Below, one piece after another: positions 1 to 64,000 of a DNA stretch of 64,000 nt. Numbering within the stretch: position 1 is the first letter of the stretch; every line of letters begins with the position of its first letter. The notes beneath the pieces are model-generated. The model saw nothing but the letters and a program-made list of their open reading frames with translations, did not search any database and had not been told where the DNA came from. A program made the position numbers and the translations under genes. Source of the stretch: Bythopirellula sp. (GTDB taxonomy: Bacteria > Planctomycetota > Planctomycetia > Pirellulales > Lacipirellulaceae); NCBI GenBank assembly GCA_965216565.1, contig OZ244170.1, positions 640,001 to 704,000 of the forward strand. Direction: 5' to 3'.

Positions 1-220
1 TTTGAAAAACGCCCTTGAAAATAGGCGTCCGTTTGATCAGCAGGGAGTTGTGGAGTAAAGAGAAAGTCGTCAGTGGCTTGGCTTAAATTGCCTACGTCCG
101 ACAAGCTGTCGCCGAAGACAATCAACTCGCTATATGGCAAGCCGAGAGCGTCGACACACAACAGAATCGTGGCAGTTAGAGCGACCAAAGAGATGCGAAG
201 TATATACACGTTGCCTCACG

Positions 221-259
221 AAAAAAGCTGGGAGAGCGGAATGCTGACTCTCCCAGCTT
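221..259 (-). terminator. Rho-independent terminator of the sigma factor gene
   Basis: 12-bp inverted repeat AAGCTGGGAGAG (225-236) / CTCTCCCAGCTT (248-259). A-run at 221-226 gives a U-tract on the minus strand, about 50 nt after the stop at 307. Confidence 0.8.
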
Positions 260-306
260 AAAGCATCGTTTCGCAAATCGGAAGCGAAATTGGGTGGGGC
301 ACTCCG

Positions 307-1920
307 CTATCCGCGGTTTCCACTCGGTGCTTCGCAGTTTTGATCGGTAAAAGTTGGCTCGCAGCCGTCTAAGAACCCTGTCAAGTTCCTGGCTCGATAG
401 GGTGATTGCAGTTTGCGGACTGCCTTCGATTCTATCTGCCGAACTCGTTCGCGAGTTACAGAGAATATCTTACCGACTTCTTCGAGTGTGTAGGTATAGC
501 CATCGGCCAAGCCGTAACGGAGTCGAAGGATTTCCCGCTCGCGATGAGAAAGCTCTGTCATCACATCTTCGAGACGCTTCTTAAGTGCCTCAAGGTTGGT
601 ATCATACAGCGGGTCTTCTTCACAATTCTCCTCGAGGAACTCGCCGAAGTAGTTATCTTCGTGGTCACCCACTGGTTGGTCTAACGACAAGGGTTGGCGG
701 GTCATCTTATGCACGCAACGTGCATCTTCCACAGACATGCCAGCGATTTCTGCGATTTCTTCCGGGTTTGGCTCACGACCAAATTCTTGGATGAAGTCAG
801 CAGTAACGCTCCGAATCTTGCTCATCGTATCGATCATGTGCACGGGCAGACGAATTGTTCGGCTCTGGTCCGCAATGGCACGTGTGATGGCTTGACGGAT
901 CCACCAGGTCGCATAGGTTGAGAACTTATAGCCTCTCTCGTGTTCGAACTTATCCACGGCCCGCATCAAGCCGGTATTGCCTTCTTGGATAAGATCCAAG
1001 AAGCTCATGCCACGATTGCGGTAGCGTTTGGCAATGGATACAACCAGTCGAAGGTTGGCAGCCGATAGGTTCCGCTTCGCTGCATCGTATGCGGCTTTGC
1101 GATCGTTAGTGTTTTTAACTAGTCGCGAGATTGTATGGGGAGTCTCGAGCGTGATACGCATCAAGTATCGCAGCTCTTCGGTTAGCTCGATTTGTTGAGC
1201 TGCGTGTAACAACTGTTCCGGATGGTTGAGTTGCTGCTTGACGGCTTTCATCCGCGCGGCGATCTCTTGCATTTCGTCCATCAGCGGTAGAAGCCGTTGC
1301 AAACGAAGATTCAGCTCCTCGACCAAACGGACCACCTTGTTCCTACGAACTACAAGTCGTCGCCAAGCCGCTTTCTTTTCGGCTTCGGTTGCTTTTCGAT
1401 CGACAGCATTGCGGAAATCGTTTTGATTCTGGGATAGCAATTCCCGAATGGTGATGAGATTAGGCTGGATCTTCTTGAGAATTCGTTTCTTTTCAGCCGT
1501 GTTGGTGACTGAAATTTCTATAGTACGGTCCAACCGCAGATTGCCGTCAGCAACTTTTTGCAGTAATTCAGCAGCTCCATGAAGGATAAAGTCGTTTGCC
1601 AACATCGTCCGACGGAATCGAGTGCGTGTGAATTCGATACGCTTGGCGGAGGAGACTTCCATCTCGCGGCTCAGCATGGGAATTTCACCCATTTGCATTA
1701 GGTACATGCGAACGGGGTCGTCGATTGCAGCTGTGCCTTTGTCTTCTTTCTCTTCAGCTTCCTCTTCAGAGTTCGAATTGGAAACACGAGGATCGTTTTT
1801 CTGCTTCCCGTTTTTCTTGCCGTTAGGGGCTGGAGCATTGCCGTTTCGCTTGATTTGGCTAGCCTTTCCGTTGCTGAGCTTGCCATTGGCTGTAGAAGTC
1901 TTGGAATGTTTTCTTGGCAC
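307..1920 (-). CDS. RNA polymerase sigma-70 factor, RpoD/SigA-like (group 1/2)
   Basis: Region 1.2 [17 protein letters not shown]; region 2 [51 protein letters not shown]; region 4 [29 protein letters not shown] before the GTG start. N-terminus is Lys/Asn-rich and low complexity. Confidence 0.93.
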
Positions 1921-1972
1921 GGCTTGGTCCTCATGATCCCAGTTAGAATGTCCGATTCGTAATGGGGTCTAT

Positions 1973-1988
1973 TGCAGGGCTTATGCCG
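1973..1988 (-). promoter_or_regulatory. Putative sigma-54 -24/-12 promoter
   Basis: Minus strand reads CGGCATAAGCCCTGCA: GG-N10-GC spacing, close to TGGCACG-N4-TTGCW, about 53 nt upstream of the sigma factor start. Confidence 0.45.
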
Positions 1989-2224
1989 AGAGCCTTGCAA
2001 AGTGGGGTTTTTAAGCGGTAAGTTGATTGTTCGCATGGAGTTACACTCTCTTGGTCTTCCAGTTCTAAGAGTAGCAAGACGAGACGATGATGAGCTATCG
2101 CCACATTGGTGGTGTTCGCGCGTCGTTTTCCTGCAACCAGAAATTCGAAGAATAGAGCCCTCAATCCTCAGCATCTGCAACCCATGAACGAAGCCACAAC
2201 CCCTACAATCGGTAGAAAGATTCC

Positions 2225-3157
2225 ATGAAGCTGTTCCGCATCAATCGCGAATCGATGTGTTCAACAGACTTGGCTGTAGAGCAACTGGCGACTGGCGCTT
2301 GTGAGATCTTGCAGCTGGATTGGTGCCAGGATTCGAATTGTAAAGATGTATCTGGATTTCTCTCTCAATGGCAGAGGATCCATAAGTTCTTCTATCTGGA
2401 TCAGCGGCTGAAACTTATCACGAACGCCGGTGCTGGTGGTGTGGTGCGCTGTGCTGAAGCCATGGGAGAGTATCTTCGTGAGCATGGCGATTCTCAGGTT
2501 CCATTAACGGCTATCCGTGGAGACAACCTTCTGCCCCGCCTTCCAGAACTGTTTGAAAATGATGCTGAGTTCATTGATGAGCTATCCGGTGAGCAGATAC
2601 CAATCACTTCTGCTGCTCTCGTATCTGCTCATGTTGAACTTGGAGCAGGTCCAATTGCCACAGCTTTCGCTGAAGAAAGTCGAATAGTAATACTAGGCTC
2701 ATACGATCCCGCGGCACCGTTCGTGGCGGCAGGTGTTTCTGCTTTCAAATTCAATTGGGACGACTATGAGTCTCTGGGTACTCTGGCCATCGCATCTGTC
2801 CTTTCGGAGCGGTTTGCGGTGACCGCAGAACTATCTGACACTGGGCGAGTGCATCTGAAGTCTAGCGACTCCAGTAAGCATATCGAGCAGTTCATCGAAG
2901 AATGGCTCCACGAAAATCTACAGAATGAAATGCGGTGGGCTGATGTGAGTTGTAGTATCGATCAGCTAAGAATTGAACAACCCAGACAAGAGGGTTTCCT
3001 CCTACAAGGCCTCACTGCTTCGCCCCCAAACAATTCTTGGCTAGTGAAGTTAGTTTTTCGCGATTCAGATGAGAAACAGCGGGTAGGTTGGTCTCGAGTG
3101 CCCCGCGATATGATTAATGTTTCGGTAGATACCCGCCCTGCATCGGAGTGGCTCTAG
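2225..3157 (+). CDS. AtuA/DUF1446-like protein, shortened and divergent
   Basis: LITNAGAGG, IRGDNLLPRL, SAHVELGAGPIA and RIVILG..D..PFVA segments resemble the AtuA family. Adjacent to a crotonase. Confidence 0.6.
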   Translation: MKLFRINRESMCSTDLAVEQLATGACEILQLDWCQDSNCKDVSGFLSQWQRIHKFFYLDQRLKLITNAGAGGVVRCAEAMGEYLREHGDSQVPLTAIRGDNLLPRLPELFENDAEFIDELSGEQIPITSAALVSAHVELGAGPIATAFAEESRIVILGSYDPAAPFVAAGVSAFKFNWDDYESLGTLAIASVLSERFAVTAELSDTGRVHLKSSDSSKHIEQFIEEWLHENLQNEMRWADVSCSIDQLRIEQPRQEGFLLQGLTASPPNNSWLVKLVFRDSDEKQRVGWSRVPRDMINVSVDTRPASEWL

Positions 3158-3197
3158 AATTCCCTTTCCTGCTTAACAGGACGTGACTGGTTAACCC

Positions 3198-3998
3198 ATG
3201 TATCGAGAAAACGAACAAATAGAAGTCCACTTAACCGGCTGTGTTGGGACGATTAAGCTCAACCGTCCCGATCGAGAAAACGCAATCACGCAATTCATGA
3301 TCGGCCAACTAATTGAAGCATTGGACGATCTCTATCGAGAGCGGAAGGTCCGAGCAATCGTGTTAACTGGAGCGGGAGAAGTGTTTTCTGCAGGTATGGA
3401 AGTCGAAGAGATGGTTGGTGAAGCTCCTGTCGTTGATTCGCCACCGATGCCCACCGAGTGGGGAGATGAAGCAGCAAATTACCGCGATCTCGTACTACGT
3501 ATGTTAGAAATCACAAAGCCGATTATCGCGGCAATTAATGGGCCGGCCCTTGCGGGAGGGGCAGGTTTGGTGGTGGCTAGCGACATTGTTGTCGCGTCAT
3601 CCGAAGCCACTTTTGGACTTACAGATCCACGACGAGGTTTAGTTGCAGGTGTCGTGGCTCCACTTTTATGTTTCCGGATCGGGGCTTCTCAAGCGACAAA
3701 ACTATTGCTGACGTCAGAGACCATCGATGCAACCCAAGCCAGGCAATGCGGCATCTTTCATGAACTCGTGTCCCCCGATCTTGTCTGGGCTCGTGCAGCG
3801 GAAATCGCCAACGAGTGTGCCATGGGTTCGCCGGAAGCAATTCAACTCACAAAACGAGTGATTTTAGAGACTGCCGGAGAGCACTTAGCAACACAACTCT
3901 CAGCCGGCGCCGCGATGAGTGCCACGATTCGCACAACTGAGAACGCTCGCGAAGGCATGGCTGCCTACCTCGCCGGCAGGCCGCCCAAGTGGAAATAG
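3198..3998 (+). CDS. Enoyl-CoA hydratase/isomerase (crotonase) family protein
   Basis: LNRPDRENAI, VLTGAGEVFSAG, KPIIAAINGPALAGGAGL, AREGMAAYL.GRPPKW. Confidence 0.92.
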   Translation: MYRENEQIEVHLTGCVGTIKLNRPDRENAITQFMIGQLIEALDDLYRERKVRAIVLTGAGEVFSAGMEVEEMVGEAPVVDSPPMPTEWGDEAANYRDLVLRMLEITKPIIAAINGPALAGGAGLVVASDIVVASSEATFGLTDPRRGLVAGVVAPLLCFRIGASQATKLLLTSETIDATQARQCGIFHELVSPDLVWARAAEIANECAMGSPEAIQLTKRVILETAGEHLATQLSAGAAMSATIRTTENAREGMAAYLAGRPPKWK

Positions 3999-4039
3999 GT
4001 CGTCCGTACGCTTATATCTCAGCGAACACATCGATCTAA

Positions 4040-4441
4040 CTAGTTTATACCTTCGCTTAAATCGGGAGTGGTCGACGATCCACCAAACGCAAGTCGGAAT
4101 ATAGTCTGGTTTCGTAGACCGAGGGATACCCAGACGACGATACCTATGACGACTGGTACCAGAAACGAATCGCCCAGCCGAACGTGGGTCGCCACCGCCC
4201 CACCAAGATAGCCGGTTAGCAAGATAGCGCCCAGAAAAGCAGTGCGAGGAATCAGGAAAAGTATCGCGCAAACTACTTCGACCACTCCAATGCGAAATAG
4301 CACATCGTTTGACATGCCGAGATGTTCAAGCATCTCGGCTTTGCCTTCCCAGTCTGTAAACTTTCCCGAGGCGCTGCCGAAGATAAAAAACGCAGCCAAT
4401 ATCGCGCTCAGTACCCAGCCAGCAATCTTAGATTTTGACAT
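4040..4441 (-). CDS. DoxX family membrane protein
   Basis: Four hydrophobic segments; IGVVEVVCAILFLIPRTAFLGAILLTGYLGGAVATH motif. Confidence 0.85.
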   Translation of the reverse strand: MSKSKIAGWVLSAILAAFFIFGSASGKFTDWEGKAEMLEHLGMSNDVLFRIGVVEVVCAILFLIPRTAFLGAILLTGYLGGAVATHVRLGDSFLVPVVIGIVVWVSLGLRNQTIFRLAFGGSSTTPDLSEGIN

Positions 4442-4497
4442 GCTGTTGTTCCGTGAAGAAAAAATGTGGCGAGTAAAAAACTGTGGCCAGTTAGCGA

Positions 4498-4701
4498 CTA
4501 ATCCTTGAGCACAAACGTCACTTTCATCATGACTCGATAGGCCACGATTTTTTCGTCTTCAACGTCCACTTTCATGTCTTGGACCCAGGCTCCACTGACA
4601 TTGTCGAGAGTCTTGGAGGCACGCTTGATGCCTTTTTCGATGGCGTCTTCAAAGCTCTTTTTGGACGAAGAAGAAATCTCGGTAATTTTGGCAACGGACA
4701 T
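4498..4701 (-). CDS. Dodecin family flavin-binding protein
   Basis: 67 aa: SVAKITEISSSSKKSFEDAIEKGIKRASKTL..YRVMMKVTFVL. GGAAAGGA RBS-like sequence upstream. Confidence 0.9.
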   Translation of the reverse strand: MSVAKITEISSSSKKSFEDAIEKGIKRASKTLDNVSGAWVQDMKVDVEDEKIVAYRVMMKVTFVLKD

Positions 4702-5189
4702 GTTGTTCCTTTCCAGCTTTTTTGAAATGTTCTTGAAGCAATGTTGTCGACCTCTCCGTTAAGAGTTGGTCTCCCCATAACCTAGCGGTTTTTTAGCAAG
4801 CCGCTCAAGCCCCGGAATCTGCACATTCTATGCACAGAGCAGGCGAGTGGGACTCAAAAGGGGAGTGAGGGTTGCAGTCCAACTGTCAGCGGGCACTCAT
4901 CAGTCCAGAATATGCAGTGATTATCAAGCTGTAATTGCAACTGGTACCTTTTGCTTCCAGACGTCTAATTGTTTAGGCAGTCTATTAAACGGGTAGGAAT
5001 CGGCGAGAAGCAATATCCTACACGCAACAAAATCGGCATATTGTCATTTTCCCCTAGAATTGAATCAGCCTTACTCATTTGCCTCCACAGTTGCTGCATT
5101 TAGCTCAGGTTAGAGTGTCATTCGGGCCATATAGTTTAGGGGCATAATTGGAGTCTATTAGTCTAGGAAAACATATCTTCAGCTGCGTC

Positions 5190-6332
5190 ATGGATATTAC
5201 GACCAAACACAGTGTGCCATTGTTTATCAGCTTGGTCCTGCTAGCCACGTTGGTATTCGCTTTCGACTCGTGGGTAGAACTTGGAGTTGCCGGCGGAGTG
5301 CCTTACGTGGTCGTTGTCTGTTTGTCATACCTAGCAGCACGGCGGAGTTGGATATTTGTCACCGCTGTCTGTTGCTGTCTTCTGACACTCTTGGGATATA
5401 TGCTTTCTCCCCCTGGGGGCGAAGAATGGAAGGTGCTGTACAACCGCGGATTAGCACTACTGGCGATCACCGTGACTGCTGTGTTTGCTGACATGGCCAA
5501 GAGAGCGGCACAACGGCTAACTGATAATGAGAGAAACCTGGAGCGGCTTGTCGACCAACGCACCCGAGAGTTGAAGCTGACCAATGCCGAGCTCGAGGCT
5601 AGCAATGAGGAACTGAAGAACTTTGCGTACATAGCATCGCATGATTTGCAAACACCACTTAGGTCGATCCACGGATTCGCCGAAATTCTACGTGAAGACG
5701 CTGCGGAGCAACTAGATAACAGTGCATCCGAGAATATTGATCGCATCATTGCAGCAAGCGAACGCATGAAGACTCTCATCAGCGACTTGCTCTCTTACTC
5801 TCACCTAGAGGGTGATTCTTCTCGATATTCGACTGTGAGCCTTAATGAGGTGTTCGACGAAGTCTTAGCACTGCTTTCCGCCGAAATTATAGACTCAGGA
5901 GCCGAAATAACTCGAGACAACCTTCCGGAACTGTTTTGCGATCGCGGACAGATGATACAGCTTCTTCAAAATCTCATCGGAAACGGAATAAAGTACTGCG
6001 ATCGACCTATTCCCCAAGTACACGTTTCGGCACACTGTGAAAACAACGATTGGGTCGTATCAGTCCAAGACAATGGAATAGGAATTGAGCCTGAATATCA
6101 TGGACGCGTATTCGACATTTTTCGCCGACTCCACGACTCAAAGAGTTACCCCGGCACGGGGATCGGACTGGCTGTGTGTCGCCGCGTCGTTGAGCATCAC
6201 CAAGGCCGTATCTGGATCGATTCGGAAGCTAAGTGTGGAACAAGAGTGTTGTTTTCGCTCCCCCAACCCGTTGCGAAAACTCAGGAAGATTCCAGGTGTT
6301 TGGTTGCTGATAACCTGAAGGTAGAAGTATGA
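5190..6332 (+). CDS. Membrane sensor histidine kinase with a Cph1-like transmitter
   Basis: N-terminal TM helices; H-box SHDLQTPLR; N-box QNLIGNGIKY; G1 DNGIGI; G2 GTGIGLAVC. Start taken as ATG 5190 (the ORF opens at 5148). Confidence 0.92.
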   Translation: MDITTKHSVPLFISLVLLATLVFAFDSWVELGVAGGVPYVVVVCLSYLAARRSWIFVTAVCCCLLTLLGYMLSPPGGEEWKVLYNRGLALLAITVTAVFADMAKRAAQRLTDNERNLERLVDQRTRELKLTNAELEASNEELKNFAYIASHDLQTPLRSIHGFAEILREDAAEQLDNSASENIDRIIAASERMKTLISDLLSYSHLEGDSSRYSTVSLNEVFDEVLALLSAEIIDSGAEITRDNLPELFCDRGQMIQLLQNLIGNGIKYCDRPIPQVHVSAHCENNDWVVSVQDNGIGIEPEYHGRVFDIFRRLHDSKSYPGTGIGLAVCRRVVEHHQGRIWIDSEAKCGTRVLFSLPQPVAKTQEDSRCLVADNLKVEV

Positions 6333-6781
6333 CACAATTAATGCGTGGTGGACGGCCAGCAGAAATACTTCTCGTCGAAGATAACGAGGATGACGTTCTC
6401 ATTACTCAAAGGGGATTTAAGAAGAGCCGTTTTGCTGTGAATCTCCATCATGTAGCCAACGGCAAAGAATGCATGGCTTTCTTACTGAAGGAAGGAAAGT
6501 ACGCCGATGCCGTCAAGCCAGACTTGATTCTTCTCGATCTCAACATGCCTTTGATGGATGGAAGAGAAGTACTCAGCGAGATGGTTAAGCATGATGAGCT
6601 AAGAAAGCTGCCTGTGGTTGTGCTTACAACCTCTGATGATGCACGAGACATCCTGAGTATGTACGATTTGCGCTGCAGCTCCTATATCGTGAAACCTATC
6701 TCGTTTGAGCAATTTCAAAGAGTCATCGACGATCTGGGCCAGTACTGGTTTTCGCTGGTCGTGCTTCCAGCAGATATCTGA
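6329..6781 (+). CDS. Single-domain response regulator, Rcp1-like
   Basis: ILLVEDNEDD, PDLILLDLNMP, VVVLTTS, YIVKP. ATGA overlap with the kinase stop. Confidence 0.93.
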   Translation: MTQLMRGGRPAEILLVEDNEDDVLITQRGFKKSRFAVNLHHVANGKECMAFLLKEGKYADAVKPDLILLDLNMPLMDGREVLSEMVKHDELRKLPVVVLTTSDDARDILSMYDLRCSSYIVKPISFEQFQRVIDDLGQYWFSLVVLPADI

Positions 6782-6838
6782 CAGAGCGGTGAGCAGGAAA
6801 CCCTGGTTTGAGTATTGCCATCCAGCCGCGCACTCGCC

Positions 6839-8566
6839 TTACGGTGCAAGCTCGACGATCTCGTCGCCATAAATCGGCAGATATCTGTAGTAGACCTCGA
6901 GCGTTAGGATCGACAGCGCCGTGGTATAGAGCCGCCCTCCTCGATCGCTCCAGGCTTCCTTAAAAAACCAACTGCCCCGTTCGTGGCCTTCCTTGGATTG
7001 CGTATCGATCAAGTGATCCCGCATACGTCGGTTCCATCGCTTCCAGCTACTGCCACCAATGTGATGCAGAACCTGGGTAGCGTAATAATTGGTGTACATG
7101 TTGTGGTTGAGAGGGTTCTCTTCGCCGAGCCGAGCCGTGCCGCGAAGTAGGGGGGGGTGGTCCTTGGGCCAACCCAACATCATGCGGCAGAGGAGTCCCA
7201 CGGCTGATGTCGACGTGCGGTTCTTGCGGGGCTCTTCGGAGCCTTTGTAGTTGTAGGTCGCCCCCCGGTCGTCCTGAACGCTGTCGTAAAAATCAGATGC
7301 GCGGTACCAGACCTCGCGTGGTATGTGCAATTTGCCTAGGAGCCCGCTTTTGAGGGCCGTAACTTGCCAGCCAGAAACCGTTGAATCGCCGGGATCCTTG
7401 GGTTCATAACGCCAGCCGCCAGCTTCGTGCTGGGCGAAGACGATAAAATCGATTGCCTTTTGGGCATGTAGTTGTAGATTCTGATCGCGCGTCAGCGCGT
7501 ACGCTTCGCACAACGCAAGCGTTGCAATACCGTGGGAATACATGTCTCCGCTCTTGCGGATGATCGGACTTCCTTCACCGAGCTGATCTAGTAAGGTCAT
7601 GCCCCGTAGATCGCCACCAGCAGAATTTACAACCATGGCCTCAATGAGATAGTACAGCCCCCGGTCGACAACGTCCTGATACGGGCCTTCGTCTTGTGTA
7701 TAGCCAGCACCGAGAAAGCAGAGCAGGGCGAGGCCCGTGGAGCCTGTGCTTGACTGCACAAAGCCGGAGTTGCGACAGGCGCCTTCGCACCCAGGGAGCT
7801 TATTCAGATCGAACTGCCAGGACCCATCGGGAGCTTGATGTGCCGCCAACCACTCGAGCCCCAACTCAACAGCCGCTTCGCTGTGGGCATTGCCGCCGCC
7901 GCCAAGAGCGAGCTGACGTCGATTTGCCGCATTGCGTCCACTTAGACCACCTCCACGCGAGGCAAGCAAGTTTCTGGCTGAATCAAAAGCAAGTGGCGAG
8001 GGGATCGTACTATCAGTGGCTGTGGTCTCGGGGTCGATTGTGGGCATCGGTAAATCGATCGAAACGTCTACGCCAGGGTTGGTCAGTACAGGATTGCTAT
8101 CCCGCGGCAAGGAAAAGTCGCCGCCTACCGCGCCCAATGCCGAATCGTCGAGATCAATCACATCGGCAACTTCAGTTTCGAACGCCGCCTCCAACCACCG
8201 ATCGGGTCCGCTACCCGCATCGGCAAAGATCAGAAGCGAGAGAAAAACAATAATCGCCGCATGGACCAACGCGCTGGTAAGCCAGGAAAGCGAATACATT
8301 TCTTCGATCAGAAGGACAACCCACCCTGCGGGGCCATTCTTCTCGTCATGTGGTGGATCTTTTACCGCTGAAGAATTTTGAGCCTTGGCAGAGTCGGTTG
8401 GCGGCAGAGAATTTGCCGCGCCTACCGACGTCGGAACTACGACGGGAGGGTCGACACTAAGCGACGCATTTTCCGAGTGCGATGATTTCAACGCCGGGCC
8501 TGCCAGTGGGGTGGGCGGTGCGAACCGACCCAAATTGCTCTGTTCCTGGGAATATTCGACCCGCAT
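6839..8566 (-). CDS. Membrane-anchored prenyltransferase/squalene-oxidase (QW) repeat protein
   Basis: TM segment (SALVHAAIIVFLSLLIF), Pro/Asp-rich linker, then repeats QAPDGSW, QHEAGGWRY, QSKEGHERGSW, and terminal LEVYYRYLP. Confidence 0.75.
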   Translation of the reverse strand: MRVEYSQEQSNLGRFAPPTPLAGPALKSSHSENASLSVDPPVVVPTSVGAANSLPPTDSAKAQNSSAVKDPPHDEKNGPAGWVVLLIEEMYSLSWLTSALVHAAIIVFLSLLIFADAGSGPDRWLEAAFETEVADVIDLDDSALGAVGGDFSLPRDSNPVLTNPGVDVSIDLPMPTIDPETTATDSTIPSPLAFDSARNLLASRGGGLSGRNAANRRQLALGGGGNAHSEAAVELGLEWLAAHQAPDGSWQFDLNKLPGCEGACRNSGFVQSSTGSTGLALLCFLGAGYTQDEGPYQDVVDRGLYYLIEAMVVNSAGGDLRGMTLLDQLGEGSPIIRKSGDMYSHGIATLALCEAYALTRDQNLQLHAQKAIDFIVFAQHEAGGWRYEPKDPGDSTVSGWQVTALKSGLLGKLHIPREVWYRASDFYDSVQDDRGATYNYKGSEEPRKNRTSTSAVGLLCRMMLGWPKDHPPLLRGTARLGEENPLNHNMYTNYYATQVLHHIGGSSWKRWNRRMRDHLIDTQSKEGHERGSWFFKEAWSDRGGRLYTTALSILTLEVYYRYLPIYGDEIVELAP

Positions 8567-8772
8567 GGGGTCACTTCCAAGTATAACGCCTCCTGGAGAA
8601 ACGGCAGATTTTTCATCGCCCGAATGCCCAGTACCACTAGAAATTTGGCCGAAAAGACCGTAAGATTCGGGACTTCGTACCTCTTTGGCGGTTAGCCCTC
8701 ACTGAGACAGATCGCCGAACATCGAGTTTCCAGATTATAGAGTCCAGTTAGTAGAGTTAAGGCAGGTAATCC

Positions 8773-8952
8773 ATGGCCAAGAAAAGTGGCGGTAAAAGGA
8801 AGAAAAAGGTAGAAGTTGTGTTTCTCGTCTGCGAGGAAACCGGCGATTACAATTACACCCTACGCCGTAAGGTTGGTGGCGAAAAGCTGAAGCTGAAGAA
8901 GTATTGCCCGAGACTTCGCAAACATACTTCGCATGTTGAGAAGAAAAAGTAA
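8773..8952 (+). CDS. rpmG: 50S ribosomal protein L33 (not in the ORF track)
   Basis: Hand translation, 59 aa: [59 protein letters not shown]. Contains the L33 signature KLxLKKYCPxxRKHT; AGGT RBS upstream. Confidence 0.93.
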
Positions 8953-9035
8953 AGCGTACGAACCCCAGATCTAGCCGCGCACCTATAGCTCGTCGAAGTC
9001 TCGGCTGGCTGAGCCGATTATAGTTCTCTTTCTAA

Positions 9036-9043
9036 CACGGATG
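9036..9043 (+). promoter_or_regulatory. CsrA-type CANGGAUG site overlapping the recJ ribosome-binding region
   Basis: CACGGATG ends 2 nt before the ATG at 9046. Confidence 0.35.
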
Positions 9044-9045
9044 AC

Positions 9046-10794
9046 ATGCCCAAGCGCTGGCGCTTAGCTTCCTGCGATCCTGCCAGTGTTGCCGCCCTGG
9101 AGCGAGCAGCCGGCATCCCTGCAGTGGTGGCCCAACTCCTATGGTCTCGTGGCATCCGCGAGCCCCACCTTGCCCAGCAGTTTCTCCAGCCCAAACTCAA
9201 TGGGCTTCGCGAGCCATCCGAATTGCCGGGGGCTGCGAGTGCAGCGGAATTGATCTTCCAAGCGGTTCAAGCCAAGCGGCGGATCACCATCTACGGCGAC
9301 TACGATGCTGATGGCATGACGGCCACCGCGGTATTGCTGAGGTGCCTGAGAATTCTTCATGCCGAAGTTGACTACTATATTCCCCATCGCATCGACGAAG
9401 GTTATGGACTGAACGAAGAAGCTCTACGCAAGCTTGCAGAAGACGGTGCCGATGTAGTGGTAACGGTCGATTGCGGCATCGCTAGCGTCGATGAAGCAGA
9501 CCTCGCCGCCGAGTTGGGGCTGACTCTGGTGATTACCGACCACCATCAAATGGCCGACACGCTTCCCCAGGCAGCAGTGCTCGTCCATCCTGGACTGCCA
9601 GAGGAGGATTATCCGTTCGCAGGGCTGTGCGGATCGGCGGTAGCATTCAAGCTGGCTTGGGCCCTTTGCCAATTGGCGAGCGAGGGCGATAAAGTTAGCC
9701 CGCGGATGCGTAAGTTTCTGCTTCAAGCGGTCGGCCTTGCTGCGATTGGCACTGTTTGCGACGTCGTCCCTTTAGTGGACGAGAACCGAATCCTAACGCG
9801 AATCGGACTCAACACCCTGAAGGCCGATCCTGTTGTTGGATTGGCGGCCTTGATGCGTCGCACCAAGCTCGACGAAAAACCTTCCCTCGAAGGCGAGGAT
9901 ATTGGTTTCGTCATCGGACCGCGTCTCAATGCAGCGGGGCGACTTGGCCAAACGGAAATAGCGATCGAGTTGCTCACAACCAACGATGAGGAACGTGCCG
10001 AGAAGATTGCACTCTATCTGGACGAGTTGAATACGCAACGTCAATCGCTCGAGCGGAGCATGTCGCGCGCTGCGACCAAGCAATTAAAAGAAAACTTCGA
10101 TCTAGATGCGTGTGCCGCATTGGTTCTGTGCGATCACGAGTGGCATCCAGGAGTGATTGGCATCGTCGCGGGCCGTTTAGCGGAGAAGTACAACCGTCCC
10201 GTGATCATGATTGCTGCTGATTCGTTAGGTGTGAAACCAGGGGTCGGTTCGGCACGGAGCGTTCCCGGCTTCGATTTGCACTCAGCTTTAGCCGAGTGCA
10301 CAGAGTACCTAGTCGCCCATGGTGGACACGCAGCGGCGGCGGGTTTGAAGATCATGCCCGAACAACTCGGGGCGTTTCGCGAAGCTTTCAACCAAATAGC
10401 CAAGGAGCGAATCGGGAGCAAACCGCAGATGCCGGAATTGCAGGTTGATGCCGAGGCCACCCTCCAAATGCTCACTCACCAGACAGTCTCCCAGATTGAG
10501 AGCCTCGCACCGTTTGGACACGGTAATTCGCGACCGGTTCTCTGCGCCTCAGACGTGCGGCTAGCAGGCCCTCCCAAGCGGATGGGGGCCACTGGGCGGC
10601 ATCTATCGATGATGATCGACCAACACGGCGTGAAAATTCGGGCGGTGGCCTTCGGCGGGGGAGATTGGGAAGACGAACTCAATCGCATCGACGGGCCCCT
10701 CTCGATTGCCTTTCGACCGGTGATCAATAGCTTCCGCGGGCGGGTCTCAGTGGAGATTCACCTCGACGATTGGCAAGTCGAAGGCGATTGCTAG
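9046..10794 (+). CDS. recJ: Single-stranded-DNA-specific exonuclease RecJ
   Basis: IYGDYDADG, TVDCG, TDHH, PRLNAAGR, GSARS, GGHAAAAG, LAPFGHGN. Confidence 0.97.
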   Translation: MPKRWRLASCDPASVAALERAAGIPAVVAQLLWSRGIREPHLAQQFLQPKLNGLREPSELPGAASAAELIFQAVQAKRRITIYGDYDADGMTATAVLLRCLRILHAEVDYYIPHRIDEGYGLNEEALRKLAEDGADVVVTVDCGIASVDEADLAAELGLTLVITDHHQMADTLPQAAVLVHPGLPEEDYPFAGLCGSAVAFKLAWALCQLASEGDKVSPRMRKFLLQAVGLAAIGTVCDVVPLVDENRILTRIGLNTLKADPVVGLAALMRRTKLDEKPSLEGEDIGFVIGPRLNAAGRLGQTEIAIELLTTNDEERAEKIALYLDELNTQRQSLERSMSRAATKQLKENFDLDACAALVLCDHEWHPGVIGIVAGRLAEKYNRPVIMIAADSLGVKPGVGSARSVPGFDLHSALAECTEYLVAHGGHAAAAGLKIMPEQLGAFREAFNQIAKERIGSKPQMPELQVDAEATLQMLTHQTVSQIESLAPFGHGNSRPVLCASDVRLAGPPKRMGATGRHLSMMIDQHGVKIRAVAFGGGDWEDELNRIDGPLSIAFRPVINSFRGRVSVEIHLDDWQVEGDC

Positions 10795-10916
10795 CACTCT
10801 GCTAGCATCGCAACCGCCGTTTACATGCCTGCCCCGGGTCCGTATCTTTCGCACCTGCAAATTTGCCTCTGTCGCAAATTTGAGTTCCTAAGCGAAAGAT
10901 AAAGGAATCCCAAGCC

Positions 10917-11711
10917 ATGCCCCGCTCTCTAATCTCGGTTGCTTTCTACGCCAGTTCGCTGGCAATCATGCTCCTCATGGCGACGTCTGCCGTGGCACAG
11001 GAACTGCGAATTGAGACAAGCGTGTATGTCGAGGACGATTCGGAACCAGTTAGCGATGCGCAAACCCTGTTCGACGGGGAGATGGTCTACCATTTCGTGG
11101 AGCAGCCCGCGCAGGTGACGGTTTATCGAGCGCCAGGGCCGAATCGGGATGGACAGTTCATTATCCTCGATCTCGATCGCGAGCAACGGACCGATATTTC
11201 CACAAAGCGGATTGGCAGCTTGATGAAAAAGTTAACCAAATGGGCCGGCGAGCAGGAAGATCCCTTGCTGAAGTTCTCCGCTCAGCCAGTTTTTGAGAAG
11301 ACATTTGACGAGGATTCGGGCGTACTCACGCTGGAAAATCCAGCCTGGACCTACACGGTAGCAACGGTTCCCGCCGAGGATACCAATTCAATGGCCCGCT
11401 ATCGGGAATTTACCGATTGGTACAGTCGACTAAACACAATGCTGCACAGCTCTCCGCCGCCAGGAGCTCGGTTGGAGCTGAACAAGGTGATGTCTAGCCA
11501 CAAGGTGGTTCCAGTTGAAATTCGCCGCACCGTCGAATCGCAGGACGACAGCCTGCGGGCAACACATCTGTTCACCTGGCGATTGTCTCGCGAAGACCGC
11601 CAGCGGATCGACGCCACGCGGGGCCAATTAGCTAGCTTTCAAAAGGTAGAGAACGCCGAGTTCATCGCCCGCGGCAAAGAGGAAGCCGTGGTGCGTGGGC
11701 AGTCGAAGTAA
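10917..11711 (+). CDS. Secreted hypothetical protein
   Basis: Signal peptide ending AVA-Q; 264-aa ORF with AAGGA RBS; no family recognised. Confidence 0.7.
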   Translation: MPRSLISVAFYASSLAIMLLMATSAVAQELRIETSVYVEDDSEPVSDAQTLFDGEMVYHFVEQPAQVTVYRAPGPNRDGQFIILDLDREQRTDISTKRIGSLMKKLTKWAGEQEDPLLKFSAQPVFEKTFDEDSGVLTLENPAWTYTVATVPAEDTNSMARYREFTDWYSRLNTMLHSSPPPGARLELNKVMSSHKVVPVEIRRTVESQDDSLRATHLFTWRLSREDRQRIDATRGQLASFQKVENAEFIARGKEEAVVRGQSK

Positions 11712-11744
11712 GCGGCCAGAATGAACGATTTCTTCACCGAGATA

Positions 11745-11758
11745 CCCGACTAGTCGGG
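11745..11758. terminator. Perfect palindrome between convergent genes (possible terminator)
   Basis: CCCGACTAGTCGGG lies between the stops at 11711 (+) and 11763 (-); no clear U-tract. Confidence 0.4.
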
Positions 11759-11762
11759 ATTC

Positions 11763-12620
11763 TTAGCTACGCGTCAACTCGTGAAAGCGCTTTGTCAGAT
11801 CTTGCGTGATTGGCCCCGGCTTTCCAGTGCCGATGGGGCGGCTATCGACCTTCACTACAGGGATCACCTCAGCGGCTGTGCCGGTGAGGAACACTTCGTC
11901 GGCGATGTAGACATCATGCTTCGTGAGAGTCACCCGCTGCACATTGATGTTGGCCTCAACTGCGAGCTCGATCACAGCCTGGCGTGTCACGCCTCCTAGT
12001 ATGCCGGCATCCATGGGCGGTGTGAGCAGCACGCCATCGCGAACAAGAAAGATGTTGTCGCCAGTACACTCTGCCACCTCTCCGTTGTGGTTCAGCATGA
12101 GTGCTTCGATACAGCCCGCCTGCAGGCCTTCGATTTTCGCGAGGATGTTGTTTAAATAGTTCAGGGATTTGATGCGAGGGCTCAACGCCGCGGGATGGTT
12201 GCGGATGACGCTGGTGGTTATGATCTCTAGACCCTGCTCGTAGAGTTCTTGGGGATAGAGCGCGATCGCATCGGCAATGATGATAATCTGCGGGTTGGAA
12301 CACTTGTTGGGGTCCAATCCCAGTGTTCCTTCACCGCGGGTGACGATCGCGCGAATATAGCCATCTTCGAGTTTGTTAGCAGTAAACGTGTCGTTGACCG
12401 CTTTGCAGAAATCTTCTTGGGTGAGCGGAATATTCAGGCAAATTGCACGGGCCGATTCGTAGAGCCGTCGCACGTGTTCTTCCAGGCGAAAGACCTTACC
12501 ACTGTAGATTCGCAGACCTTCAAACACTCCGTCGCCATAGAGTAAGCCATGATCGAACACGCTTACCTTGGCTTCAGCCTGAGGGACCAATTCGCCGTTG
12601 ATATAGACTTGTCGAGACAT
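11763..12620 (-). CDS. ilvE: Branched-chain amino acid aminotransferase (PLP fold IV)
   Basis: DHGLLYGDGVFEG, RIKSLNYLNNILAK, GILGGVTR, EVFLTGTAAEV. Confidence 0.93.
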   Translation of the reverse strand: MSRQVYINGELVPQAEAKVSVFDHGLLYGDGVFEGLRIYSGKVFRLEEHVRRLYESARAICLNIPLTQEDFCKAVNDTFTANKLEDGYIRAIVTRGEGTLGLDPNKCSNPQIIIIADAIALYPQELYEQGLEIITTSVIRNHPAALSPRIKSLNYLNNILAKIEGLQAGCIEALMLNHNGEVAECTGDNIFLVRDGVLLTPPMDAGILGGVTRQAVIELAVEANINVQRVTLTKHDVYIADEVFLTGTAAEVIPVVKVDSRPIGTGKPGPITQDLTKRFHELTRS

Positions 12621-12696
12621 TGCGCTCTAGGGGTGCAGAATAGACGTGTAATTTGTCAGTAAGACGTCGCAACCCAGGGAAAGGTTCGGCGCGACA

Positions 12697-13494
12697 TCAC
12701 GCCTTCTTAGCGTTCTGCGCCGGTGGTGTCTTCTGGATTCGGCCTTCGACTAGGCGTACGACTCGGTCGGCTTGTTCGGCAATCCAGGGGTCGTGCGTCA
12801 CCATGACTATAGTGAGCTTTTGCTCCTGATTCAACTGCCGCAGAATTGTCATGATTTGCTCGCCTGTAGCACGATCAAGGTTTCCCGTGGGTTCGTCGGC
12901 CAATAGCACACGTGGTTCGGTGAGCAGTGCCCGCGCGATGGCGGCACGCTGCATTTCGCCGCCAGACATTTCGCGAGGCTTGTGCTTGGCTCGATCCGCA
13001 ATGCCCACCATTTCCAAAAGATCCATGGCACGACGACGATAATGTCCCCGACGGGTCCAATAGCTGAATATCCCTTCAGCAATCAGGGCAGGGGCGAGGA
13101 CATTTTCTAGTGCCGTGAGTTCGGGCAAAAGATGATAGAATTGAAAGATCATACCGAAATGCCGATTGCGGAGCAGGTCCCGCCCGGCGCTGGCCAGATT
13201 ATCGATGCGGTGTCCATCGAAATGGATTTCGCCGGCGTCAGGTCGATCGAGTGTTCCCAAAAGATGCAGCAGCGTGCTCTTGCCGCAACCGCTTTGACCG
13301 ACGATGGCCAGGAACTCGCCTTCACGCACCTGCATGTCGATGCCTTGAAGCACGGGCAGTCCTAGTTCACCCTTGCGGTAACTCTTGAATAAGTCGCGCG
13401 TAGAGAGCACTACATTAGCGCTGAGCGTCTCTGGCTGCTGGGACTTTGAATTCCAGGAGCCACTGTGTAGCACTTCAATTGGTACATCATTCAT
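12697..13494 (-). CDS. lolD: Lipoprotein-releasing ABC transporter ATPase, LolD-like
   Basis: Walker [47 protein letters not shown]. Overlaps the permease stop. Confidence 0.85.
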
Positions 13495-15022
13495 AACGCA
13501 GGGCCCTAACCGGGTGGAGGCTTGCCGCTCGACAGGCGGGAACGATACTCGAGAGGACAGCGATCGTCGCGGCTCCCAAGCAAATCAAAGTAACCGTTAG
13601 CGGATTGATGACAGTTGGGATCTTGTAGAAGTAGTAGACAGATGGATCGAAAACCGGCTGCCCAGTGATTTTTCCCAAGAGATCAGCAATCTCATTGATG
13701 TTGATCACAAACGTTATGCCCAGGATGGCACCCACTCCTGAGCCAACAATTCCCAGAGCCAGTCCATAAACTAAAAAGATGCCCATCACACCTAGACTGG
13801 AGGCACCGAGCGACTTCAAGATGCCAATGTCGCGAGTTTTCTCTACGACGATCATCATAAAGATGGCCAGGATACCGAATCCGGCAACAGCGATAATCAT
13901 GAACAATAGCACGTTGAGCACGGCCGTCTCCATCTGCACGGCAGCCAATAACGGGCCCTGTTTGTCTCGCCAGGTGTTCACCAGATAGAGTTGAGCCGGA
14001 AAGTCGCCACTATTTCGCAAACGATCGCGGATTGCCTCGGCGTCGGCGCCCTCGCGGAGTTTGATTTGAATCGAAGTGAATTTGCCGATGCCTGTCTCAG
14101 GGTCGATCATCCCGCGGCTTTGCTGCAATTGTCGCAAAGGGACGAACATGAAGCTTGAGTCGTATTCGCTCATCTTGCTCTCATAGAAATCAACGATCGT
14201 GTAAAACTCACTGATCGCTTCAGGGGGCAGCGAGGCTTTAGGGAAGCTCACCCGTACGTCGTCGCCAGGTAAAGCCACGAAGCGGTCGGTGCCATCGGCA
14301 GCTCGATAACTGCACGTGCCAATGCCAAGAACAATTCCGGAGTGGGTTTCGATGGCGGGATCGAAATCGCGTCCCTGCTCCTCATCATTCTCCTTGGCTT
14401 GCTTTGCAAAGGGATCTTGGACTCCAGTGGCCGCTTGATGTTGTTGGATTTGTTTCTCTATCGCTTGTTGCTGCTTTTTTAGGCTGGCTTTGTGCCGTCG
14501 ATAGGCCCAACCGGCACTCTTCATCTGTTCGCGGGGCTTCACCAAATCGGAGTCCGGGGCCTGATGGTCGATCGTGTCGTAGCCGCTATTGCGAAGGGCG
14601 AATGAGAGTTGCTCCCGATTATCGGGATGCTGTAGATAGCTACCGAACGCGCTGACTGTGGAATAGGTGAGCTCATCGATTCCCACCATTGTTGCCTGAT
14701 GGGTAATCAGCTGACCATTGAGCTCAATATACATTAAGGCAGGCACGTGAACGGTGGGCGACATGCCTAAGATGTCGTCACCAGCTTGAGCACGAATCTT
14801 GGCCATGTGGGCATCGGCATCAAGCACACCATCCATCGAACGGCTTTCGACAATGATGTCGCCCAGCATGCCATTCATGCGGGCTTGCATCTCGTCCGTG
14901 AAGCCTGCCATCACGCTGTTGACGACAATCATAGTCGCTACGCCAAGCATGACGCTAACGATACAAACTAGGGCGATATATCGCGTACGCAGGTAACGCC
15001 AGCAGAGAAGAAGCTTGTACAT
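13487..15022 (-). CDS. Lipoprotein-releasing ABC transporter permease, LolC/E (MacB/FtsX type)
   Basis: [53 protein letters not shown]. Enlarged periplasmic domain. Confidence 0.85.
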   Translation of the reverse strand: MYKLLLCWRYLRTRYIALVCIVSVMLGVATMIVVNSVMAGFTDEMQARMNGMLGDIIVESRSMDGVLDADAHMAKIRAQAGDDILGMSPTVHVPALMYIELNGQLITHQATMVGIDELTYSTVSAFGSYLQHPDNREQLSFALRNSGYDTIDHQAPDSDLVKPREQMKSAGWAYRRHKASLKKQQQAIEKQIQQHQAATGVQDPFAKQAKENDEEQGRDFDPAIETHSGIVLGIGTCSYRAADGTDRFVALPGDDVRVSFPKASLPPEAISEFYTIVDFYESKMSEYDSSFMFVPLRQLQQSRGMIDPETGIGKFTSIQIKLREGADAEAIRDRLRNSGDFPAQLYLVNTWRDKQGPLLAAVQMETAVLNVLLFMIIAVAGFGILAIFMMIVVEKTRDIGILKSLGASSLGVMGIFLVYGLALGIVGSGVGAILGITFVININEIADLLGKITGQPVFDPSVYYFYKIPTVINPLTVTLICLGAATIAVLSSIVPACRAASLHPVRALRYE

Positions 15023-15025
15023 GGG

Positions 15026-15041
15026 TCACCATCCGTGGTGA
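15026..15041 (-). promoter_or_regulatory. CsrA-type GGA-loop hairpin at the lolC/E translation start
   Basis: Minus strand UCACCA-CGGA-UGGUGA: perfect 6-bp stem ending 3 nt before the ATG, containing CACGGAUG. Confidence 0.5.
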
Positions 15042-15078
15042 GTGAAGTTTGAATTAGTAAGTTTGAATGCTGAAATAG

Positions 15079-15097
15079 CCCCCGGCTCCGCCGGGGG
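15079..15097. repeat. GC-rich palindromic hairpin (REP-like or terminator) between lysS and lolC/E
   Basis: CCCCCGGC-TCC-GCCGGGGG, 8-bp stem. Flanked by direct repeat AAGTTTGAAT at 15045-15054 and 15059-15068. Confidence 0.55.
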
Positions 15098-15107
15098 ATC
15101 GTGTGCG

Positions 15108-16694
15108 TCACTGTGGCTTGAGTAAGGGGAATAGGATGACGTCGCGGATAGACTGGGCGTTGGTTAGCAGCATCACCAGGCGGTCGATGCCGATGCCGAG
15201 TCCGCCAGCAGGCGGCATGCCGTGGCGGAGGGCACGGACAAAGTCGTGGTCCATCTTGGCCATCGAGTCTTCTTCGTCGAGTCCATCGAGTTGAGTGCGG
15301 AAAAGTTCTTCCTGCAGATCGGGGTCGTTTAGTTCGGTGTAGGCATTGGCTACTTCCATGCCTTGGATGAAGAGCTCAAAACGCTCGGCAATAGCGGGGT
15401 TGTCGGCCTTGCGTTTCGTGAGCGGGCAGATGCTGGCCGGGTAGTCCATCACAAAGATGGGGCCAACCAGTGCGCCTTCGACTTTCTCCTCGAACACGTC
15501 ATTCTTGATCACATCAGGATGCCGGCCTTCGGTTTCGATATGCAATGACTTAGCTAGATCGGCAACCGCAGACTCATCCGCCGGATCGACGCCTGCGTGC
15601 CGCTCGAACAACTCCGCGTAGGTTTTGCGGTCGAACGGTGGTGTGAAATCGATTTCCGCCTCTCCCCAACTCAGCTTGTTTTCCTGCCCTGTGGCTTGGA
15701 TGGCGTCGCATATGCACTGCTCCGTAAGGTCCATCATCGAACGATAATCGCCGAAGGCTTGGTAGACCTCGAGCATGGTGAATTCAGGATTGTGCTTCTG
15801 ACTGATGCCTTCGTTGCGGTAAACACGACCGAGTTCGTACACGCGTTCAATGCCGCCAACCATTAATCGCTTGAGGTGCAGCTCTAAAGCGATGCGTAAT
15901 GTTAGTGGGATGTCGAGGGCATTGTGGTGCGTTTCGAATGGGCGAGCCGCGGCTCCACCGGCGATAGTGTGCAGTGTGGGCCCCTCGACTTCCACAAAGC
16001 CTTGCTTTCCGAGCGTTTCGCGAATCGAGCGGACAATCTGCGTTCGCTGCAAGAAGCGTTCCAGTACGCCCTCGGTATGGATCAGGTCGAGATAGCGCTG
16101 TCGTTGGCGAAGTTCGACGTCCTGTAGTCCGCCGTGCTTGTCGGGAGGTGTCTCAATACTTTTGGTGAGGAAGTGGACGCGTTTCGCGAAGATAGAAAGT
16201 TCGCCCGTATTGCTCCATCCAAGCATCCCATCCACACCGATGATATCACCCAGGTCGACGCACTCGAGCACTTGCCAATCGTCGCCGACTTGCTTTTGAC
16301 CGATCATCAATTGAATTTTGCCGGTCCAGTCGCGGATGTCGACGAAATGAAGCTTGCCCTTATCGCGGTGCAGGACGATCCGTCCGGCAGCTCGAACCTC
16401 GGGCCCCACCAACTCCCCTTTCCCCTGGTCGGCTTTCCATTGGCGAAGGTTAAAGTCCTCACCCTGGACACTGGGATCAGGTACAGGGATCTCCTGGCCA
16501 TCCTCGGTGCGATAGACAATCTGGTCGGCCAGGCTGCGGACGTCGCGAACCAGCGTGCGATCGTCGAACCGCTGGCCCCAAGGGTCGACGCCCAAGTCTT
16601 CGAGCTTGGCCATTTTCTCCCGACGGGCTGCTTCTAAGGCGGAGTACTCGGGCGGATCGGAGCTGTCGGGGTTGTCGGTCATCACGGTCGCCAT
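15108..16694 (-). CDS. lysS: Lysine--tRNA ligase (class II)
   Basis: RQRQRYLDLI, GGAAARPF.TH, LRIALELHLKRL, RVYRNEG..HNPEFTMLE, ANAYTELNDP, GMPPAGGLGIGIDRL. Confidence 0.97.
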   Translation of the reverse strand: MATVMTDNPDSSDPPEYSALEAARREKMAKLEDLGVDPWGQRFDDRTLVRDVRSLADQIVYRTEDGQEIPVPDPSVQGEDFNLRQWKADQGKGELVGPEVRAAGRIVLHRDKGKLHFVDIRDWTGKIQLMIGQKQVGDDWQVLECVDLGDIIGVDGMLGWSNTGELSIFAKRVHFLTKSIETPPDKHGGLQDVELRQRQRYLDLIHTEGVLERFLQRTQIVRSIRETLGKQGFVEVEGPTLHTIAGGAAARPFETHHNALDIPLTLRIALELHLKRLMVGGIERVYELGRVYRNEGISQKHNPEFTMLEVYQAFGDYRSMMDLTEQCICDAIQATGQENKLSWGEAEIDFTPPFDRKTYAELFERHAGVDPADESAVADLAKSLHIETEGRHPDVIKNDVFEEKVEGALVGPIFVMDYPASICPLTKRKADNPAIAERFELFIQGMEVANAYTELNDPDLQEELFRTQLDGLDEEDSMAKMDHDFVRALRHGMPPAGGLGIGIDRLVMLLTNAQSIRDVILFPLLKPQ

Positions 16695-16816
16695 CGGAGG
16701 CTCTGCGCGCAGGAGGGGCGGGTAGTAAGGTTAAGAGAGGTAAGATTTTAGTGGATCGGGGGACGTGGTCAACGGCAGGTTCCGCTGCCCTGCAGATTCG
16801 GGCTCTGCTAGCACTA

Positions 16817-17221
16817 CTATCGTGGTACCTCAAGTCGCCAAGAATTCGACTCACGCTTGAGAATTGCCTGTCCGCAGAGCTTTCCCGCTTTTAGATCAAC
16901 AGCATATTGAGAGGCAGTGCAATCCATCCAATTCAGATCCCCTCGATCGATTCTTTGTACGGTGCCCCGGTTGTCGGAGATTTCCCCTTCGTAGTTTAGG
17001 TACTCAAGCCGATGATCTGCCAAGCGAATGGCTGGAACGCCCACGACAGATCCCAACCGATTGCCATTGGGTTCGAGGTCGAGAGCCCGCAACCAGGAGT
17101 CCGGCAGTTGTCGTAGCTCCCAGGTAAGCAGGGCACCGTCGGATTCCAGCATGAGATCCCAGTGATTGGGCTTACCGCCGTCGGGGCATTCGTGGCGGAG
17201 GAGAACATAGCGATCGGTCAT
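16817..17221 (-). CDS. Stand-alone LigD-type 3'-phosphoesterase domain protein
   Basis: RYVLLRH..HWDLMLE..LLTW..LADHRLEYLNYEGEI..GTVQRIDRG matches the LigD PE domain pattern. Start taken as ATG 17221. Confidence 0.75.
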   Translation of the reverse strand: MTDRYVLLRHECPDGGKPNHWDLMLESDGALLTWELRQLPDSWLRALDLEPNGNRLGSVVGVPAIRLADHRLEYLNYEGEISDNRGTVQRIDRGDLNWMDCTASQYAVDLKAGKLCGQAILKRESNSWRLEVPR

Positions 17222-17278
17222 AACCCCATTGTGGCAGGCAATGCTGAGAATCGCGAGGCCTGCAATCGCCAACAGCGA

Positions 17279-19582
17279 TTAGCGATTGAGGATTTCCAAT
17301 CGTTTGACCTTCACTACCGGCTGAGCGACCGCTCGGCTGGTGAGTTGGGCCCCCACGTTGACCACCCCTGACTGGTTGACGTTCGCAGGGACTAGGAATT
17401 CGAGACGTTCGGTGGGGCGTAGTTGTGCGATGGGATTGAACCGTAGTTCGTTGCCTACCATGGCACCGCGCACATTTGCGGTGTTGGTCATCGTGTTGAT
17501 ATCGGGCGTCAGTTCGGGAGGGAACACAATGCTCAGCACCACTTGCTCTTCAGGAGTATTTGCCTGGTTTTCGATCAGGAATCGGAGCGTTGTCCGCTGA
17601 CCGGCACGAAGCGTATCTGAAAACGGTTCGATGGCTAGTCGCAGAGTACCGCCTGCGGGAGCAGGCCCACCGGGGGTTACGCCCCCCGTATCGCGTCCTG
17701 GCAGGATCTCTACATAATGGTCATCCACACGCATCAATCCACTATCGTCAGTGACCTTCACCAACCCGCCAGCACGATTCGCTGGCCTAAGGCTTGAGCA
17801 TTGCACTTCGAATTTCTTGCTCTGTCCCACATCGAGTCGATCAATGCGCCATTGGATATTTCCGTTTACCACTTCATAGCCTTGCTGGCGAGGTTGCGGG
17901 CTGAAAGCTCGATCGTACTCGTCGACAACGACCAAATTTGTAAGCGGTACATCGCCCGTGTTGCGAATCACAATCGAAAACAGCGCGATGTCGCCCACGC
18001 TTACCTGCCGTGGTCCGTCTTTGTCCAGTTTCAGGTCGGGCTGCCCCTGCGGTTCGGCTTGCACGGCGTTGACGCACCCTCGCGTGGAGGCTTCGGCCCC
18101 TTCGTTGGATCGGACTGTCACATTGTGACAAAGTCGCCCGCTACTAACGACTTCAAATTCAAGGGATAGCGAACGAGATTCGCCGGGGCGAAGGTTGCCC
18201 ACGCGATCATTTTTTAGTTGCATCGACTGCGTGACATCCGAGCTATGCCGCAGACCTTGCTCGTAGCGATCCGTGAGTACGATGCCAGTTGCATCAGCAT
18301 CCCCTTGATTGCGGATAACAACCTCGAACCGAGTACGGGCACCAACTTGAGTTTGATCTTCGCCGTAGACTTGCACGTCGAGCGCAGGTCGCCCCGACGA
18401 TTGTGGCAAGGGAGGCTGCGACTGGATGGGCTGTGAGGCAGGCGGAGTATTCTGTAAAGGAGGCTGAAACGAGGGTTGGCCACCGACCGGTTCGTCGAGA
18501 TCGGGCAGATAGGGTGTCGATTGCCCGGTCCAATTGATAGTGGTTGCTCCATTGGCAATGACCAAGCGAGGATACTCGGCATTGCCATAGCCGGCTGGTC
18601 GCACTAGCTGAGTATTGATCTGAGTTGCTGAGCCTTCACTGGCGGTGGGAGTGACGTCGATGCTTGCCTTGCCGTCGGCGCCGGTTACAACCTCAACGAC
18701 TTGTCCAGACTGATTGCCAGAAAGATTGCCGCCTCCGCCCGCGACTTCGTACCGTACGGTCCAGCCTTCTAGGGGCGTGCCGTCACTTTGTCTAAGGACG
18801 GTAGTCGTAAGTACCTGGCTACCACCAGCAGAAATCGTAGGTGCGGGGAAGGTCCATTGCGCGTCGATCCAGTAGATGGTCGCTGTGGCTCGGCGAGCGG
18901 ACCAATTCACCACCGTGGGTGTCACTGCGGTAACAGTGCTGATGCCTTCCACTGGAGAAGTGATGCTTGCCCAGGCGTGGCCAGGTTCGATCTGTACGTC
19001 GTCTGCTGGATTCGCGGTGCCGCGAGTTATTAGTAGTGGCCATCTGGCCGTATAGCCAATGCCATATTGATTGTCGATCTTCTTCGGTTTGTTCCAAGGC
19101 AAGAGAGCATTTTGCAAACAGCCCTTGCCCCCAAGGTCCACGAGTTCTCCAGCGCCTTCTCGCGCTAGGAGCCACTCGACTTTCTGATCGGTTAATAGGA
19201 AACCCTCTTTCGCACAGATTCCAGCTCGCAGGATGACTTCCGTTCCGACCGGCGCAAGGATTCGATCGGGAGTGATCGAGAGCCGATCTTCAGCCACCGC
19301 GATGCCGGGACCAACAACTGGCGGTCCACCGGCAACCGGAACAGAGGCTGGAACCCCCGGCGGCAAGGCTGGTGCGGGAAACACTGGATCGGTCAGTACG
19401 GGTGGTGCCTGGACGGACCCGACACCGGGGACAATGGCCGTGGGCTGGTTTTGTGGCCAGATGAAGACTCGTTCGCCTGTGGGGTCGATCCTGGGAAGTC
19501 CTGCACAGCCCACAATTAGCACAGCGCACAGCGGTAGCGTCAACTGAAGCCAATGGCAGGAGTACTTCTGCAGGAGGGACAT
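17279..19582 (-). CDS. Large lipoprotein with DUF11/Ig-like repeat domains
   Basis: Lipobox LIVGC; repeated IRNQGDADA and IRNTGDVPLTNLVVVD beta-sandwich motifs; Pro-rich linkers. Start taken as ATG 19582. Confidence 0.75.
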   Translation of the reverse strand: MSLLQKYSCHWLQLTLPLCAVLIVGCAGLPRIDPTGERVFIWPQNQPTAIVPGVGSVQAPPVLTDPVFPAPALPPGVPASVPVAGGPPVVGPGIAVAEDRLSITPDRILAPVGTEVILRAGICAKEGFLLTDQKVEWLLAREGAGELVDLGGKGCLQNALLPWNKPKKIDNQYGIGYTARWPLLITRGTANPADDVQIEPGHAWASITSPVEGISTVTAVTPTVVNWSARRATATIYWIDAQWTFPAPTISAGGSQVLTTTVLRQSDGTPLEGWTVRYEVAGGGGNLSGNQSGQVVEVVTGADGKASIDVTPTASEGSATQINTQLVRPAGYGNAEYPRLVIANGATTINWTGQSTPYLPDLDEPVGGQPSFQPPLQNTPPASQPIQSQPPLPQSSGRPALDVQVYGEDQTQVGARTRFEVVIRNQGDADATGIVLTDRYEQGLRHSSDVTQSMQLKNDRVGNLRPGESRSLSLEFEVVSSGRLCHNVTVRSNEGAEASTRGCVNAVQAEPQGQPDLKLDKDGPRQVSVGDIALFSIVIRNTGDVPLTNLVVVDEYDRAFSPQPRQQGYEVVNGNIQWRIDRLDVGQSKKFEVQCSSLRPANRAGGLVKVTDDSGLMRVDDHYVEILPGRDTGGVTPGGPAPAGGTLRLAIEPFSDTLRAGQRTTLRFLIENQANTPEEQVVLSIVFPPELTPDINTMTNTANVRGAMVGNELRFNPIAQLRPTERLEFLVPANVNQSGVVNVGAQLTSRAVAQPVVKVKRLEILNR

Positions 19583-19627
19583 TTTCGCCGCTGATTTGAG
19601 GTTGGAAATTCCAATAATTATGGCGCG

Positions 19628-19641
19628 CAACATCCTTGCTG
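19628..19641 (-). promoter_or_regulatory. CsrA-type GGA-loop hairpin in the leader of the DUF11 lipoprotein gene
   Basis: Minus strand CAGCA-AGGA-UGUUG contains CAAGGAUG. Confidence 0.35.
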
Positions 19642-20006
19642 TGAAAATGTAACGCCTAGGAAGGCTGATGGTGCTTTTTTTCAACCTTCCTGGTGTGATT
19701 AGGCAACGGTGGCAGTCGGGTGGTGCTCCTGGCAACGATCGTTGGGATTGTAGGGCCGCGAATGGCCGTCGGAAGGAGGCGATCAATGGCCCAGGAAGGG
19801 CGGGCCTTGGAATACAGCCTGAGAGGCGAGCTGCGCGAGGTTCTGATTATCAGCCCGAAACCACTAGCTTTCCCTTGGAAAAGTGCTGTTTTTCTTGCTT
19901 CACCAGCGGAGGGGAATTAAGATCAAAGATAGCCGGGCTCACCGTCTTTAGGTGATTTTAGCACCACGGCATCTCAGAGCAGAGCATCACCGATTTAGAG
20001 GTTACT

Positions 20007-21443
20007 ATGTTTAAGAGTTTCGTCGCAACTCGGCTTCGTTCGATATGTGTGGCATGCCTTCCGCTATTCTTGGTAGCGTTGTTTCACGCCGCACACATTG
20101 ATTCTGCTCAGGGCCAAGATCCGAATGATCCTCTCAACCAGGCTGGCGCTGGTCTGACTTCTGGAGTGGCCGTTGATGCCAGTGGAGTGTTGCGGAGATT
20201 GTCGAGCACAGAATTCCGTGGCGATCTGATGCGCCAACGCATAGAACAGGCGCGGGCAAACCTGCAGGGCGATGTGGCCCAGCGCAGCAAGCTTCGCAAA
20301 GTTTCGCTCACCCGACTAGCCAGGCTCATTAAGAAAGCCATCGATGAAGGCCACGGCCCCGACGAAGCGATGAAACACTTGGCCGGGCTCACTCGCATTC
20401 AGTATGTATTCTATTACCCCGAGACTCAGGACATTGTAATTGCCGGTCCTGCCGAGGCGTGGATCGAAGACAACGCCGGCCGCGTGATCGGTATCGAGAC
20501 CGGTCAACCCGTGCTGGAATTGCAAGACCTGGTGGTTGCACTGCGTACATTCCCACCCGCGAAGAAGAGCAACCCGATGGTGTATTGCTCGATCGATGCC
20601 ACGGAAGAAGGTCTGTCGCGGATGCAGCAGTTCCTCGATCGCATTGGCCGCACGTTCTCTGCAGGTAACATCAACGAACAGTTTATTGTCGAAGGCTTGA
20701 GGGAAAGTCTTGGCATGCAGGTCATCACCCTTGGCGGGATTCCTGCCAACACGCATTTTGCCCAGGTGATGGTTGAAGCAGACTATCGTATGAAGCTTAT
20801 TGGTATTGGTTTAGAAGAGCCGCCGGCACGATTTAAGAGTTACGTTGAGCTGGCCAATTTTGCTTCGATCGCCTCCAATGCGATGTGCCGCTGGTGGTTT
20901 GTGCCAGATTATCAGCGAGTGAAGATCTCTGAAGATGGATACGCCGCCGAGCTAGTCGGTAATGGCGTGAAACTCGTGGGTGAGGACGAAGTGGTATCCG
21001 GCGATGGCAGCCGCCAGCAAACAGGCGGGCAAAATCGTGCTAGCCGCAAGTTCACCCAAGGTTTTACCAAGAAGTACGCAGAGATCGCTCGCAACGCCCC
21101 TGTTTATGGTCAATTGCGAAACTGTGTCGACCTTCTTGTCGCGGCCGCATTCATCCAAGACAACGACCTGTACGGCAAAGCGAACTGGAAGTTGGACGTG
21201 TTGGGTGACGAAGGCGTCTATCCCGTTGAGAGCTTCAATGCTCCACAGCACGTGGCAACAGCTGTGAACAGCGTGTGGAAGGGCCGCCACCTGGCTACTC
21301 CCGTCGGCGGCGGCGTGCAAATTCATGCCAAGCAAGCGCTCACATCGGAAAATCTATTGGCCGATAAAGACGGTGCCGTCAGCAAGGCCCGCGACTCGAT
21401 CGAGCTTGGCGATCTGCCCACCGACCAGTGGTGGTGGGACTGA
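20007..21443 (+). CDS. DUF1598 family secreted protein
   Basis: Signal peptide; GVAVDASG, LRKVSLTRL, LAGLTRIQYVF, MVEADYRMKLIGIG; terminal WWWD. Confidence 0.8.
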   Translation: MFKSFVATRLRSICVACLPLFLVALFHAAHIDSAQGQDPNDPLNQAGAGLTSGVAVDASGVLRRLSSTEFRGDLMRQRIEQARANLQGDVAQRSKLRKVSLTRLARLIKKAIDEGHGPDEAMKHLAGLTRIQYVFYYPETQDIVIAGPAEAWIEDNAGRVIGIETGQPVLELQDLVVALRTFPPAKKSNPMVYCSIDATEEGLSRMQQFLDRIGRTFSAGNINEQFIVEGLRESLGMQVITLGGIPANTHFAQVMVEADYRMKLIGIGLEEPPARFKSYVELANFASIASNAMCRWWFVPDYQRVKISEDGYAAELVGNGVKLVGEDEVVSGDGSRQQTGGQNRASRKFTQGFTKKYAEIARNAPVYGQLRNCVDLLVAAAFIQDNDLYGKANWKLDVLGDEGVYPVESFNAPQHVATAVNSVWKGRHLATPVGGGVQIHAKQALTSENLLADKDGAVSKARDSIELGDLPTDQWWWD

Positions 21444-21655
21444 TTCCATATCGCTCAAGGCAGCTGGATGTAAATCTGTGATCCGCGTCTTGGGATGATT
21501 GCTAAATTCTCTGGTGGTATCGTACTCTCCATCTTTCGCGCTATTGCCCTGCAGCTAGTTTCGCTAACTGGCAGAATTTCTTGCGGCTTGTGGGCCATGA
21601 TCTTAGAATCAATGCCTGATTCGCCCAACACTCTGTTTGCCAGGGGAGAGAGCCA

Positions 21656-22906
21656 ATGGAATCGTTGCAGATCAAGATCACCACTGTTTCAGTTCTATTG
21701 GTGGGTGGCTTAGCTCTTGGAGCGAACGTGGCCAACGGACAAGCAATTTTCGTTTCGAGCCGAATCGACCTGACGTATGAAATTCAGGCCGGTGGCTTAT
21801 CCCCATTAACGGATGATTTCGTTCCGGTTGTCGATGAACTGAATTTCAGCGATAGCATTTTCAATTCTCAGACAGCATCATCAGGTGATGCTGCGGCACA
21901 TGCCGAGGGAAATTTCAGTTTTGCAAGCAATTTAATCGAAGCCAATGGCACTACCACCGCAGAAGCCTCGAACATGGCACAGGCCGGTGCTTCTTTGGAT
22001 TGGGAACTCACCTTCGAAATAAGTTCAGGGATTGTCTTCTATTCAGCAGACACGCTTCTCTTTGGAACGACCACTTCCCTCGGGGCTGGGATACCACGAA
22101 CCTCGCTGCGTCTGTTAGATTCGAGTGGAACTGAGTTATTTGCCATCGACGAGAACACATTCTTGCCCGGAAGCGAATTTAGCGCACACGGCGTGCTTGG
22201 CCCCGATACCTATATGCTTGAGGGAAAATTACAAACCTCCGTGGCGACAGGCGACGAAGGGTCTTCCGAGGCCCTCTCCTCAGATTTCGATCTTTCGCTG
22301 GCCTTGCAACGACCAGAACTGCCGCTTGTTTTCTCCTGTCCGGCCACTGATATTTCTCCGATTGGAATCTGTGTCGAGGCAATTCAGCCAAAGGGGCCGA
22401 TTTACGTGTTATCGGGCTTCGCGCTGACGCATGGCTCTGCCGAGCCGATTCCGTATTCGCTGGAAGAAGTAGAAATAGACATCCAAATCGATCAGCAACT
22501 AGAATTGGGGAACGGTCCCATAAATGCTGATCTTGCGGTCGTAAATTCGGTGTTCGATGAGGAGGGTGATCACTTTCCCGAAGAACTCTTCGAACTCGGT
22601 TCGCGAATTCGTACAACGCTTGCTTTTGAGCTAGGCAGCCTCAATGGCGACGAACAGCCTGAAGACTTGCCGGTCGAGTTACTGCTGGGTGGATTCGTCG
22701 AGCTTCTCGACCCCGAAGGCAGCGTGGTGGCCACCAATCAACTTCAGCTTGTGCCCGAGCCGAGTGGGATGGCTATTTTAGCAGGTGTGTTTGCTGTCTT
22801 CTCCTGTGGGCTTTCGCGCTCGAGATGGTTGGATAGAGTAACGCAGTGTTCCCCGATGCGACCCTCTGATTGTAAATCAGCGGCAATCCGTTGTCAGAAT
22901 TGGTAA
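21656..22906 (+). CDS. PEP-CTERM sorting-domain surface protein
   Basis: Signal peptide; acidic beta-rich body; VPEPS followed by a TM helix and RSR. Confidence 0.75.
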   Translation: MESLQIKITTVSVLLVGGLALGANVANGQAIFVSSRIDLTYEIQAGGLSPLTDDFVPVVDELNFSDSIFNSQTASSGDAAAHAEGNFSFASNLIEANGTTTAEASNMAQAGASLDWELTFEISSGIVFYSADTLLFGTTTSLGAGIPRTSLRLLDSSGTELFAIDENTFLPGSEFSAHGVLGPDTYMLEGKLQTSVATGDEGSSEALSSDFDLSLALQRPELPLVFSCPATDISPIGICVEAIQPKGPIYVLSGFALTHGSAEPIPYSLEEVEIDIQIDQQLELGNGPINADLAVVNSVFDEEGDHFPEELFELGSRIRTTLAFELGSLNGDEQPEDLPVELLLGGFVELLDPEGSVVATNQLQLVPEPSGMAILAGVFAVFSCGLSRSRWLDRVTQCSPMRPSDCKSAAIRCQNW

Positions 22907-22952
22907 CTTGCAGGAATCCTTGGCATCGATAAGTAAAGTTTCCAGCGATACA

Positions 22953-24299
22953 TCACTTACCAACGCAAACTACGCGCAGGTCACAAACATTAGTGCCGGT
23001 AGGGCCTGTCTTGAAGAGCCCGCCACACTGCTGGAAGAGTTGATAGGCATCGTTGCGCTTGAGAAAGTCTGCGATATTTAGTCCTGTACAGTGCGCCGTC
23101 TTAGCGATCTCCTCATCAATGACAGCCCCTGCTGCGTCGGTGGGACCGTCTTCGCCGTCGGTACCTGCCGAGACAAGTGCCAGGCTCCTCCAATCGTCCA
23201 ACTCATGCAGCGCTGCCAGGGCGACTTGCTGGTTGCGGCCTCCTTTGCCGCGATTAGACTCTGGCGCGAGCTCCACGGTCGATTCGCCGCCGGAGATTAA
23301 GCAGTCAGGCCCCTCATTTTCACGCATCGACTTTGCCGTTTCTGCTAAATGCCGCCCAGTAGCGTCGGCAGAGTTTTCCTCTGGGTTGCCGCTGATCATG
23401 GCGTGGCTGTAACCGAGCCGTTCGGCCAAGATACCGGCGCTGTCTACGGCGGTGGAGTTGTTGCCGATAACTACATTGAGCAACGATCGCACCGGGTGGG
23501 AATTCTGAATGGCATGGCGGGGATTGCGAAGAACCTCTTCGATCGTGCGACCGACATCGCTCTTTAGCAATCCCCATTCACTTAGCACATCTAGAGCCAG
23601 CTCGGGCGTTGGTTCCCGCGGCACAGTCGGCCCGGAGGCAATCACCTCCAAATCGTCGCCCATGACATCGGATAAAGTGAGCGTGACAATTTGCCCCGCG
23701 TGACATCGCTGGGCCAGGCCGCCACCTTTGACGACGCTGATTTCCCGTCGCACCGCGTTAAGTTCAGTGATGTCTGCACCGCGCTCGGCTAATTGCCTAG
23801 TGACGGCAATCTTGTCTGCTAGAGTGACTCCTTCGATCGGCATGGGCAAAAGTGCGGAACCTCCCCCAGAGATCAAGAAGAGGCAGAGATCACGCGGGCC
23901 AAGTCTCTCGACCAGCCTAAGTATTTGGCGGGTCCCCTCAACTCCCTCCGCTGTCGGTTCGTTGACGCCAGCGGGGCGGGCCGCATGAAGATGGATTGTC
24001 TGAGTCGGCTCTATGCAATCCGCCGGGACGTTGACCCAGCCTTGTACTTGCTTTTCAGTGAGAAGTTTTGTGCCAAGCACCCTTTCAACTGCAACTGCCA
24101 TGGCACCACTTGCTTTGCCGGCACCTACGATTGTGAGAGAATCGAATTGTTCTAGAGCAATTACATGATCTGCGATCCACAGTGCACCGTCATCCACCGT
24201 CATGGAGTCGGGAATGAGTCGCTCAGGCTGAACGGCTTGGACTCCAGCCCACCAAATTTTCTTGGCGTCATCTCGCAATTGGTCGGCAGAACGTCTCAT
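22953..24299 (-). CDS. Glycerate 2-kinase / hydroxypyruvate reductase (DUF4147-MOFRL)
   Basis: GAGKAS, LISGGGSAL, VKGGGLA, SDVMGDDLEVIASGPT, GGRNQ, GTDGEDGPTDAAGA, TGTNVCD. Start taken as ATG 24299. Confidence 0.92.
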   Translation of the reverse strand: MRRSADQLRDDAKKIWWAGVQAVQPERLIPDSMTVDDGALWIADHVIALEQFDSLTIVGAGKASGAMAVAVERVLGTKLLTEKQVQGWVNVPADCIEPTQTIHLHAARPAGVNEPTAEGVEGTRQILRLVERLGPRDLCLFLISGGGSALLPMPIEGVTLADKIAVTRQLAERGADITELNAVRREISVVKGGGLAQRCHAGQIVTLTLSDVMGDDLEVIASGPTVPREPTPELALDVLSEWGLLKSDVGRTIEEVLRNPRHAIQNSHPVRSLLNVVIGNNSTAVDSAGILAERLGYSHAMISGNPEENSADATGRHLAETAKSMRENEGPDCLISGGESTVELAPESNRGKGGRNQQVALAALHELDDWRSLALVSAGTDGEDGPTDAAGAVIDEEIAKTAHCTGLNIADFLKRNDAYQLFQQCGGLFKTGPTGTNVCDLRVVCVGK

Positions 24300-24368
24300 G
24301 AGAAGAGTAGTTTTACATATTTCCCATTCGCCTGTCACTGAATTCCTATGAATCCGATTGCGACTGGT

Positions 24369-27182
24369 CTAACGAGGCGTCGTGGGTGGATTGGAGGGAG
24401 CGCTCGTCAGTCGATTTGCCGAAGTAGAAGAGATCACCCGCATCTGTAGATCGTCGACTTGGGCGACGCCCAGACCGGAGAGTGCGATCGTAACCTGAAC
24501 ATCGGCATTCGCAGCAGAGGCCCTTCTCATCAAGAATGGTTGCCAGGAGGGGGATATTTTGATTCTGGTTGCAAGATCCGCTCCGCCGAGTGTATCGAAT
24601 ATTTGCAATCCGTCTACGGTTCCCAGGAGTTCCTCGGGCACGCGTGCCACGCCGCTAATTTCGAGAACCTGCCCAGCCGCAATACGTACGGGTTTGGAGC
24701 GAACCCATACCGGCGACGTGGGGATTACCGGCACGGGCCCCAACTTGTCGTCGGGCGAGGCTTCTAACTCCAGGCAGTATTGTCCACTTCTTGGTGCTAA
24801 AGTAGAAAGACGCACTGCCGTGATCACCCCATTAATTTCCAGGGTCTTATGTTTCCAGCCGGCATTGAGAAGGTTCTCAAGGCTCTCGAATCCACCTTCT
24901 GGGAGAAGATTCTGCCCAGCCTGATTGGAGCTGATCGCGGCGCTCCATTGCAGAAGCCTTGGTAGCGTCTCCAGGCTGAGTATCAGCGGATGCTGGGCCG
25001 CAACTCCAGAGCCGATAGCCTTGCTCCAAAGCAGAGACTCGGTTGCGTCGAGAACATGTTCTGCTTTAGCGGCAAGTTTGTAGGCTTGATCGAAGTTTCG
25101 CCCTTGGGCAGCCTCTTCACTTCCGCGAATTGCATTTTGCGCTGCTCCGAGTGATGCTTGTAATTCCTCTTGGGTAACGCTTCCACCAGCTAGGCTAGGA
25201 TAAGCGCGCTCTGCTACTCTTAAACGCGAATTGATCAGGTTTTGCCGAAGTTTTGTGGAACGCTGAGCGTTCGTTCGGAGATGACGGGCAACCTGCGAGA
25301 ATGCACCGGGATCGTCGGTGAGAAGTATCAGCCCATCGGCAGGCAGCTGATCTAAGGCTATCCGAACTCCACCCGTCACGCGCTGATGACGAAGTCGCTG
25401 CGGGCCGCCTAGTGTTATGAGCCAGGCTTCTGAAGATTCTGCTACGCCCGGGACGATGAACCACGTTGGTTTATCGAGCGAAGCCGAGTTTTGTGCATCC
25501 AATGAATGCGACCACCAAATCGGAACCAAGAGGTGCGAACGCTCTGCCCGCAGGACCAGTGCTGTAAGGAGCGGATCGTTGGAACGCGCGCTAGCCAGCA
25601 TTTTGCCTGCTGCCAGCCAAGGTTCCATCAACCCCAAGCGTATATTCGTGAGTTCCAAAGCCTGGGCTCGATACGTACTTGCAGCGTCCTTAGCTTCTAG
25701 CGAAGATCTCGAATCGAAGTAGAAGCCGTCCGTCTGTACTCCGATAGCCGCAGATAGAATTGAGTTCAATTGCGAATACGAAGTGACGGAGCCTAGTCCG
25801 CTCTCGACGCCGAATGCCTGCGCTTGGGTTTCGTGCTCGGGGCTGATTTGCGTTGATATTCGCGTCCAGGTAGGGGTACCCGGCCGTGCTAGCCGTGTTC
25901 GATGCGACAGCCAAGTTGCATAATCGCGAAGCGTGAGTCCGGTCCCCATTATTGCCCGATCTAGGACTACCACATCGGCAATCCGGCTAGCTTCGCGGGT
26001 TAGTAGCTGGGGCGTCAGTAGCGTTTCGCGCCGAGTATTCTTATCGTATCGCTTGATGAGTTCCTGCCAACGAATCGTTTGCCCCAAGTCGTTTTGCGAA
26101 AGCTGCTCGCCCAGGTCCCAACTAAGTACCTGACGATATTCTTCCGAGATCCCCCCCTTTGTTATTATCTGTGGTTCGGGGGGCGGACAGATAATCCACA
26201 GACCCAATCGATCGGCCTCACCAAGCTCTTGGTCAGTAGGCAAACGTTGCATGCCAATCGCTTGGAAACCGAGCTTAGCAAGATACTCGAAGGATTCTCC
26301 CTGCCAGCGGATGATTCGAGGTACTCTTGGCCTGGGTAGCGGTGGTCCGGGTTTGGTTTGCTTCTTCGAATTTCCAACAGGGCCTGAAAGCGCGGGGCCT
26401 TCTTGCTGAGGGACACTTTGATCGACCACGCCAAAAAGTTTGAGCTGATCGACTAAAAGATCTGTATTGCCAGGACCGCCAGGGACGAGCAATACCAACT
26501 CTGATACGTAGGCTTCGCGTGAGTCAATGGCCGATTCCAATTGCATGCGTGCGACGCGTGCGGTGTTTTCCAATGCCGCGGGAAGATTGCCGAGGGTAAG
26601 TTTCTCCCACTGGTTACCCACTCCAATATTCGATCCACGAAGGATCAATTCAGTCGGTCGACCAGTCGAGGGGTTGATGCTTCTCGGCAACACAACCTTG
26701 GCAGCTACTTGGACTCCCGGTCTGTTGCACTTGACCCAAAACTCGGCACGGAACTCCTGAATGACTGGTGCTCGCGGTATCGGCAGTGCCAGTGGTGCCG
26801 AATGTCCGGCCGCGCAGCGCAACACTATCCTTTCGGCCGCAGTACCATGCTGTGAATCACGTTTTTGAAGTTGGTGGAGCAGCACTTGTGTTGGGGCGGT
26901 TCCTTGGCGTAGCTGAAGGCGGAGCTCAGCGCCGTCGAGATTATCGTGCCAACTAGCCTGGCCATAGGCTGGGACCGCTACTAAGGCATTCGGATAGAAG
27001 TAGCAGAGCATCACTACCGTAAGGGCAGCCCGCCACCTACCGCTCGCAGGGCGACGTGATTTCGAGATTTGACGCGTGAAAGGCAAAGTCGACACGTTTT
27101 CTGGACCTATTTGGCCGTTTTCCACAACTTCGTGGGCCCTGTCCACTAGATTGCTGCGAGGATTTCTTCGCGGTGGGCGCAA
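24369..27182 (-). CDS. Large secreted hypothetical protein, possibly with CBM-like beta-sandwich ends
   Basis: 937-aa ORF with a hydrophobic signal-like segment at about aa 50-75 and an NLLPEGGFE motif typical of CBM4/9-like domain starts. True start is probably GTG 27095. Confidence 0.6.
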   Translation of the reverse strand: MRPPRRNPRSNLVDRAHEVVENGQIGPENVSTLPFTRQISKSRRPASGRWRAALTVVMLCYFYPNALVAVPAYGQASWHDNLDGAELRLQLRQGTAPTQVLLHQLQKRDSQHGTAAERIVLRCAAGHSAPLALPIPRAPVIQEFRAEFWVKCNRPGVQVAAKVVLPRSINPSTGRPTELILRGSNIGVGNQWEKLTLGNLPAALENTARVARMQLESAIDSREAYVSELVLLVPGGPGNTDLLVDQLKLFGVVDQSVPQQEGPALSGPVGNSKKQTKPGPPLPRPRVPRIIRWQGESFEYLAKLGFQAIGMQRLPTDQELGEADRLGLWIICPPPEPQIITKGGISEEYRQVLSWDLGEQLSQNDLGQTIRWQELIKRYDKNTRRETLLTPQLLTREASRIADVVVLDRAIMGTGLTLRDYATWLSHRTRLARPGTPTWTRISTQISPEHETQAQAFGVESGLGSVTSYSQLNSILSAAIGVQTDGFYFDSRSSLEAKDAASTYRAQALELTNIRLGLMEPWLAAGKMLASARSNDPLLTALVLRAERSHLLVPIWWSHSLDAQNSASLDKPTWFIVPGVAESSEAWLITLGGPQRLRHQRVTGGVRIALDQLPADGLILLTDDPGAFSQVARHLRTNAQRSTKLRQNLINSRLRVAERAYPSLAGGSVTQEELQASLGAAQNAIRGSEEAAQGRNFDQAYKLAAKAEHVLDATESLLWSKAIGSGVAAQHPLILSLETLPRLLQWSAAISSNQAGQNLLPEGGFESLENLLNAGWKHKTLEINGVITAVRLSTLAPRSGQYCLELEASPDDKLGPVPVIPTSPVWVRSKPVRIAAGQVLEISGVARVPEELLGTVDGLQIFDTLGGADLATRIKISPSWQPFLMRRASAANADVQVTIALSGLGVAQVDDLQMRVISSTSANRLTSAPSNPPTTPR

Positions 27183-27418
27183 AACGATTGTAAGGGCAGT
27201 ACCTATGAAATATGTTGAATGTGGGCAACCTAGCCCAAGACTGTTGGGGGCGATGTAAGTGGTGCTTATATCAGCATTTCCGTTGAGTACCTACCTCAAT
27301 GGGTGTGAATACGCATCATGGCGGGCTAGGGCTCTAAACTGAGATTCAGGGCGTTGATTCGCCGGAAGTTGTTAATTTACAATCAGTTGTGTTCGATAGC
27401 TTGGTCCGAAGCACGGTT

Positions 27419-27434
27419 TGGCACGGCCTCTGCT
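27419..27434 (+). promoter_or_regulatory. Putative sigma-54 -24/-12 promoter
   Basis: TGGCACGGCCTCTGCT has one mismatch to TGGCACG-N4-TTGCW and lies about 40 nt upstream of ATG 27476. Confidence 0.65.
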
Positions 27435-27475
27435 GTAGGCTAGTCAGACCCTTTTCGATCCAAGGAGATGCACCG

Positions 27476-27763
27476 ATGCCGAACATCCCGGAACAGACCA
27501 AAACGCAAGCAGAACAGATCCCAGCGGACCTCCAGAAGTTGACGGTGGCCCTCAATGCTCTACCAGAGAAGTATGCAGTCGAAATCGCACCGCTCGTCGA
27601 TGCGGTGGTCGAAAGCACGAAACGCCGCCGCCGAATCCTGTCGCTAGTACAAGATGCTTTGAGCCAGTTGCGACTGGACATGAAGTACTTGATGTTCGAT
27701 CTAGAAGCCACTAGACGCGAAAGAGACGAGTATCGTTGCAAACTCGACGAGCAAGAAAGCTAA
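27476..27763 (+). CDS. Small coiled-coil protein of unknown function
   Basis: AAGGAG RBS at 27462; 95 aa; C-terminal RRRRILSLVQDALSQLRLDMKYLMFDLEATRRERD heptad pattern. Confidence 0.8.
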   Translation: MPNIPEQTKTQAEQIPADLQKLTVALNALPEKYAVEIAPLVDAVVESTKRRRRILSLVQDALSQLRLDMKYLMFDLEATRRERDEYRCKLDEQES

Positions 27764-28040
27764 TTCGCACGTGACATTCAGTGGTATTTCTGCGATGATA
27801 ATAGCTTGCGGGCTACGCGTGAGAAAATAAGTAACTAAGATTCCAATTCCGGAAAATCGAAATGAGAATCCGGAAATCTAGCTTATTAACGTCGAGATCG
27901 GTAGACGCCGCGGGAGACTGATGGCTGCGTGAAGATAGAATCTTCCGAGCTTGTGTTTTCAGCAAGGCGTGAGAGATCTCGAAGCGTTTGCTCAATGAAC
28001 CTCAGGGGCTAATACTGGTAGGACGTGGACACTGTGCGTT

Positions 28041-29516
28041 ATGGCCACCGAATTAACCGCAGAAAAGTTGGCTCAAAGCGCATTAGACGTCAACATCGTT
28101 TCCGAAGCCGACTTACGTTCGGTTTGGAGTGAGTTGGGTACGCGCACAGTTGAAGGTAGCCAACTTGCCCAGATTCTTCTTCGCCGCGGTCTCATAACCA
28201 ACTACCAACTCGACCGCGTCAACCAAGGCTTCCGCCATGGTTTTTTCTACGGGGAATACAAGGTGCTCTACCTTGTAGGTGCAGGTACTTTTGCCAGGGT
28301 CTATCGAGCCACGCACAAAGATACAAAAGAACTGTTTGCGATAAAGGTGCTTCGCAAACGGATGAGCGAAAAACCTAAAGAAGCGGAGTTGTTTCGTCGT
28401 GAGGGCGAGCTAGGCATGAAGCTCGTCCATCCCAATATCGTGGCGATTCATGATGTAGTCAGCAAAGGTCTCCTGAATTACATCGTTATGGACTTTGTAG
28501 AAGGGCACAACTTGCGCGACTTTTACAAGGTGCGTGGTAAGTTTGAGCCAATTCCTGCGGCAAAAATTGTGGCTGGAATGCTGGCTGGGCTCAACTACGC
28601 GTTCCAGGAAGGAGTTTCGCACCGAGATCTCAAGATGTCCAACGTCATGGTCTCGAGTGAAGGTCAAGCCAAGCTGGTGGACTTTGGACTAGCAGGGTTG
28701 GGGGTATCTGAATCCGATGCCGGCGATGGTGCAAACCAGCGAACCATCGATTACGCAGGCCTAGAGCGGGCCACGAATGTCCGCAAAGACGATACCAGGA
28801 GCGATATCTTCTTTGTCGGCTCGATATTTTACCAAATGCTCTGTGGAAGCCCGGCGTTGGCCGAAACCCGTGACCGCGTGCAGAGGCTGAGCAAAGGACG
28901 GTATCAAGACATCAAGTCAATCGCCGAAATCGCTCCCGAGATCCCCATGGCAATGGTTCGCGTGGTGAATAAGGCGCTTGAATTCGATCCAGACAAGCGA
29001 TTTCAAACCCCGGGCGAAATGCTGTCCGACTTGCAATTAGCCATCAAGCGTGTTAGCGACCAGGCAAAAGGTATCCAACAAACGCCAACCGACGAGAAGC
29101 CACTGGAGGGCCACGACGAACAAGGCGAACCACGGAGACTAATGGTTGTCGAGTCCGACACGAAGATGCAAGATCTGTTCCGCGAGATGTTCAAGAAGCG
29201 TGGCTACCGAGTTCTCGTCACCAGTGATCCAGAGCGGTTGTTTCAGCGTTTCTATGAGAATGCCAACACGGCTGATGTTGTGTTGATCAGTTCCGGGCAC
29301 TTGGGTGGAGAAGCGGTTGACGCATTTAATCGGATGGGGCAAGAGGGTGCAACCAAGAATGTTCCCTCAGTACTGCTCTTGGGAGATCAGCAAGGAGCAT
29401 GGGCAAAAGACATTGAGGCGAACGATCACCGGAACTTGCTGCAGATGCCTGTGAAATCACGGGAGCTCAGGACTGCAATTCTCAAATCGCTAAAAGCTTC
29501 GGAATCAACTGCCTAA
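28041..29516 (+). CDS. Hanks-type Ser/Thr protein kinase with a C-terminal pseudo-receiver domain
   Basis: GAGTFARVY, AIKVL, HRDLKMSN, DFG, D..SDIF. C-terminal RLMVVESD..GYRV..DVVLIS..QMPVK receiver-like fold. Confidence 0.88.
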   Translation: MATELTAEKLAQSALDVNIVSEADLRSVWSELGTRTVEGSQLAQILLRRGLITNYQLDRVNQGFRHGFFYGEYKVLYLVGAGTFARVYRATHKDTKELFAIKVLRKRMSEKPKEAELFRREGELGMKLVHPNIVAIHDVVSKGLLNYIVMDFVEGHNLRDFYKVRGKFEPIPAAKIVAGMLAGLNYAFQEGVSHRDLKMSNVMVSSEGQAKLVDFGLAGLGVSESDAGDGANQRTIDYAGLERATNVRKDDTRSDIFFVGSIFYQMLCGSPALAETRDRVQRLSKGRYQDIKSIAEIAPEIPMAMVRVVNKALEFDPDKRFQTPGEMLSDLQLAIKRVSDQAKGIQQTPTDEKPLEGHDEQGEPRRLMVVESDTKMQDLFREMFKKRGYRVLVTSDPERLFQRFYENANTADVVLISSGHLGGEAVDAFNRMGQEGATKNVPSVLLLGDQQGAWAKDIEANDHRNLLQMPVKSRELRTAILKSLKASESTA

Positions 29517-29543
29517 CTACCAGCGATTCTGCTTTGAGCCAAG

Positions 29544-29999
29544 TTACTTCTGCTCGCACTTGGCTTTTTCTATCTCTGCGATTTTTTCTACACGACGCAT
29601 GTGCCGCCCGCCCTCGAACTCGGTATCGATCCAGAGTTGTACCATCCGCTCGATGGTGCGTGGACTGATCATGTCCGCCGGCAGGCAGAGAATGTTCAGG
29701 TCATTGTGCCGACGACTAATCTCAACAGTCACTTCATCTGTACAAGGAGCGGCTCGCACTCCAGGAAACTTGTTCGCCGTGATGGCCATGCCAATTCCGG
29801 TGCCACAGATGAGAATCCCGCGATCGACTTCGCCTTCGCTGACTCTCTCAGCGACCAGGGCAGCAAAGTCGGGGTAATCGACCGACTCAGAGACGTCAGT
29901 ACCCCGGTCATCAACTTCATGCCCTTTTGTACGCAGCATGCCAGCTATCTTTTCTTTGAGATGATAACCCCGGTGATCACTGCCAATCGCAATCTTCAT
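29544..29999 (-). CDS. rpiB: Ribose-5-phosphate isomerase B
   Basis: KIAIGSDHRG, SVDYPDFA, ICGTGIGM.I.ANK, SRRHND.N, FEGGRH.RRV. Start ATG 29999. Confidence 0.95.
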   Translation of the reverse strand: MKIAIGSDHRGYHLKEKIAGMLRTKGHEVDDRGTDVSESVDYPDFAALVAERVSEGEVDRGILICGTGIGMAITANKFPGVRAAPCTDEVTVEISRRHNDLNILCLPADMISPRTIERMVQLWIDTEFEGGRHMRRVEKIAEIEKAKCEQK

Positions 30000-30094
30000 A
30001 GCGCCCAATTTCTCCTGAGTTGCCCGGCCTAGACCGACTTTGTGAAGCCCCCCTCTATCTTGCAAAAACCAACCTCATTTGGCAAGCGCCGCGA

Positions 30095-31222
30095 CTATTG
30101 TCCGAAGTCGATTTCATCGATTCGCTGTTTCAAAGCTGTTTCGACTTGTTCAGCACATTGGCGATAGATGCCCACTGAGCCACCGATGGGATCGTCGATG
30201 TCGCCGCCGTCAGCCCGCAGAGGCATAGTTCGCGAAGCCGTTTCTGGCCATCGGCCAATAACGGCACGCCGATGGTTTTCAGTCATCGTCAGGATGACGT
30301 CGGCATGGCGAGCTAGCTTGTCAGTGAGTGGCTGCGACTCGTGCCTGGAAATATCGAGGCCATGCTGTTTCATCACCTCAACGGCCTCACTCGAAGGTGC
30401 GCAACCGGGAACTGCTGCAATCCCGGCGGAAGCAACAATGATATTTCGCTCTGCGAGTTCTGCCTCGCTGCAACCAAGTTTCTCGGCCACAAGTTTCCGC
30501 GCAATCGCTTCGCCCATTGGGCTACGGCAAGTATTCCCAGTACATACCAGTAGTACAATCATGCTAGCTAGACGCGCAAGCGCGCTCTCGTTCAATACAC
30601 CTTCTCGTAAACATTCGTAGCTATTGCTATTCGCTTTGACAACGGTGGAGGATTGGCCGAATCGGCTCGGTCCATCGTCGAGCACCAAGCCAACATGATC
30701 TCCCAAACTCGCTATGGCTTGCTCGGCATTCACCGCGTCAGGTTCGCCTGATAGGTTTGCACTTGTTAGAGCCACTGGGCCAGCCAGCATCCTCAGTACG
30801 TCGAGGACAGTCTGATGCGCAGGAACTCGTAAGCCAAGCGTTTCTTTGGGTGCCACCGCGTCGAGGACTTTGGATGGTAATCGAGACAACAAGCCTTCGC
30901 GATTTTGGTGCTCGACAACTAAGGTCACCGGCCCTGGCCAGCAGCGACGGGCTAGCCTTTGAGCCATTACGCTCATGTTGGGCACATAATCTAGGGCCTC
31001 TTCGATACTCTTAATGGCTAAGGCAAACGGTACATTCGACGCGCGTCCCTTCGCTTCGAATAATTTATCTACGCCTTCTTCATTGCGGGCGCTAGCTCCC
31101 ACTCCATAGACCGTCTCGGTGGGAAAAACTACTAGCTTTCCCTCGGCCAACGTTTGTACAGCGCGATGCACTACATCCCTAGTGTCGTCCGCTTTCCGGA
31201 GATCGATAACAATAGGTGGCAT
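30095..31222 (-). CDS. Fusion of L-threonylcarbamoyladenylate synthase (TsaC/Sua5) and a low-molecular-weight protein phosphatase
   Basis: N-domain FPTETVYG, KGR, WPGPVT, TSANLSG; C-domain VCTGNTCRSPM and DIDDPIGG. Start ATG 31222. Confidence 0.9.
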   Translation of the reverse strand: MPPIVIDLRKADDTRDVVHRAVQTLAEGKLVVFPTETVYGVGASARNEEGVDKLFEAKGRASNVPFALAIKSIEEALDYVPNMSVMAQRLARRCWPGPVTLVVEHQNREGLLSRLPSKVLDAVAPKETLGLRVPAHQTVLDVLRMLAGPVALTSANLSGEPDAVNAEQAIASLGDHVGLVLDDGPSRFGQSSTVVKANSNSYECLREGVLNESALARLASMIVLLVCTGNTCRSPMGEAIARKLVAEKLGCSEAELAERNIIVASAGIAAVPGCAPSSEAVEVMKQHGLDISRHESQPLTDKLARHADVILTMTENHRRAVIGRWPETASRTMPLRADGGDIDDPIGGSVGIYRQCAEQVETALKQRIDEIDFGQ

Positions 31223-31522
31223 AAGCTGGCCAACGGATACCTGCGCACATGTCCAGTTAGGACGGAACCAGTAGGAAGGAAAATTGCCTGGCACCGTCTA
31301 CAGAAAACTACCAACGGCGCCTTCCGAAGAGATGCACGAGAAGAACCACGAGCGATATGATAGTTTGTTAGGGAAATTGCGGTGCGACATCACATAAGTG
31401 CAACACGAGTCTTCAAAACAAATATACTTATATCGTTCCCTGATGGTCAACCGCAGGCACCTTTCAGCACAAGCTGTGAGCGGTACGGCAAAGCATACGC
31501 ATCTCTAGGAAATTGGAATCCC

Positions 31523-32500
31523 GTGGAATCGCGTCAATCAACACAATTGTTCGTTCGATGCGATGCGCCGAGACGCTGGTCACGATTTTGGACCCTAGGA
31601 GGGCTGGTGGTGGCTCAACTGCTGCTTGGCTGCGTGCCGTCTAAGACCCCGGAGGGTAGCGCCGATTTGCTGTGGGGGCAGCTAGGAATTACGGAAGGGC
31701 GATTTCAGAAGCCGCGTGCCATTGCCATTGACGAAAAAGATCGGCTCTACATCATCGACATGACCGCCCGAGTTCAGGCGTTTGACGCGGACGGGAACTA
31801 TCTCACCAGTTGGCGTACACCGAAAAGCAAAAACGGCAGACCGTCGGGGCTGACCATTGCCAATGACGGAAAGGTCTTAGTGGCCGACACGCACTACTAC
31901 CGCATGTTGGTTTACGATACCGAGGGCAAGCCAATTGAAAATCGGACTATCGGTGGTGTGCAAGGCAACAAACCGGGCGAGTTCGGCTTTGTGACAGACG
32001 TCGTCCAAGACTCGGAAGGCAACTATTACATCGGTGAGTATGGCGATTTCGACCGCATTCAGAAGTTCTCAAACGAGGGCGAATATCTCTTGCAGTGGGG
32101 CTCGCACGGGACTGAGCCGGGGCAATTTCGTAGACCGCAGAATATGGTAATCGACGATTTGGATCAGATTTGGGTGGCGGACGCCTGCAATCATCGTATC
32201 CAGGTGTTCGATACCGAAGGAAATCTCATCAAGCTGTGGGGGGCAGAGGGCAGCGAGCTTGGTATGTTGTATTATCCCTACGACTTGGCACTCGATGGCA
32301 AAGGCCATCTTTACGTCAGTGAATTTGGAAATCATCGCGTGCAAAAATTTACACTGGATGGCGAATCTGTGGATAGCTGGGGATCGCACGGCAAAGAGCC
32401 TGGTCATCTCTACAATCCCTGGGCATTGGCAATTGATAGTCGAGGTCGAGTTCACGTCCTAGATTCCAGGAACCATCGCGTGCAGCGTGTCGTGTTTTAG
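31523..32500 (+). CDS. NHL-repeat beta-propeller lipoprotein
   Basis: Lipobox LLLGC; six repeats of the form G.F..P..I.VD..G..YV.D..NHR.Q.F. Start uncertain (ORF opens at 31382; GTG 31523 preferred). Confidence 0.82.
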   Translation: MESRQSTQLFVRCDAPRRWSRFWTLGGLVVAQLLLGCVPSKTPEGSADLLWGQLGITEGRFQKPRAIAIDEKDRLYIIDMTARVQAFDADGNYLTSWRTPKSKNGRPSGLTIANDGKVLVADTHYYRMLVYDTEGKPIENRTIGGVQGNKPGEFGFVTDVVQDSEGNYYIGEYGDFDRIQKFSNEGEYLLQWGSHGTEPGQFRRPQNMVIDDLDQIWVADACNHRIQVFDTEGNLIKLWGAEGSELGMLYYPYDLALDGKGHLYVSEFGNHRVQKFTLDGESVDSWGSHGKEPGHLYNPWALAIDSRGRVHVLDSRNHRVQRVVF

Positions 32501-32539
32501 AAGTAGTTTTCCACCCCTCTCACCATACATCCACATCGC

Positions 32540-35500
32540 ATGCTTCCTTACAGCTTTGCCTTCGACAGCCCGAGCTACCTGATTCTGCTCGGGTTGCTGC
32601 CGCTGATGTGGTGGCTTAGCTACGGCAGCCTGGCAGGATTGGGCCGCTGGCGACGCTTGATTGTGATGGGCCTGAGATCGCTAGTCTATACAATTATCGT
32701 ACTCGCTTTGGCCGATATGCAGTACCAGAAGCGCAGCGATCAGTTGACGGTTATCTACCTGCTCGATCAGTCACTAAGCATCCCCACTGACCAACGCCAG
32801 GCGATGGTCGACTACGTAAATGATTCGCTCGAAGAGCATTTCGAGAGCGACAATGACGATCGCTATGCGGTAATCGTCTTCGGTCGTGATGCATCGGTCG
32901 AGATGCCGTTGGTGAACGCGAAGATTCCACTGTCCTCAAGCGTCGAAACATTACTCGACCCCGAGTACACAGACATCGCCACGGCTCTGCAGCGGGCCAA
33001 GGCCATGTTCCCTTACGACAGTGCCAAGCGAGTGGTACTGGTGACAGATGGAAATCAGAATCTAGCCAATGCCCAGCGAGAGGCTCGATCAGCAACGGCC
33101 TCGGGGGTAAGCATCGATGTGATCCCGGTGATTCTTTCGGCTCGCAGCGAGGTCGCCGTCGAAAAGGTCGACCTTCCGGCCAGCGCTCGGAAGGGGCAAC
33201 CGTTTGAGATGCGGGTGGTGCTTCGCAACGAAGCAGCAGAGCGGTCGGGAAAACCAATCCCAGGCAAGTTGCGGATTATTCGCCAAGCAGGTGACAATGA
33301 GGAGATCATTGTCGAACAAAGCGTCGAAGTCCCCCCGGGCAAACGCGTCTTTACGATCCCCGAGGAGATCTACCAGCCCGACTTTTACACTTACGAGGCA
33401 CGTTTTTCGCCGGACGATCCCAAAGCAGATGGTATGACGCAAAACAACGAGGCCTCAGCTTTCACGCATGTGCGCGGCAAAGGCAACGTGCTTCTGATCG
33501 AAAATTGGGACAACCCAGGCCAGTTTGATTTTCTGGTCGATCGACTTCGAAACGAGGAGATATCGGTCACGGTTGCACCCAGTGATCGGCTCTTCACATC
33601 GTTGGCGGAACTGCAACGGTACGATTCGGTGGTTCTCGCCAATGTGTCGCGTAGTACCGGCACCAGCGGTGACGATGTGAGCAGCTTTAGCGACGAGCAG
33701 ATAAGAATGCTGGTCAGGAATACTCGCGAGCTTGGTTGCGGGCTAGTGATGATAGGCGGACCAGATACCTATGGGGCAGGGGGGTGGACCAACACCGAGC
33801 TTGAAAAGGCGATGCCCGTGGATTTTGAGATCAAGAGTGCCAAGGTTTCGCCCGTGGGTGCTCTGGTATTAATGATGCACGCTGGCGAAATGCCTAAGGC
33901 CAACTATTGGCAGAAACGCATTGCTAGTGAATCGATCAAGATGCTAGGCACGCGAGATTATTGTGGCATGGTCTTTGAATGGGGGGGCACCGATCAGTGG
34001 CTGTGGGGGCAAAGGCAGGGAGGTATCGTCCGCGTGGGGCCGAATCGTAAAATGATGCGGGCGCGGGTCAGCCAAATGACGATTGGCGATATGCCTGCCT
34101 TTGATCCCGGGTTGAAAATGGCAGCTGCTTCGTTCGCTAAGCTCAAAGACGCGGCCGTCAAGCATATGATCATCATCAGCGATGGCGACCCAACGCCCGC
34201 TAGCGCGAACACCTTGAAACAGCTTTCGCAGCAGGGCGTCGTAGTAAGTACGGTGGGTGTTGGTTCGCACGGAGTGATTGGCAGCGACGAGATGCGCCGA
34301 ATTGCTAAAGCCACCGGCGGAAAATACTACCAAGTAAAAAGCGCAAATGCATTGCCCAAGGTTTATCAGAAAGAGACGCGACGGATCGCCCGCCCGCTAA
34401 TCTTCGAGCCGAAGCCTCCTGTGCAGCCTTCTATTGTCGCGCAACATGAAATCGTGGAAGGTTTGAATGGAACACTTCCGCCAGTGAGCGGTTTTGTGCT
34501 AACGACTGTCAAAGAAAACCCGCTCGTAGAGGTCATTGCACGTTCGCCCCAACCGGCCGACGAACGGAATTCTACGATACTCGCCGCTTGGACCTACGGA
34601 GCAGGAAAGTCAGTAGCGCTCACAACCGACGCCGGGGGTCGCTGGGCCAATGCTTGGACCGAGTGGGAAAATTACGACAAGTTTTTCAGCCAGATGATAC
34701 GCTGGTCAATGCGGCCCACCGACGACCTGGGCAATTTCTCTGTCGCTACGAGTGTCCGCGACGGAAAGACTCAGGTCATTGTTACGGCACTTGATCAAGA
34801 AGAGCAATTTCTCAACGATCTCTCGATGAGCGGAACCGTCGTTTCGCCAGAAATGGCTTCGATTCCATTGCGGATGGAACAAACTGCACCTGGCCGGTAC
34901 GTCGGCGAGTTTCCTTCGGAGGATTCAGGCAGCTACTTAATTGTAGTGAATCCTGGTGGCGAACGTGCCCCAATCCGAACCGGTGTAAATATTGGTTACT
35001 CGGCAGAGTATCGAGACATCGAGACCAATATGGCACTGCTAGAAACGCTTGCCAAACTTCCTGCCAAGAATGGTCCTGCTGGAAACTTGGTGGAGGTTGG
35101 TCTCAATACGCCCGACCGCGAACAGCTATTGGCCAGCAATCCGTTTCGCCGCGATTTGGCACCAGCCATCGCAAATCAACCAATCTGGCCCTGGCTTATG
35201 CTCATCGGCAGCTGTGTATTTTTTGCCGATGTGTTTGTGCGACGTGTGCAAATTCAATTTGATTGGGTGAAACCAATGCTCGCCCGAGCAAAAGACATAG
35301 TCCTTCGTCGCGAGCAGGCAGCACCCGCACCAGAGACAATGAGTAGGCTACGAAGTAGAAAGAAAGAAATCGGTGAAAAAATCGATCGAGGACGATCCGC
35401 AGCACGATTTGAATCGCAAGATTCGCCTGCAGATGCTTCCCCGGCTACCCCAACCGCGACCACGCCAGCTGCCCGATCCAAGTCGACCGAGCCGCAGGCT

Positions 35501-35599
35501 GAGCAACCTGAAGAACAGTCGTCGCAAGAGTCTTATACTGAACGGTTGTTAAAAGCGAAACGCAAGGTATGGGACGATCGTGATAAAGACTCAAAATAG
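32540..35599 (+). CDS. Membrane-anchored VWA-domain protein with a glutamine-amidotransferase-like domain
   Basis: N-terminal TMs; MIDAS DQSLS..TD..TDGN; GCGLVMIGGPDTYGAGGW; second degenerate VWA (ISDGD); C-terminal TM and charged tail. Confidence 0.8.
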   Translation: MLPYSFAFDSPSYLILLGLLPLMWWLSYGSLAGLGRWRRLIVMGLRSLVYTIIVLALADMQYQKRSDQLTVIYLLDQSLSIPTDQRQAMVDYVNDSLEEHFESDNDDRYAVIVFGRDASVEMPLVNAKIPLSSSVETLLDPEYTDIATALQRAKAMFPYDSAKRVVLVTDGNQNLANAQREARSATASGVSIDVIPVILSARSEVAVEKVDLPASARKGQPFEMRVVLRNEAAERSGKPIPGKLRIIRQAGDNEEIIVEQSVEVPPGKRVFTIPEEIYQPDFYTYEARFSPDDPKADGMTQNNEASAFTHVRGKGNVLLIENWDNPGQFDFLVDRLRNEEISVTVAPSDRLFTSLAELQRYDSVVLANVSRSTGTSGDDVSSFSDEQIRMLVRNTRELGCGLVMIGGPDTYGAGGWTNTELEKAMPVDFEIKSAKVSPVGALVLMMHAGEMPKANYWQKRIASESIKMLGTRDYCGMVFEWGGTDQWLWGQRQGGIVRVGPNRKMMRARVSQMTIGDMPAFDPGLKMAAASFAKLKDAAVKHMIIISDGDPTPASANTLKQLSQQGVVVSTVGVGSHGVIGSDEMRRIAKATGGKYYQVKSANALPKVYQKETRRIARPLIFEPKPPVQPSIVAQHEIVEGLNGTLPPVSGFVLTTVKENPLVEVIARSPQPADERNSTILAAWTYGAGKSVALTTDAGGRWANAWTEWENYDKFFSQMIRWSMRPTDDLGNFSVATSVRDGKTQVIVTALDQEEQFLNDLSMSGTVVSPEMASIPLRMEQTAPGRYVGEFPSEDSGSYLIVVNPGGERAPIRTGVNIGYSAEYRDIETNMALLETLAKLPAKNGPAGNLVEVGLNTPDREQLLASNPFRRDLAPAIANQPIWPWLMLIGSCVFFADVFVRRVQIQFDWVKPMLARAKDIVLRREQAAPAPETMSRLRSRKKEIGEKIDRGRSAARFESQDSPADASPATPTATTPAARSKSTEPQAEQPEEQSSQESYTERLLKAKRKVWDDRDKDSK

Positions 35600-35638
35600 A
35601 ACTACCCAGAACCAAATCAATACGAAAGAGAACCGACA

Positions 35639-36655
35639 ATGAGCAACGGGGAATCGATCGAAAAGCAAGCGGAAGAGTTTGCAACCCGCTACAAGGAAGT
35701 GCGTCAGCAGATTGGCCGAGTGATCGTCGGTCACAGTGATATCGTGCATGGAGTACTAACCTGCCTATTTGTGGGAGGGCATTGTTTGCTGGAAGGCGTT
35801 CCTGGACTGGGGAAGACCTTGTTAGTGCGGACACTCGCGCAGACTTTAGATCTAGACTTTTCCCGCATCCAATTCACCCCCGACCTTATGCCGGCAGATA
35901 TCTTGGGCACCAATATGGTGGTGGAAACACCCGAGGGGAAACGGATGTTCGAGTTTCAGAAAGGGCCGATCTTCACACAGATTTGTCTGGCTGACGAAAT
36001 AAATCGGGCTACGCCGAAAACCCAGTCTGCCATGTTGGAGACGATGCAGGAAAAGAAGGTGAGCATCGCCGGCAAGGTGTTTCCGATGAATCCACCTTTC
36101 TTTGTAATGGCGACTCAAAACCCGCTCGAGCAGGAAGGAACCTATCCACTGCCCGAAGCACAGCTCGATCGGTTCTTCTTTAAGCTGGTCGTCGGATACT
36201 CGTCGCGTGAGGAACTTGCCGAGGTAATCGACCGCACAACGCGTGGAGTCGTCATCGAGCCGGAAAAGGTAATGGATGGTGCGGAAATTGTGAAATGGCA
36301 GCAGCTAGTTCGGGAAGTAATCGTTGCCCCCCATGTACAGGATTACATTGTGCGACTTACGCTCGCCACGCACCCAGAGGGGCCTTATGCCCAGGAGAGT
36401 ACTAACCAGTACTTACGATGGGGTAGCAGTCCCCGTGGCGCGCAAACGGTTACGCTCGCCGCCAAAGTACGGGCCCTTTTAGCAGGTCGCTTTAATGTGA
36501 GTTTCGACGATGTCCGCCGCGTGTTCTTGCCAGCCATGCGACATCGGGTGATCCTCAACTTCGAAGCCCAGGCTGAAGGCATCGATCCCGATCAAGTATT
36601 GGTAGACATCGTCCAGAAGGTGCCTGAAAAGGCGGAATCGGCTAAATCGGCCTAG
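35639..36655 (+). CDS. moxR: MoxR family AAA+ ATPase
   Basis: EGVPGLGKT, RIQFTPDLMPAD, LADEINRA.PKTQSA, ATQNPLEQEGTYPLPEAQLDRF. Confidence 0.95.
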   Translation: MSNGESIEKQAEEFATRYKEVRQQIGRVIVGHSDIVHGVLTCLFVGGHCLLEGVPGLGKTLLVRTLAQTLDLDFSRIQFTPDLMPADILGTNMVVETPEGKRMFEFQKGPIFTQICLADEINRATPKTQSAMLETMQEKKVSIAGKVFPMNPPFFVMATQNPLEQEGTYPLPEAQLDRFFFKLVVGYSSREELAEVIDRTTRGVVIEPEKVMDGAEIVKWQQLVREVIVAPHVQDYIVRLTLATHPEGPYAQESTNQYLRWGSSPRGAQTVTLAAKVRALLAGRFNVSFDDVRRVFLPAMRHRVILNFEAQAEGIDPDQVLVDIVQKVPEKAESAKSA

Positions 36656-36703
36656 GGAAATCGAAATGCTTCTCGCGGAGGCGCTAAGGCGAAGAAAGTC
36701 CTG

Positions 36704-36877
36704 ATGAACAGAACAAAAGACAAGCTTAGAGAGAAAGTACCTTGGGCAGGGAGGCCTAGCGCAAGATCGAAAATGTTCGAATTGTTTGTAGCAGGCATGC
36801 CTGTACTCGTGATTGCGGGAAGTGCTGTGTTCGTGTTCGTCGTTTCGATCCTTCGTGGCTGTATTGGTAACACATGA
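36704..36877 (+). CDS. Putative small single-TM protein (not in the ORF track)
   Basis: 57 aa from ATG 36704, or 34 aa from ATG 36773: ..MFELFVAGMPVLVIAGSAVFVFVVSILRGCIGNT. The stop overlaps the next start (ATGA). Confidence 0.45.
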   Translation: MNRTKDKLREKVPWAGRPSARSKMFELFVAGMPVLVIAGSAVFVFVVSILRGCIGNT

Positions 36878-37767
36878 AAAAAACTAGCCAATCTAACCTG
36901 CTCTCCCCCGAGTTGCTGGCCCAGCTAGAAAGGCTGGAGCTCGTCACACGGAAGATATTTCGTGGGCAAATGAAAGGTGAGCGACGCAGTCGACGCAAGG
37001 GGCAAAGTGTTGAGTTTGCTGACTTCCGAAACTATGTGGCTGGCGACGACTTGCGGTTGCTCGACTGGAATCTGTATGCACGGCTCGACAAGCTGATTAT
37101 TAAATTGTTTTTGGAAGAAGAAGATTTGCATTTCTATTCGTTGATCGATTCCAGCTTGTCGATGGACTACGGCACGCCGACCAAGTTAGAGTTTGCCAAG
37201 CAATTGGCGGCGTCCCTAGCGTTTATCGGTTTGATTCGGGCAGATCGGGTGCGGGTTGAAACGTTGGCACAAGGGGCCGGGGACCGCGGTCCTGCTTGGC
37301 GCGGCCGTGCAAGTAGTTGGCGGATGCTTGAGCACGTAGAATCGATCCAGCCCAGCAATCAAACGTCGCTCACCACGGGCGTAAAGAACTTTTGCCTGCG
37401 AAATCCTGGTAAGGGAATCGTGGTTTTTATCACCGACCTGATGGACAAGACCGGCTACGAAGAAGCTCTGAAGTACTTTGTCTCGCATGAGGTCGACTGT
37501 TATTTGATTCATGTGTTGTCGCAGGAGGAACTGGAGCCCGATGTGAAGGGTGATCTCAGGCTTGTGGATTGCGAGGATCAGGACGAAGCAGAGATAACAG
37601 TTAGCGCGCCGCTGTTGAATCGATACAAGCAAACGCTGAATTCGTTTGTCGAGGGCGCTCAACAATTCTGTGCTCGTCGGGGAATTCATTATCTGCTGGC
37701 GAATAATCAGACGCCGATTGAAACTCTAGTCGCATCGCACCTTCGCAAACGGGGGCTGGTTCGCTAG
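36874..37767 (+). CDS. DUF58 family protein
   Basis: G.RRSRRKGQSVEFADFRNYVAGDDLRLLDWNLYAR; DSSLSM. Follows moxR. Confidence 0.92.
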   Translation: MKKTSQSNLLSPELLAQLERLELVTRKIFRGQMKGERRSRRKGQSVEFADFRNYVAGDDLRLLDWNLYARLDKLIIKLFLEEEDLHFYSLIDSSLSMDYGTPTKLEFAKQLAASLAFIGLIRADRVRVETLAQGAGDRGPAWRGRASSWRMLEHVESIQPSNQTSLTTGVKNFCLRNPGKGIVVFITDLMDKTGYEEALKYFVSHEVDCYLIHVLSQEELEPDVKGDLRLVDCEDQDEAEITVSAPLLNRYKQTLNSFVEGAQQFCARRGIHYLLANNQTPIETLVASHLRKRGLVR

Positions 37768-37773
37768 GTAGGC

Positions 37774-39807
37774 ATGGATTCTTTCTTTCGCAGCACTTTA
37801 GGCCCGTCAGGTTGGGTGATTGTCGGATTGATTCCGCCAGCCATCTTTGCGCTGTATTTCTTAAAGCTCAAGCGGCAACCCTTGGAAGTACCAAGCACCT
37901 ATTTATGGCACCGAGTGATTGAAGATTTACATGTGAACAGCCTATGGCAAAAACTTCGCAAAAGCTTGTTGTTGTTTCTCCAGCTGCTGATCATGCTGCT
38001 GGCAATATTGGCGTTGCTTAGGCCAGGGTGGCAAGGGCAGTCGCTTAGTGGTCAGCGATTCATGTTTCTCATCGACAATTCAGCCAGCATGTCTGCCACC
38101 GATGGGCCAGATGGCATCTCACGACTCCAGCAAGCTAAGAATCGCGTCAGTGCTCTGGTAGAGCAACTAGAATCAGACATGTCGGCGATGATTATCACCT
38201 TTGCCGAACAGCCCGACGTCGTGCAGGAGTTTACTAACAATCGTCGACTGCTGCGTGAAGCGCTAGATCGTATCGAGCCGACTGCGGGAAAAACCGACCT
38301 GACGGGCGCGTTGCAACTTGCCGATGGATTTGCCAATCCAGGTAAAATATACGACGAGGCAAGTGACAGTGAAATGGCGGTCACTGAGCAACAAGACGTC
38401 GAGCTTTATATCTTTAGTGACGGTCGCTTTCGAGGCGTGGAAGACTTTTCGTTAGGTAACCTGCAGCCTTTCTTTCTGCCGATTGGGACATTTGAAGCAG
38501 AAAATCTCGCCATTACCGCTCTGAATACTCGTAGGGTGGAAGATCGACCTGAACAGCAGCAGGCGTTTGTACAGGTTGCCAATCTTAGCAATGAAGATGT
38601 CAAAGCGGGTGTCGATCTATACCTCAACGACGCGTTGACCGATGCTGCGGAGTTTGAAGTGCCGGCTGGCGGCGTAGCATCCGCCACTTTTTTGCTGAGC
38701 GAACAAGCTGCCGGCAAGCTGCGCGCCCAACTTGACCTACCGGACGGCTTTCGAGATCAATTAGCTTCCGACAACACGGCCTATACTACGGTCGAAAATC
38801 GACGTGACGGACGCGTACTCTTAGTTACGCCTCGCAATAAAGCTTTGGAAGCAGCACTCTCCACTGAGCGTGCCAACCGCTTTGCTGAGGTTGAAAAGCT
38901 CTCGCCAGAGTTTTTGAGCAAACCCGAGTTTAAGCGGCAATCGCAAACCGAGAACTACGATTTGGTAATTTTCGACCAATGCGTTCCAGAAACGATGCCG
39001 CAGGCGAATACCATGTTTGTAGGGCGCGTGCCTCCTCTGGAGTCGTGGCTCGATCTTGCCTCTGCCACACCAAAGTTAGGGCCACAAATCATAGATTGGG
39101 ATCGTAGCCATCCTTTGTTGAACTTGATCGAGTTGGGGAACGTACTGATCTACAACTCGTATGTTGTTAAACCACCTTCTGGGGGACGGGTGCTTATTGA
39201 TTCTACAGATGGCCCGCTGATGGCGATCGCTCCACGGGATCGGTTTGAAGATGTGGTGTTGGGCTTAGAAATTGTTGGTCTCAATGAGAGCGGAGAATTT
39301 TCGTTTAATACGAACTGGTCCCGAAAACTCAGTTTTCCAAGCTTTTGGCTGAACGTCTTAGAGTATTTTACACAGGCCGAAGACGCCACTCAGTCTGTTA
39401 GCCCGGATAGTGTGGTAGAATTGCGTATCGACTCTCTTGTCGATCAGGTGGAGATTGTCCTTCCAGATGGTACATCCCGCAAGGTTTCCACCGAACAGCC
39501 AGGTCGGCTCGTCTTCCACGAGACAGACCAGCTTGGCATATATGAAGTGCTGGACGGTGACAACGTTGTGAAGCGATTTGCCATTAACCTGTTCGACCGC
39601 GAGGAAAGCGACATAGCCTTGGAAGTGCGACAGAATGGCGAGGATGGCGTCAAGGTGGTCGATTCGATCGAAATTGGCTTTGTCGATGTCACCGCCCAAT
39701 CGCCGAAAACGCCAGTTCGTAAGGAATTGTGGAAACCCCTCTTACTGCTGGCACTAGTGGTTTTGGTACTGGAATGGTATATCTATAATCGTCGAGTTTA
39801 CGTGTAA
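37774..39807 (+). CDS. BatA/VWA-domain membrane protein
   Basis: LYFLKLKR..VPSTYLW (BatA-type N-terminus); MIDAS DNSASM..SDG; C-terminal ELWKPLLLLALVVLVLEWYIY. Confidence 0.85.
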   Translation: MDSFFRSTLGPSGWVIVGLIPPAIFALYFLKLKRQPLEVPSTYLWHRVIEDLHVNSLWQKLRKSLLLFLQLLIMLLAILALLRPGWQGQSLSGQRFMFLIDNSASMSATDGPDGISRLQQAKNRVSALVEQLESDMSAMIITFAEQPDVVQEFTNNRRLLREALDRIEPTAGKTDLTGALQLADGFANPGKIYDEASDSEMAVTEQQDVELYIFSDGRFRGVEDFSLGNLQPFFLPIGTFEAENLAITALNTRRVEDRPEQQQAFVQVANLSNEDVKAGVDLYLNDALTDAAEFEVPAGGVASATFLLSEQAAGKLRAQLDLPDGFRDQLASDNTAYTTVENRRDGRVLLVTPRNKALEAALSTERANRFAEVEKLSPEFLSKPEFKRQSQTENYDLVIFDQCVPETMPQANTMFVGRVPPLESWLDLASATPKLGPQIIDWDRSHPLLNLIELGNVLIYNSYVVKPPSGGRVLIDSTDGPLMAIAPRDRFEDVVLGLEIVGLNESGEFSFNTNWSRKLSFPSFWLNVLEYFTQAEDATQSVSPDSVVELRIDSLVDQVEIVLPDGTSRKVSTEQPGRLVFHETDQLGIYEVLDGDNVVKRFAINLFDREESDIALEVRQNGEDGVKVVDSIEIGFVDVTAQSPKTPVRKELWKPLLLLALVVLVLEWYIYNRRVYV

Positions 39808-39833
39808 TCACCGGGCAGAAAGTCTTCATCTCG

Positions 39834-40568
39834 ATGCCAAAGTTAAAGAGCCGACCGCCTCGCAAGCGATCCAATAAACTGAAGCGCCGCAAGTCAATTC
39901 AGCGTCTCATTGAGAATGATCTCATAGAGCGCGTGAGTTCCGATGAGTATCGCCATAAAGTGAAGCGGGTCTACTCCGGGCCGAAGGGAGCACTGCTATC
40001 CACTTGCAGCACGCTCACTCTCCATGTGCCTCTTGGTGAGAGAATCTTCCGCAAACGGAAGTTTGATTTGCGGGGACTAAAATCGATTCTCGACGTAGGC
40101 AGCGGTGCCGGACAAATTGCCCAGCATCTGATCAAGTATTCAGATCCCGGCACTGAGGTCACCTGCACAGACCTTTCACATCGCATGCTGAGACGGGCTC
40201 GTCACCGGCTACAGGGCCCGGAGCCTCGTTTTGTAACCGCCGACTTGAGCCAACTTCCTTTTGACGATGGCTCGTTCGACTGCGTGACCTGTGGCTATGT
40301 GTTGGAGCATTTGCCGGACCCGAAACCGGGCTTAGCCGAAATGGCGCGGGTGCTTTCCCCAGGCGGACGAATGTTCCTGCTCACGACAGAGGATACCTTT
40401 ACTGGAGCATGGACGAGCCGTGTCTGGTACTGTCGCACATACAACCGTAAGGAACTGCTGAGTTTGTGCGAGCAAGTCGGTTTGCGCTGCAAACAAGAAA
40501 TCTGGTTCACCAAAATGCACAAGGCCATCCGTGCTGGTGGCATTTGTGTTGAGATCGTTAAAGATTAA
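39834..40568 (+). CDS. Class I SAM-dependent methyltransferase
   Basis: ILDVGSGAG, ADLSQLPFDDGSFDCV, EMARVLSPGG. Confidence 0.9.
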   Translation: MPKLKSRPPRKRSNKLKRRKSIQRLIENDLIERVSSDEYRHKVKRVYSGPKGALLSTCSTLTLHVPLGERIFRKRKFDLRGLKSILDVGSGAGQIAQHLIKYSDPGTEVTCTDLSHRMLRRARHRLQGPEPRFVTADLSQLPFDDGSFDCVTCGYVLEHLPDPKPGLAEMARVLSPGGRMFLLTTEDTFTGAWTSRVWYCRTYNRKELLSLCEQVGLRCKQEIWFTKMHKAIRAGGICVEIVKD

Positions 40569-40618
40569 CACCGACATTCATTAAGGGTCGAGCGAACTTT
40601 AACGTTCGCAATCTTAGC

Positions 40619-40957
40619 TTACTTCGGTTTCATTCTAGATTCCGTGCCTTCAATATTCTTCGTGCCCCAGCTGACGATCGCATTAATCACGGGTCGAAGT
40701 GCCTTGCCCTTCTTCGTCAAGCGGTAGGCGTCGCGTCCGCGTTGGACTGGCGAAGGGAATCGTTCAGCGAGCTTGCTTTCTACTAGCCGATTCAACCGAT
40801 CGGTAAGAATATTGGTGGCAATCTTCTCCGGCGCAGCAGCAAATTCTCGGAAATGCATCCGGCCGAGCAGCATGTCTCGAACAACGAGCAGAGTCCATTT
40901 ATCGCCGATTAGGTCGAGCGTACACGCAATCGGGCAACAAGAACGGTTTTTAGACAT
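40619..40957 (-). CDS. HxlR/DUF24 family winged-helix transcriptional regulator
   Basis: CCPIACTLDLIGDKWTLLVVRD, ILTDRL..L, YRLTKKG. Confidence 0.92.
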   Translation of the reverse strand: MSKNRSCCPIACTLDLIGDKWTLLVVRDMLLGRMHFREFAAAPEKIATNILTDRLNRLVESKLAERFPSPVQRGRDAYRLTKKGKALRPVINAIVSWGTKNIEGTESRMKPK

Positions 40958-41010
40958 AGTCGCCGCCTTTCAGAGATTCTTAATGTGCTCACTTGACTTT
41001 ATCCCATTCG

Positions 41011-41049
41011 CTTGCAAAATGCAAGTATAAGTCACTTGCAAAGTGCAAG
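41011..41049. promoter_or_regulatory. Tandem palindromic operator in the divergent HxlR / Fe-S gene spacer
   Basis: CTTGCA-AAA-TGCAAG (41011-41025) and CTTGCA-AAG-TGCAAG (41035-41049), starts 24 bp apart. Confidence 0.75.
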
Positions 41050-41081
41050 CATTTTAAGCTCCTGGCAGGAGGTTCCCGGAA

Positions 41082-42416
41082 ATGGCGAAAATAGACCAAC
41101 ATCCCACCGTTCTTAAGGTTCGTAATCAAACTGCAAATTCCACGCAGGCAGAGAAAGTTACCGCAGCCCATCTCAGAAAGATTTGCCTGGAGTGCGGTGC
41201 CGACGATGCTGGCGTCGTCTCCATCGATCGGCCAGAGCTAGACGATCAGCGGGAAGATATTCTTAGCTATGCTCCTTGGACTCGCTCGCTGCTGGCGTTC
41301 GTTTGCAAGATGAATCGCGAGCCAATCCGCAGTGCGGCCCGTTCGATGGCCAACTTGGAATTTCATCGTACAGGTGAATCGGTGAACGATATCGCGCACG
41401 ATGTTGTTGCCAGGCTGCAAGGGCAATCAATTCGTGCTACCAATCCAGCCATGGGCTTTCCTATGGAGATGGACAACTTTCCCGGCAAGAGTTGGTGCGT
41501 ATCACATAAGCCCGTTGCAGTGGCAGCCGGTTTGGGGCACATGGGTATTCATCGCAATGTGATCCACCCACAGTTTGGTAATTTTATTCTCTTAGGTACG
41601 ATTCTGCTCGACGCTGATTGTGCGTCGCAGTCTGAACCGATCGAATACAACCCGTGCCTCGAATGTAAGCTGTGTGTCGCCGCGTGTCCCGTTGGAGCAA
41701 TTTCACCCGATGGGGATTTCAATTTCAACGCCTGCTATACCCACAACTACCGGGAGTTTATGGGCGGCTTTACCGATTGGACTGAGCAACTGGTGGAGAG
41801 CCAAAGTCGCAACGAATACCGCAGTCGCGTCGACGATGCTGAATCTGCCTCAATGTGGCAAAGTCTCTCCTTTGGTGCCAATTACAAAGCGGCCTACTGC
41901 TTGTCGGTGTGCCCCGCGGGGGAAGAGGTGATTCAACCATGGCTTGACGATCGCAAATCGTTTCTAAGCGAGAACGTTCGCCCTTTGCAAGAAAAGCTGG
42001 AGAACGTCTACGTGATCCCAGGTTCGGATGCTGAGGAGCATGTCGCTCGTCGCTTTCCGCACAAAAAGGCACGACACGTGAGAGGAAGTTTGCATCCCAA
42101 AGATATTGATAGTTTCTTGAAATATATGTCGCTTCAATTTCAGCCGGGGCAATCGAAAGGGCTATCTGCAACCTACCATTTTACCTTCACAGGGTCGGAG
42201 CAGAGAGCTGCGACGATCCGGATTGATAAGCAAAAGCTCGAAGTCCAGGCTGGCCTTCAAGGCGAAGCGAATCTACACGTCAAGGCCGACAGCAAGACTT
42301 GGCTGGGGTTTTTAGGTCGCGAGAAAAACCTGGCCTGGGCGCTGCTCACGCTGAGGATTCGCCTTTGGGGCTCGCCATTGTGGCTGGTAAAGTTTGGGAA
42401 GTGTTTTCCGTCTTAG
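41082..42416 (+). CDS. QueG/reductive-dehalogenase-like Fe-S protein fused to a C-terminal SCP2 lipid-binding domain
   Basis: SHKPVAVAAGLGHMG..HPQFG (QueG/RdhA-like segment); CLECKLCVAACP; C..AAYCLSVCP. C-terminal ATYHFTFTG..IDKQKLEV..ADSKTWL..G resembles SCP2. AGGAGG RBS. Confidence 0.72.
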   Translation: MAKIDQHPTVLKVRNQTANSTQAEKVTAAHLRKICLECGADDAGVVSIDRPELDDQREDILSYAPWTRSLLAFVCKMNREPIRSAARSMANLEFHRTGESVNDIAHDVVARLQGQSIRATNPAMGFPMEMDNFPGKSWCVSHKPVAVAAGLGHMGIHRNVIHPQFGNFILLGTILLDADCASQSEPIEYNPCLECKLCVAACPVGAISPDGDFNFNACYTHNYREFMGGFTDWTEQLVESQSRNEYRSRVDDAESASMWQSLSFGANYKAAYCLSVCPAGEEVIQPWLDDRKSFLSENVRPLQEKLENVYVIPGSDAEEHVARRFPHKKARHVRGSLHPKDIDSFLKYMSLQFQPGQSKGLSATYHFTFTGSEQRAATIRIDKQKLEVQAGLQGEANLHVKADSKTWLGFLGREKNLAWALLTLRIRLWGSPLWLVKFGKCFPS

Positions 42417-42592
42417 GCTGTTAAAGTGTTTTAGAGGATTAGTACATGCACAAAGACTACCCGCTATTGCAACTTTCCGGAAAATCGGATGTGGAAGTAA
42501 CATTGGGCGATTGAATTTGTTTGGGCCACACACCATATTAAACCTTCGAATTGAACCGTTGTTTGTCCCAATACTCTCAGGAACCAATAGTT

Positions 42593-43663
42593 ATGCCACT
42601 CGGATTCGCCATCGTCGGTACTGGAATGATCAGCCGTTTTCATGCGCGGGCGATCGAGGACGTACGCGGAGCCAAGCTGGTTGCCTGCTGTGATACGGCC
42701 GCTGAGCGTGCCCAAAAGTTTGCCGATGAAGTCGGCTGTCAGCCTTATGACGACCTGAAGAAGATGCTTGCCGATCCAACAATTGACGTGGTGACGATTG
42801 CCACGCCTAGCGGTGCCCATATGGAACCGGCGGTCGCCGCTGCCAAAGCCGGCAAGCACGTAATCGTTGAAAAACCACTCGAGATCACACTCAAGCGATG
42901 CGATCGAATTATCAACGAATGCGAGAAGCAAGGGGTCAAGCTTAGTACCATTTTCCCGTCACGGTTTCACGATTCGTCAGTTCTAATGCGTAAAGCCATC
43001 GACCAGGGTCGCTTCGGTCGGCTCACATTAGGCGACGCCTATGTAAAGTGGTACCGCACTCAAGAGTATTACGATAGCGGTGCTTGGCGGGGAACCTGGA
43101 AGTTTGATGGTGGTGGGGCATTGATGAATCAGGCCGTTCACACGGTCGACTTGCTGAGCTGGCTGATGGGACCCATTGAAGAAATCCAAGCTCAAACGGC
43201 CACGCTCGCTCACAAGCGGATCGAAGTGGAAGATGTTGCTACTGCCACGCTACGCTTCAAAAGTGGTGCCCTCGGAGTGATTGAAGCAACTACAGCCGCC
43301 TACCCTGGTTATCTCAAGCGAATCGAGCTGCATGGCAGTCACGGCACTGCTGTTCTTGAGGAAGAAGATATCAAGGCCTGGGACTTTGCCAAGAAGATGC
43401 GAGGCGACGCGGCAATTGAAAAGGCAATGAAGAAGAGCAAAAGCACGGGCGGTGGTGCTGCCGACCCGTCGGCCATCGGACATAACGGACACACTATGCA
43501 GTTTCGCGATTTCGTCAAAGCTATTAAGAACGACGGCACGCCTGCCGTCGACGGCCATGAGGGCCGCAAGCCAGTGGAGATCATCCTGGCGATCTACAAA
43601 TCGGCACAAACCGGGAAACTCGTCAAGCTGCCGTTGAAGAGTGACCCCAAGCTCGGTACCTAA
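42593..43663 (+). CDS. Gfo/Idh/MocA family NAD(P)-dependent oxidoreductase
   Basis: IVGTGMI, ATPSGAH, HVIVEKP, WRGTW..DGGGALMNQAVH. Start ATG 42593. Confidence 0.92.
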   Translation: MPLGFAIVGTGMISRFHARAIEDVRGAKLVACCDTAAERAQKFADEVGCQPYDDLKKMLADPTIDVVTIATPSGAHMEPAVAAAKAGKHVIVEKPLEITLKRCDRIINECEKQGVKLSTIFPSRFHDSSVLMRKAIDQGRFGRLTLGDAYVKWYRTQEYYDSGAWRGTWKFDGGGALMNQAVHTVDLLSWLMGPIEEIQAQTATLAHKRIEVEDVATATLRFKSGALGVIEATTAAYPGYLKRIELHGSHGTAVLEEEDIKAWDFAKKMRGDAAIEKAMKKSKSTGGGAADPSAIGHNGHTMQFRDFVKAIKNDGTPAVDGHEGRKPVEIILAIYKSAQTGKLVKLPLKSDPKLGT

Positions 43664-43683
43664 ATAACTTCAAACACTCTCGA

Positions 43684-45120
43684 TTAGCCAAGGCACTTCT
43701 TCAGTAACATTTCGAGCTCTTGATCTTCCTTTGAGTCGATGCCTAGCAAATCGATGTATAGGTTGCCTTGCTTAATATGCCCGACCACTGCTGGGGTTGC
43801 CTGGCGAAGTTGCTTGGACAGCTCTTCAGTTTGCATCGAACTTGATAATGGTTTGATTTCCATCGCCCAACTATCAATTCTGTTTCCCGGGAGGGCACCC
43901 CCGCCGGCGTAGCCTTCGCTCTTGCAAGGCGAAATATTCCATTGCGTGGTGACGGTTGATAGCCGAGTTGCCAGGATCGTCGCACGTTCTTCGAGCTTTG
44001 TGATTGGTGTTCGAATCAACTTTAGAAACGGAATCTCGTCATATGCCTCGGGAGCCGATAGGCCGCGCCGATAAATTGCCAGCGTTGCCTGGAGGGCGGC
44101 GAGTGTCATCTTGTCGACCCTCAGAGCCCGACTCATAGGATGCCGAGCTAACTGCTCAATGCAATGACGCTTGCCGACAATTATGCCGGCCTGCGGACCA
44201 CCAAGCAATTTGTCGCCACTGAACAATACTAGATCTGCACCTTGCTTGACGCTTTCCGTTACCAAAGGTTCTTTAGAACCAGAGAGGGTGGAGAAGTCGG
44301 CGAGCGCGCCGGAGCCTATGTCATGAATCACTGGGAAGTCACGATCTTTGGCGAGGGGGACGAGCTCGTCGAGTGCCACTTGCTCGGTAAAACCGACCAC
44401 TTGGTAATTGCTAGTGTGGATCAACATCAGCGCACCGGTGTGCTCGTTGATAGCAGCTTCGAAGTCTTCCTTACGCGTTCGGTTTGTAGTACCAACGGCA
44501 CGAAGTTTCGCACCATAGGCGCGAAATACGTCTGGGAGACGAAAGCCGCCGCCGATTTCTATCAACTGGCCGTGGGATACGACTAGTTCTCTCCCAGTAG
44601 CAAATGCTGCCAATACCAGTCCAGTTGCACCGGCATTGTTGTTGACCACCATTGCGGCTTCAGCGCCCGTTAGTGCGCAAAGATCTTCTTCCAGTAACTC
44701 GTGGCGTCGGGTTCGATTGCCTGTGGATAAATCCAACTCTACATTGCAATAGCCTGCCGCCTGAAGCACAGCGTCGATGGCCTGCTGTGGCAAAGGAGCC
44801 CGGCCCAGGCCAGTGTGAAGTAGAATTCCTGTTCCATTGATAACGCGACGAATGACCGATTGTTCGTGCAGTTCTAAAATAGAGAGCACTTCGCCAACCA
44901 GTTCCTCAAACACTGGCAACTGGGCAGACTGCTTGTGCACCAACCGAGTTCGCCAATTGTGGAGGCAGCTTCGCGCCGCCTCCAGCACAAAATTCCTCCC
45001 ATACCGCTCGGCTGCCTCGCACAATTTGGCAGCTAAGAGCAAATCGTGGACGCTTGGAAGTTGCCTCCGGAGATCAGACTCACTAGCAGTATCAGACTTA
45101 GCCGACGTAGGTCGTGTCAT
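43684..45120 (-). CDS. selA: L-seryl-tRNA(Sec) selenium transferase
   Basis: VINGTGILLHTGLGRAP, VNNNAGA, EIGGGFRLPD, VGTTNRT, PLP-lysine motif FSGDKLLGGPQAG, RALRVDK. Confidence 0.96.
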   Translation of the reverse strand: MTRPTSAKSDTASESDLRRQLPSVHDLLLAAKLCEAAERYGRNFVLEAARSCLHNWRTRLVHKQSAQLPVFEELVGEVLSILELHEQSVIRRVINGTGILLHTGLGRAPLPQQAIDAVLQAAGYCNVELDLSTGNRTRRHELLEEDLCALTGAEAAMVVNNNAGATGLVLAAFATGRELVVSHGQLIEIGGGFRLPDVFRAYGAKLRAVGTTNRTRKEDFEAAINEHTGALMLIHTSNYQVVGFTEQVALDELVPLAKDRDFPVIHDIGSGALADFSTLSGSKEPLVTESVKQGADLVLFSGDKLLGGPQAGIIVGKRHCIEQLARHPMSRALRVDKMTLAALQATLAIYRRGLSAPEAYDEIPFLKLIRTPITKLEERATILATRLSTVTTQWNISPCKSEGYAGGGALPGNRIDSWAMEIKPLSSSMQTEELSKQLRQATPAVVGHIKQGNLYIDLLGIDSKEDQELEMLLKKCLG

Positions 45121-47083
45121 TGGATCCTTCTGGAAGTGGATTCGGTTGAATTAGGACTCTCACGTCTCCGATTCGTTTCGAAATTCCATTTTGGTCCAGA
45201 TAGCCACACAATGGAATCGCGTACTTTCGGGAAACTTCAAATGCCTCGCAGAATTGGCTAAGCGTCCACTGAGCATGCTTCTCCAGTCGCGGACCTAACT
45301 GCTCGAGGAGAAACTGTTTAGCTGTCTTGTGCAGATGCAGCCGGGCCCGTCGTGCGGCTTTTGCGCCACGAGAATCTTTATCTGGCAGTCGGACGAGTTC
45401 CCCCTGAATGACGGCAAGCTCTAGGAGGAGTTCTACGTCCTCCAGTTCGAGAGACAATTTGTCGGCCAATTCAGAAGCAGTTGGCGGAGTGAGTGCTGCC
45501 TCGTTACAGGTATCCAGAATTGTAGAAAGGTTCTCCTTTTGATGCTCAGAGAGCACCGGCTGCCAATCGGGTAGGGCCACCTGTGAGAAGTCAAACTCTA
45601 GCTGCCCCAACTCTCTGAGAAGATTCGCCAGTTGATCTATCAATTCTGGAGGATCGATCATTTTGAAATAAGAACGAATCTTGCTGAATGGAATGGTAGA
45701 TCGCGCCGGATTCTTGTCATGTTCTTTTTTTACAGATTCTAGCAGCCTTTTTTGCAACTGGTTGACTGTGTCGCGATGCAACCATCGACTATTGCTCTTT
45801 AGCTCGAAGCGGTAAAGCACGCCTTGGAGTTCCAGGTCTTTCAGTTCCGATTTGCAATCTGCCGCTCCAGAGCGGAGGGATAGTTCCTCTTTCGTCCAGG
45901 GAAGAGTTCCCGAAAGCGCAGACAGAGCAGCAATTCGCTCGGTGTCCGAACCATCTTGCAACATAGTGAGATGGGCCTGCTTCTCTTTGTCGCGAAAGTT
46001 AATGCGTGGGGCAGCTGGATCAATAATTCTACCGCCGCCGATCACATGGTTTTCCGTCAAGCTGCGTATGACAAATGCTTCACCCCAGGTAGTACTGACA
46101 GTTTCCTTCAAAAGCAATTGACCAACTTGGGATTCGCCCGAGGAGGTTAGGAGTTCGCTAGGGAGTCTTAGCAAGCCTACTGTTTCCGAGGTGCCGCTGT
46201 AGAAGCGAACCTTGGTGCGAGGCTTGAGAATACGGCTAGATACTGGGCTCGCCTGGAAATCAATAGATAGAATTTTGCTCGAGGCGATGCTCCCTGGCGT
46301 AGCAAGAATGTTCCCACGCTGCAACTCCGTGTAATGGACTCCTGCCAGATTTAGCGCGGCCCGCTGCCCTCTGCCGGCCCTGGGCAAACTTTGGCCATGG
46401 CCTTCAATACTTCGGACCGTCACGACCTTGCTGTCCGGAAAGACATGCAGCTTTTCACCACATGCTACTTCTCCGCTCGCCACGCTACCCGTAACAATCG
46501 TGCCGTGTCCTGGTGCAGTGAAGCATCGATCTATGGGCATTTTGAACTGGCCTTGTAACTTGCGAACCGGCAAGTCCTTGGCAACGTTCGCAAGCGTACA
46601 ACGCAAATTATCTATGCCTGAACCGGTTTTGGAACTAACTTCTAAGATGTGGGCATCTTGGAGAAAAGTGCCTGCGACCAAACTAGTCACATCTTCACGA
46701 ACTAGCGAGATCATGTCCTGGTCCACCAGATCAGACTTCGTGATCGCAATCGCCCCAGCTTGTACCTGCAAATGCCGGAGCACTTCAAAATGCTCGGTTG
46801 TCTGCAGCATCACGCCTTCGTCGGCGGCAACCACCAGCAGCGCCAGATCAATACCTGTCGCTCCGGCGAGCATGTTCTTCACGAACCGCTCGTGACCAGG
46901 TACGTCGACTACCCCCAGCAGCAAATCTTCGTACTCAATGGCCGCGAACCCCAAATCAACGGTCAGTCCCCGTCGTTTCTCCTCAGGTAGCCGATCAGTG
47001 TCGGTGCCGGTTAGCACTTTGATCAGCGAGGTCTTGCCGTGGTCAACATGACCTGCCGTGCCGAGTAAGAAATGTCGAACCAT
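45098..47083 (-). CDS. selB: Selenocysteine-specific elongation factor
   Basis: [45 protein letters not shown]-terminal winged helix [14 protein letters not shown]. Overlaps the selA start by 23 nt. Confidence 0.96.
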
Positions 47084-47221
47084 AGGAATTTAATACTAAT
47101 TCTGCAGCCCTGATTGATCAAAGCGGCCAGTAGGAAACACGCACCTGTCTAGGTTATCATACAACCTGAAGCCAACAAGGAACACTGAACGCTGGCATTC
47201 GCAGGCCGAGCAAAAAAATTC

Positions 47222-49432
47222 TTGAACACAACACTTCCAACTCACGAAATCGTGCTCCTTGGTGCAGGGCATACAAACTGCCATATCATTCGCAAGTGGC
47301 GAATGAACCCGATTCCCGGTGCACGACTCACATGTGTTTCTGATCAACCGATTGCTGCTTATTCTGGAATGCTGGCAGGCACGCTTGCAGGGCAGTACGA
47401 GCAGCAAGAAATGCAAATCGATTTAGTGCGATTCTGTGCTGCCTGTGGTGTACGCCTCGTAGTCGCAGCGGCTACTGGACTAGAACATGAGAACAAGCGG
47501 GTACTGCTAGAGGATCGGCCGGCTCTCGATTACGATCTGTTGTCCATTGGTGTGGGGTCGCGTCCCCTTATTCCACTTGACGACAATATCGGTCTCTCGA
47601 TCAAGCCGATGCAAACCTTCATGAAGCGTCTGACGGATCGAATTGGCTCGGTCGCTGCTCAAAAACCCCAAGATCCAATCGATATAGTCATAGTCGGGGG
47701 AGGTGCTGCAGGAATCGAAATTGCGTTCTGCTTAGAGACCTTTCTGCGTAACCCAGGCGCAGGGAACTCACACTTTACCATTACATTGGTTGAAGCCGCG
47801 AATAGTCTCTTCAGCGAGAGCACGCAGCGGGCGCAACTGCTTGCTCAAAAAGAGTTAACGCAGCGCGGGATTCGAGTATTACTTGATTCGAGAGTTGTAG
47901 CTCACGAAGGAAGATCAGCACTGCAGCTCGAAGGCGGCGAACATCAGCCTTTCGATATCCTGATTTGGGCAACACCGGCTACCCCGCCACGGTTGTTCGA
48001 ATCGTTAGGATTGCCAAAAGACGATCGTGGTTTTCTGCTAACCAAGAATACTCTGCAAAGTACGGGAGCAGATGATGTGTTTGTGGTCGGGGATTCGGGT
48101 TCTGTGCTTGGTGAGCAATACGCCAAGGCAGGAGTGTACGCCGTTCGCCAAGGCCCCTTCCTCTGGGAGAATCTCCGCCGCAAAGTACAGGGCGAATCTT
48201 TGAAAGCTTGGCGTCCGCAATCCCAATTCCTTTCCTTGATCAATACGGGCGACGGCAGTGCCGTCCTTTCTTATCGGTCTCTTGCAGTGCATTCCCCTCT
48301 TGCTTGGAAGCTTAAGGACTGGATCGATAGAAGGTTCATGGCAAAGTACCAGGACTACAGCCCACCGCAGATGATGGCTACGTCAGAGAACTCTGCGGCT
48401 GAGATCAAGCAACAAATGCAGTGCGGCGGATGTGGAAGCAAGGCTTCTCCGCAAGTTCTACAGACGGCGTTGCCAATGCTGAATCAGGCCCAGCACGATC
48501 ATGTTTTGATGGGGCTCAGCAATCTAGACGACATTGCCCTGATCGCCCAACGCGAGGGGAGAGCGATTGCTGCTTCGACGGACTTCTTCAGTTCGTTTGT
48601 CGACGACCCTTTCCTGTTGGGGCGTATTGCAGCACAGAACGCGTTGAGTGATTTGTATGTCAAGGGAAGCAGCCCTAGGGCGGCTCTTTCGATGGCAGTC
48701 CTTCCTCACGGTTCGCCGCAGAAGCAAGCGGCTTTGCTCGATGAACTCTTGGCAGGTGCCGGACGTGAATTCCAGGCGGCGGGCGTTCCCATCGTTGGTG
48801 GCCACTCGATTGTAGGGCCTAAGCTTACCTTTGGATTCACGATGTTAGGAGACGCTGAGCCTGAAGGTGTTCTCCGCAAGTCTACCCTTCGAGATGGAGA
48901 CTGCCTGGTGCTTACTAAGGCACTGGGTACCGGTGTTTTGCTTGCCGCTCACATGCGTGCAGCTTGCCGAGCTGAGTGGTGGGGACCGCTCGTCGATTCC
49001 ATGCTCACTAGCAATGAACAAGTTTCCCAGCTCGCTGCACAATTGCCGGTGTCTGCTGCCACAGATGTCACCGGGTTTGGCCTTGCCGGGCATCTACTGG
49101 AAATGCTAGCCCCGGCGGACTTATCGGCAGAGATCTCATTGAGCTCGTTGCCGCTGTTACCCGGAGCGGGTGAGTTGTTCCAACGCAACTTCGAGAGCAG
49201 CCTTGCCCCTAGCATCAGGGATAGCTGCACAAGGCTAGAGACTTCCGAGGACCTTCGCGACTCGTCACTGCTGGGGATTCTTTTCGATCCACAAACCTCT
49301 GGTGGTGTTTTAATGGCCATACCGGAGGTCCATTGCGAAACGCTGCTGTCGGAGTGTGAAGGTGCTGCTACGCGGATTGGACGGGTCGTACAAAGAGGCC
49401 CTGGAGGATCGACTCTCGAAGTAACGCCGTAG
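47222..49432 (+). CDS. selD: Selenide, water dikinase fused to an N-terminal pyridine nucleotide-disulfide oxidoreductase domain
   Basis: N-domain LLGAGHT, YSGML, VGGGAAGIE, VGD, KAGVYAVRQG. C-domain CGGCGSK, DD, STDFF..DDP..GRIAA.NALSD, GGHS, LTKALGTG, TDVTGFGLAGHL, DPQTSGG. Confidence 0.95.
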   Translation: MNTTLPTHEIVLLGAGHTNCHIIRKWRMNPIPGARLTCVSDQPIAAYSGMLAGTLAGQYEQQEMQIDLVRFCAACGVRLVVAAATGLEHENKRVLLEDRPALDYDLLSIGVGSRPLIPLDDNIGLSIKPMQTFMKRLTDRIGSVAAQKPQDPIDIVIVGGGAAGIEIAFCLETFLRNPGAGNSHFTITLVEAANSLFSESTQRAQLLAQKELTQRGIRVLLDSRVVAHEGRSALQLEGGEHQPFDILIWATPATPPRLFESLGLPKDDRGFLLTKNTLQSTGADDVFVVGDSGSVLGEQYAKAGVYAVRQGPFLWENLRRKVQGESLKAWRPQSQFLSLINTGDGSAVLSYRSLAVHSPLAWKLKDWIDRRFMAKYQDYSPPQMMATSENSAAEIKQQMQCGGCGSKASPQVLQTALPMLNQAQHDHVLMGLSNLDDIALIAQREGRAIAASTDFFSSFVDDPFLLGRIAAQNALSDLYVKGSSPRAALSMAVLPHGSPQKQAALLDELLAGAGREFQAAGVPIVGGHSIVGPKLTFGFTMLGDAEPEGVLRKSTLRDGDCLVLTKALGTGVLLAAHMRAACRAEWWGPLVDSMLTSNEQVSQLAAQLPVSAATDVTGFGLAGHLLEMLAPADLSAEISLSSLPLLPGAGELFQRNFESSLAPSIRDSCTRLETSEDLRDSSLLGILFDPQTSGGVLMAIPEVHCETLLSECEGAATRIGRVVQRGPGGSTLEVTP

Positions 49433-49526
49433 CCGCCCGCAGTGAAAAGCGTATATTGAATTGGTTGGCCATCTTTTGTGGCCAGAAGCGATGACTCGGC
49501 ATCAGCCAAAGTAGCAGTGATCGTCC

Positions 49527-49623
49527 GGAAGTGCGAGCCGACCTGGTGGCGGCCACGGTCTTCAAAACCGTTGTGCGGAATGACAAAAGTTTCGCAGGTG
49601 GGTTCGATTCCCATGCACTTCCG
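49527..49623 (+). tRNA. selC: tRNA-Sec (anticodon UCA)
   Basis: 97 nt, 8/5 fold. Acceptor GGAAGTGC/GCACTTCC with G discriminator; D-loop TGGT; anticodon arm ACGGT-CTTCAAA-ACCGT (TCA at 49562-49564); 8-bp variable stem; T-arm GTGGG-TTCGATT-CCCAT. CCA not encoded. Confidence 0.96.
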
Positions 49624-49847
49624 CTTTGCCCGCCAGAAGCTCGTGAGTTAACTGGATATCTCACAGGGGCATAGGCGTCACGGAACAAAAGTAGTAGGTG
49701 ATGAACGACTCGAACAATCTGCTAACACTCCAGGAATTACAGAATTACCCAAGAGCTGCGCTGCAGTGGGTCTGCTAGACGAGACTTTTCGCGGCAGATT
49801 GACGAAAGAGGATGTATCCAACCTCTTGTATCTTTCCGGAATCAAAT

Positions 49848-51161
49848 CTATTCCATCTCAATCCGCTCTAGACTGCCTACCAAAAAGACGTAGCTCAGTG
49901 CCGCCGTTAGAGTGAGCGAGCTGATAAAGATGAGAGCGGGGGCGAAACTGCCGTCTTTGACAAGGTGTCCGATCGCTGCAGGTACGATCATTGCAGAAAG
50001 TCCTCCGATAAAGTTGAACGCCCCACCCGTGAGTCCAACCAGTTTCTTGGGTGCCAGTAGCGACACAAAAACCCAGGTAATGGATGCCAGCCCATTACCA
50101 AAGAAGGCCAGTGATAGAAAAAACGTCACCCAGAATGGGTCAGTCACAAAATTGGCCCCGATCATACTTGTCGAGAGCAACAAGCCTGTAACGACCGGTA
50201 CTTTGCGCGCTACATTGGGATTCACATTTCTCCGCACGAGAAAGTCCGATAGCAACCCAGAGAGCAAGATTCCCACAAAGGCACATAAGAAAGGAACGGA
50301 AACGGCTACGCCCGACTCCAAAAAATCCATGTCTTTGTAATCTTTTAGATACTTAGGGAACCAAGTCAGGAAAAAGATGAGTGTGGCCCCTAATCCAAAC
50401 TGGCCGATGTAGATGCCCCAGAGCTTTCTTTGGCTGAGTACGAACCATAGATGGCTCCATTGGAACGGTTCGCTTATTTCGTTGTCGTCCTGCCCCGAAC
50501 CAATTAGACCTCCCCCAGCTTCGATGAGGGCGATCTCTGCAGCGTTCACTCGCGAGTGTTGTCGTGGGTCGCGGTAGAAAAAGTACCAAAATATGCCCCA
50601 TGCTATCCCAATGCCACCGGTGACGTAGAAGAGCGCCCGCCATCCCAGATAGTGTTCCATCGCCAGTAAGGCTGGGGTCATGAAAGCCAATCCAATGAAT
50701 TGCCCCGAAGTGTAAGTTGCAATAGCTCCCGCTCTTTCGTTGTCGGGGAACCAATTTGTGACAATTCGGTTGTTTAGAGGATATGAAGGTGCCTCGAAGA
50801 TGCCAACGCACACACGAAGCACAAAGAGCAGAATGAAACCTGTGGCAAATCCTTGAAAGAAGGTTGCCAGTGACCAGAGGATTAAGCAGACACTGTAGAA
50901 TCCTCGATTTCCGAACCGGTCGGCCAATATCCCTCCAGGGATTTGACAAAACGCATACGTCAGCCCAAAAGCAGAAAACAAATAGCCCATTTGCACAGAA
51001 TCTAGGGCCAGGTCTTTGCTGAGGAATGATGCCGCCACAGAAATGTTACTGCGGTCCATGTAGTTAATCACTACATTAACAAAAATAGCAACAAGAACCG
51101 CGTATCTTGCTTTCGTCGGCTTCTCGGCCCGAACCGGGCTGCCGCTTTGCTCTGTTACCAT
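49848..51161 (-). CDS. dgoT: MFS anion:cation symporter, D-galactonate transporter-like
   Basis: INYMDRSNISVA, QIPGG.LADRFG, EAPSYP.NNR.V..WFP..ERA, YIGQF..FFLTWFP.YL. Overlaps the dgoD stop. Confidence 0.82.
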   Translation of the reverse strand: MVTEQSGSPVRAEKPTKARYAVLVAIFVNVVINYMDRSNISVAASFLSKDLALDSVQMGYLFSAFGLTYAFCQIPGGILADRFGNRGFYSVCLILWSLATFFQGFATGFILLFVLRVCVGIFEAPSYPLNNRIVTNWFPDNERAGAIATYTSGQFIGLAFMTPALLAMEHYLGWRALFYVTGGIGIAWGIFWYFFYRDPRQHSRVNAAEIALIEAGGGLIGSGQDDNEISEPFQWSHLWFVLSQRKLWGIYIGQFGLGATLIFFLTWFPKYLKDYKDMDFLESGVAVSVPFLCAFVGILLSGLLSDFLVRRNVNPNVARKVPVVTGLLLSTSMIGANFVTDPFWVTFFLSLAFFGNGLASITWVFVSLLAPKKLVGLTGGAFNFIGGLSAMIVPAAIGHLVKDGSFAPALIFISSLTLTAALSYVFLVGSLERIEME

Positions 51162-52303
51162 TCGGCCACACTTCCGTCGTCATGCCGCCATAGCGGATTA
51201 CGCCAATTGTGTCCCTGAGCAGCTTTTTCGCGGACAGTCTCTTCATTCACTTCTATGCCCAGTCCCGGTCCGGTTGGGATTGATACGGAGCCGTCGACAT
51301 AATTGAATACAGTCTTGTCAGTCAGGTAGTCCAATAAATCGTTATCTTGGTTGTAGTGAATGCCCAGACTCTGCTCTTGAATAAATGCGTTGTAGCAGGT
51401 TGCATCGATTTGCAAGCAAGCCGCCAAAGCAATCGGACCCAACGGACAGTGCGGTGCGGCCGCCACGTCATACGCCTCTGCCATGGAAATGATCTTCTTG
51501 CACTCTGTTATCCCACCCGCATGCGAAACATCGGGTTGAATGATGTCTACGGCCCCGCCGGCCAGTAGTTCCTTAAAATGCCAGCGGCTGAACATTCGTT
51601 CGCCGGTGGCGATAGGGATCGAGGTGAGGTTAGCAATTTCTCGCAAGGCCTCATTATTCTCAGGTAGCACTGGCTCTTCGATGAACATTGGATGAAACAC
51701 TTCCAGTTCCTTGGCCAGCACTTTAGCCATAGGCTTATGGAGCCTGCCATGGAAATCGATTCCTATGTCGACCGCGAATCCTACTGCATCGCGAATGGCA
51801 CCGACACGCTGGAGAACCCAATCAATTTTTCGATGGGTATCGACGATTTGCATTTCGTTGGTGCCGTTCATCTTCACTGCAGTAAACCCAATCTCCTGGG
51901 CCTCATGCACTGCTTTCGCGAGATCTGCCGAGGTATCGCCATTGACCCAAGAATAGACTTGAATTTTCTCGCGGGTTTTACCCCCCATGAGTTCGTAGAT
52001 AGGTACGCCAAATTTCTTCCCTTTAATGTCCCACAGCGCTTGATCAATGCCAGACAACGCACTCATGAACACGGGGCCACCGCGATAGAATCCACCTCGA
52101 TAAAGAGTATTCCAATGGCCTTCAATATCCGTAGGGTCCTGGCCGACGAGCGACTCCATCAATTCGTCGACCGCTGTTTTGACTGTATCCGCTTTGCCCT
52201 CAACAATCGGTTCTCCCCAGCCAGTGATGCCTTCGTCGGTCTCGACTTTGAGGAATAACCACCGAGGAGCGACCTTGAAGAGTTCGTAAGCTACGATTTT
52301 CAT
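51155..52303 (-). CDS. dgoD: Galactonate dehydratase (enolase superfamily)
   Basis: PRWLFLKVETDEGITGWGEP, YRGGFYRGGP, KMNG, DFHGR, FIEEP, TGER, APHCPLGP, QEQSLGIHYN, W..P.WRH.DGSVAEW; 382 aa. Confidence 0.93.
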   Translation of the reverse strand: MKIVAYELFKVAPRWLFLKVETDEGITGWGEPIVEGKADTVKTAVDELMESLVGQDPTDIEGHWNTLYRGGFYRGGPVFMSALSGIDQALWDIKGKKFGVPIYELMGGKTREKIQVYSWVNGDTSADLAKAVHEAQEIGFTAVKMNGTNEMQIVDTHRKIDWVLQRVGAIRDAVGFAVDIGIDFHGRLHKPMAKVLAKELEVFHPMFIEEPVLPENNEALREIANLTSIPIATGERMFSRWHFKELLAGGAVDIIQPDVSHAGGITECKKIISMAEAYDVAAAPHCPLGPIALAACLQIDATCYNAFIQEQSLGIHYNQDNDLLDYLTDKTVFNYVDGSVSIPTGPGLGIEVNEETVREKAAQGHNWRNPLWRHDDGSVAEW

Positions 52304-52319
52304 GGAAAACTTCCTGCCG

Positions 52320-54089
52320 CTAGAGATCTAGCCTTTCGACATCTACAAATAAAGGGCCCGTAGCTAGTCGTTCAATCTTCAAATATGCATGGAAATTGCC
52401 TACGCCTTCAGGAAGCTCAACTTGCTGAAAGACTACTTTGGGTTGTCCCTTTTTTACTGGTGCTCTTAGGTGGACGTCTTTGAATTTGAGATGGGCAACT
52501 CCATCTGATTCGAGTGGAGGTAAATCGAGAGACACTTTGTATGACCCTCCCTCAACTCTCACACGCCAATGCCCGAGTTCATTTTCGGAGAGGACACGAG
52601 GTCCTCCCCAATCAAAACGGGAGAGGTTGACTCTAGGTTGGTCTTTGCTGCCTAAGTAGATTCGCTGAATACCTTTGGCATCACGCTCTTCGGTTACCTC
52701 GTCAAACCAACTTTCGTATCTGGCGAGCAGATTGTCGACCATCTCAGGATGCTCCTGGGCCACGTTGATTCGCTCGCTCGGGTCGTTCTCAACATCGTAG
52801 AGTTCCAAGGCAGCCAGAGTCCTCTTTAGCTCCTCATCGTCCGGCTGAAAGAGGATGTGATGAGGATCGTCGTGTGGGCTGACTAACTTAAACTTCTGAG
52901 TCCGCACAGCGAAGTGCATGTACTTAAAAGGGGTTGGGCCGTAGTGCATCTGGATATGGAATGCTCGTCCTTTATAGGGCTCGGATTCACCATTCCACAT
53001 AGGCAGTAGCGACATGCCATCCAATTTGGTGTTCTGCGGCGGTTTTATCCCGCACGCTTGGAGTATTGTGGGAAGCACATCGATTACCGTTCCCATCGTG
53101 CTATTCTTGACACCACTTGGCAACTTCTTCGGCCATCGCACGAAAAAGGGAACGCGAATTCCACACTCATAAACGCTTGTTTTTGTGCCTCGCAAATTGG
53201 CGACCCACCGTCCAGGATATACATCGTTCTTCGTGCGCCGATGCCGAGGTCCATTGTCGGAGAGGAATATAACAAGCGTATCGTCTTCCAGACCCAATTC
53301 TTTGAGCTTGTCGAGCACGCGACCAACGTTGTAGTCGATGCTATCGATCATGCCATAGGTCCGTGCATTATCCTCATGGAGACCCAATTGGCGATAAGGC
53401 TCTGCAAGTCGATCAGGCACTTCAAGGGGAAAGTGAGGTAGGTTTGTAGCTACGTAGGCCAAGAATGGTTTGTCGTCATTCTTGTTTTTGGTGATAAACT
53501 CCATCGCGGCGTCGGTAAAGATATCGTCGCAGTAGCCTTTAAACTTCTTGGGCTGATTGTTGTGCTCTAATATGGGATCAAAGTATGTATTCCCAGCGGG
53601 GCCTGCATCTTGTCCAATCCCGCCCCCCTTATGAACAAGTGCCTCTTGAAAACCTTGGTCGGTTGGCCGCATCGGACAATTATCCCCCAAGTGCCACTTG
53701 CCAAAAATTCCTGTTCTGTAACCGTGGCTTGATAAGATCTCTGCGATGGTAATTTCCGAAGCATTCATAAAGTGATCGACTTGTGTGACGGCCGTCACTC
53801 CCGTGCGATAAGGATATCTCCCTGTTAGGAGCGCGGCGCGAGTAGCTGAGCAATTGGGGTAGGCAAAGAAATGCGTCATTTCGAGCCCCTGTTCGCCAAT
53901 CGATTCGATGCGTGGAGTCTTTAGATGGGGGTTGCCATGAGCCCCAAGGTCTCCGTAGCCCTGATCGTCTGACATCATGATCACGATATTGGGCTTGGTT
54001 TGTGCCCACAGAACTTGGCCGACGCATGCCGTCGCTAGTGCCGCACAAATAGTCAGAGTTCGCATAATGTATTTGTGACTAGTTGTCAT
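52320..54089 (-). CDS. Secreted formylglycine-dependent sulfatase (S1, arylsulfatase-like)
   Basis: Signal peptide; PNIVIMMSDDQGYGD; variant motif CSATRAALLTGR; GKWHLG; SDNG; extra C-terminal beta domain. Confidence 0.92.
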   Translation of the reverse strand: MTTSHKYIMRTLTICAALATACVGQVLWAQTKPNIVIMMSDDQGYGDLGAHGNPHLKTPRIESIGEQGLEMTHFFAYPNCSATRAALLTGRYPYRTGVTAVTQVDHFMNASEITIAEILSSHGYRTGIFGKWHLGDNCPMRPTDQGFQEALVHKGGGIGQDAGPAGNTYFDPILEHNNQPKKFKGYCDDIFTDAAMEFITKNKNDDKPFLAYVATNLPHFPLEVPDRLAEPYRQLGLHEDNARTYGMIDSIDYNVGRVLDKLKELGLEDDTLVIFLSDNGPRHRRTKNDVYPGRWVANLRGTKTSVYECGIRVPFFVRWPKKLPSGVKNSTMGTVIDVLPTILQACGIKPPQNTKLDGMSLLPMWNGESEPYKGRAFHIQMHYGPTPFKYMHFAVRTQKFKLVSPHDDPHHILFQPDDEELKRTLAALELYDVENDPSERINVAQEHPEMVDNLLARYESWFDEVTEERDAKGIQRIYLGSKDQPRVNLSRFDWGGPRVLSENELGHWRVRVEGGSYKVSLDLPPLESDGVAHLKFKDVHLRAPVKKGQPKVVFQQVELPEGVGNFHAYLKIERLATGPLFVDVERLDL

Positions 54090-54182
54090 GTTGCTGAGTG
54101 CGATGAAGAAACAACCTTAAAGAACAGAGTGCAACTCAAAAGACTTATTTCGAAGGCAAAACTATTACAAACGTGCTGTGTA

Positions 54183-56069
54183 CTACTGAGCCGGCTTATC
54201 TGTTTCAAACCTTGAATTCACCTTGCTAATTGAAGAATTGAGGATCTTCCCGTTAGTCCAATTAACGCGAACTTCAACGGGCCCCTCGTCTTCTCCTATT
54301 CCAAAATGAATGGAAGGGTTGAGGCTCCGGGAGTATGCGGCGCCGGACGATCCTACACGGCAAACCTTCTTCCTATCGCCATATTTGATAGATGCGGTAG
54401 CCCCCAAGGCCGATGCGGCTCCAGTTGGCGATTCGGCCACATCAATTTGAACGTAATTATTGCCGGTCGAACTTTGATTGCGATACAGATGCCATTTGCC
54501 GCGCTCATCACCAGTGAGAATATCAACTCGACCATCGCGGTTGTAATCGAGAGTCTCTACTCCCAAGCCGATGGCACCGAGTTCTGAGGATGCAATCTGA
54601 TGACGTGCGAGGGGAGTGAACTCAGTTCCACCCTGGTTGAGGCAAACGATCGCTGAATTTGTGTGGACGAGGTCGCCGCGACGAATGATTACAAGGTCTG
54701 AATAGCCATCGTTGTCGAAATCGGCGACCGCTGCCCCGGTGGTGTGCTGATTAGAGTGAAGATTGAGACGTTTACTCACATCTACGTAGGCTCCCTCTCT
54801 ATTTTCCAACAGGATGTCCCCAGGGCCCGGTGGATGGTCATATTTTTCATAGAACTTCACACCGCGCACAATCCCTGAGCTCGGGGCCCACATGTCACCT
54901 GCGAGACGCCATTTGTTGTTGCCTACGTAACCAAGGTAAGTCCCTTTCTTGTCAATACTATCCGGCCAGCCCAAGGCATCGCTGTTAACCATTCTGACAT
55001 CTCGACCAGAGTGAGTTTCGCCGGGAAACTCATATTCGTATGCGGATTCTCCGAGGTACAATTGCTTATGTGGCCATTGCGATTGGAGATTCTCGATGTT
55101 CAGCACATCACCAACCGCTAGATCTTCGAATCGGAAAGGTCCGCGTTTTGTAAAGAACCCCCATGTGTGCGTTGCTTCGTCGTAGAACGTTTCGCCGGCC
55201 TCAAATTCTTGCCCGCGAGTGAGGAATAGATCGAAATCTCCATCGTTGTCGTAGTCGATTTCAACGATGCAGGTCACGTGCTTGATAACAGGTATCACAG
55301 CGTCGGTGACTTCCTCAAAAGACAAATCTCCCCGGCCTTGGAAGGCTCGTACTCGGTCGTTGCCATAGAGAAGAAGGTCGACCACACCGTCCCCATTAAT
55401 ATCAGTTAACAAGGTTTTTTGACCGTCTTGTTTTACCGGAGGTAGGGTATCGGTGAGTTCGAAGTGCCCGCTGCCATCGTTTCTGTAGACGTAGTTTTCA
55501 CTTGTGCCTTTGTTCTCACGAGACGGGAAAGCAAAGTTCAATAGGTCGAGATCGCCATCCTTGTCACCATCAAAGAGTTTTACGGTCCGGCCTCGCATTC
55601 GTTGCAAAGGGAGAGCGAGCTCTGGCACCTCAGTAAATTCTCTTTGATGTGTCACTCGAAAAATCTTGGCATTGCGGGCATTCTCGCCGGCTCCCCCACC
55701 GCGGGAGATCACAATCTCGTGATTCCCATCCCGATCGATGTCGCCGATAGAAATTCCATGCAAATCGCCCATGATCAGATCGTAGGGCTTTGCAAATTTC
55801 CCTTTGTTGTTCCAACAAATTCGTACCCCAAAACCGTGGTCATTTAGCAGGAGATCAACGAATCCATCCTGGTCCAGATCTGCCACGACGGGTGCATCCC
55901 ATTTTCGCAAGTTTTTCTCTTCCCTAGGGAAGTCATCAAGTGCTTCTTCAAAATGGACCGCTTCATTGCTTACTACAGAGTCGTCACTAACAGTATTCGA
56001 GCTCAGACAGAGCGGTAGAAACGATGCCGATAAGATTGTTATCAAGAGTTGTGTGTGTTTTCGAAGCAC
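54183..56069 (-). CDS. Secreted FG-GAP/VCBS repeat protein with ASPIC/UnbV C-terminus (CRTAC1-like), paralog 1
   Basis: Repeats DLDQDGFVDL, DIDRDGNHEI, DGDKDGDLDL, DINGDGVVDL, DYDNDGDFDL, DFDNDGYSDL, DYNRDGRVDI; C-terminal ALGA..IHFGIG..V.WTNG. Confidence 0.85.
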   Translation of the reverse strand: MLRKHTQLLITILSASFLPLCLSSNTVSDDSVVSNEAVHFEEALDDFPREEKNLRKWDAPVVADLDQDGFVDLLLNDHGFGVRICWNNKGKFAKPYDLIMGDLHGISIGDIDRDGNHEIVISRGGGAGENARNAKIFRVTHQREFTEVPELALPLQRMRGRTVKLFDGDKDGDLDLLNFAFPSRENKGTSENYVYRNDGSGHFELTDTLPPVKQDGQKTLLTDINGDGVVDLLLYGNDRVRAFQGRGDLSFEEVTDAVIPVIKHVTCIVEIDYDNDGDFDLFLTRGQEFEAGETFYDEATHTWGFFTKRGPFRFEDLAVGDVLNIENLQSQWPHKQLYLGESAYEYEFPGETHSGRDVRMVNSDALGWPDSIDKKGTYLGYVGNNKWRLAGDMWAPSSGIVRGVKFYEKYDHPPGPGDILLENREGAYVDVSKRLNLHSNQHTTGAAVADFDNDGYSDLVIIRRGDLVHTNSAIVCLNQGGTEFTPLARHQIASSELGAIGLGVETLDYNRDGRVDILTGDERGKWHLYRNQSSTGNNYVQIDVAESPTGAASALGATASIKYGDRKKVCRVGSSGAAYSRSLNPSIHFGIGEDEGPVEVRVNWTNGKILNSSISKVNSRFETDKPAQ

Positions 56070-58006
56070 TATTGGGTGTCCTGACTCACTGGAGTAACCT
56101 CTGCTCGGCCCACGCCTCTTTCCATGAGAGACTGGAGCTGATCAAGATATAGACTGTAAACATCTCGCGGTGTGCAGCTATGTTTTTTGCAGATAGAGGC
56201 TGCCATTCCGACCACTTCACCCATCATTCCGCAAGTTCGCATCACTCGCACTGCACCAAGTCCGCTTTGAGTGACGCTGATGTCTCGTCCTGCCATGAAC
56301 AAATTGTCGATGTTTCGACTGTAGAGACATCGGTAAGGCGCCCAATAAGGACCCTCGTAACGATACTCCTTGCCACGAGTGAAGGTAGAGAAAAAAGCGT
56401 CTTTGTCGTCTTGCTCGAAATAGTCTGGATGCGGAGCATGAATATCGATATGCCAAGTGCATGGGAACGCAGCATCTTCAAACACGGTCCCATTGCGAAA
56501 GTCATCTGCGGTTAGCACCACATCGCCCATCAAACGACGCGATTCTCGCTTGCCCGCAATAAAGGCTGCCCACTTCAGGCGGTGATTGGGAAACCGGCCG
56601 TCGACGTTCTTGAGTGTGTCCCACGCGCCATACATTGCTCGCAGGTTGAGGTCTCTAATTCTCTCTCCGTCAATAAACGGATCATCATTGAATCCCGACT
56701 CCCAAAACCAGGTCCCCAACTGTTTGTTTCCAGTTAGATTGAAAGTCTTCTGCCGGTGTCGTCCCGGGAAATCGACGTCGCTCAAGTCGACTGCCCACGG
56801 GCAACGAGGAAAAGGTTGAGGCTTGGCGGCAGGAGTGAAGTTGAGCGATAAGGTATCCTCAAAGTCTTCGCACAGACATTTTAGCTCGTGCTCTGTCTCT
56901 TCGGTTTCACCGAAGTCCCAAAGATTGGTGCTGCCCATGCGGCCCTTTTCAGCCAGTTCAAAGTCTGCACCAACAAGAGCGCCAAGTACGCCATCACCAG
57001 TAGAATCGAGAAACCAACGTCCCCGGATGCGTGTCCTGCGACCCGTGCGAATGTGTTGGGCCACTACCGAGATTATCTTTCCATCGGATTGCTCGGCTTG
57101 ATTAACGCGCTGCTCTAACAGCAGCGTTAGATTCGGCTCTGCTTGAGCCAGCTCAAGCTTGCGAAGATCGTCAAATGTCTTGTGTCCCTTCGGGTCCGGA
57201 TGGTCTTTCAATTTGCTGTAAGGAGCGATTTCGTTGACGACATCTCCCACCCGCGGATAGGGTTCATGGTTGGTAAAACCCTCGGGCCAGACTCTCACTT
57301 CGCTGCTGCCGTTGCCTCCCAGGACTGGGCGGTCTTGGATTAGCGCCACGTTCAAGCCTAATCGGGCTGCGGTAATGGCGGCACTCGTTCCTGCGATGCC
57401 TCCGCCCACTACGACTAGGTCGTACTTGCCGCCGTCACGTGACTCACTGTCCCAACCAAGGAATTTGCTCCGCAATGCCTTTAGTTCTTCGTCACTTTCA
57501 GGGGGGAGAAAGTCTTTCGCTTTGGAAAATAGAATGGCGTCGCAACGACCTTCAAATCCGGTGAGATCGTGAATTGCTAGTGTGGCTTTCTCACCAAGCT
57601 GCACCACACCTCCTTCCTGCCAGTGCCACTTAGCGCCTTCGGTGCCGAATATCTGTTCCAAAGGAACATCGTCAATAAGAAGTTGAAATCGCCCAGGTGC
57701 TCCAGATGCATCCCATGGTGCCACCCAATCTCGCGTCCGTACCCATACTCGGTATTCTCCAGGCGAGGGCACAGAGACTACAGTCCTGCCATCGGGCACA
57801 GGAACCCCCAGGCCGTGAGCAAGAACGAAAGGAGAGCCCATCTGATCCATGAACTGTTGATCGACGACCCAGCCTCCTAGGTCAGCAAATGATTCTGCTT
57901 CGACCAATATATGTTCGAGGGTCTCGTCAGCGTACGCACCTGCCGCACTTAGAAGGGCAATGCCAACAGATAGTTTCTTCAAAATGCTAGTAGCTACTGT
58001 GTACAT
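56069..58006 (-). CDS. Secreted FAD-dependent oxidoreductase with an N-terminal beta-sandwich domain
   Basis: Signal peptide; YDLVVVGGGIAG..AARLG; QDRPVLGGN.SSE; DSTGDG; GKRESRRL.GD; PYRCLYSRNIDNLFMAGR.IS; RVMRTCGMMG. Confidence 0.85.
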   Translation of the reverse strand: MYTVATSILKKLSVGIALLSAAGAYADETLEHILVEAESFADLGGWVVDQQFMDQMGSPFVLAHGLGVPVPDGRTVVSVPSPGEYRVWVRTRDWVAPWDASGAPGRFQLLIDDVPLEQIFGTEGAKWHWQEGGVVQLGEKATLAIHDLTGFEGRCDAILFSKAKDFLPPESDEELKALRSKFLGWDSESRDGGKYDLVVVGGGIAGTSAAITAARLGLNVALIQDRPVLGGNGSSEVRVWPEGFTNHEPYPRVGDVVNEIAPYSKLKDHPDPKGHKTFDDLRKLELAQAEPNLTLLLEQRVNQAEQSDGKIISVVAQHIRTGRRTRIRGRWFLDSTGDGVLGALVGADFELAEKGRMGSTNLWDFGETEETEHELKCLCEDFEDTLSLNFTPAAKPQPFPRCPWAVDLSDVDFPGRHRQKTFNLTGNKQLGTWFWESGFNDDPFIDGERIRDLNLRAMYGAWDTLKNVDGRFPNHRLKWAAFIAGKRESRRLMGDVVLTADDFRNGTVFEDAAFPCTWHIDIHAPHPDYFEQDDKDAFFSTFTRGKEYRYEGPYWAPYRCLYSRNIDNLFMAGRDISVTQSGLGAVRVMRTCGMMGEVVGMAASICKKHSCTPRDVYSLYLDQLQSLMERGVGRAEVTPVSQDTQ

Positions 58007-58020
58007 AGATCGAAGGTGGG

Positions 58021-59917
58021 CTATTCGAATTGCCCCGCGCTAAAACTCTTGTTGATGGTGTTTATTTGAAGACTCTCTGTCTCTCCATTCGTCCATCTTA
58101 CAATCGCGCTATCGATGGTCTCACAATTACCGAGGCCCACATGGAGGTGGTTGTTTGCGCTATGGGAGTACGCTGCTGAGCTGGCTCCCACGGTACGTCG
58201 ATAGATTTTGCCGTCGGCTTCGAGTGTTAACATAGCTCCCTGCATCGGAGCCTCATTGGACGGTGATTTGCCAACTCTTATGACAACGTAGTTGGAACCC
58301 TCTGAGAAAGAACTCTGGTTCGTGAATAGATGCCAACGTCCTCGTTCGTTGCAGTAAATTAGGTCTAGATCTCCGTCACCATCGTAATCGAATGCCTCTG
58401 CACCTCCTCCAGTTGAACCAAGTTCTTGTGAGACGATGCCATGCTGCTGAGTACGTTGAAAGTACTTGCCATTCTGGTTGAGATACAGGATTTGTTGGTT
58501 CTGCGATGCGGGATTTCCTTGACGTACAACAAATAAGTCCGACCAACCATTGTTATCGAAGTCTCCTGCAACGGCGCTAGTGGTTTGCTCTGCTATGGAA
58601 ATACCCAATCGGGATGTAACGTCGACAAAAAATCCATCACGATTTTCCCACAACTGGGCAGGCAACTGCTTGGGTTGGGTCACTTGTGGATGGGACTTCA
58701 CGTTGTGGATGACGCCCGCGGTGGGAGACTTTGTATCGACCTTGATTCGCCAGAGGTCATTTCCTAGGTATCCGATGTAGAGCCCTTTGTCGCTCAGATC
58801 AGATGGCCAACCTTCTGACTCCTCGGGCTTAAGGGTGAAATCCTTGTGTCCATGACGGTCGACGGCGAATTCTAGTTTTCTTTTGTTAGCCCCGACAAAT
58901 ACATCGAAGTGGGGAAAGGCCATTTGAAGGTTCTCGAATATGAAGTCGCCCTCAATTTCCAAATCTTCGAAGAGAAACTCTTTGAACCGCATAAAAAAGG
59001 CAAACCGCGAATGTTCTTTGTCGTAGTGGGTCTTTCTTTCAAACGGATGATCTGCGCGAGTTAGAAACAGATCGTAATCACCATCGTTGTCGTAGTCGAT
59101 TTCCGCAATGCTACTAACAAAGCTGGTATTTTCGAGATTCGGTAACACCTCGGCAGTGGCGTCAGAGTAGGCGAGCCCCGTCTCTCCTCGGACGGCGACC
59201 ATGTTGTCTCCACCGTAGAAGATCAGATCAGAATCGTCGTCATTATTGAAATCTGTAACCAGCGTCCTAAAGCCCATCCACTTCGCCACAGGAAGCTTGG
59301 TAACAAACTCGAATTCTCCCGGTCCGGTGTTCTTGAATAGGTCGTTCGCTCCTTGAGTTTGTGTCTTGAGCGGAAAAGCGGAGAGGACAAGATCGAGAGT
59401 GCCATTGTTATCGCCGTCAATAAACTTAACTGCCCTGCCGCGCGAACGCTCGAAATGGGCGAACTCTTCGCCCCCCTCGATCGTACGATCACGGTTAACT
59501 TGAAATGTTACAGGATTGCGGGGGTTCTTGCCGTCACCGCCACCACGAGAAACGATCAGATCGATGCGGCCATCCTGGTCGTAGTCGCCTGCAGCTACTC
59601 CGTGCGTATCGCCCTGAACGACATCTACCGGCTGGGAGAATGTGCCGTTGTCGTTCCAATACAAACGAGCGCGATAGGAGTGATCTGTAAGTAGAAGGTC
59701 TAAGAGTCCGTCTTGATCCAGATCGGCAACTAGCGGATGATCCCACTTACGCCTTGAGCGATCTTCCAGCGGTATGACTCCCTCCACTTCGCGAAAAGTG
59801 ACCGAGGAATCAATCAATGACGAATCAGCACTATCAACCGCCGCTAGGGGTCCAGCAGATAGAATTACGATGGTGCCAAAGGCAATCGCAGATACAATTC
59901 GTCCGCTGGCGAACTTA

Positions 59918-59943
<26 letters not shown>
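58021..59943 (-). CDS. Secreted FG-GAP/VCBS repeat protein with ASPIC/UnbV C-terminus (CRTAC1-like), paralog 2
   Basis: Same seven Dx[DN]xDG repeats and HVGLG..WTNG terminus; collinear with paralog 1. Confidence 0.85.
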
Positions 59944-61534
<1,591 letters not shown>

Positions 61535-61570
61535 AATCTCATCAGCTTCATTGTTCAGTTGTGAAAATTC

Positions 61571-63553
61571 TTACCACACGATGGGGACAAACACTGTCAT
61601 CTCGGCGAGTCCCCGATTACTCCATGCAAAGTAAGGGACCAGTTCTGTTTTGTATTTTTCCCACTCCGGCTTACTTACGGTGTGGTACATCCCCTTCGCC
61701 TGATCTCGACGCAGCAATAATTCTCCACGAATCGTGGAGACGCCTCCTAGGAAATCGGGGCGATGATTCACTTCCAACTCTGCATCTCCAGATAAATAGA
61801 CATCCAAGATCGAAGTGTCTTCAGGCAAATCGGGCGATTCCACACAATAGACAATTGGCCCGCGCTTGATAGCGACCTGATTGCGCACCTCTTCGATACG
61901 GGGATGGCCTTCGACGAGGTGGATACTCATTGGCATTACGATAGTGATCTCATCGCCCGGTTGCCAAGTTCGCTCTAACCTTGCAAAAGTTCCCGGAACA
62001 ACCTCTGTAATAAGATCCTGGCCGTTGACCTGAATTCGAGTTTCCTCAGCCCAAGCGGGAATACGCAGTAAGATTTCGAAGGGTGAGTCTTTGCATTCGT
62101 CAATTGTAAGTTTGACCTCGCCATCCCAAGGATAGTCGGTCTCTTGTTTCAATTTGAGTGCGGAGCCATCCAAAAGAGTCGTGTCTAGTTGATTTCCACC
62201 ATACAAGTTCACCGCTACGCCGTTGTCCGTGAGGCTGTATGCCCAGCCAGAGACCTTGGCGATGGTTCTAGCCAGATTGGGAGGACAGCAAAAACATTCG
62301 ATATAAGGTTCTCGGTCAGCCGACTCGGTGCAGTCGCAATGGTCGCTGTATTCTCGCTGCCCGTAATTCATGCGTAGCGGGTTGGCATAGAAGTATTTTT
62401 TGCCGTCCACGCTAATGCCTACCAAGGCACTGTTGTAGAGCACAAGTTCCATCATGTCGGCATACTTGGCATCGCCCTTGATACTTAGCATTCGCCAATT
62501 GAACATCGCACCGGCAATGTTGGCGCACGTTTCGTTGTACGAAGTTGAGTTGGGCATCAGGTAATCATCAACAAAACCTTCGTGCACCATATTTTGATCG
62601 TCGTAGGCTCCGTGATGCAGCTGCCCGAAGGCCCCGGTTAGATACATCTTTTTTTCGAAAGCGCTAGCCCAAATTCTGTCCAGCGATTCAGCCAATGCCT
62701 GCTCGCCCGTTTCGGCATAGACGTCAGCCGCCCCGCAATACAGATAGAAACCCGTCACTGCATGACCAACAGCCTCGGTCTCTTCGCGCAATGGAGTTTT
62801 ATTCTGGCACTGCGCCCCAGTGAACCAATAAGGAACACTCGGGTGCAATTCGACCGGTGCTGAACCTCGCATGTCGACAAATACCTCGGCAAGCTCTAAG
62901 TATTTCTCGTCTTTCGTCGTTCGGTACAACTCCACTAACGACATAATCTGCGACGGATTGAAGCCAAAACGTGCCAGCTCTTCAGGCTTTGGTTGAAAAA
63001 CTGAGTACAGATAGTCGGCATGCTTGATGGCGATATCCAGCCAATTAGTTTTGCCCGTGATGCGATGATGAATACATCCGCCAGTAATCAAGTGGCCACT
63101 ATTATAGAGTTCGTGATTTGTGACCTGCGACCAGCGCTCAAGTCCGTTGATTTGAGCATGCGTATGCAGGTAGCCATCGTCTTGCTGGGCCTGTGCGATG
63201 ACCTTGAGAATCTCGTCCAATTCGGCGACGATCTTTTGATCGTTGTTCAAGGCGTAGACGTATAGGTAGGCTTCCATCCATTTGTAGAAGTCCCCATCGT
63301 GCCAGAGCATTCCCTTGGCTTCGCCTTCCTGGAGACCAGCTGCAATCTTAAAATTGTTGTAAGCGTGTCCTACATCGCCTTTGAGAAGAGTCCCCATATG
63401 GGGCACGATCACTTCCTCGGAGAGCCTCTGTTTGTCGGCCCAAAAGCCATCGGTCCAATTGCAATCACCAAAATTGATGCTTCGGAGGCGAACATGCGGA
63501 CTCTCTGAGTTGCGCGTGATTGCACGATCATGAACAACTTGTGTTTCAGTCAT
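61571..63553 (-). CDS. Glycoside hydrolase family 127 (DUF1680), no signal peptide
   Basis: D.D.YKW.EA, HELY..GH, VGHAV, YNETCA, CFCCPPN (Zn/Cys centre), YPWDG, RIPAW, RGPIVYC.E, PYFAWSNRG. GAGGAG RBS before ATG 63553. Confidence 0.93.
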   Translation of the reverse strand: MTETQVVHDRAITRNSESPHVRLRSINFGDCNWTDGFWADKQRLSEEVIVPHMGTLLKGDVGHAYNNFKIAAGLQEGEAKGMLWHDGDFYKWMEAYLYVYALNNDQKIVAELDEILKVIAQAQQDDGYLHTHAQINGLERWSQVTNHELYNSGHLITGGCIHHRITGKTNWLDIAIKHADYLYSVFQPKPEELARFGFNPSQIMSLVELYRTTKDEKYLELAEVFVDMRGSAPVELHPSVPYWFTGAQCQNKTPLREETEAVGHAVTGFYLYCGAADVYAETGEQALAESLDRIWASAFEKKMYLTGAFGQLHHGAYDDQNMVHEGFVDDYLMPNSTSYNETCANIAGAMFNWRMLSIKGDAKYADMMELVLYNSALVGISVDGKKYFYANPLRMNYGQREYSDHCDCTESADREPYIECFCCPPNLARTIAKVSGWAYSLTDNGVAVNLYGGNQLDTTLLDGSALKLKQETDYPWDGEVKLTIDECKDSPFEILLRIPAWAEETRIQVNGQDLITEVVPGTFARLERTWQPGDEITIVMPMSIHLVEGHPRIEEVRNQVAIKRGPIVYCVESPDLPEDTSILDVYLSGDAELEVNHRPDFLGGVSTIRGELLLRRDQAKGMYHTVSKPEWEKYKTELVPYFAWSNRGLAEMTVFVPIVW

Positions 63554-63600
63554 GAGCCAGTTGCTCCTCGATTGCAATGTGAATTGGTAAAGACATCTTA

Positions 63601-63999
63601 TCAGTCTCGAGCTGATGATAGTGCGATCTGAATTTCTTCAATACTCATGTTCTTTGTCTCGACCAAAGTTAGCGCTAGGATGATCAGCCCTACAGCAACT
63701 GTCCCTGCGTAAAACAGGAAAATTGAAGTCATGCCCATGTTCTCCAATTGCCAGGGGAAAAAGAACTGTACTAACCAACTCGTTAAGCTCGTGACGATTG
63801 CAAAAAAAGGAATTGCCGTCCCACGCACTGAGACTGGGAAAAGTTCTGAAAATAAGACCCACATCACGGGGCCGACCGAGAAATGAAAAGCTGCGATGAA
63901 GCTAAGAATGCCTAGCAGTACAAGTTTGGCGTTGATGTTGATCGCTGCCTCTAAGAGCTTACTGAAATGCTTCGAGGTGTTTTCTTCACCAATTTCTTT
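63601..63999 (-). CDS. Sugar porter family MFS transporter, C-terminal part (cut by the window edge)
   Basis: Frame is open to the edge: ..LVLLGILSFIAAFHFSVGPVMWVLFSELFP..RG..ETKNMSIEEI. Confidence 0.88.
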   Translation of the reverse strand, partial: KEIGEENTSKHFSKLLEAAININAKLVLLGILSFIAAFHFSVGPVMWVLFSELFPVSVRGTAIPFFAIVTSLTSWLVQFFFPWQLENMGMTSIFLFYAGTVAVGLIILALTLVETKNMSIEEIQIALSSARD

Positions 64000-64000
64000 G

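What the first reader, a model, noticed from the sequence alone, without database searches (positions are those of the whole stretch)
54183..59943. Uncharacterised propeller-flavoenzyme-propeller trio at the core of a sulfated-galactan locus: candidate new polysaccharide-processing system
Seen: two paralogous secreted FG-GAP/ASPIC-UnbV proteins sandwich a secreted FAD oxidoreductase. The genes are tightly packed (26-nt overlap, 14-nt gap, 1-nt overlap) and sit between two sulfatases. Beyond the Ca-binding loops, both propellers conserve basic, His and Trp residues: RKWD(A/H)P..DH, GD(L/T)HG, SRGGG.G.N.RN, R.RGR.VK, ENLQ..(W/F)PH, ERG(K/R)WHL. That pattern looks like an anion-binding or catalytic pocket rather than a plain adhesin. 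Inference: these are enzymes acting on sulfated galactans. One specific hypothesis is a bacterial galactose-6-sulfate sulfurylase activity that cyclises precursor units to 3,6-anhydro-galactose, which GH127 could then release. My recollection that red-algal sulfurylases include a beta-propeller type and a flavoprotein-like type needs verification.
Basis: partly seen in the sequence, partly recalled or inferred. Interest (0 to 1): 0.75.

Follow-up and report, generated by a model that had tools for sequence, protein, structure and literature searches.

The report
Mystery propeller enzymes for seaweed galactans
Two related genes in this bacterium's carrageenan-digestion cluster belong to an unstudied protein family found again and again in red-seaweed-eating bacteria, and they likely encode a new kind of enzyme that cuts seaweed sugar chains, while the flavoenzyme gene between them is likely a bystander.

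Summary
The 'trio' reading fails.
- The locus is a kappa/iota/beta-carrageenan PUL.
- The two propellers are ancient paralogues (clades A and B, 40% identical). Each has a reciprocal best match in the Pseudoalteromonas carrageenovora PUL. By gene order these are EU509_08875 and EU509_08830, which Hettle 2019 proposed, untested, as the missing alpha-3,6-anhydro-D-galactosidases.
- The pair tracks carrageenan catabolism across phyla: 14 of 15 carrier genomes have DauA in one family, and 8 of 8 have GH127 in another. A sister clade sits in agar/porphyran loci.
- His88, Asp112, His114, Arg168, Arg170 and Trp398 are invariant down to about 25% identity. All but the Trp map to the face opposite the calcium loops, so an enzyme is likely.
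- The FAD gene is not a conserved partner: a distant relative lies within 5 kb of 2 of 39 propeller ORFs, never sandwiched.

Best guess is cleavage of alpha-1,3 bonds in sulfated oligogalactans (0.35). Rivals are a binding protein (0.25), a sulfurylase (0.15; homology untestable here) and an eliminase (0.12). This is an uncharacterised family inside a known kind of system.

The parts
58021..59943 (-). Clade A propeller (P0003): predicted 7-bladed Ca-loop beta-propeller, with an inserted beta domain (about 300-425) and a C-terminal ASPIC/UnbV domain; carries H88/D112/H114/R168/R170/E533
   Evidence: 53% to P. carrageenovora PC2016_RS20140
54183..56069 (-). Clade B propeller (P0001): same architecture and invariant residues (H78/D102/H104/R159/R161/E522)
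   Evidence: 45% to PC2016_RS20110
56069..58006 (-). PF12831 FAD-dependent oxidoreductase with an extra N-terminal domain (P0002); accessory, not a conserved partner of the propellers
59918..61534 (-). S1 sulfatase, conserved at 53-71% in carrageenan PULs (closest solved structure 6HHM)
52320..54089 (-). S1 sulfatase, conserved at about 70% beside DgoD/DgoT-like genes in flavobacterial carrageenan PULs
61571..63577 (-). GH127, carrageenan-type (likely alpha-1,3-(3,6-anhydro)-D-galactosidase, DagA-like)
   Evidence: PMC5698469 passages
63601..64000 (-). 3' end of a sugar-porter MFS gene. The PUL continues past the window with two GH16, S1_19A and S1_19B orthologues, a sugar kinase, an aldolase, DauA, DauB and GntR
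51155..52303 (-). Enolase-superfamily dehydratase (galactonate dehydratase-like, label inferred)
49848..51161 (-). MFS transporter (galactonate transporter-like, label inferred); last gene of the PUL
49527..49624 (+). tRNA-Sec at the edge of the PUL (possible integration site)

Best explanation
The two propeller genes are conserved paralogues in kappa/iota/beta-carrageenan clusters and likely encode periplasmic enzymes of an uncharacterised family, predicted to cut the alpha-1,3 bond behind (anhydro)galactose in short, probably still sulfated, galactan fragments, while the flavoenzyme between them is likely an accessory gene. SHOWN: the pair, its link to carrageenan PULs across Planctomycetota-like, Bacteroidota, Verrucomicrobiota and Gammaproteobacteria hosts, the invariant residues, and the fusions to GH16 and to a GH167-like domain. 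PREDICTED: the fold. INFERRED mechanism: calcium in the DxDxDG loops stiffens the propeller. On the opposite face Lys66/Arg168/Arg170 would hold a sulfate. His88/His114 with Asp112, and Glu533, would act as the acid/base pair, possibly around a metal. GH16 and GH167 make oligosaccharides or neocarrabiose, the propellers split them, and DauA-D catabolise the released 3,6-anhydro-D-galactose. Where GH127 is also present, as here, the propellers would take the sulfated substrates that GH127/GH129 refuse.
For: 1) Orthology: reciprocal best hits with the two CRTAC1-family genes of the P. carrageenovora PUL (tree). Gene order maps them to EU509_08830 and EU509_08875, two of three candidates that PMC6923384 proposes for the missing activity. 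2) The positional equivalents in strain U2A, EU511_08790 and EU511_08765, rise by log2 6.54 and 5.26 on iota-carrageenan (mapping by gene order). 3) Family of G003, 151 genomes: clade A/B in 15, DauA in 16, both in 14. Four DauA-positive carriers lack the carrageenan-type GH127 and GH129 (control G006 rang). 4) Family of G001, 201 genomes: of 13 with carrageenan-type GH127, 8 have a propeller and no GH129, 3 have GH129 and no propeller, 2 have neither and 0 have both (Fisher p=0.035, kin not independent). All 8 carriers have a GH167-family gene. 5) Fusions: GH16 to clade A in P0079, P0088 and P0365; GH167-like (29%) to clade B in P0387. 6) Invariant H/D/H/R/R, with an acidic residue at 533 in 70 of 70 and 45 of 47. 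By DSSP topology these lie at the B-C and D-A loops of blades 7-1-2-3. 7) GH127/GH129 enzymes were inactive on sulfated substrates (PMC10958521), which leaves such a niche.
Confidence: 0.35

Rival explanations
1. The proteins are non-catalytic, calcium-dependent galactan-binding or scaffold proteins that capture fragments in the periplasm or at the surface.
For: The closest fold and sequence relative is CRTAC1, followed by LGI1, Bap1 and integrins, none of them enzymes. Fusion to GH16 or GH167-like domains and Ig/T9SS tails also fit a binding module. No activity has been shown.
Against: The same His-Asp-His/Arg-Arg set is invariant across clades serving D-series (carrageenan) and L-series (agar/porphyran) loci at about 25-30% identity, while neighbouring pocket residues vary by clade. 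That pattern is typical of catalytic residues (inference).
Confidence: 0.25
2. Bacterial galactose-6-sulfurylases: Arg/Lys hold the 6-sulfate, a His-Asp pair deprotonates O3, and ring closure turns mu/nu-carrageenan or porphyran precursor units into 3,6-anhydrogalactose for the downstream hydrolases.
For: Basic pocket with a His/Asp pair. The family is needed with or without GH127. Short clade-C genes lie directly beside GH86 porphyranase-type genes in 3 of the 20 clade-C loci fetched (L090, L091, L108). Seven of 8 clade-C-only genomes have GH50 agarase domains. 6-sulfated precursors are the feature shared by both galactan series (PMC10311240 and PMC8307928 passages). Fusion to endo-acting GH16 and secreted forms suit action on polymer.
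Against: No homology to algal sulfurylases was shown. Sulfurylase II aligns over 263 positions, against about 600 here. No bacterial sulfurylase paper surfaced. The flavoprotein half of the analogy fails because the FAD gene does not travel with the propellers.
Confidence: 0.15
3. Eliminases: after the reducing-end galactose of the disaccharide is oxidised and the lactone opened by the SMP-30 protein, the propeller removes the C2 proton and expels the 3-O-linked anhydrogalactose, giving 2-keto-3-deoxy-galactonate directly.
Confidence: 0.12
4. An obligate propeller-flavoenzyme-propeller system acting together.
For: Translationally coupled in this window. The closest A, FAD and B homologues share longest-contig values in two other assemblies (33315 and 48710), which suggests local conservation in close relatives.
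Against: A PF12831 gene lies within 5 kb of 2 of 39 A/B ORFs, both only 30-32% identical to P0002. Where A and B are near each other, the spacer is an MFS gene (L003), an SMP-30 gene (L005) or nothing (L012, L086). Full-length P0002-type genes occur in 10 of 201 flavobacterial genomes, none a carrier. The FAD family is huge (7982 of 8000 scored candidates at E<=1e-50).
Confidence: 0.04

Closest known systems
Pseudoalteromonas CarPUL candidates EU509_08830 / EU509_08875 (Hettle et al. 2019, PMC6923384)
   Same: Predicted beta-propellers conserved in carrageenan PULs. Reciprocal orthologues at matching gene positions on the P. carrageenovora plasmid (45% and 53%).
   Different: Those PULs lack GH127/GH129 and keep the two genes apart. 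Here they are adjacent, flank an FAD gene and sit beside a GH127. Locus-tag identity rests on gene order, since the paper's Supplementary Notes could not be read.
CRTAC1 / ASPIC-UnbV FG-GAP family
   Different: Has an inserted domain of about 120 residues and an invariant H-D-H/R-R set, seen together in only 2 of 115 generic members (weak control, most N-terminal columns gapped). Strict link to galactan loci.
GH127 (DagA) and GH129 (DagB) alpha-1,3-(3,6-anhydro)-D-galactosidases (PMC5698469)
   Same: Proposed bond and pathway position; GH129 and the propellers never co-occurred in the flavobacterial sample.
   Different: Unrelated fold and residues; no activity shown for the propellers.
Chondrus crispus galactose-2,6-sulfurylases I and II
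   Same: Only the substrate class (sulfated galactans).
   Different: No homology shown; sulfurylase II is much shorter (263 aligned positions); no bacterial example found in the searches run.
Aldos-2-ulose dehydratase propeller domain (PDB 4A7K)
   Same: Best-ranked enzyme in the fold searches.
   Different: 9% identity; Z tied with the WD40-type background; active-site match not tested.

Membership tests
CRTAC1 / ASPIC-UnbV FG-GAP family | FG-GAP-like repeats with DxDxDG loops plus a C-terminal UnbV_ASPIC domain | tested here: met
   both above cut-off; profile hit to 9ETN, E 2e-11
CRTAC1 / ASPIC-UnbV FG-GAP family | Seven-bladed beta-propeller fold | tested here: met
kappa/iota/beta-carrageenan PUL | DauA/DauB, S1_19 sulfatases, GH16 beta-carrageenase-type gene and GH127 in one locus | tested here: met
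   S1_19A 57%, S1_19B 54%, GH16B 70%, DauA 41%, DauB 39% to the P. carrageenovora PUL
alpha-1,3-(3,6-anhydro)-D-galactosidases GH127/GH129 | GH127 or GH129 domain in the propeller proteins | tested here: not met
   Pfam scan finds only FG-GAP and ASPIC domains; predicted all-beta fold
alpha-1,3-(3,6-anhydro)-D-galactosidases GH127/GH129 | Release of 3,6-anhydro-D-galactose from neocarra-oligosaccharides | not testable with these tools
   needs an assay; untested in PMC6923384
Red-algal galactose-6-sulfurylases | Sequence or fold homology to sulfurylase I or II | tested here: inconclusive
   none listed; no sulfurylase sequence was available; primary paper not held
Red-algal galactose-6-sulfurylases | Sulfate release with 3,6-anhydro ring formation | not testable with these tools
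   needs an assay
Obligate propeller-FAD-propeller system | Conserved co-occurrence and adjacency of the three genes | tested here: not met
PF12831 FAD-dependent oxidoreductases | PF12831 domain with GxGxxG FAD motif (P0002) | tested here: met
   (237 bits); motif columns G201/G203/G206 invariant in 92 aligned
PQQ-dependent sugar dehydrogenases | PQQ synthesis (pqqC) in carrier genomes | tested here: inconclusive
   0 of 5 genomes, but the controls did not ring either

The most novel reading that the evidence does not exclude
The CRTAC1-like propellers with the invariant His-Asp-His/Arg-Arg/Glu site are a new enzyme family for red-algal galactans and the first catalytic members of the ASPIC/UnbV fold. 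The carrageenan clades (A, B) and agar/porphyran clades (C) are either the long-missing alpha-anhydrogalactosidase of GH127-less bacteria or the first bacterial galactose-6-sulfurylases. The probability is for any enzymatic role on galactans; the sulfurylase version alone is about 0.15.
Probability: 0.65. Interest if true: 0.8.

Novelty: new variant of a known kind. Interest (0 to 1): 0.58.

Why it matters
Several carrageenan-growing bacteria lack every known enzyme for the last cut that frees 3,6-anhydro-D-galactose. This gap is stated in PMC6923384, PMC6952198 and PMC6262041, and the authors could not express their candidates. This work places two of those candidates in a cross-phylum family, names six residues to mutate, shows clades that follow carrageenan versus agar/porphyran, and offers many alternative orthologues for expression. 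A sulfate-tolerant alpha-galactosidase or a bacterial sulfurylase would also be useful for tailoring carrageenan and agar gels.

Tried and rejected
- Trio as a system: rejected.
- Direct comparison with Chondrus sulfurylases: not possible. The primary paper was not held, the reviews read give no fold, and no such structure was listed in the fold searches. Absence from those lists excludes nothing.
- Sequence search of the PDB with P0003 gave nothing. With P0002 it gave only FAD-motif hits.
- Atlas search of the inserted domain (300-425) gave no usable hit. P0002 returned only uncharacterised PF12831 clusters.
- No structure of P0002 or P0001 was obtained, so the flavoprotein's fold neighbours and 3D clustering of the residues are open.
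- PQQ-dehydrogenase idea: inconclusive.
- The metagenome scan gave 1 clade-B locus and 3 more distant family members (28-31%) among 79 loci; the rest were generic.
- 0 of 60 relatives of this genome carry the pair, so local synteny could not be tested on genomes.
- Promoter and terminator scans were at chance level.
- Earlier scan notes: nothing.
- Two DauA-positive genomes (G301, G333) lack propellers, GH127 and GH129. Their loci hold a different gene set and are unexplained.
- Literature searches with no characterisation found. Subscription journals are mostly not searched.
Full report
Observation. The genome has only these two close copies. Other ASPIC/UnbV genes match weakly, and P0002 is single-copy.

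The locus. The PUL runs from the tRNA-Sec gene at 49527 to about 12 kb beyond the window. Against the P. carrageenovora plasmid PUL it has orthologues of S1_19A (57%), S1_19B (54%), GH16B (70%), DauA (41%), DauB (39%) and the sugar porter. A GH167 (57%) lies elsewhere in the genome. DauA's best PDB match is 6PNU (that this is the Pseudoalteromonas DauA is recalled). So this is a kappa/iota/beta-carrageenan locus. None of 60 relatives, 26 of them in the same genus, has the pair. GC is 0.49-0.53 in the PUL against a genome mean of 0.536. An acquired island is plausible but not shown.

What the propellers are. P0003 and P0001 belong to two old clades, A and B. Each has its own reciprocal match on the P. 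carrageenovora plasmid: PC2016_RS20140 after GH16B and PC2016_RS20110 after S1_19A. In the tree, clade B has support 0.997 and the base of clade A is poorly supported. In PMC6923384, S1_19A is EU509_08825 and GH16B is EU509_08870. The next tags, 08830 and 08875, are two of the three predicted propellers proposed as the missing alpha-1,3-(3,6-anhydro)-D-galactosidase; they could not be expressed. This mapping is by gene order, because the Supplementary Notes file was too large to read. The same order in the U2A expression table gives log2 6.54 and 5.26 induction on iota-carrageenan. The gap at the S1_19A position agrees with the text.

Distribution. 12 of 12 close loci of 8 kb or more carry carrageenan-PUL orthologues at 45% identity or higher, against 0 of 54 generic ASPIC/UnbV loci (106 control loci in all, 52 too short and dropped). 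In 201 genomes of the family of G001 (Tamlana, L003), clade A/B occurs in 8: four with both and four with B only. All 8 have carrageenan-type GH127 within 5 kb of clade B (13 genomes have it; weaker GH127 matches under 50% were not counted). All 8 have a GH167-family gene (11 in all), and 6 have a DauA match (9 in all). GH129, identified through PDB 5OPQ, occurs in 3 genomes, none a carrier. In 151 genomes of the family of G003 (Paraglaciecola, L012), clade A/B occurs in 15, DauA in 16 and both in 14. GH127 occurs in 11, all carriers (one 39% match not counted). Four carriers have DauA but neither GH127 nor GH129. Kin are not independent, so the Fisher values overstate. More distant clades (about 30%) lie in agar/porphyran settings. 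Seven of 8 clade-C-only genomes have GH50 domains, and 3 of 20 fetched loci put the gene next to a GH86 porphyranase-type gene. Several others have only housekeeping neighbours.

The flavoenzyme. P0002 is a member of a very large PF12831 group; its closest named homologues are planctomycete proteins, some fused to glycosidase domains. It does not follow the propellers. A PF12831 gene is within 5 kb of 2 of 39 A/B ORFs (one gene counted twice), at 30-32% identity. Full-length orthologues occur in 10 flavobacterial genomes, none a carrier, though 4 of the 8 carriers hold a different PF12831 subfamily. Six of 15 gammaproteobacterial carriers have no hit. Against this, shared contig lengths hint that the three genes stay together in two other assemblies. 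My inference, untested: it is a periplasmic sugar dehydrogenase that feeds the galactonate transporter and dehydratase at the end of the operon.

How it most likely works. An invariant His-Asp-His plus Arg-Arg plus acid set, shared by carrageenan and agar clades, argues for catalysis (about 0.65-0.75). The reaction is not determined. Alpha-1,3 cleavage (0.35) fits the GH127-less carriers, the exclusion with GH129, the GH167 link and the reported inactivity of GH127/GH129 on sulfated substrates (PMC10958521). It is weakened by co-occurrence with GH127 in 19 of 23 carriers and by the SMP-30 protein, which is present in all four GH127-less carriers. It is also weakened by the non-growth of P. carrageenovora 9T. 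Sulfurylase (0.15), eliminase (0.12), binding protein (0.25) and other chemistry take the rest.

Papers seen. PMC6923384: passages, part 5 of 9 of the text, rows of supplement 2 and passages of the review file. PMC5698469, PMC6262041, PMC10958521, PMC10311240 and PMC8307928: passages. PMC6952198: passages; a supplement search found nothing, with 3 files unreadable. PMC7359372: passages and section 15. Genicot-Joncour 2009: nothing. Recalled and from no call: GH117, ulvan-lyase and aldos-2-ulose dehydratase mechanisms, and the DgoT/DgoD labels. Ten searches found no biochemical characterisation of this family.

Verdict. Real, conserved, uncharacterised component of a known kind of system, partly anticipated in 2019. 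The family definition, the residue set and the agar/porphyran sister clades were not found in print. The trio is not a system. Interest 0.58.

Noticed in passing
window 43684-49624: Selenocysteine cluster: selA, selB, a selD-like gene fused to a pyridine nucleotide-disulfide oxidoreductase domain, and tRNA-Sec. The carrageenan PUL ends 224 nt from the tRNA, a possible integration site.
   Followed up: partly
L065:16291-17397 (and L057, L062, L005, L072, L074, L076): SMP-30-family protein (positional equivalent of EU509_08835) occurs only in propeller carriers (13 of 31 handles) and in all four GH127-less ones. A strong candidate for the missing alpha-anhydrogalactosidase or for a partner step.
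   Followed up: partly
window 49848-54089; L050, L051, L055-L056, L058: A sulfatase + galactonate-dehydratase-like + galactonate-transporter-like triplet is conserved across phyla (sulfatase about 70% identical). It may handle a sulfated galactonate.
   Followed up: partly
L057:12486-14297, L062:16690-18606, L063:11621-13456, L091, L096, L100: A PhoD-like protein repeatedly sits beside the propellers in carrageenan and agar loci; possibly an unrecognised sulfatase type.
   Followed up: no
L066:5293-7512, L072:10937-13099, L076:7609-9792, L047:26413-28548: A multiheme c-type cytochrome is a recurring neighbour in gammaproteobacterial carrageenan PULs.
   Followed up: no
L068-L071 (G301, G333): DauA/DauB orthologues in sulfatase-rich loci with no GH127, GH129, propeller or SMP-30 match; possibly another route to 3,6-anhydrogalactose.
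   Followed up: partly
L096, L100: Agar-type loci with clade-C propellers also carry enoyl-CoA hydratase, two CoA-transferase III-like genes and an aldehyde dehydrogenase; L007-L010 show similar genes near clade A.
   Followed up: no
G000:C1:716856-731564 (beyond the window): A second, divergent cluster follows the PUL with large sulfatases and a GH16-like gene.
   Followed up: no
L012:9863-11647: The clade A gene is in three pieces in this record, as are neighbouring genes; frameshifts or sequencing error.
   Followed up: no
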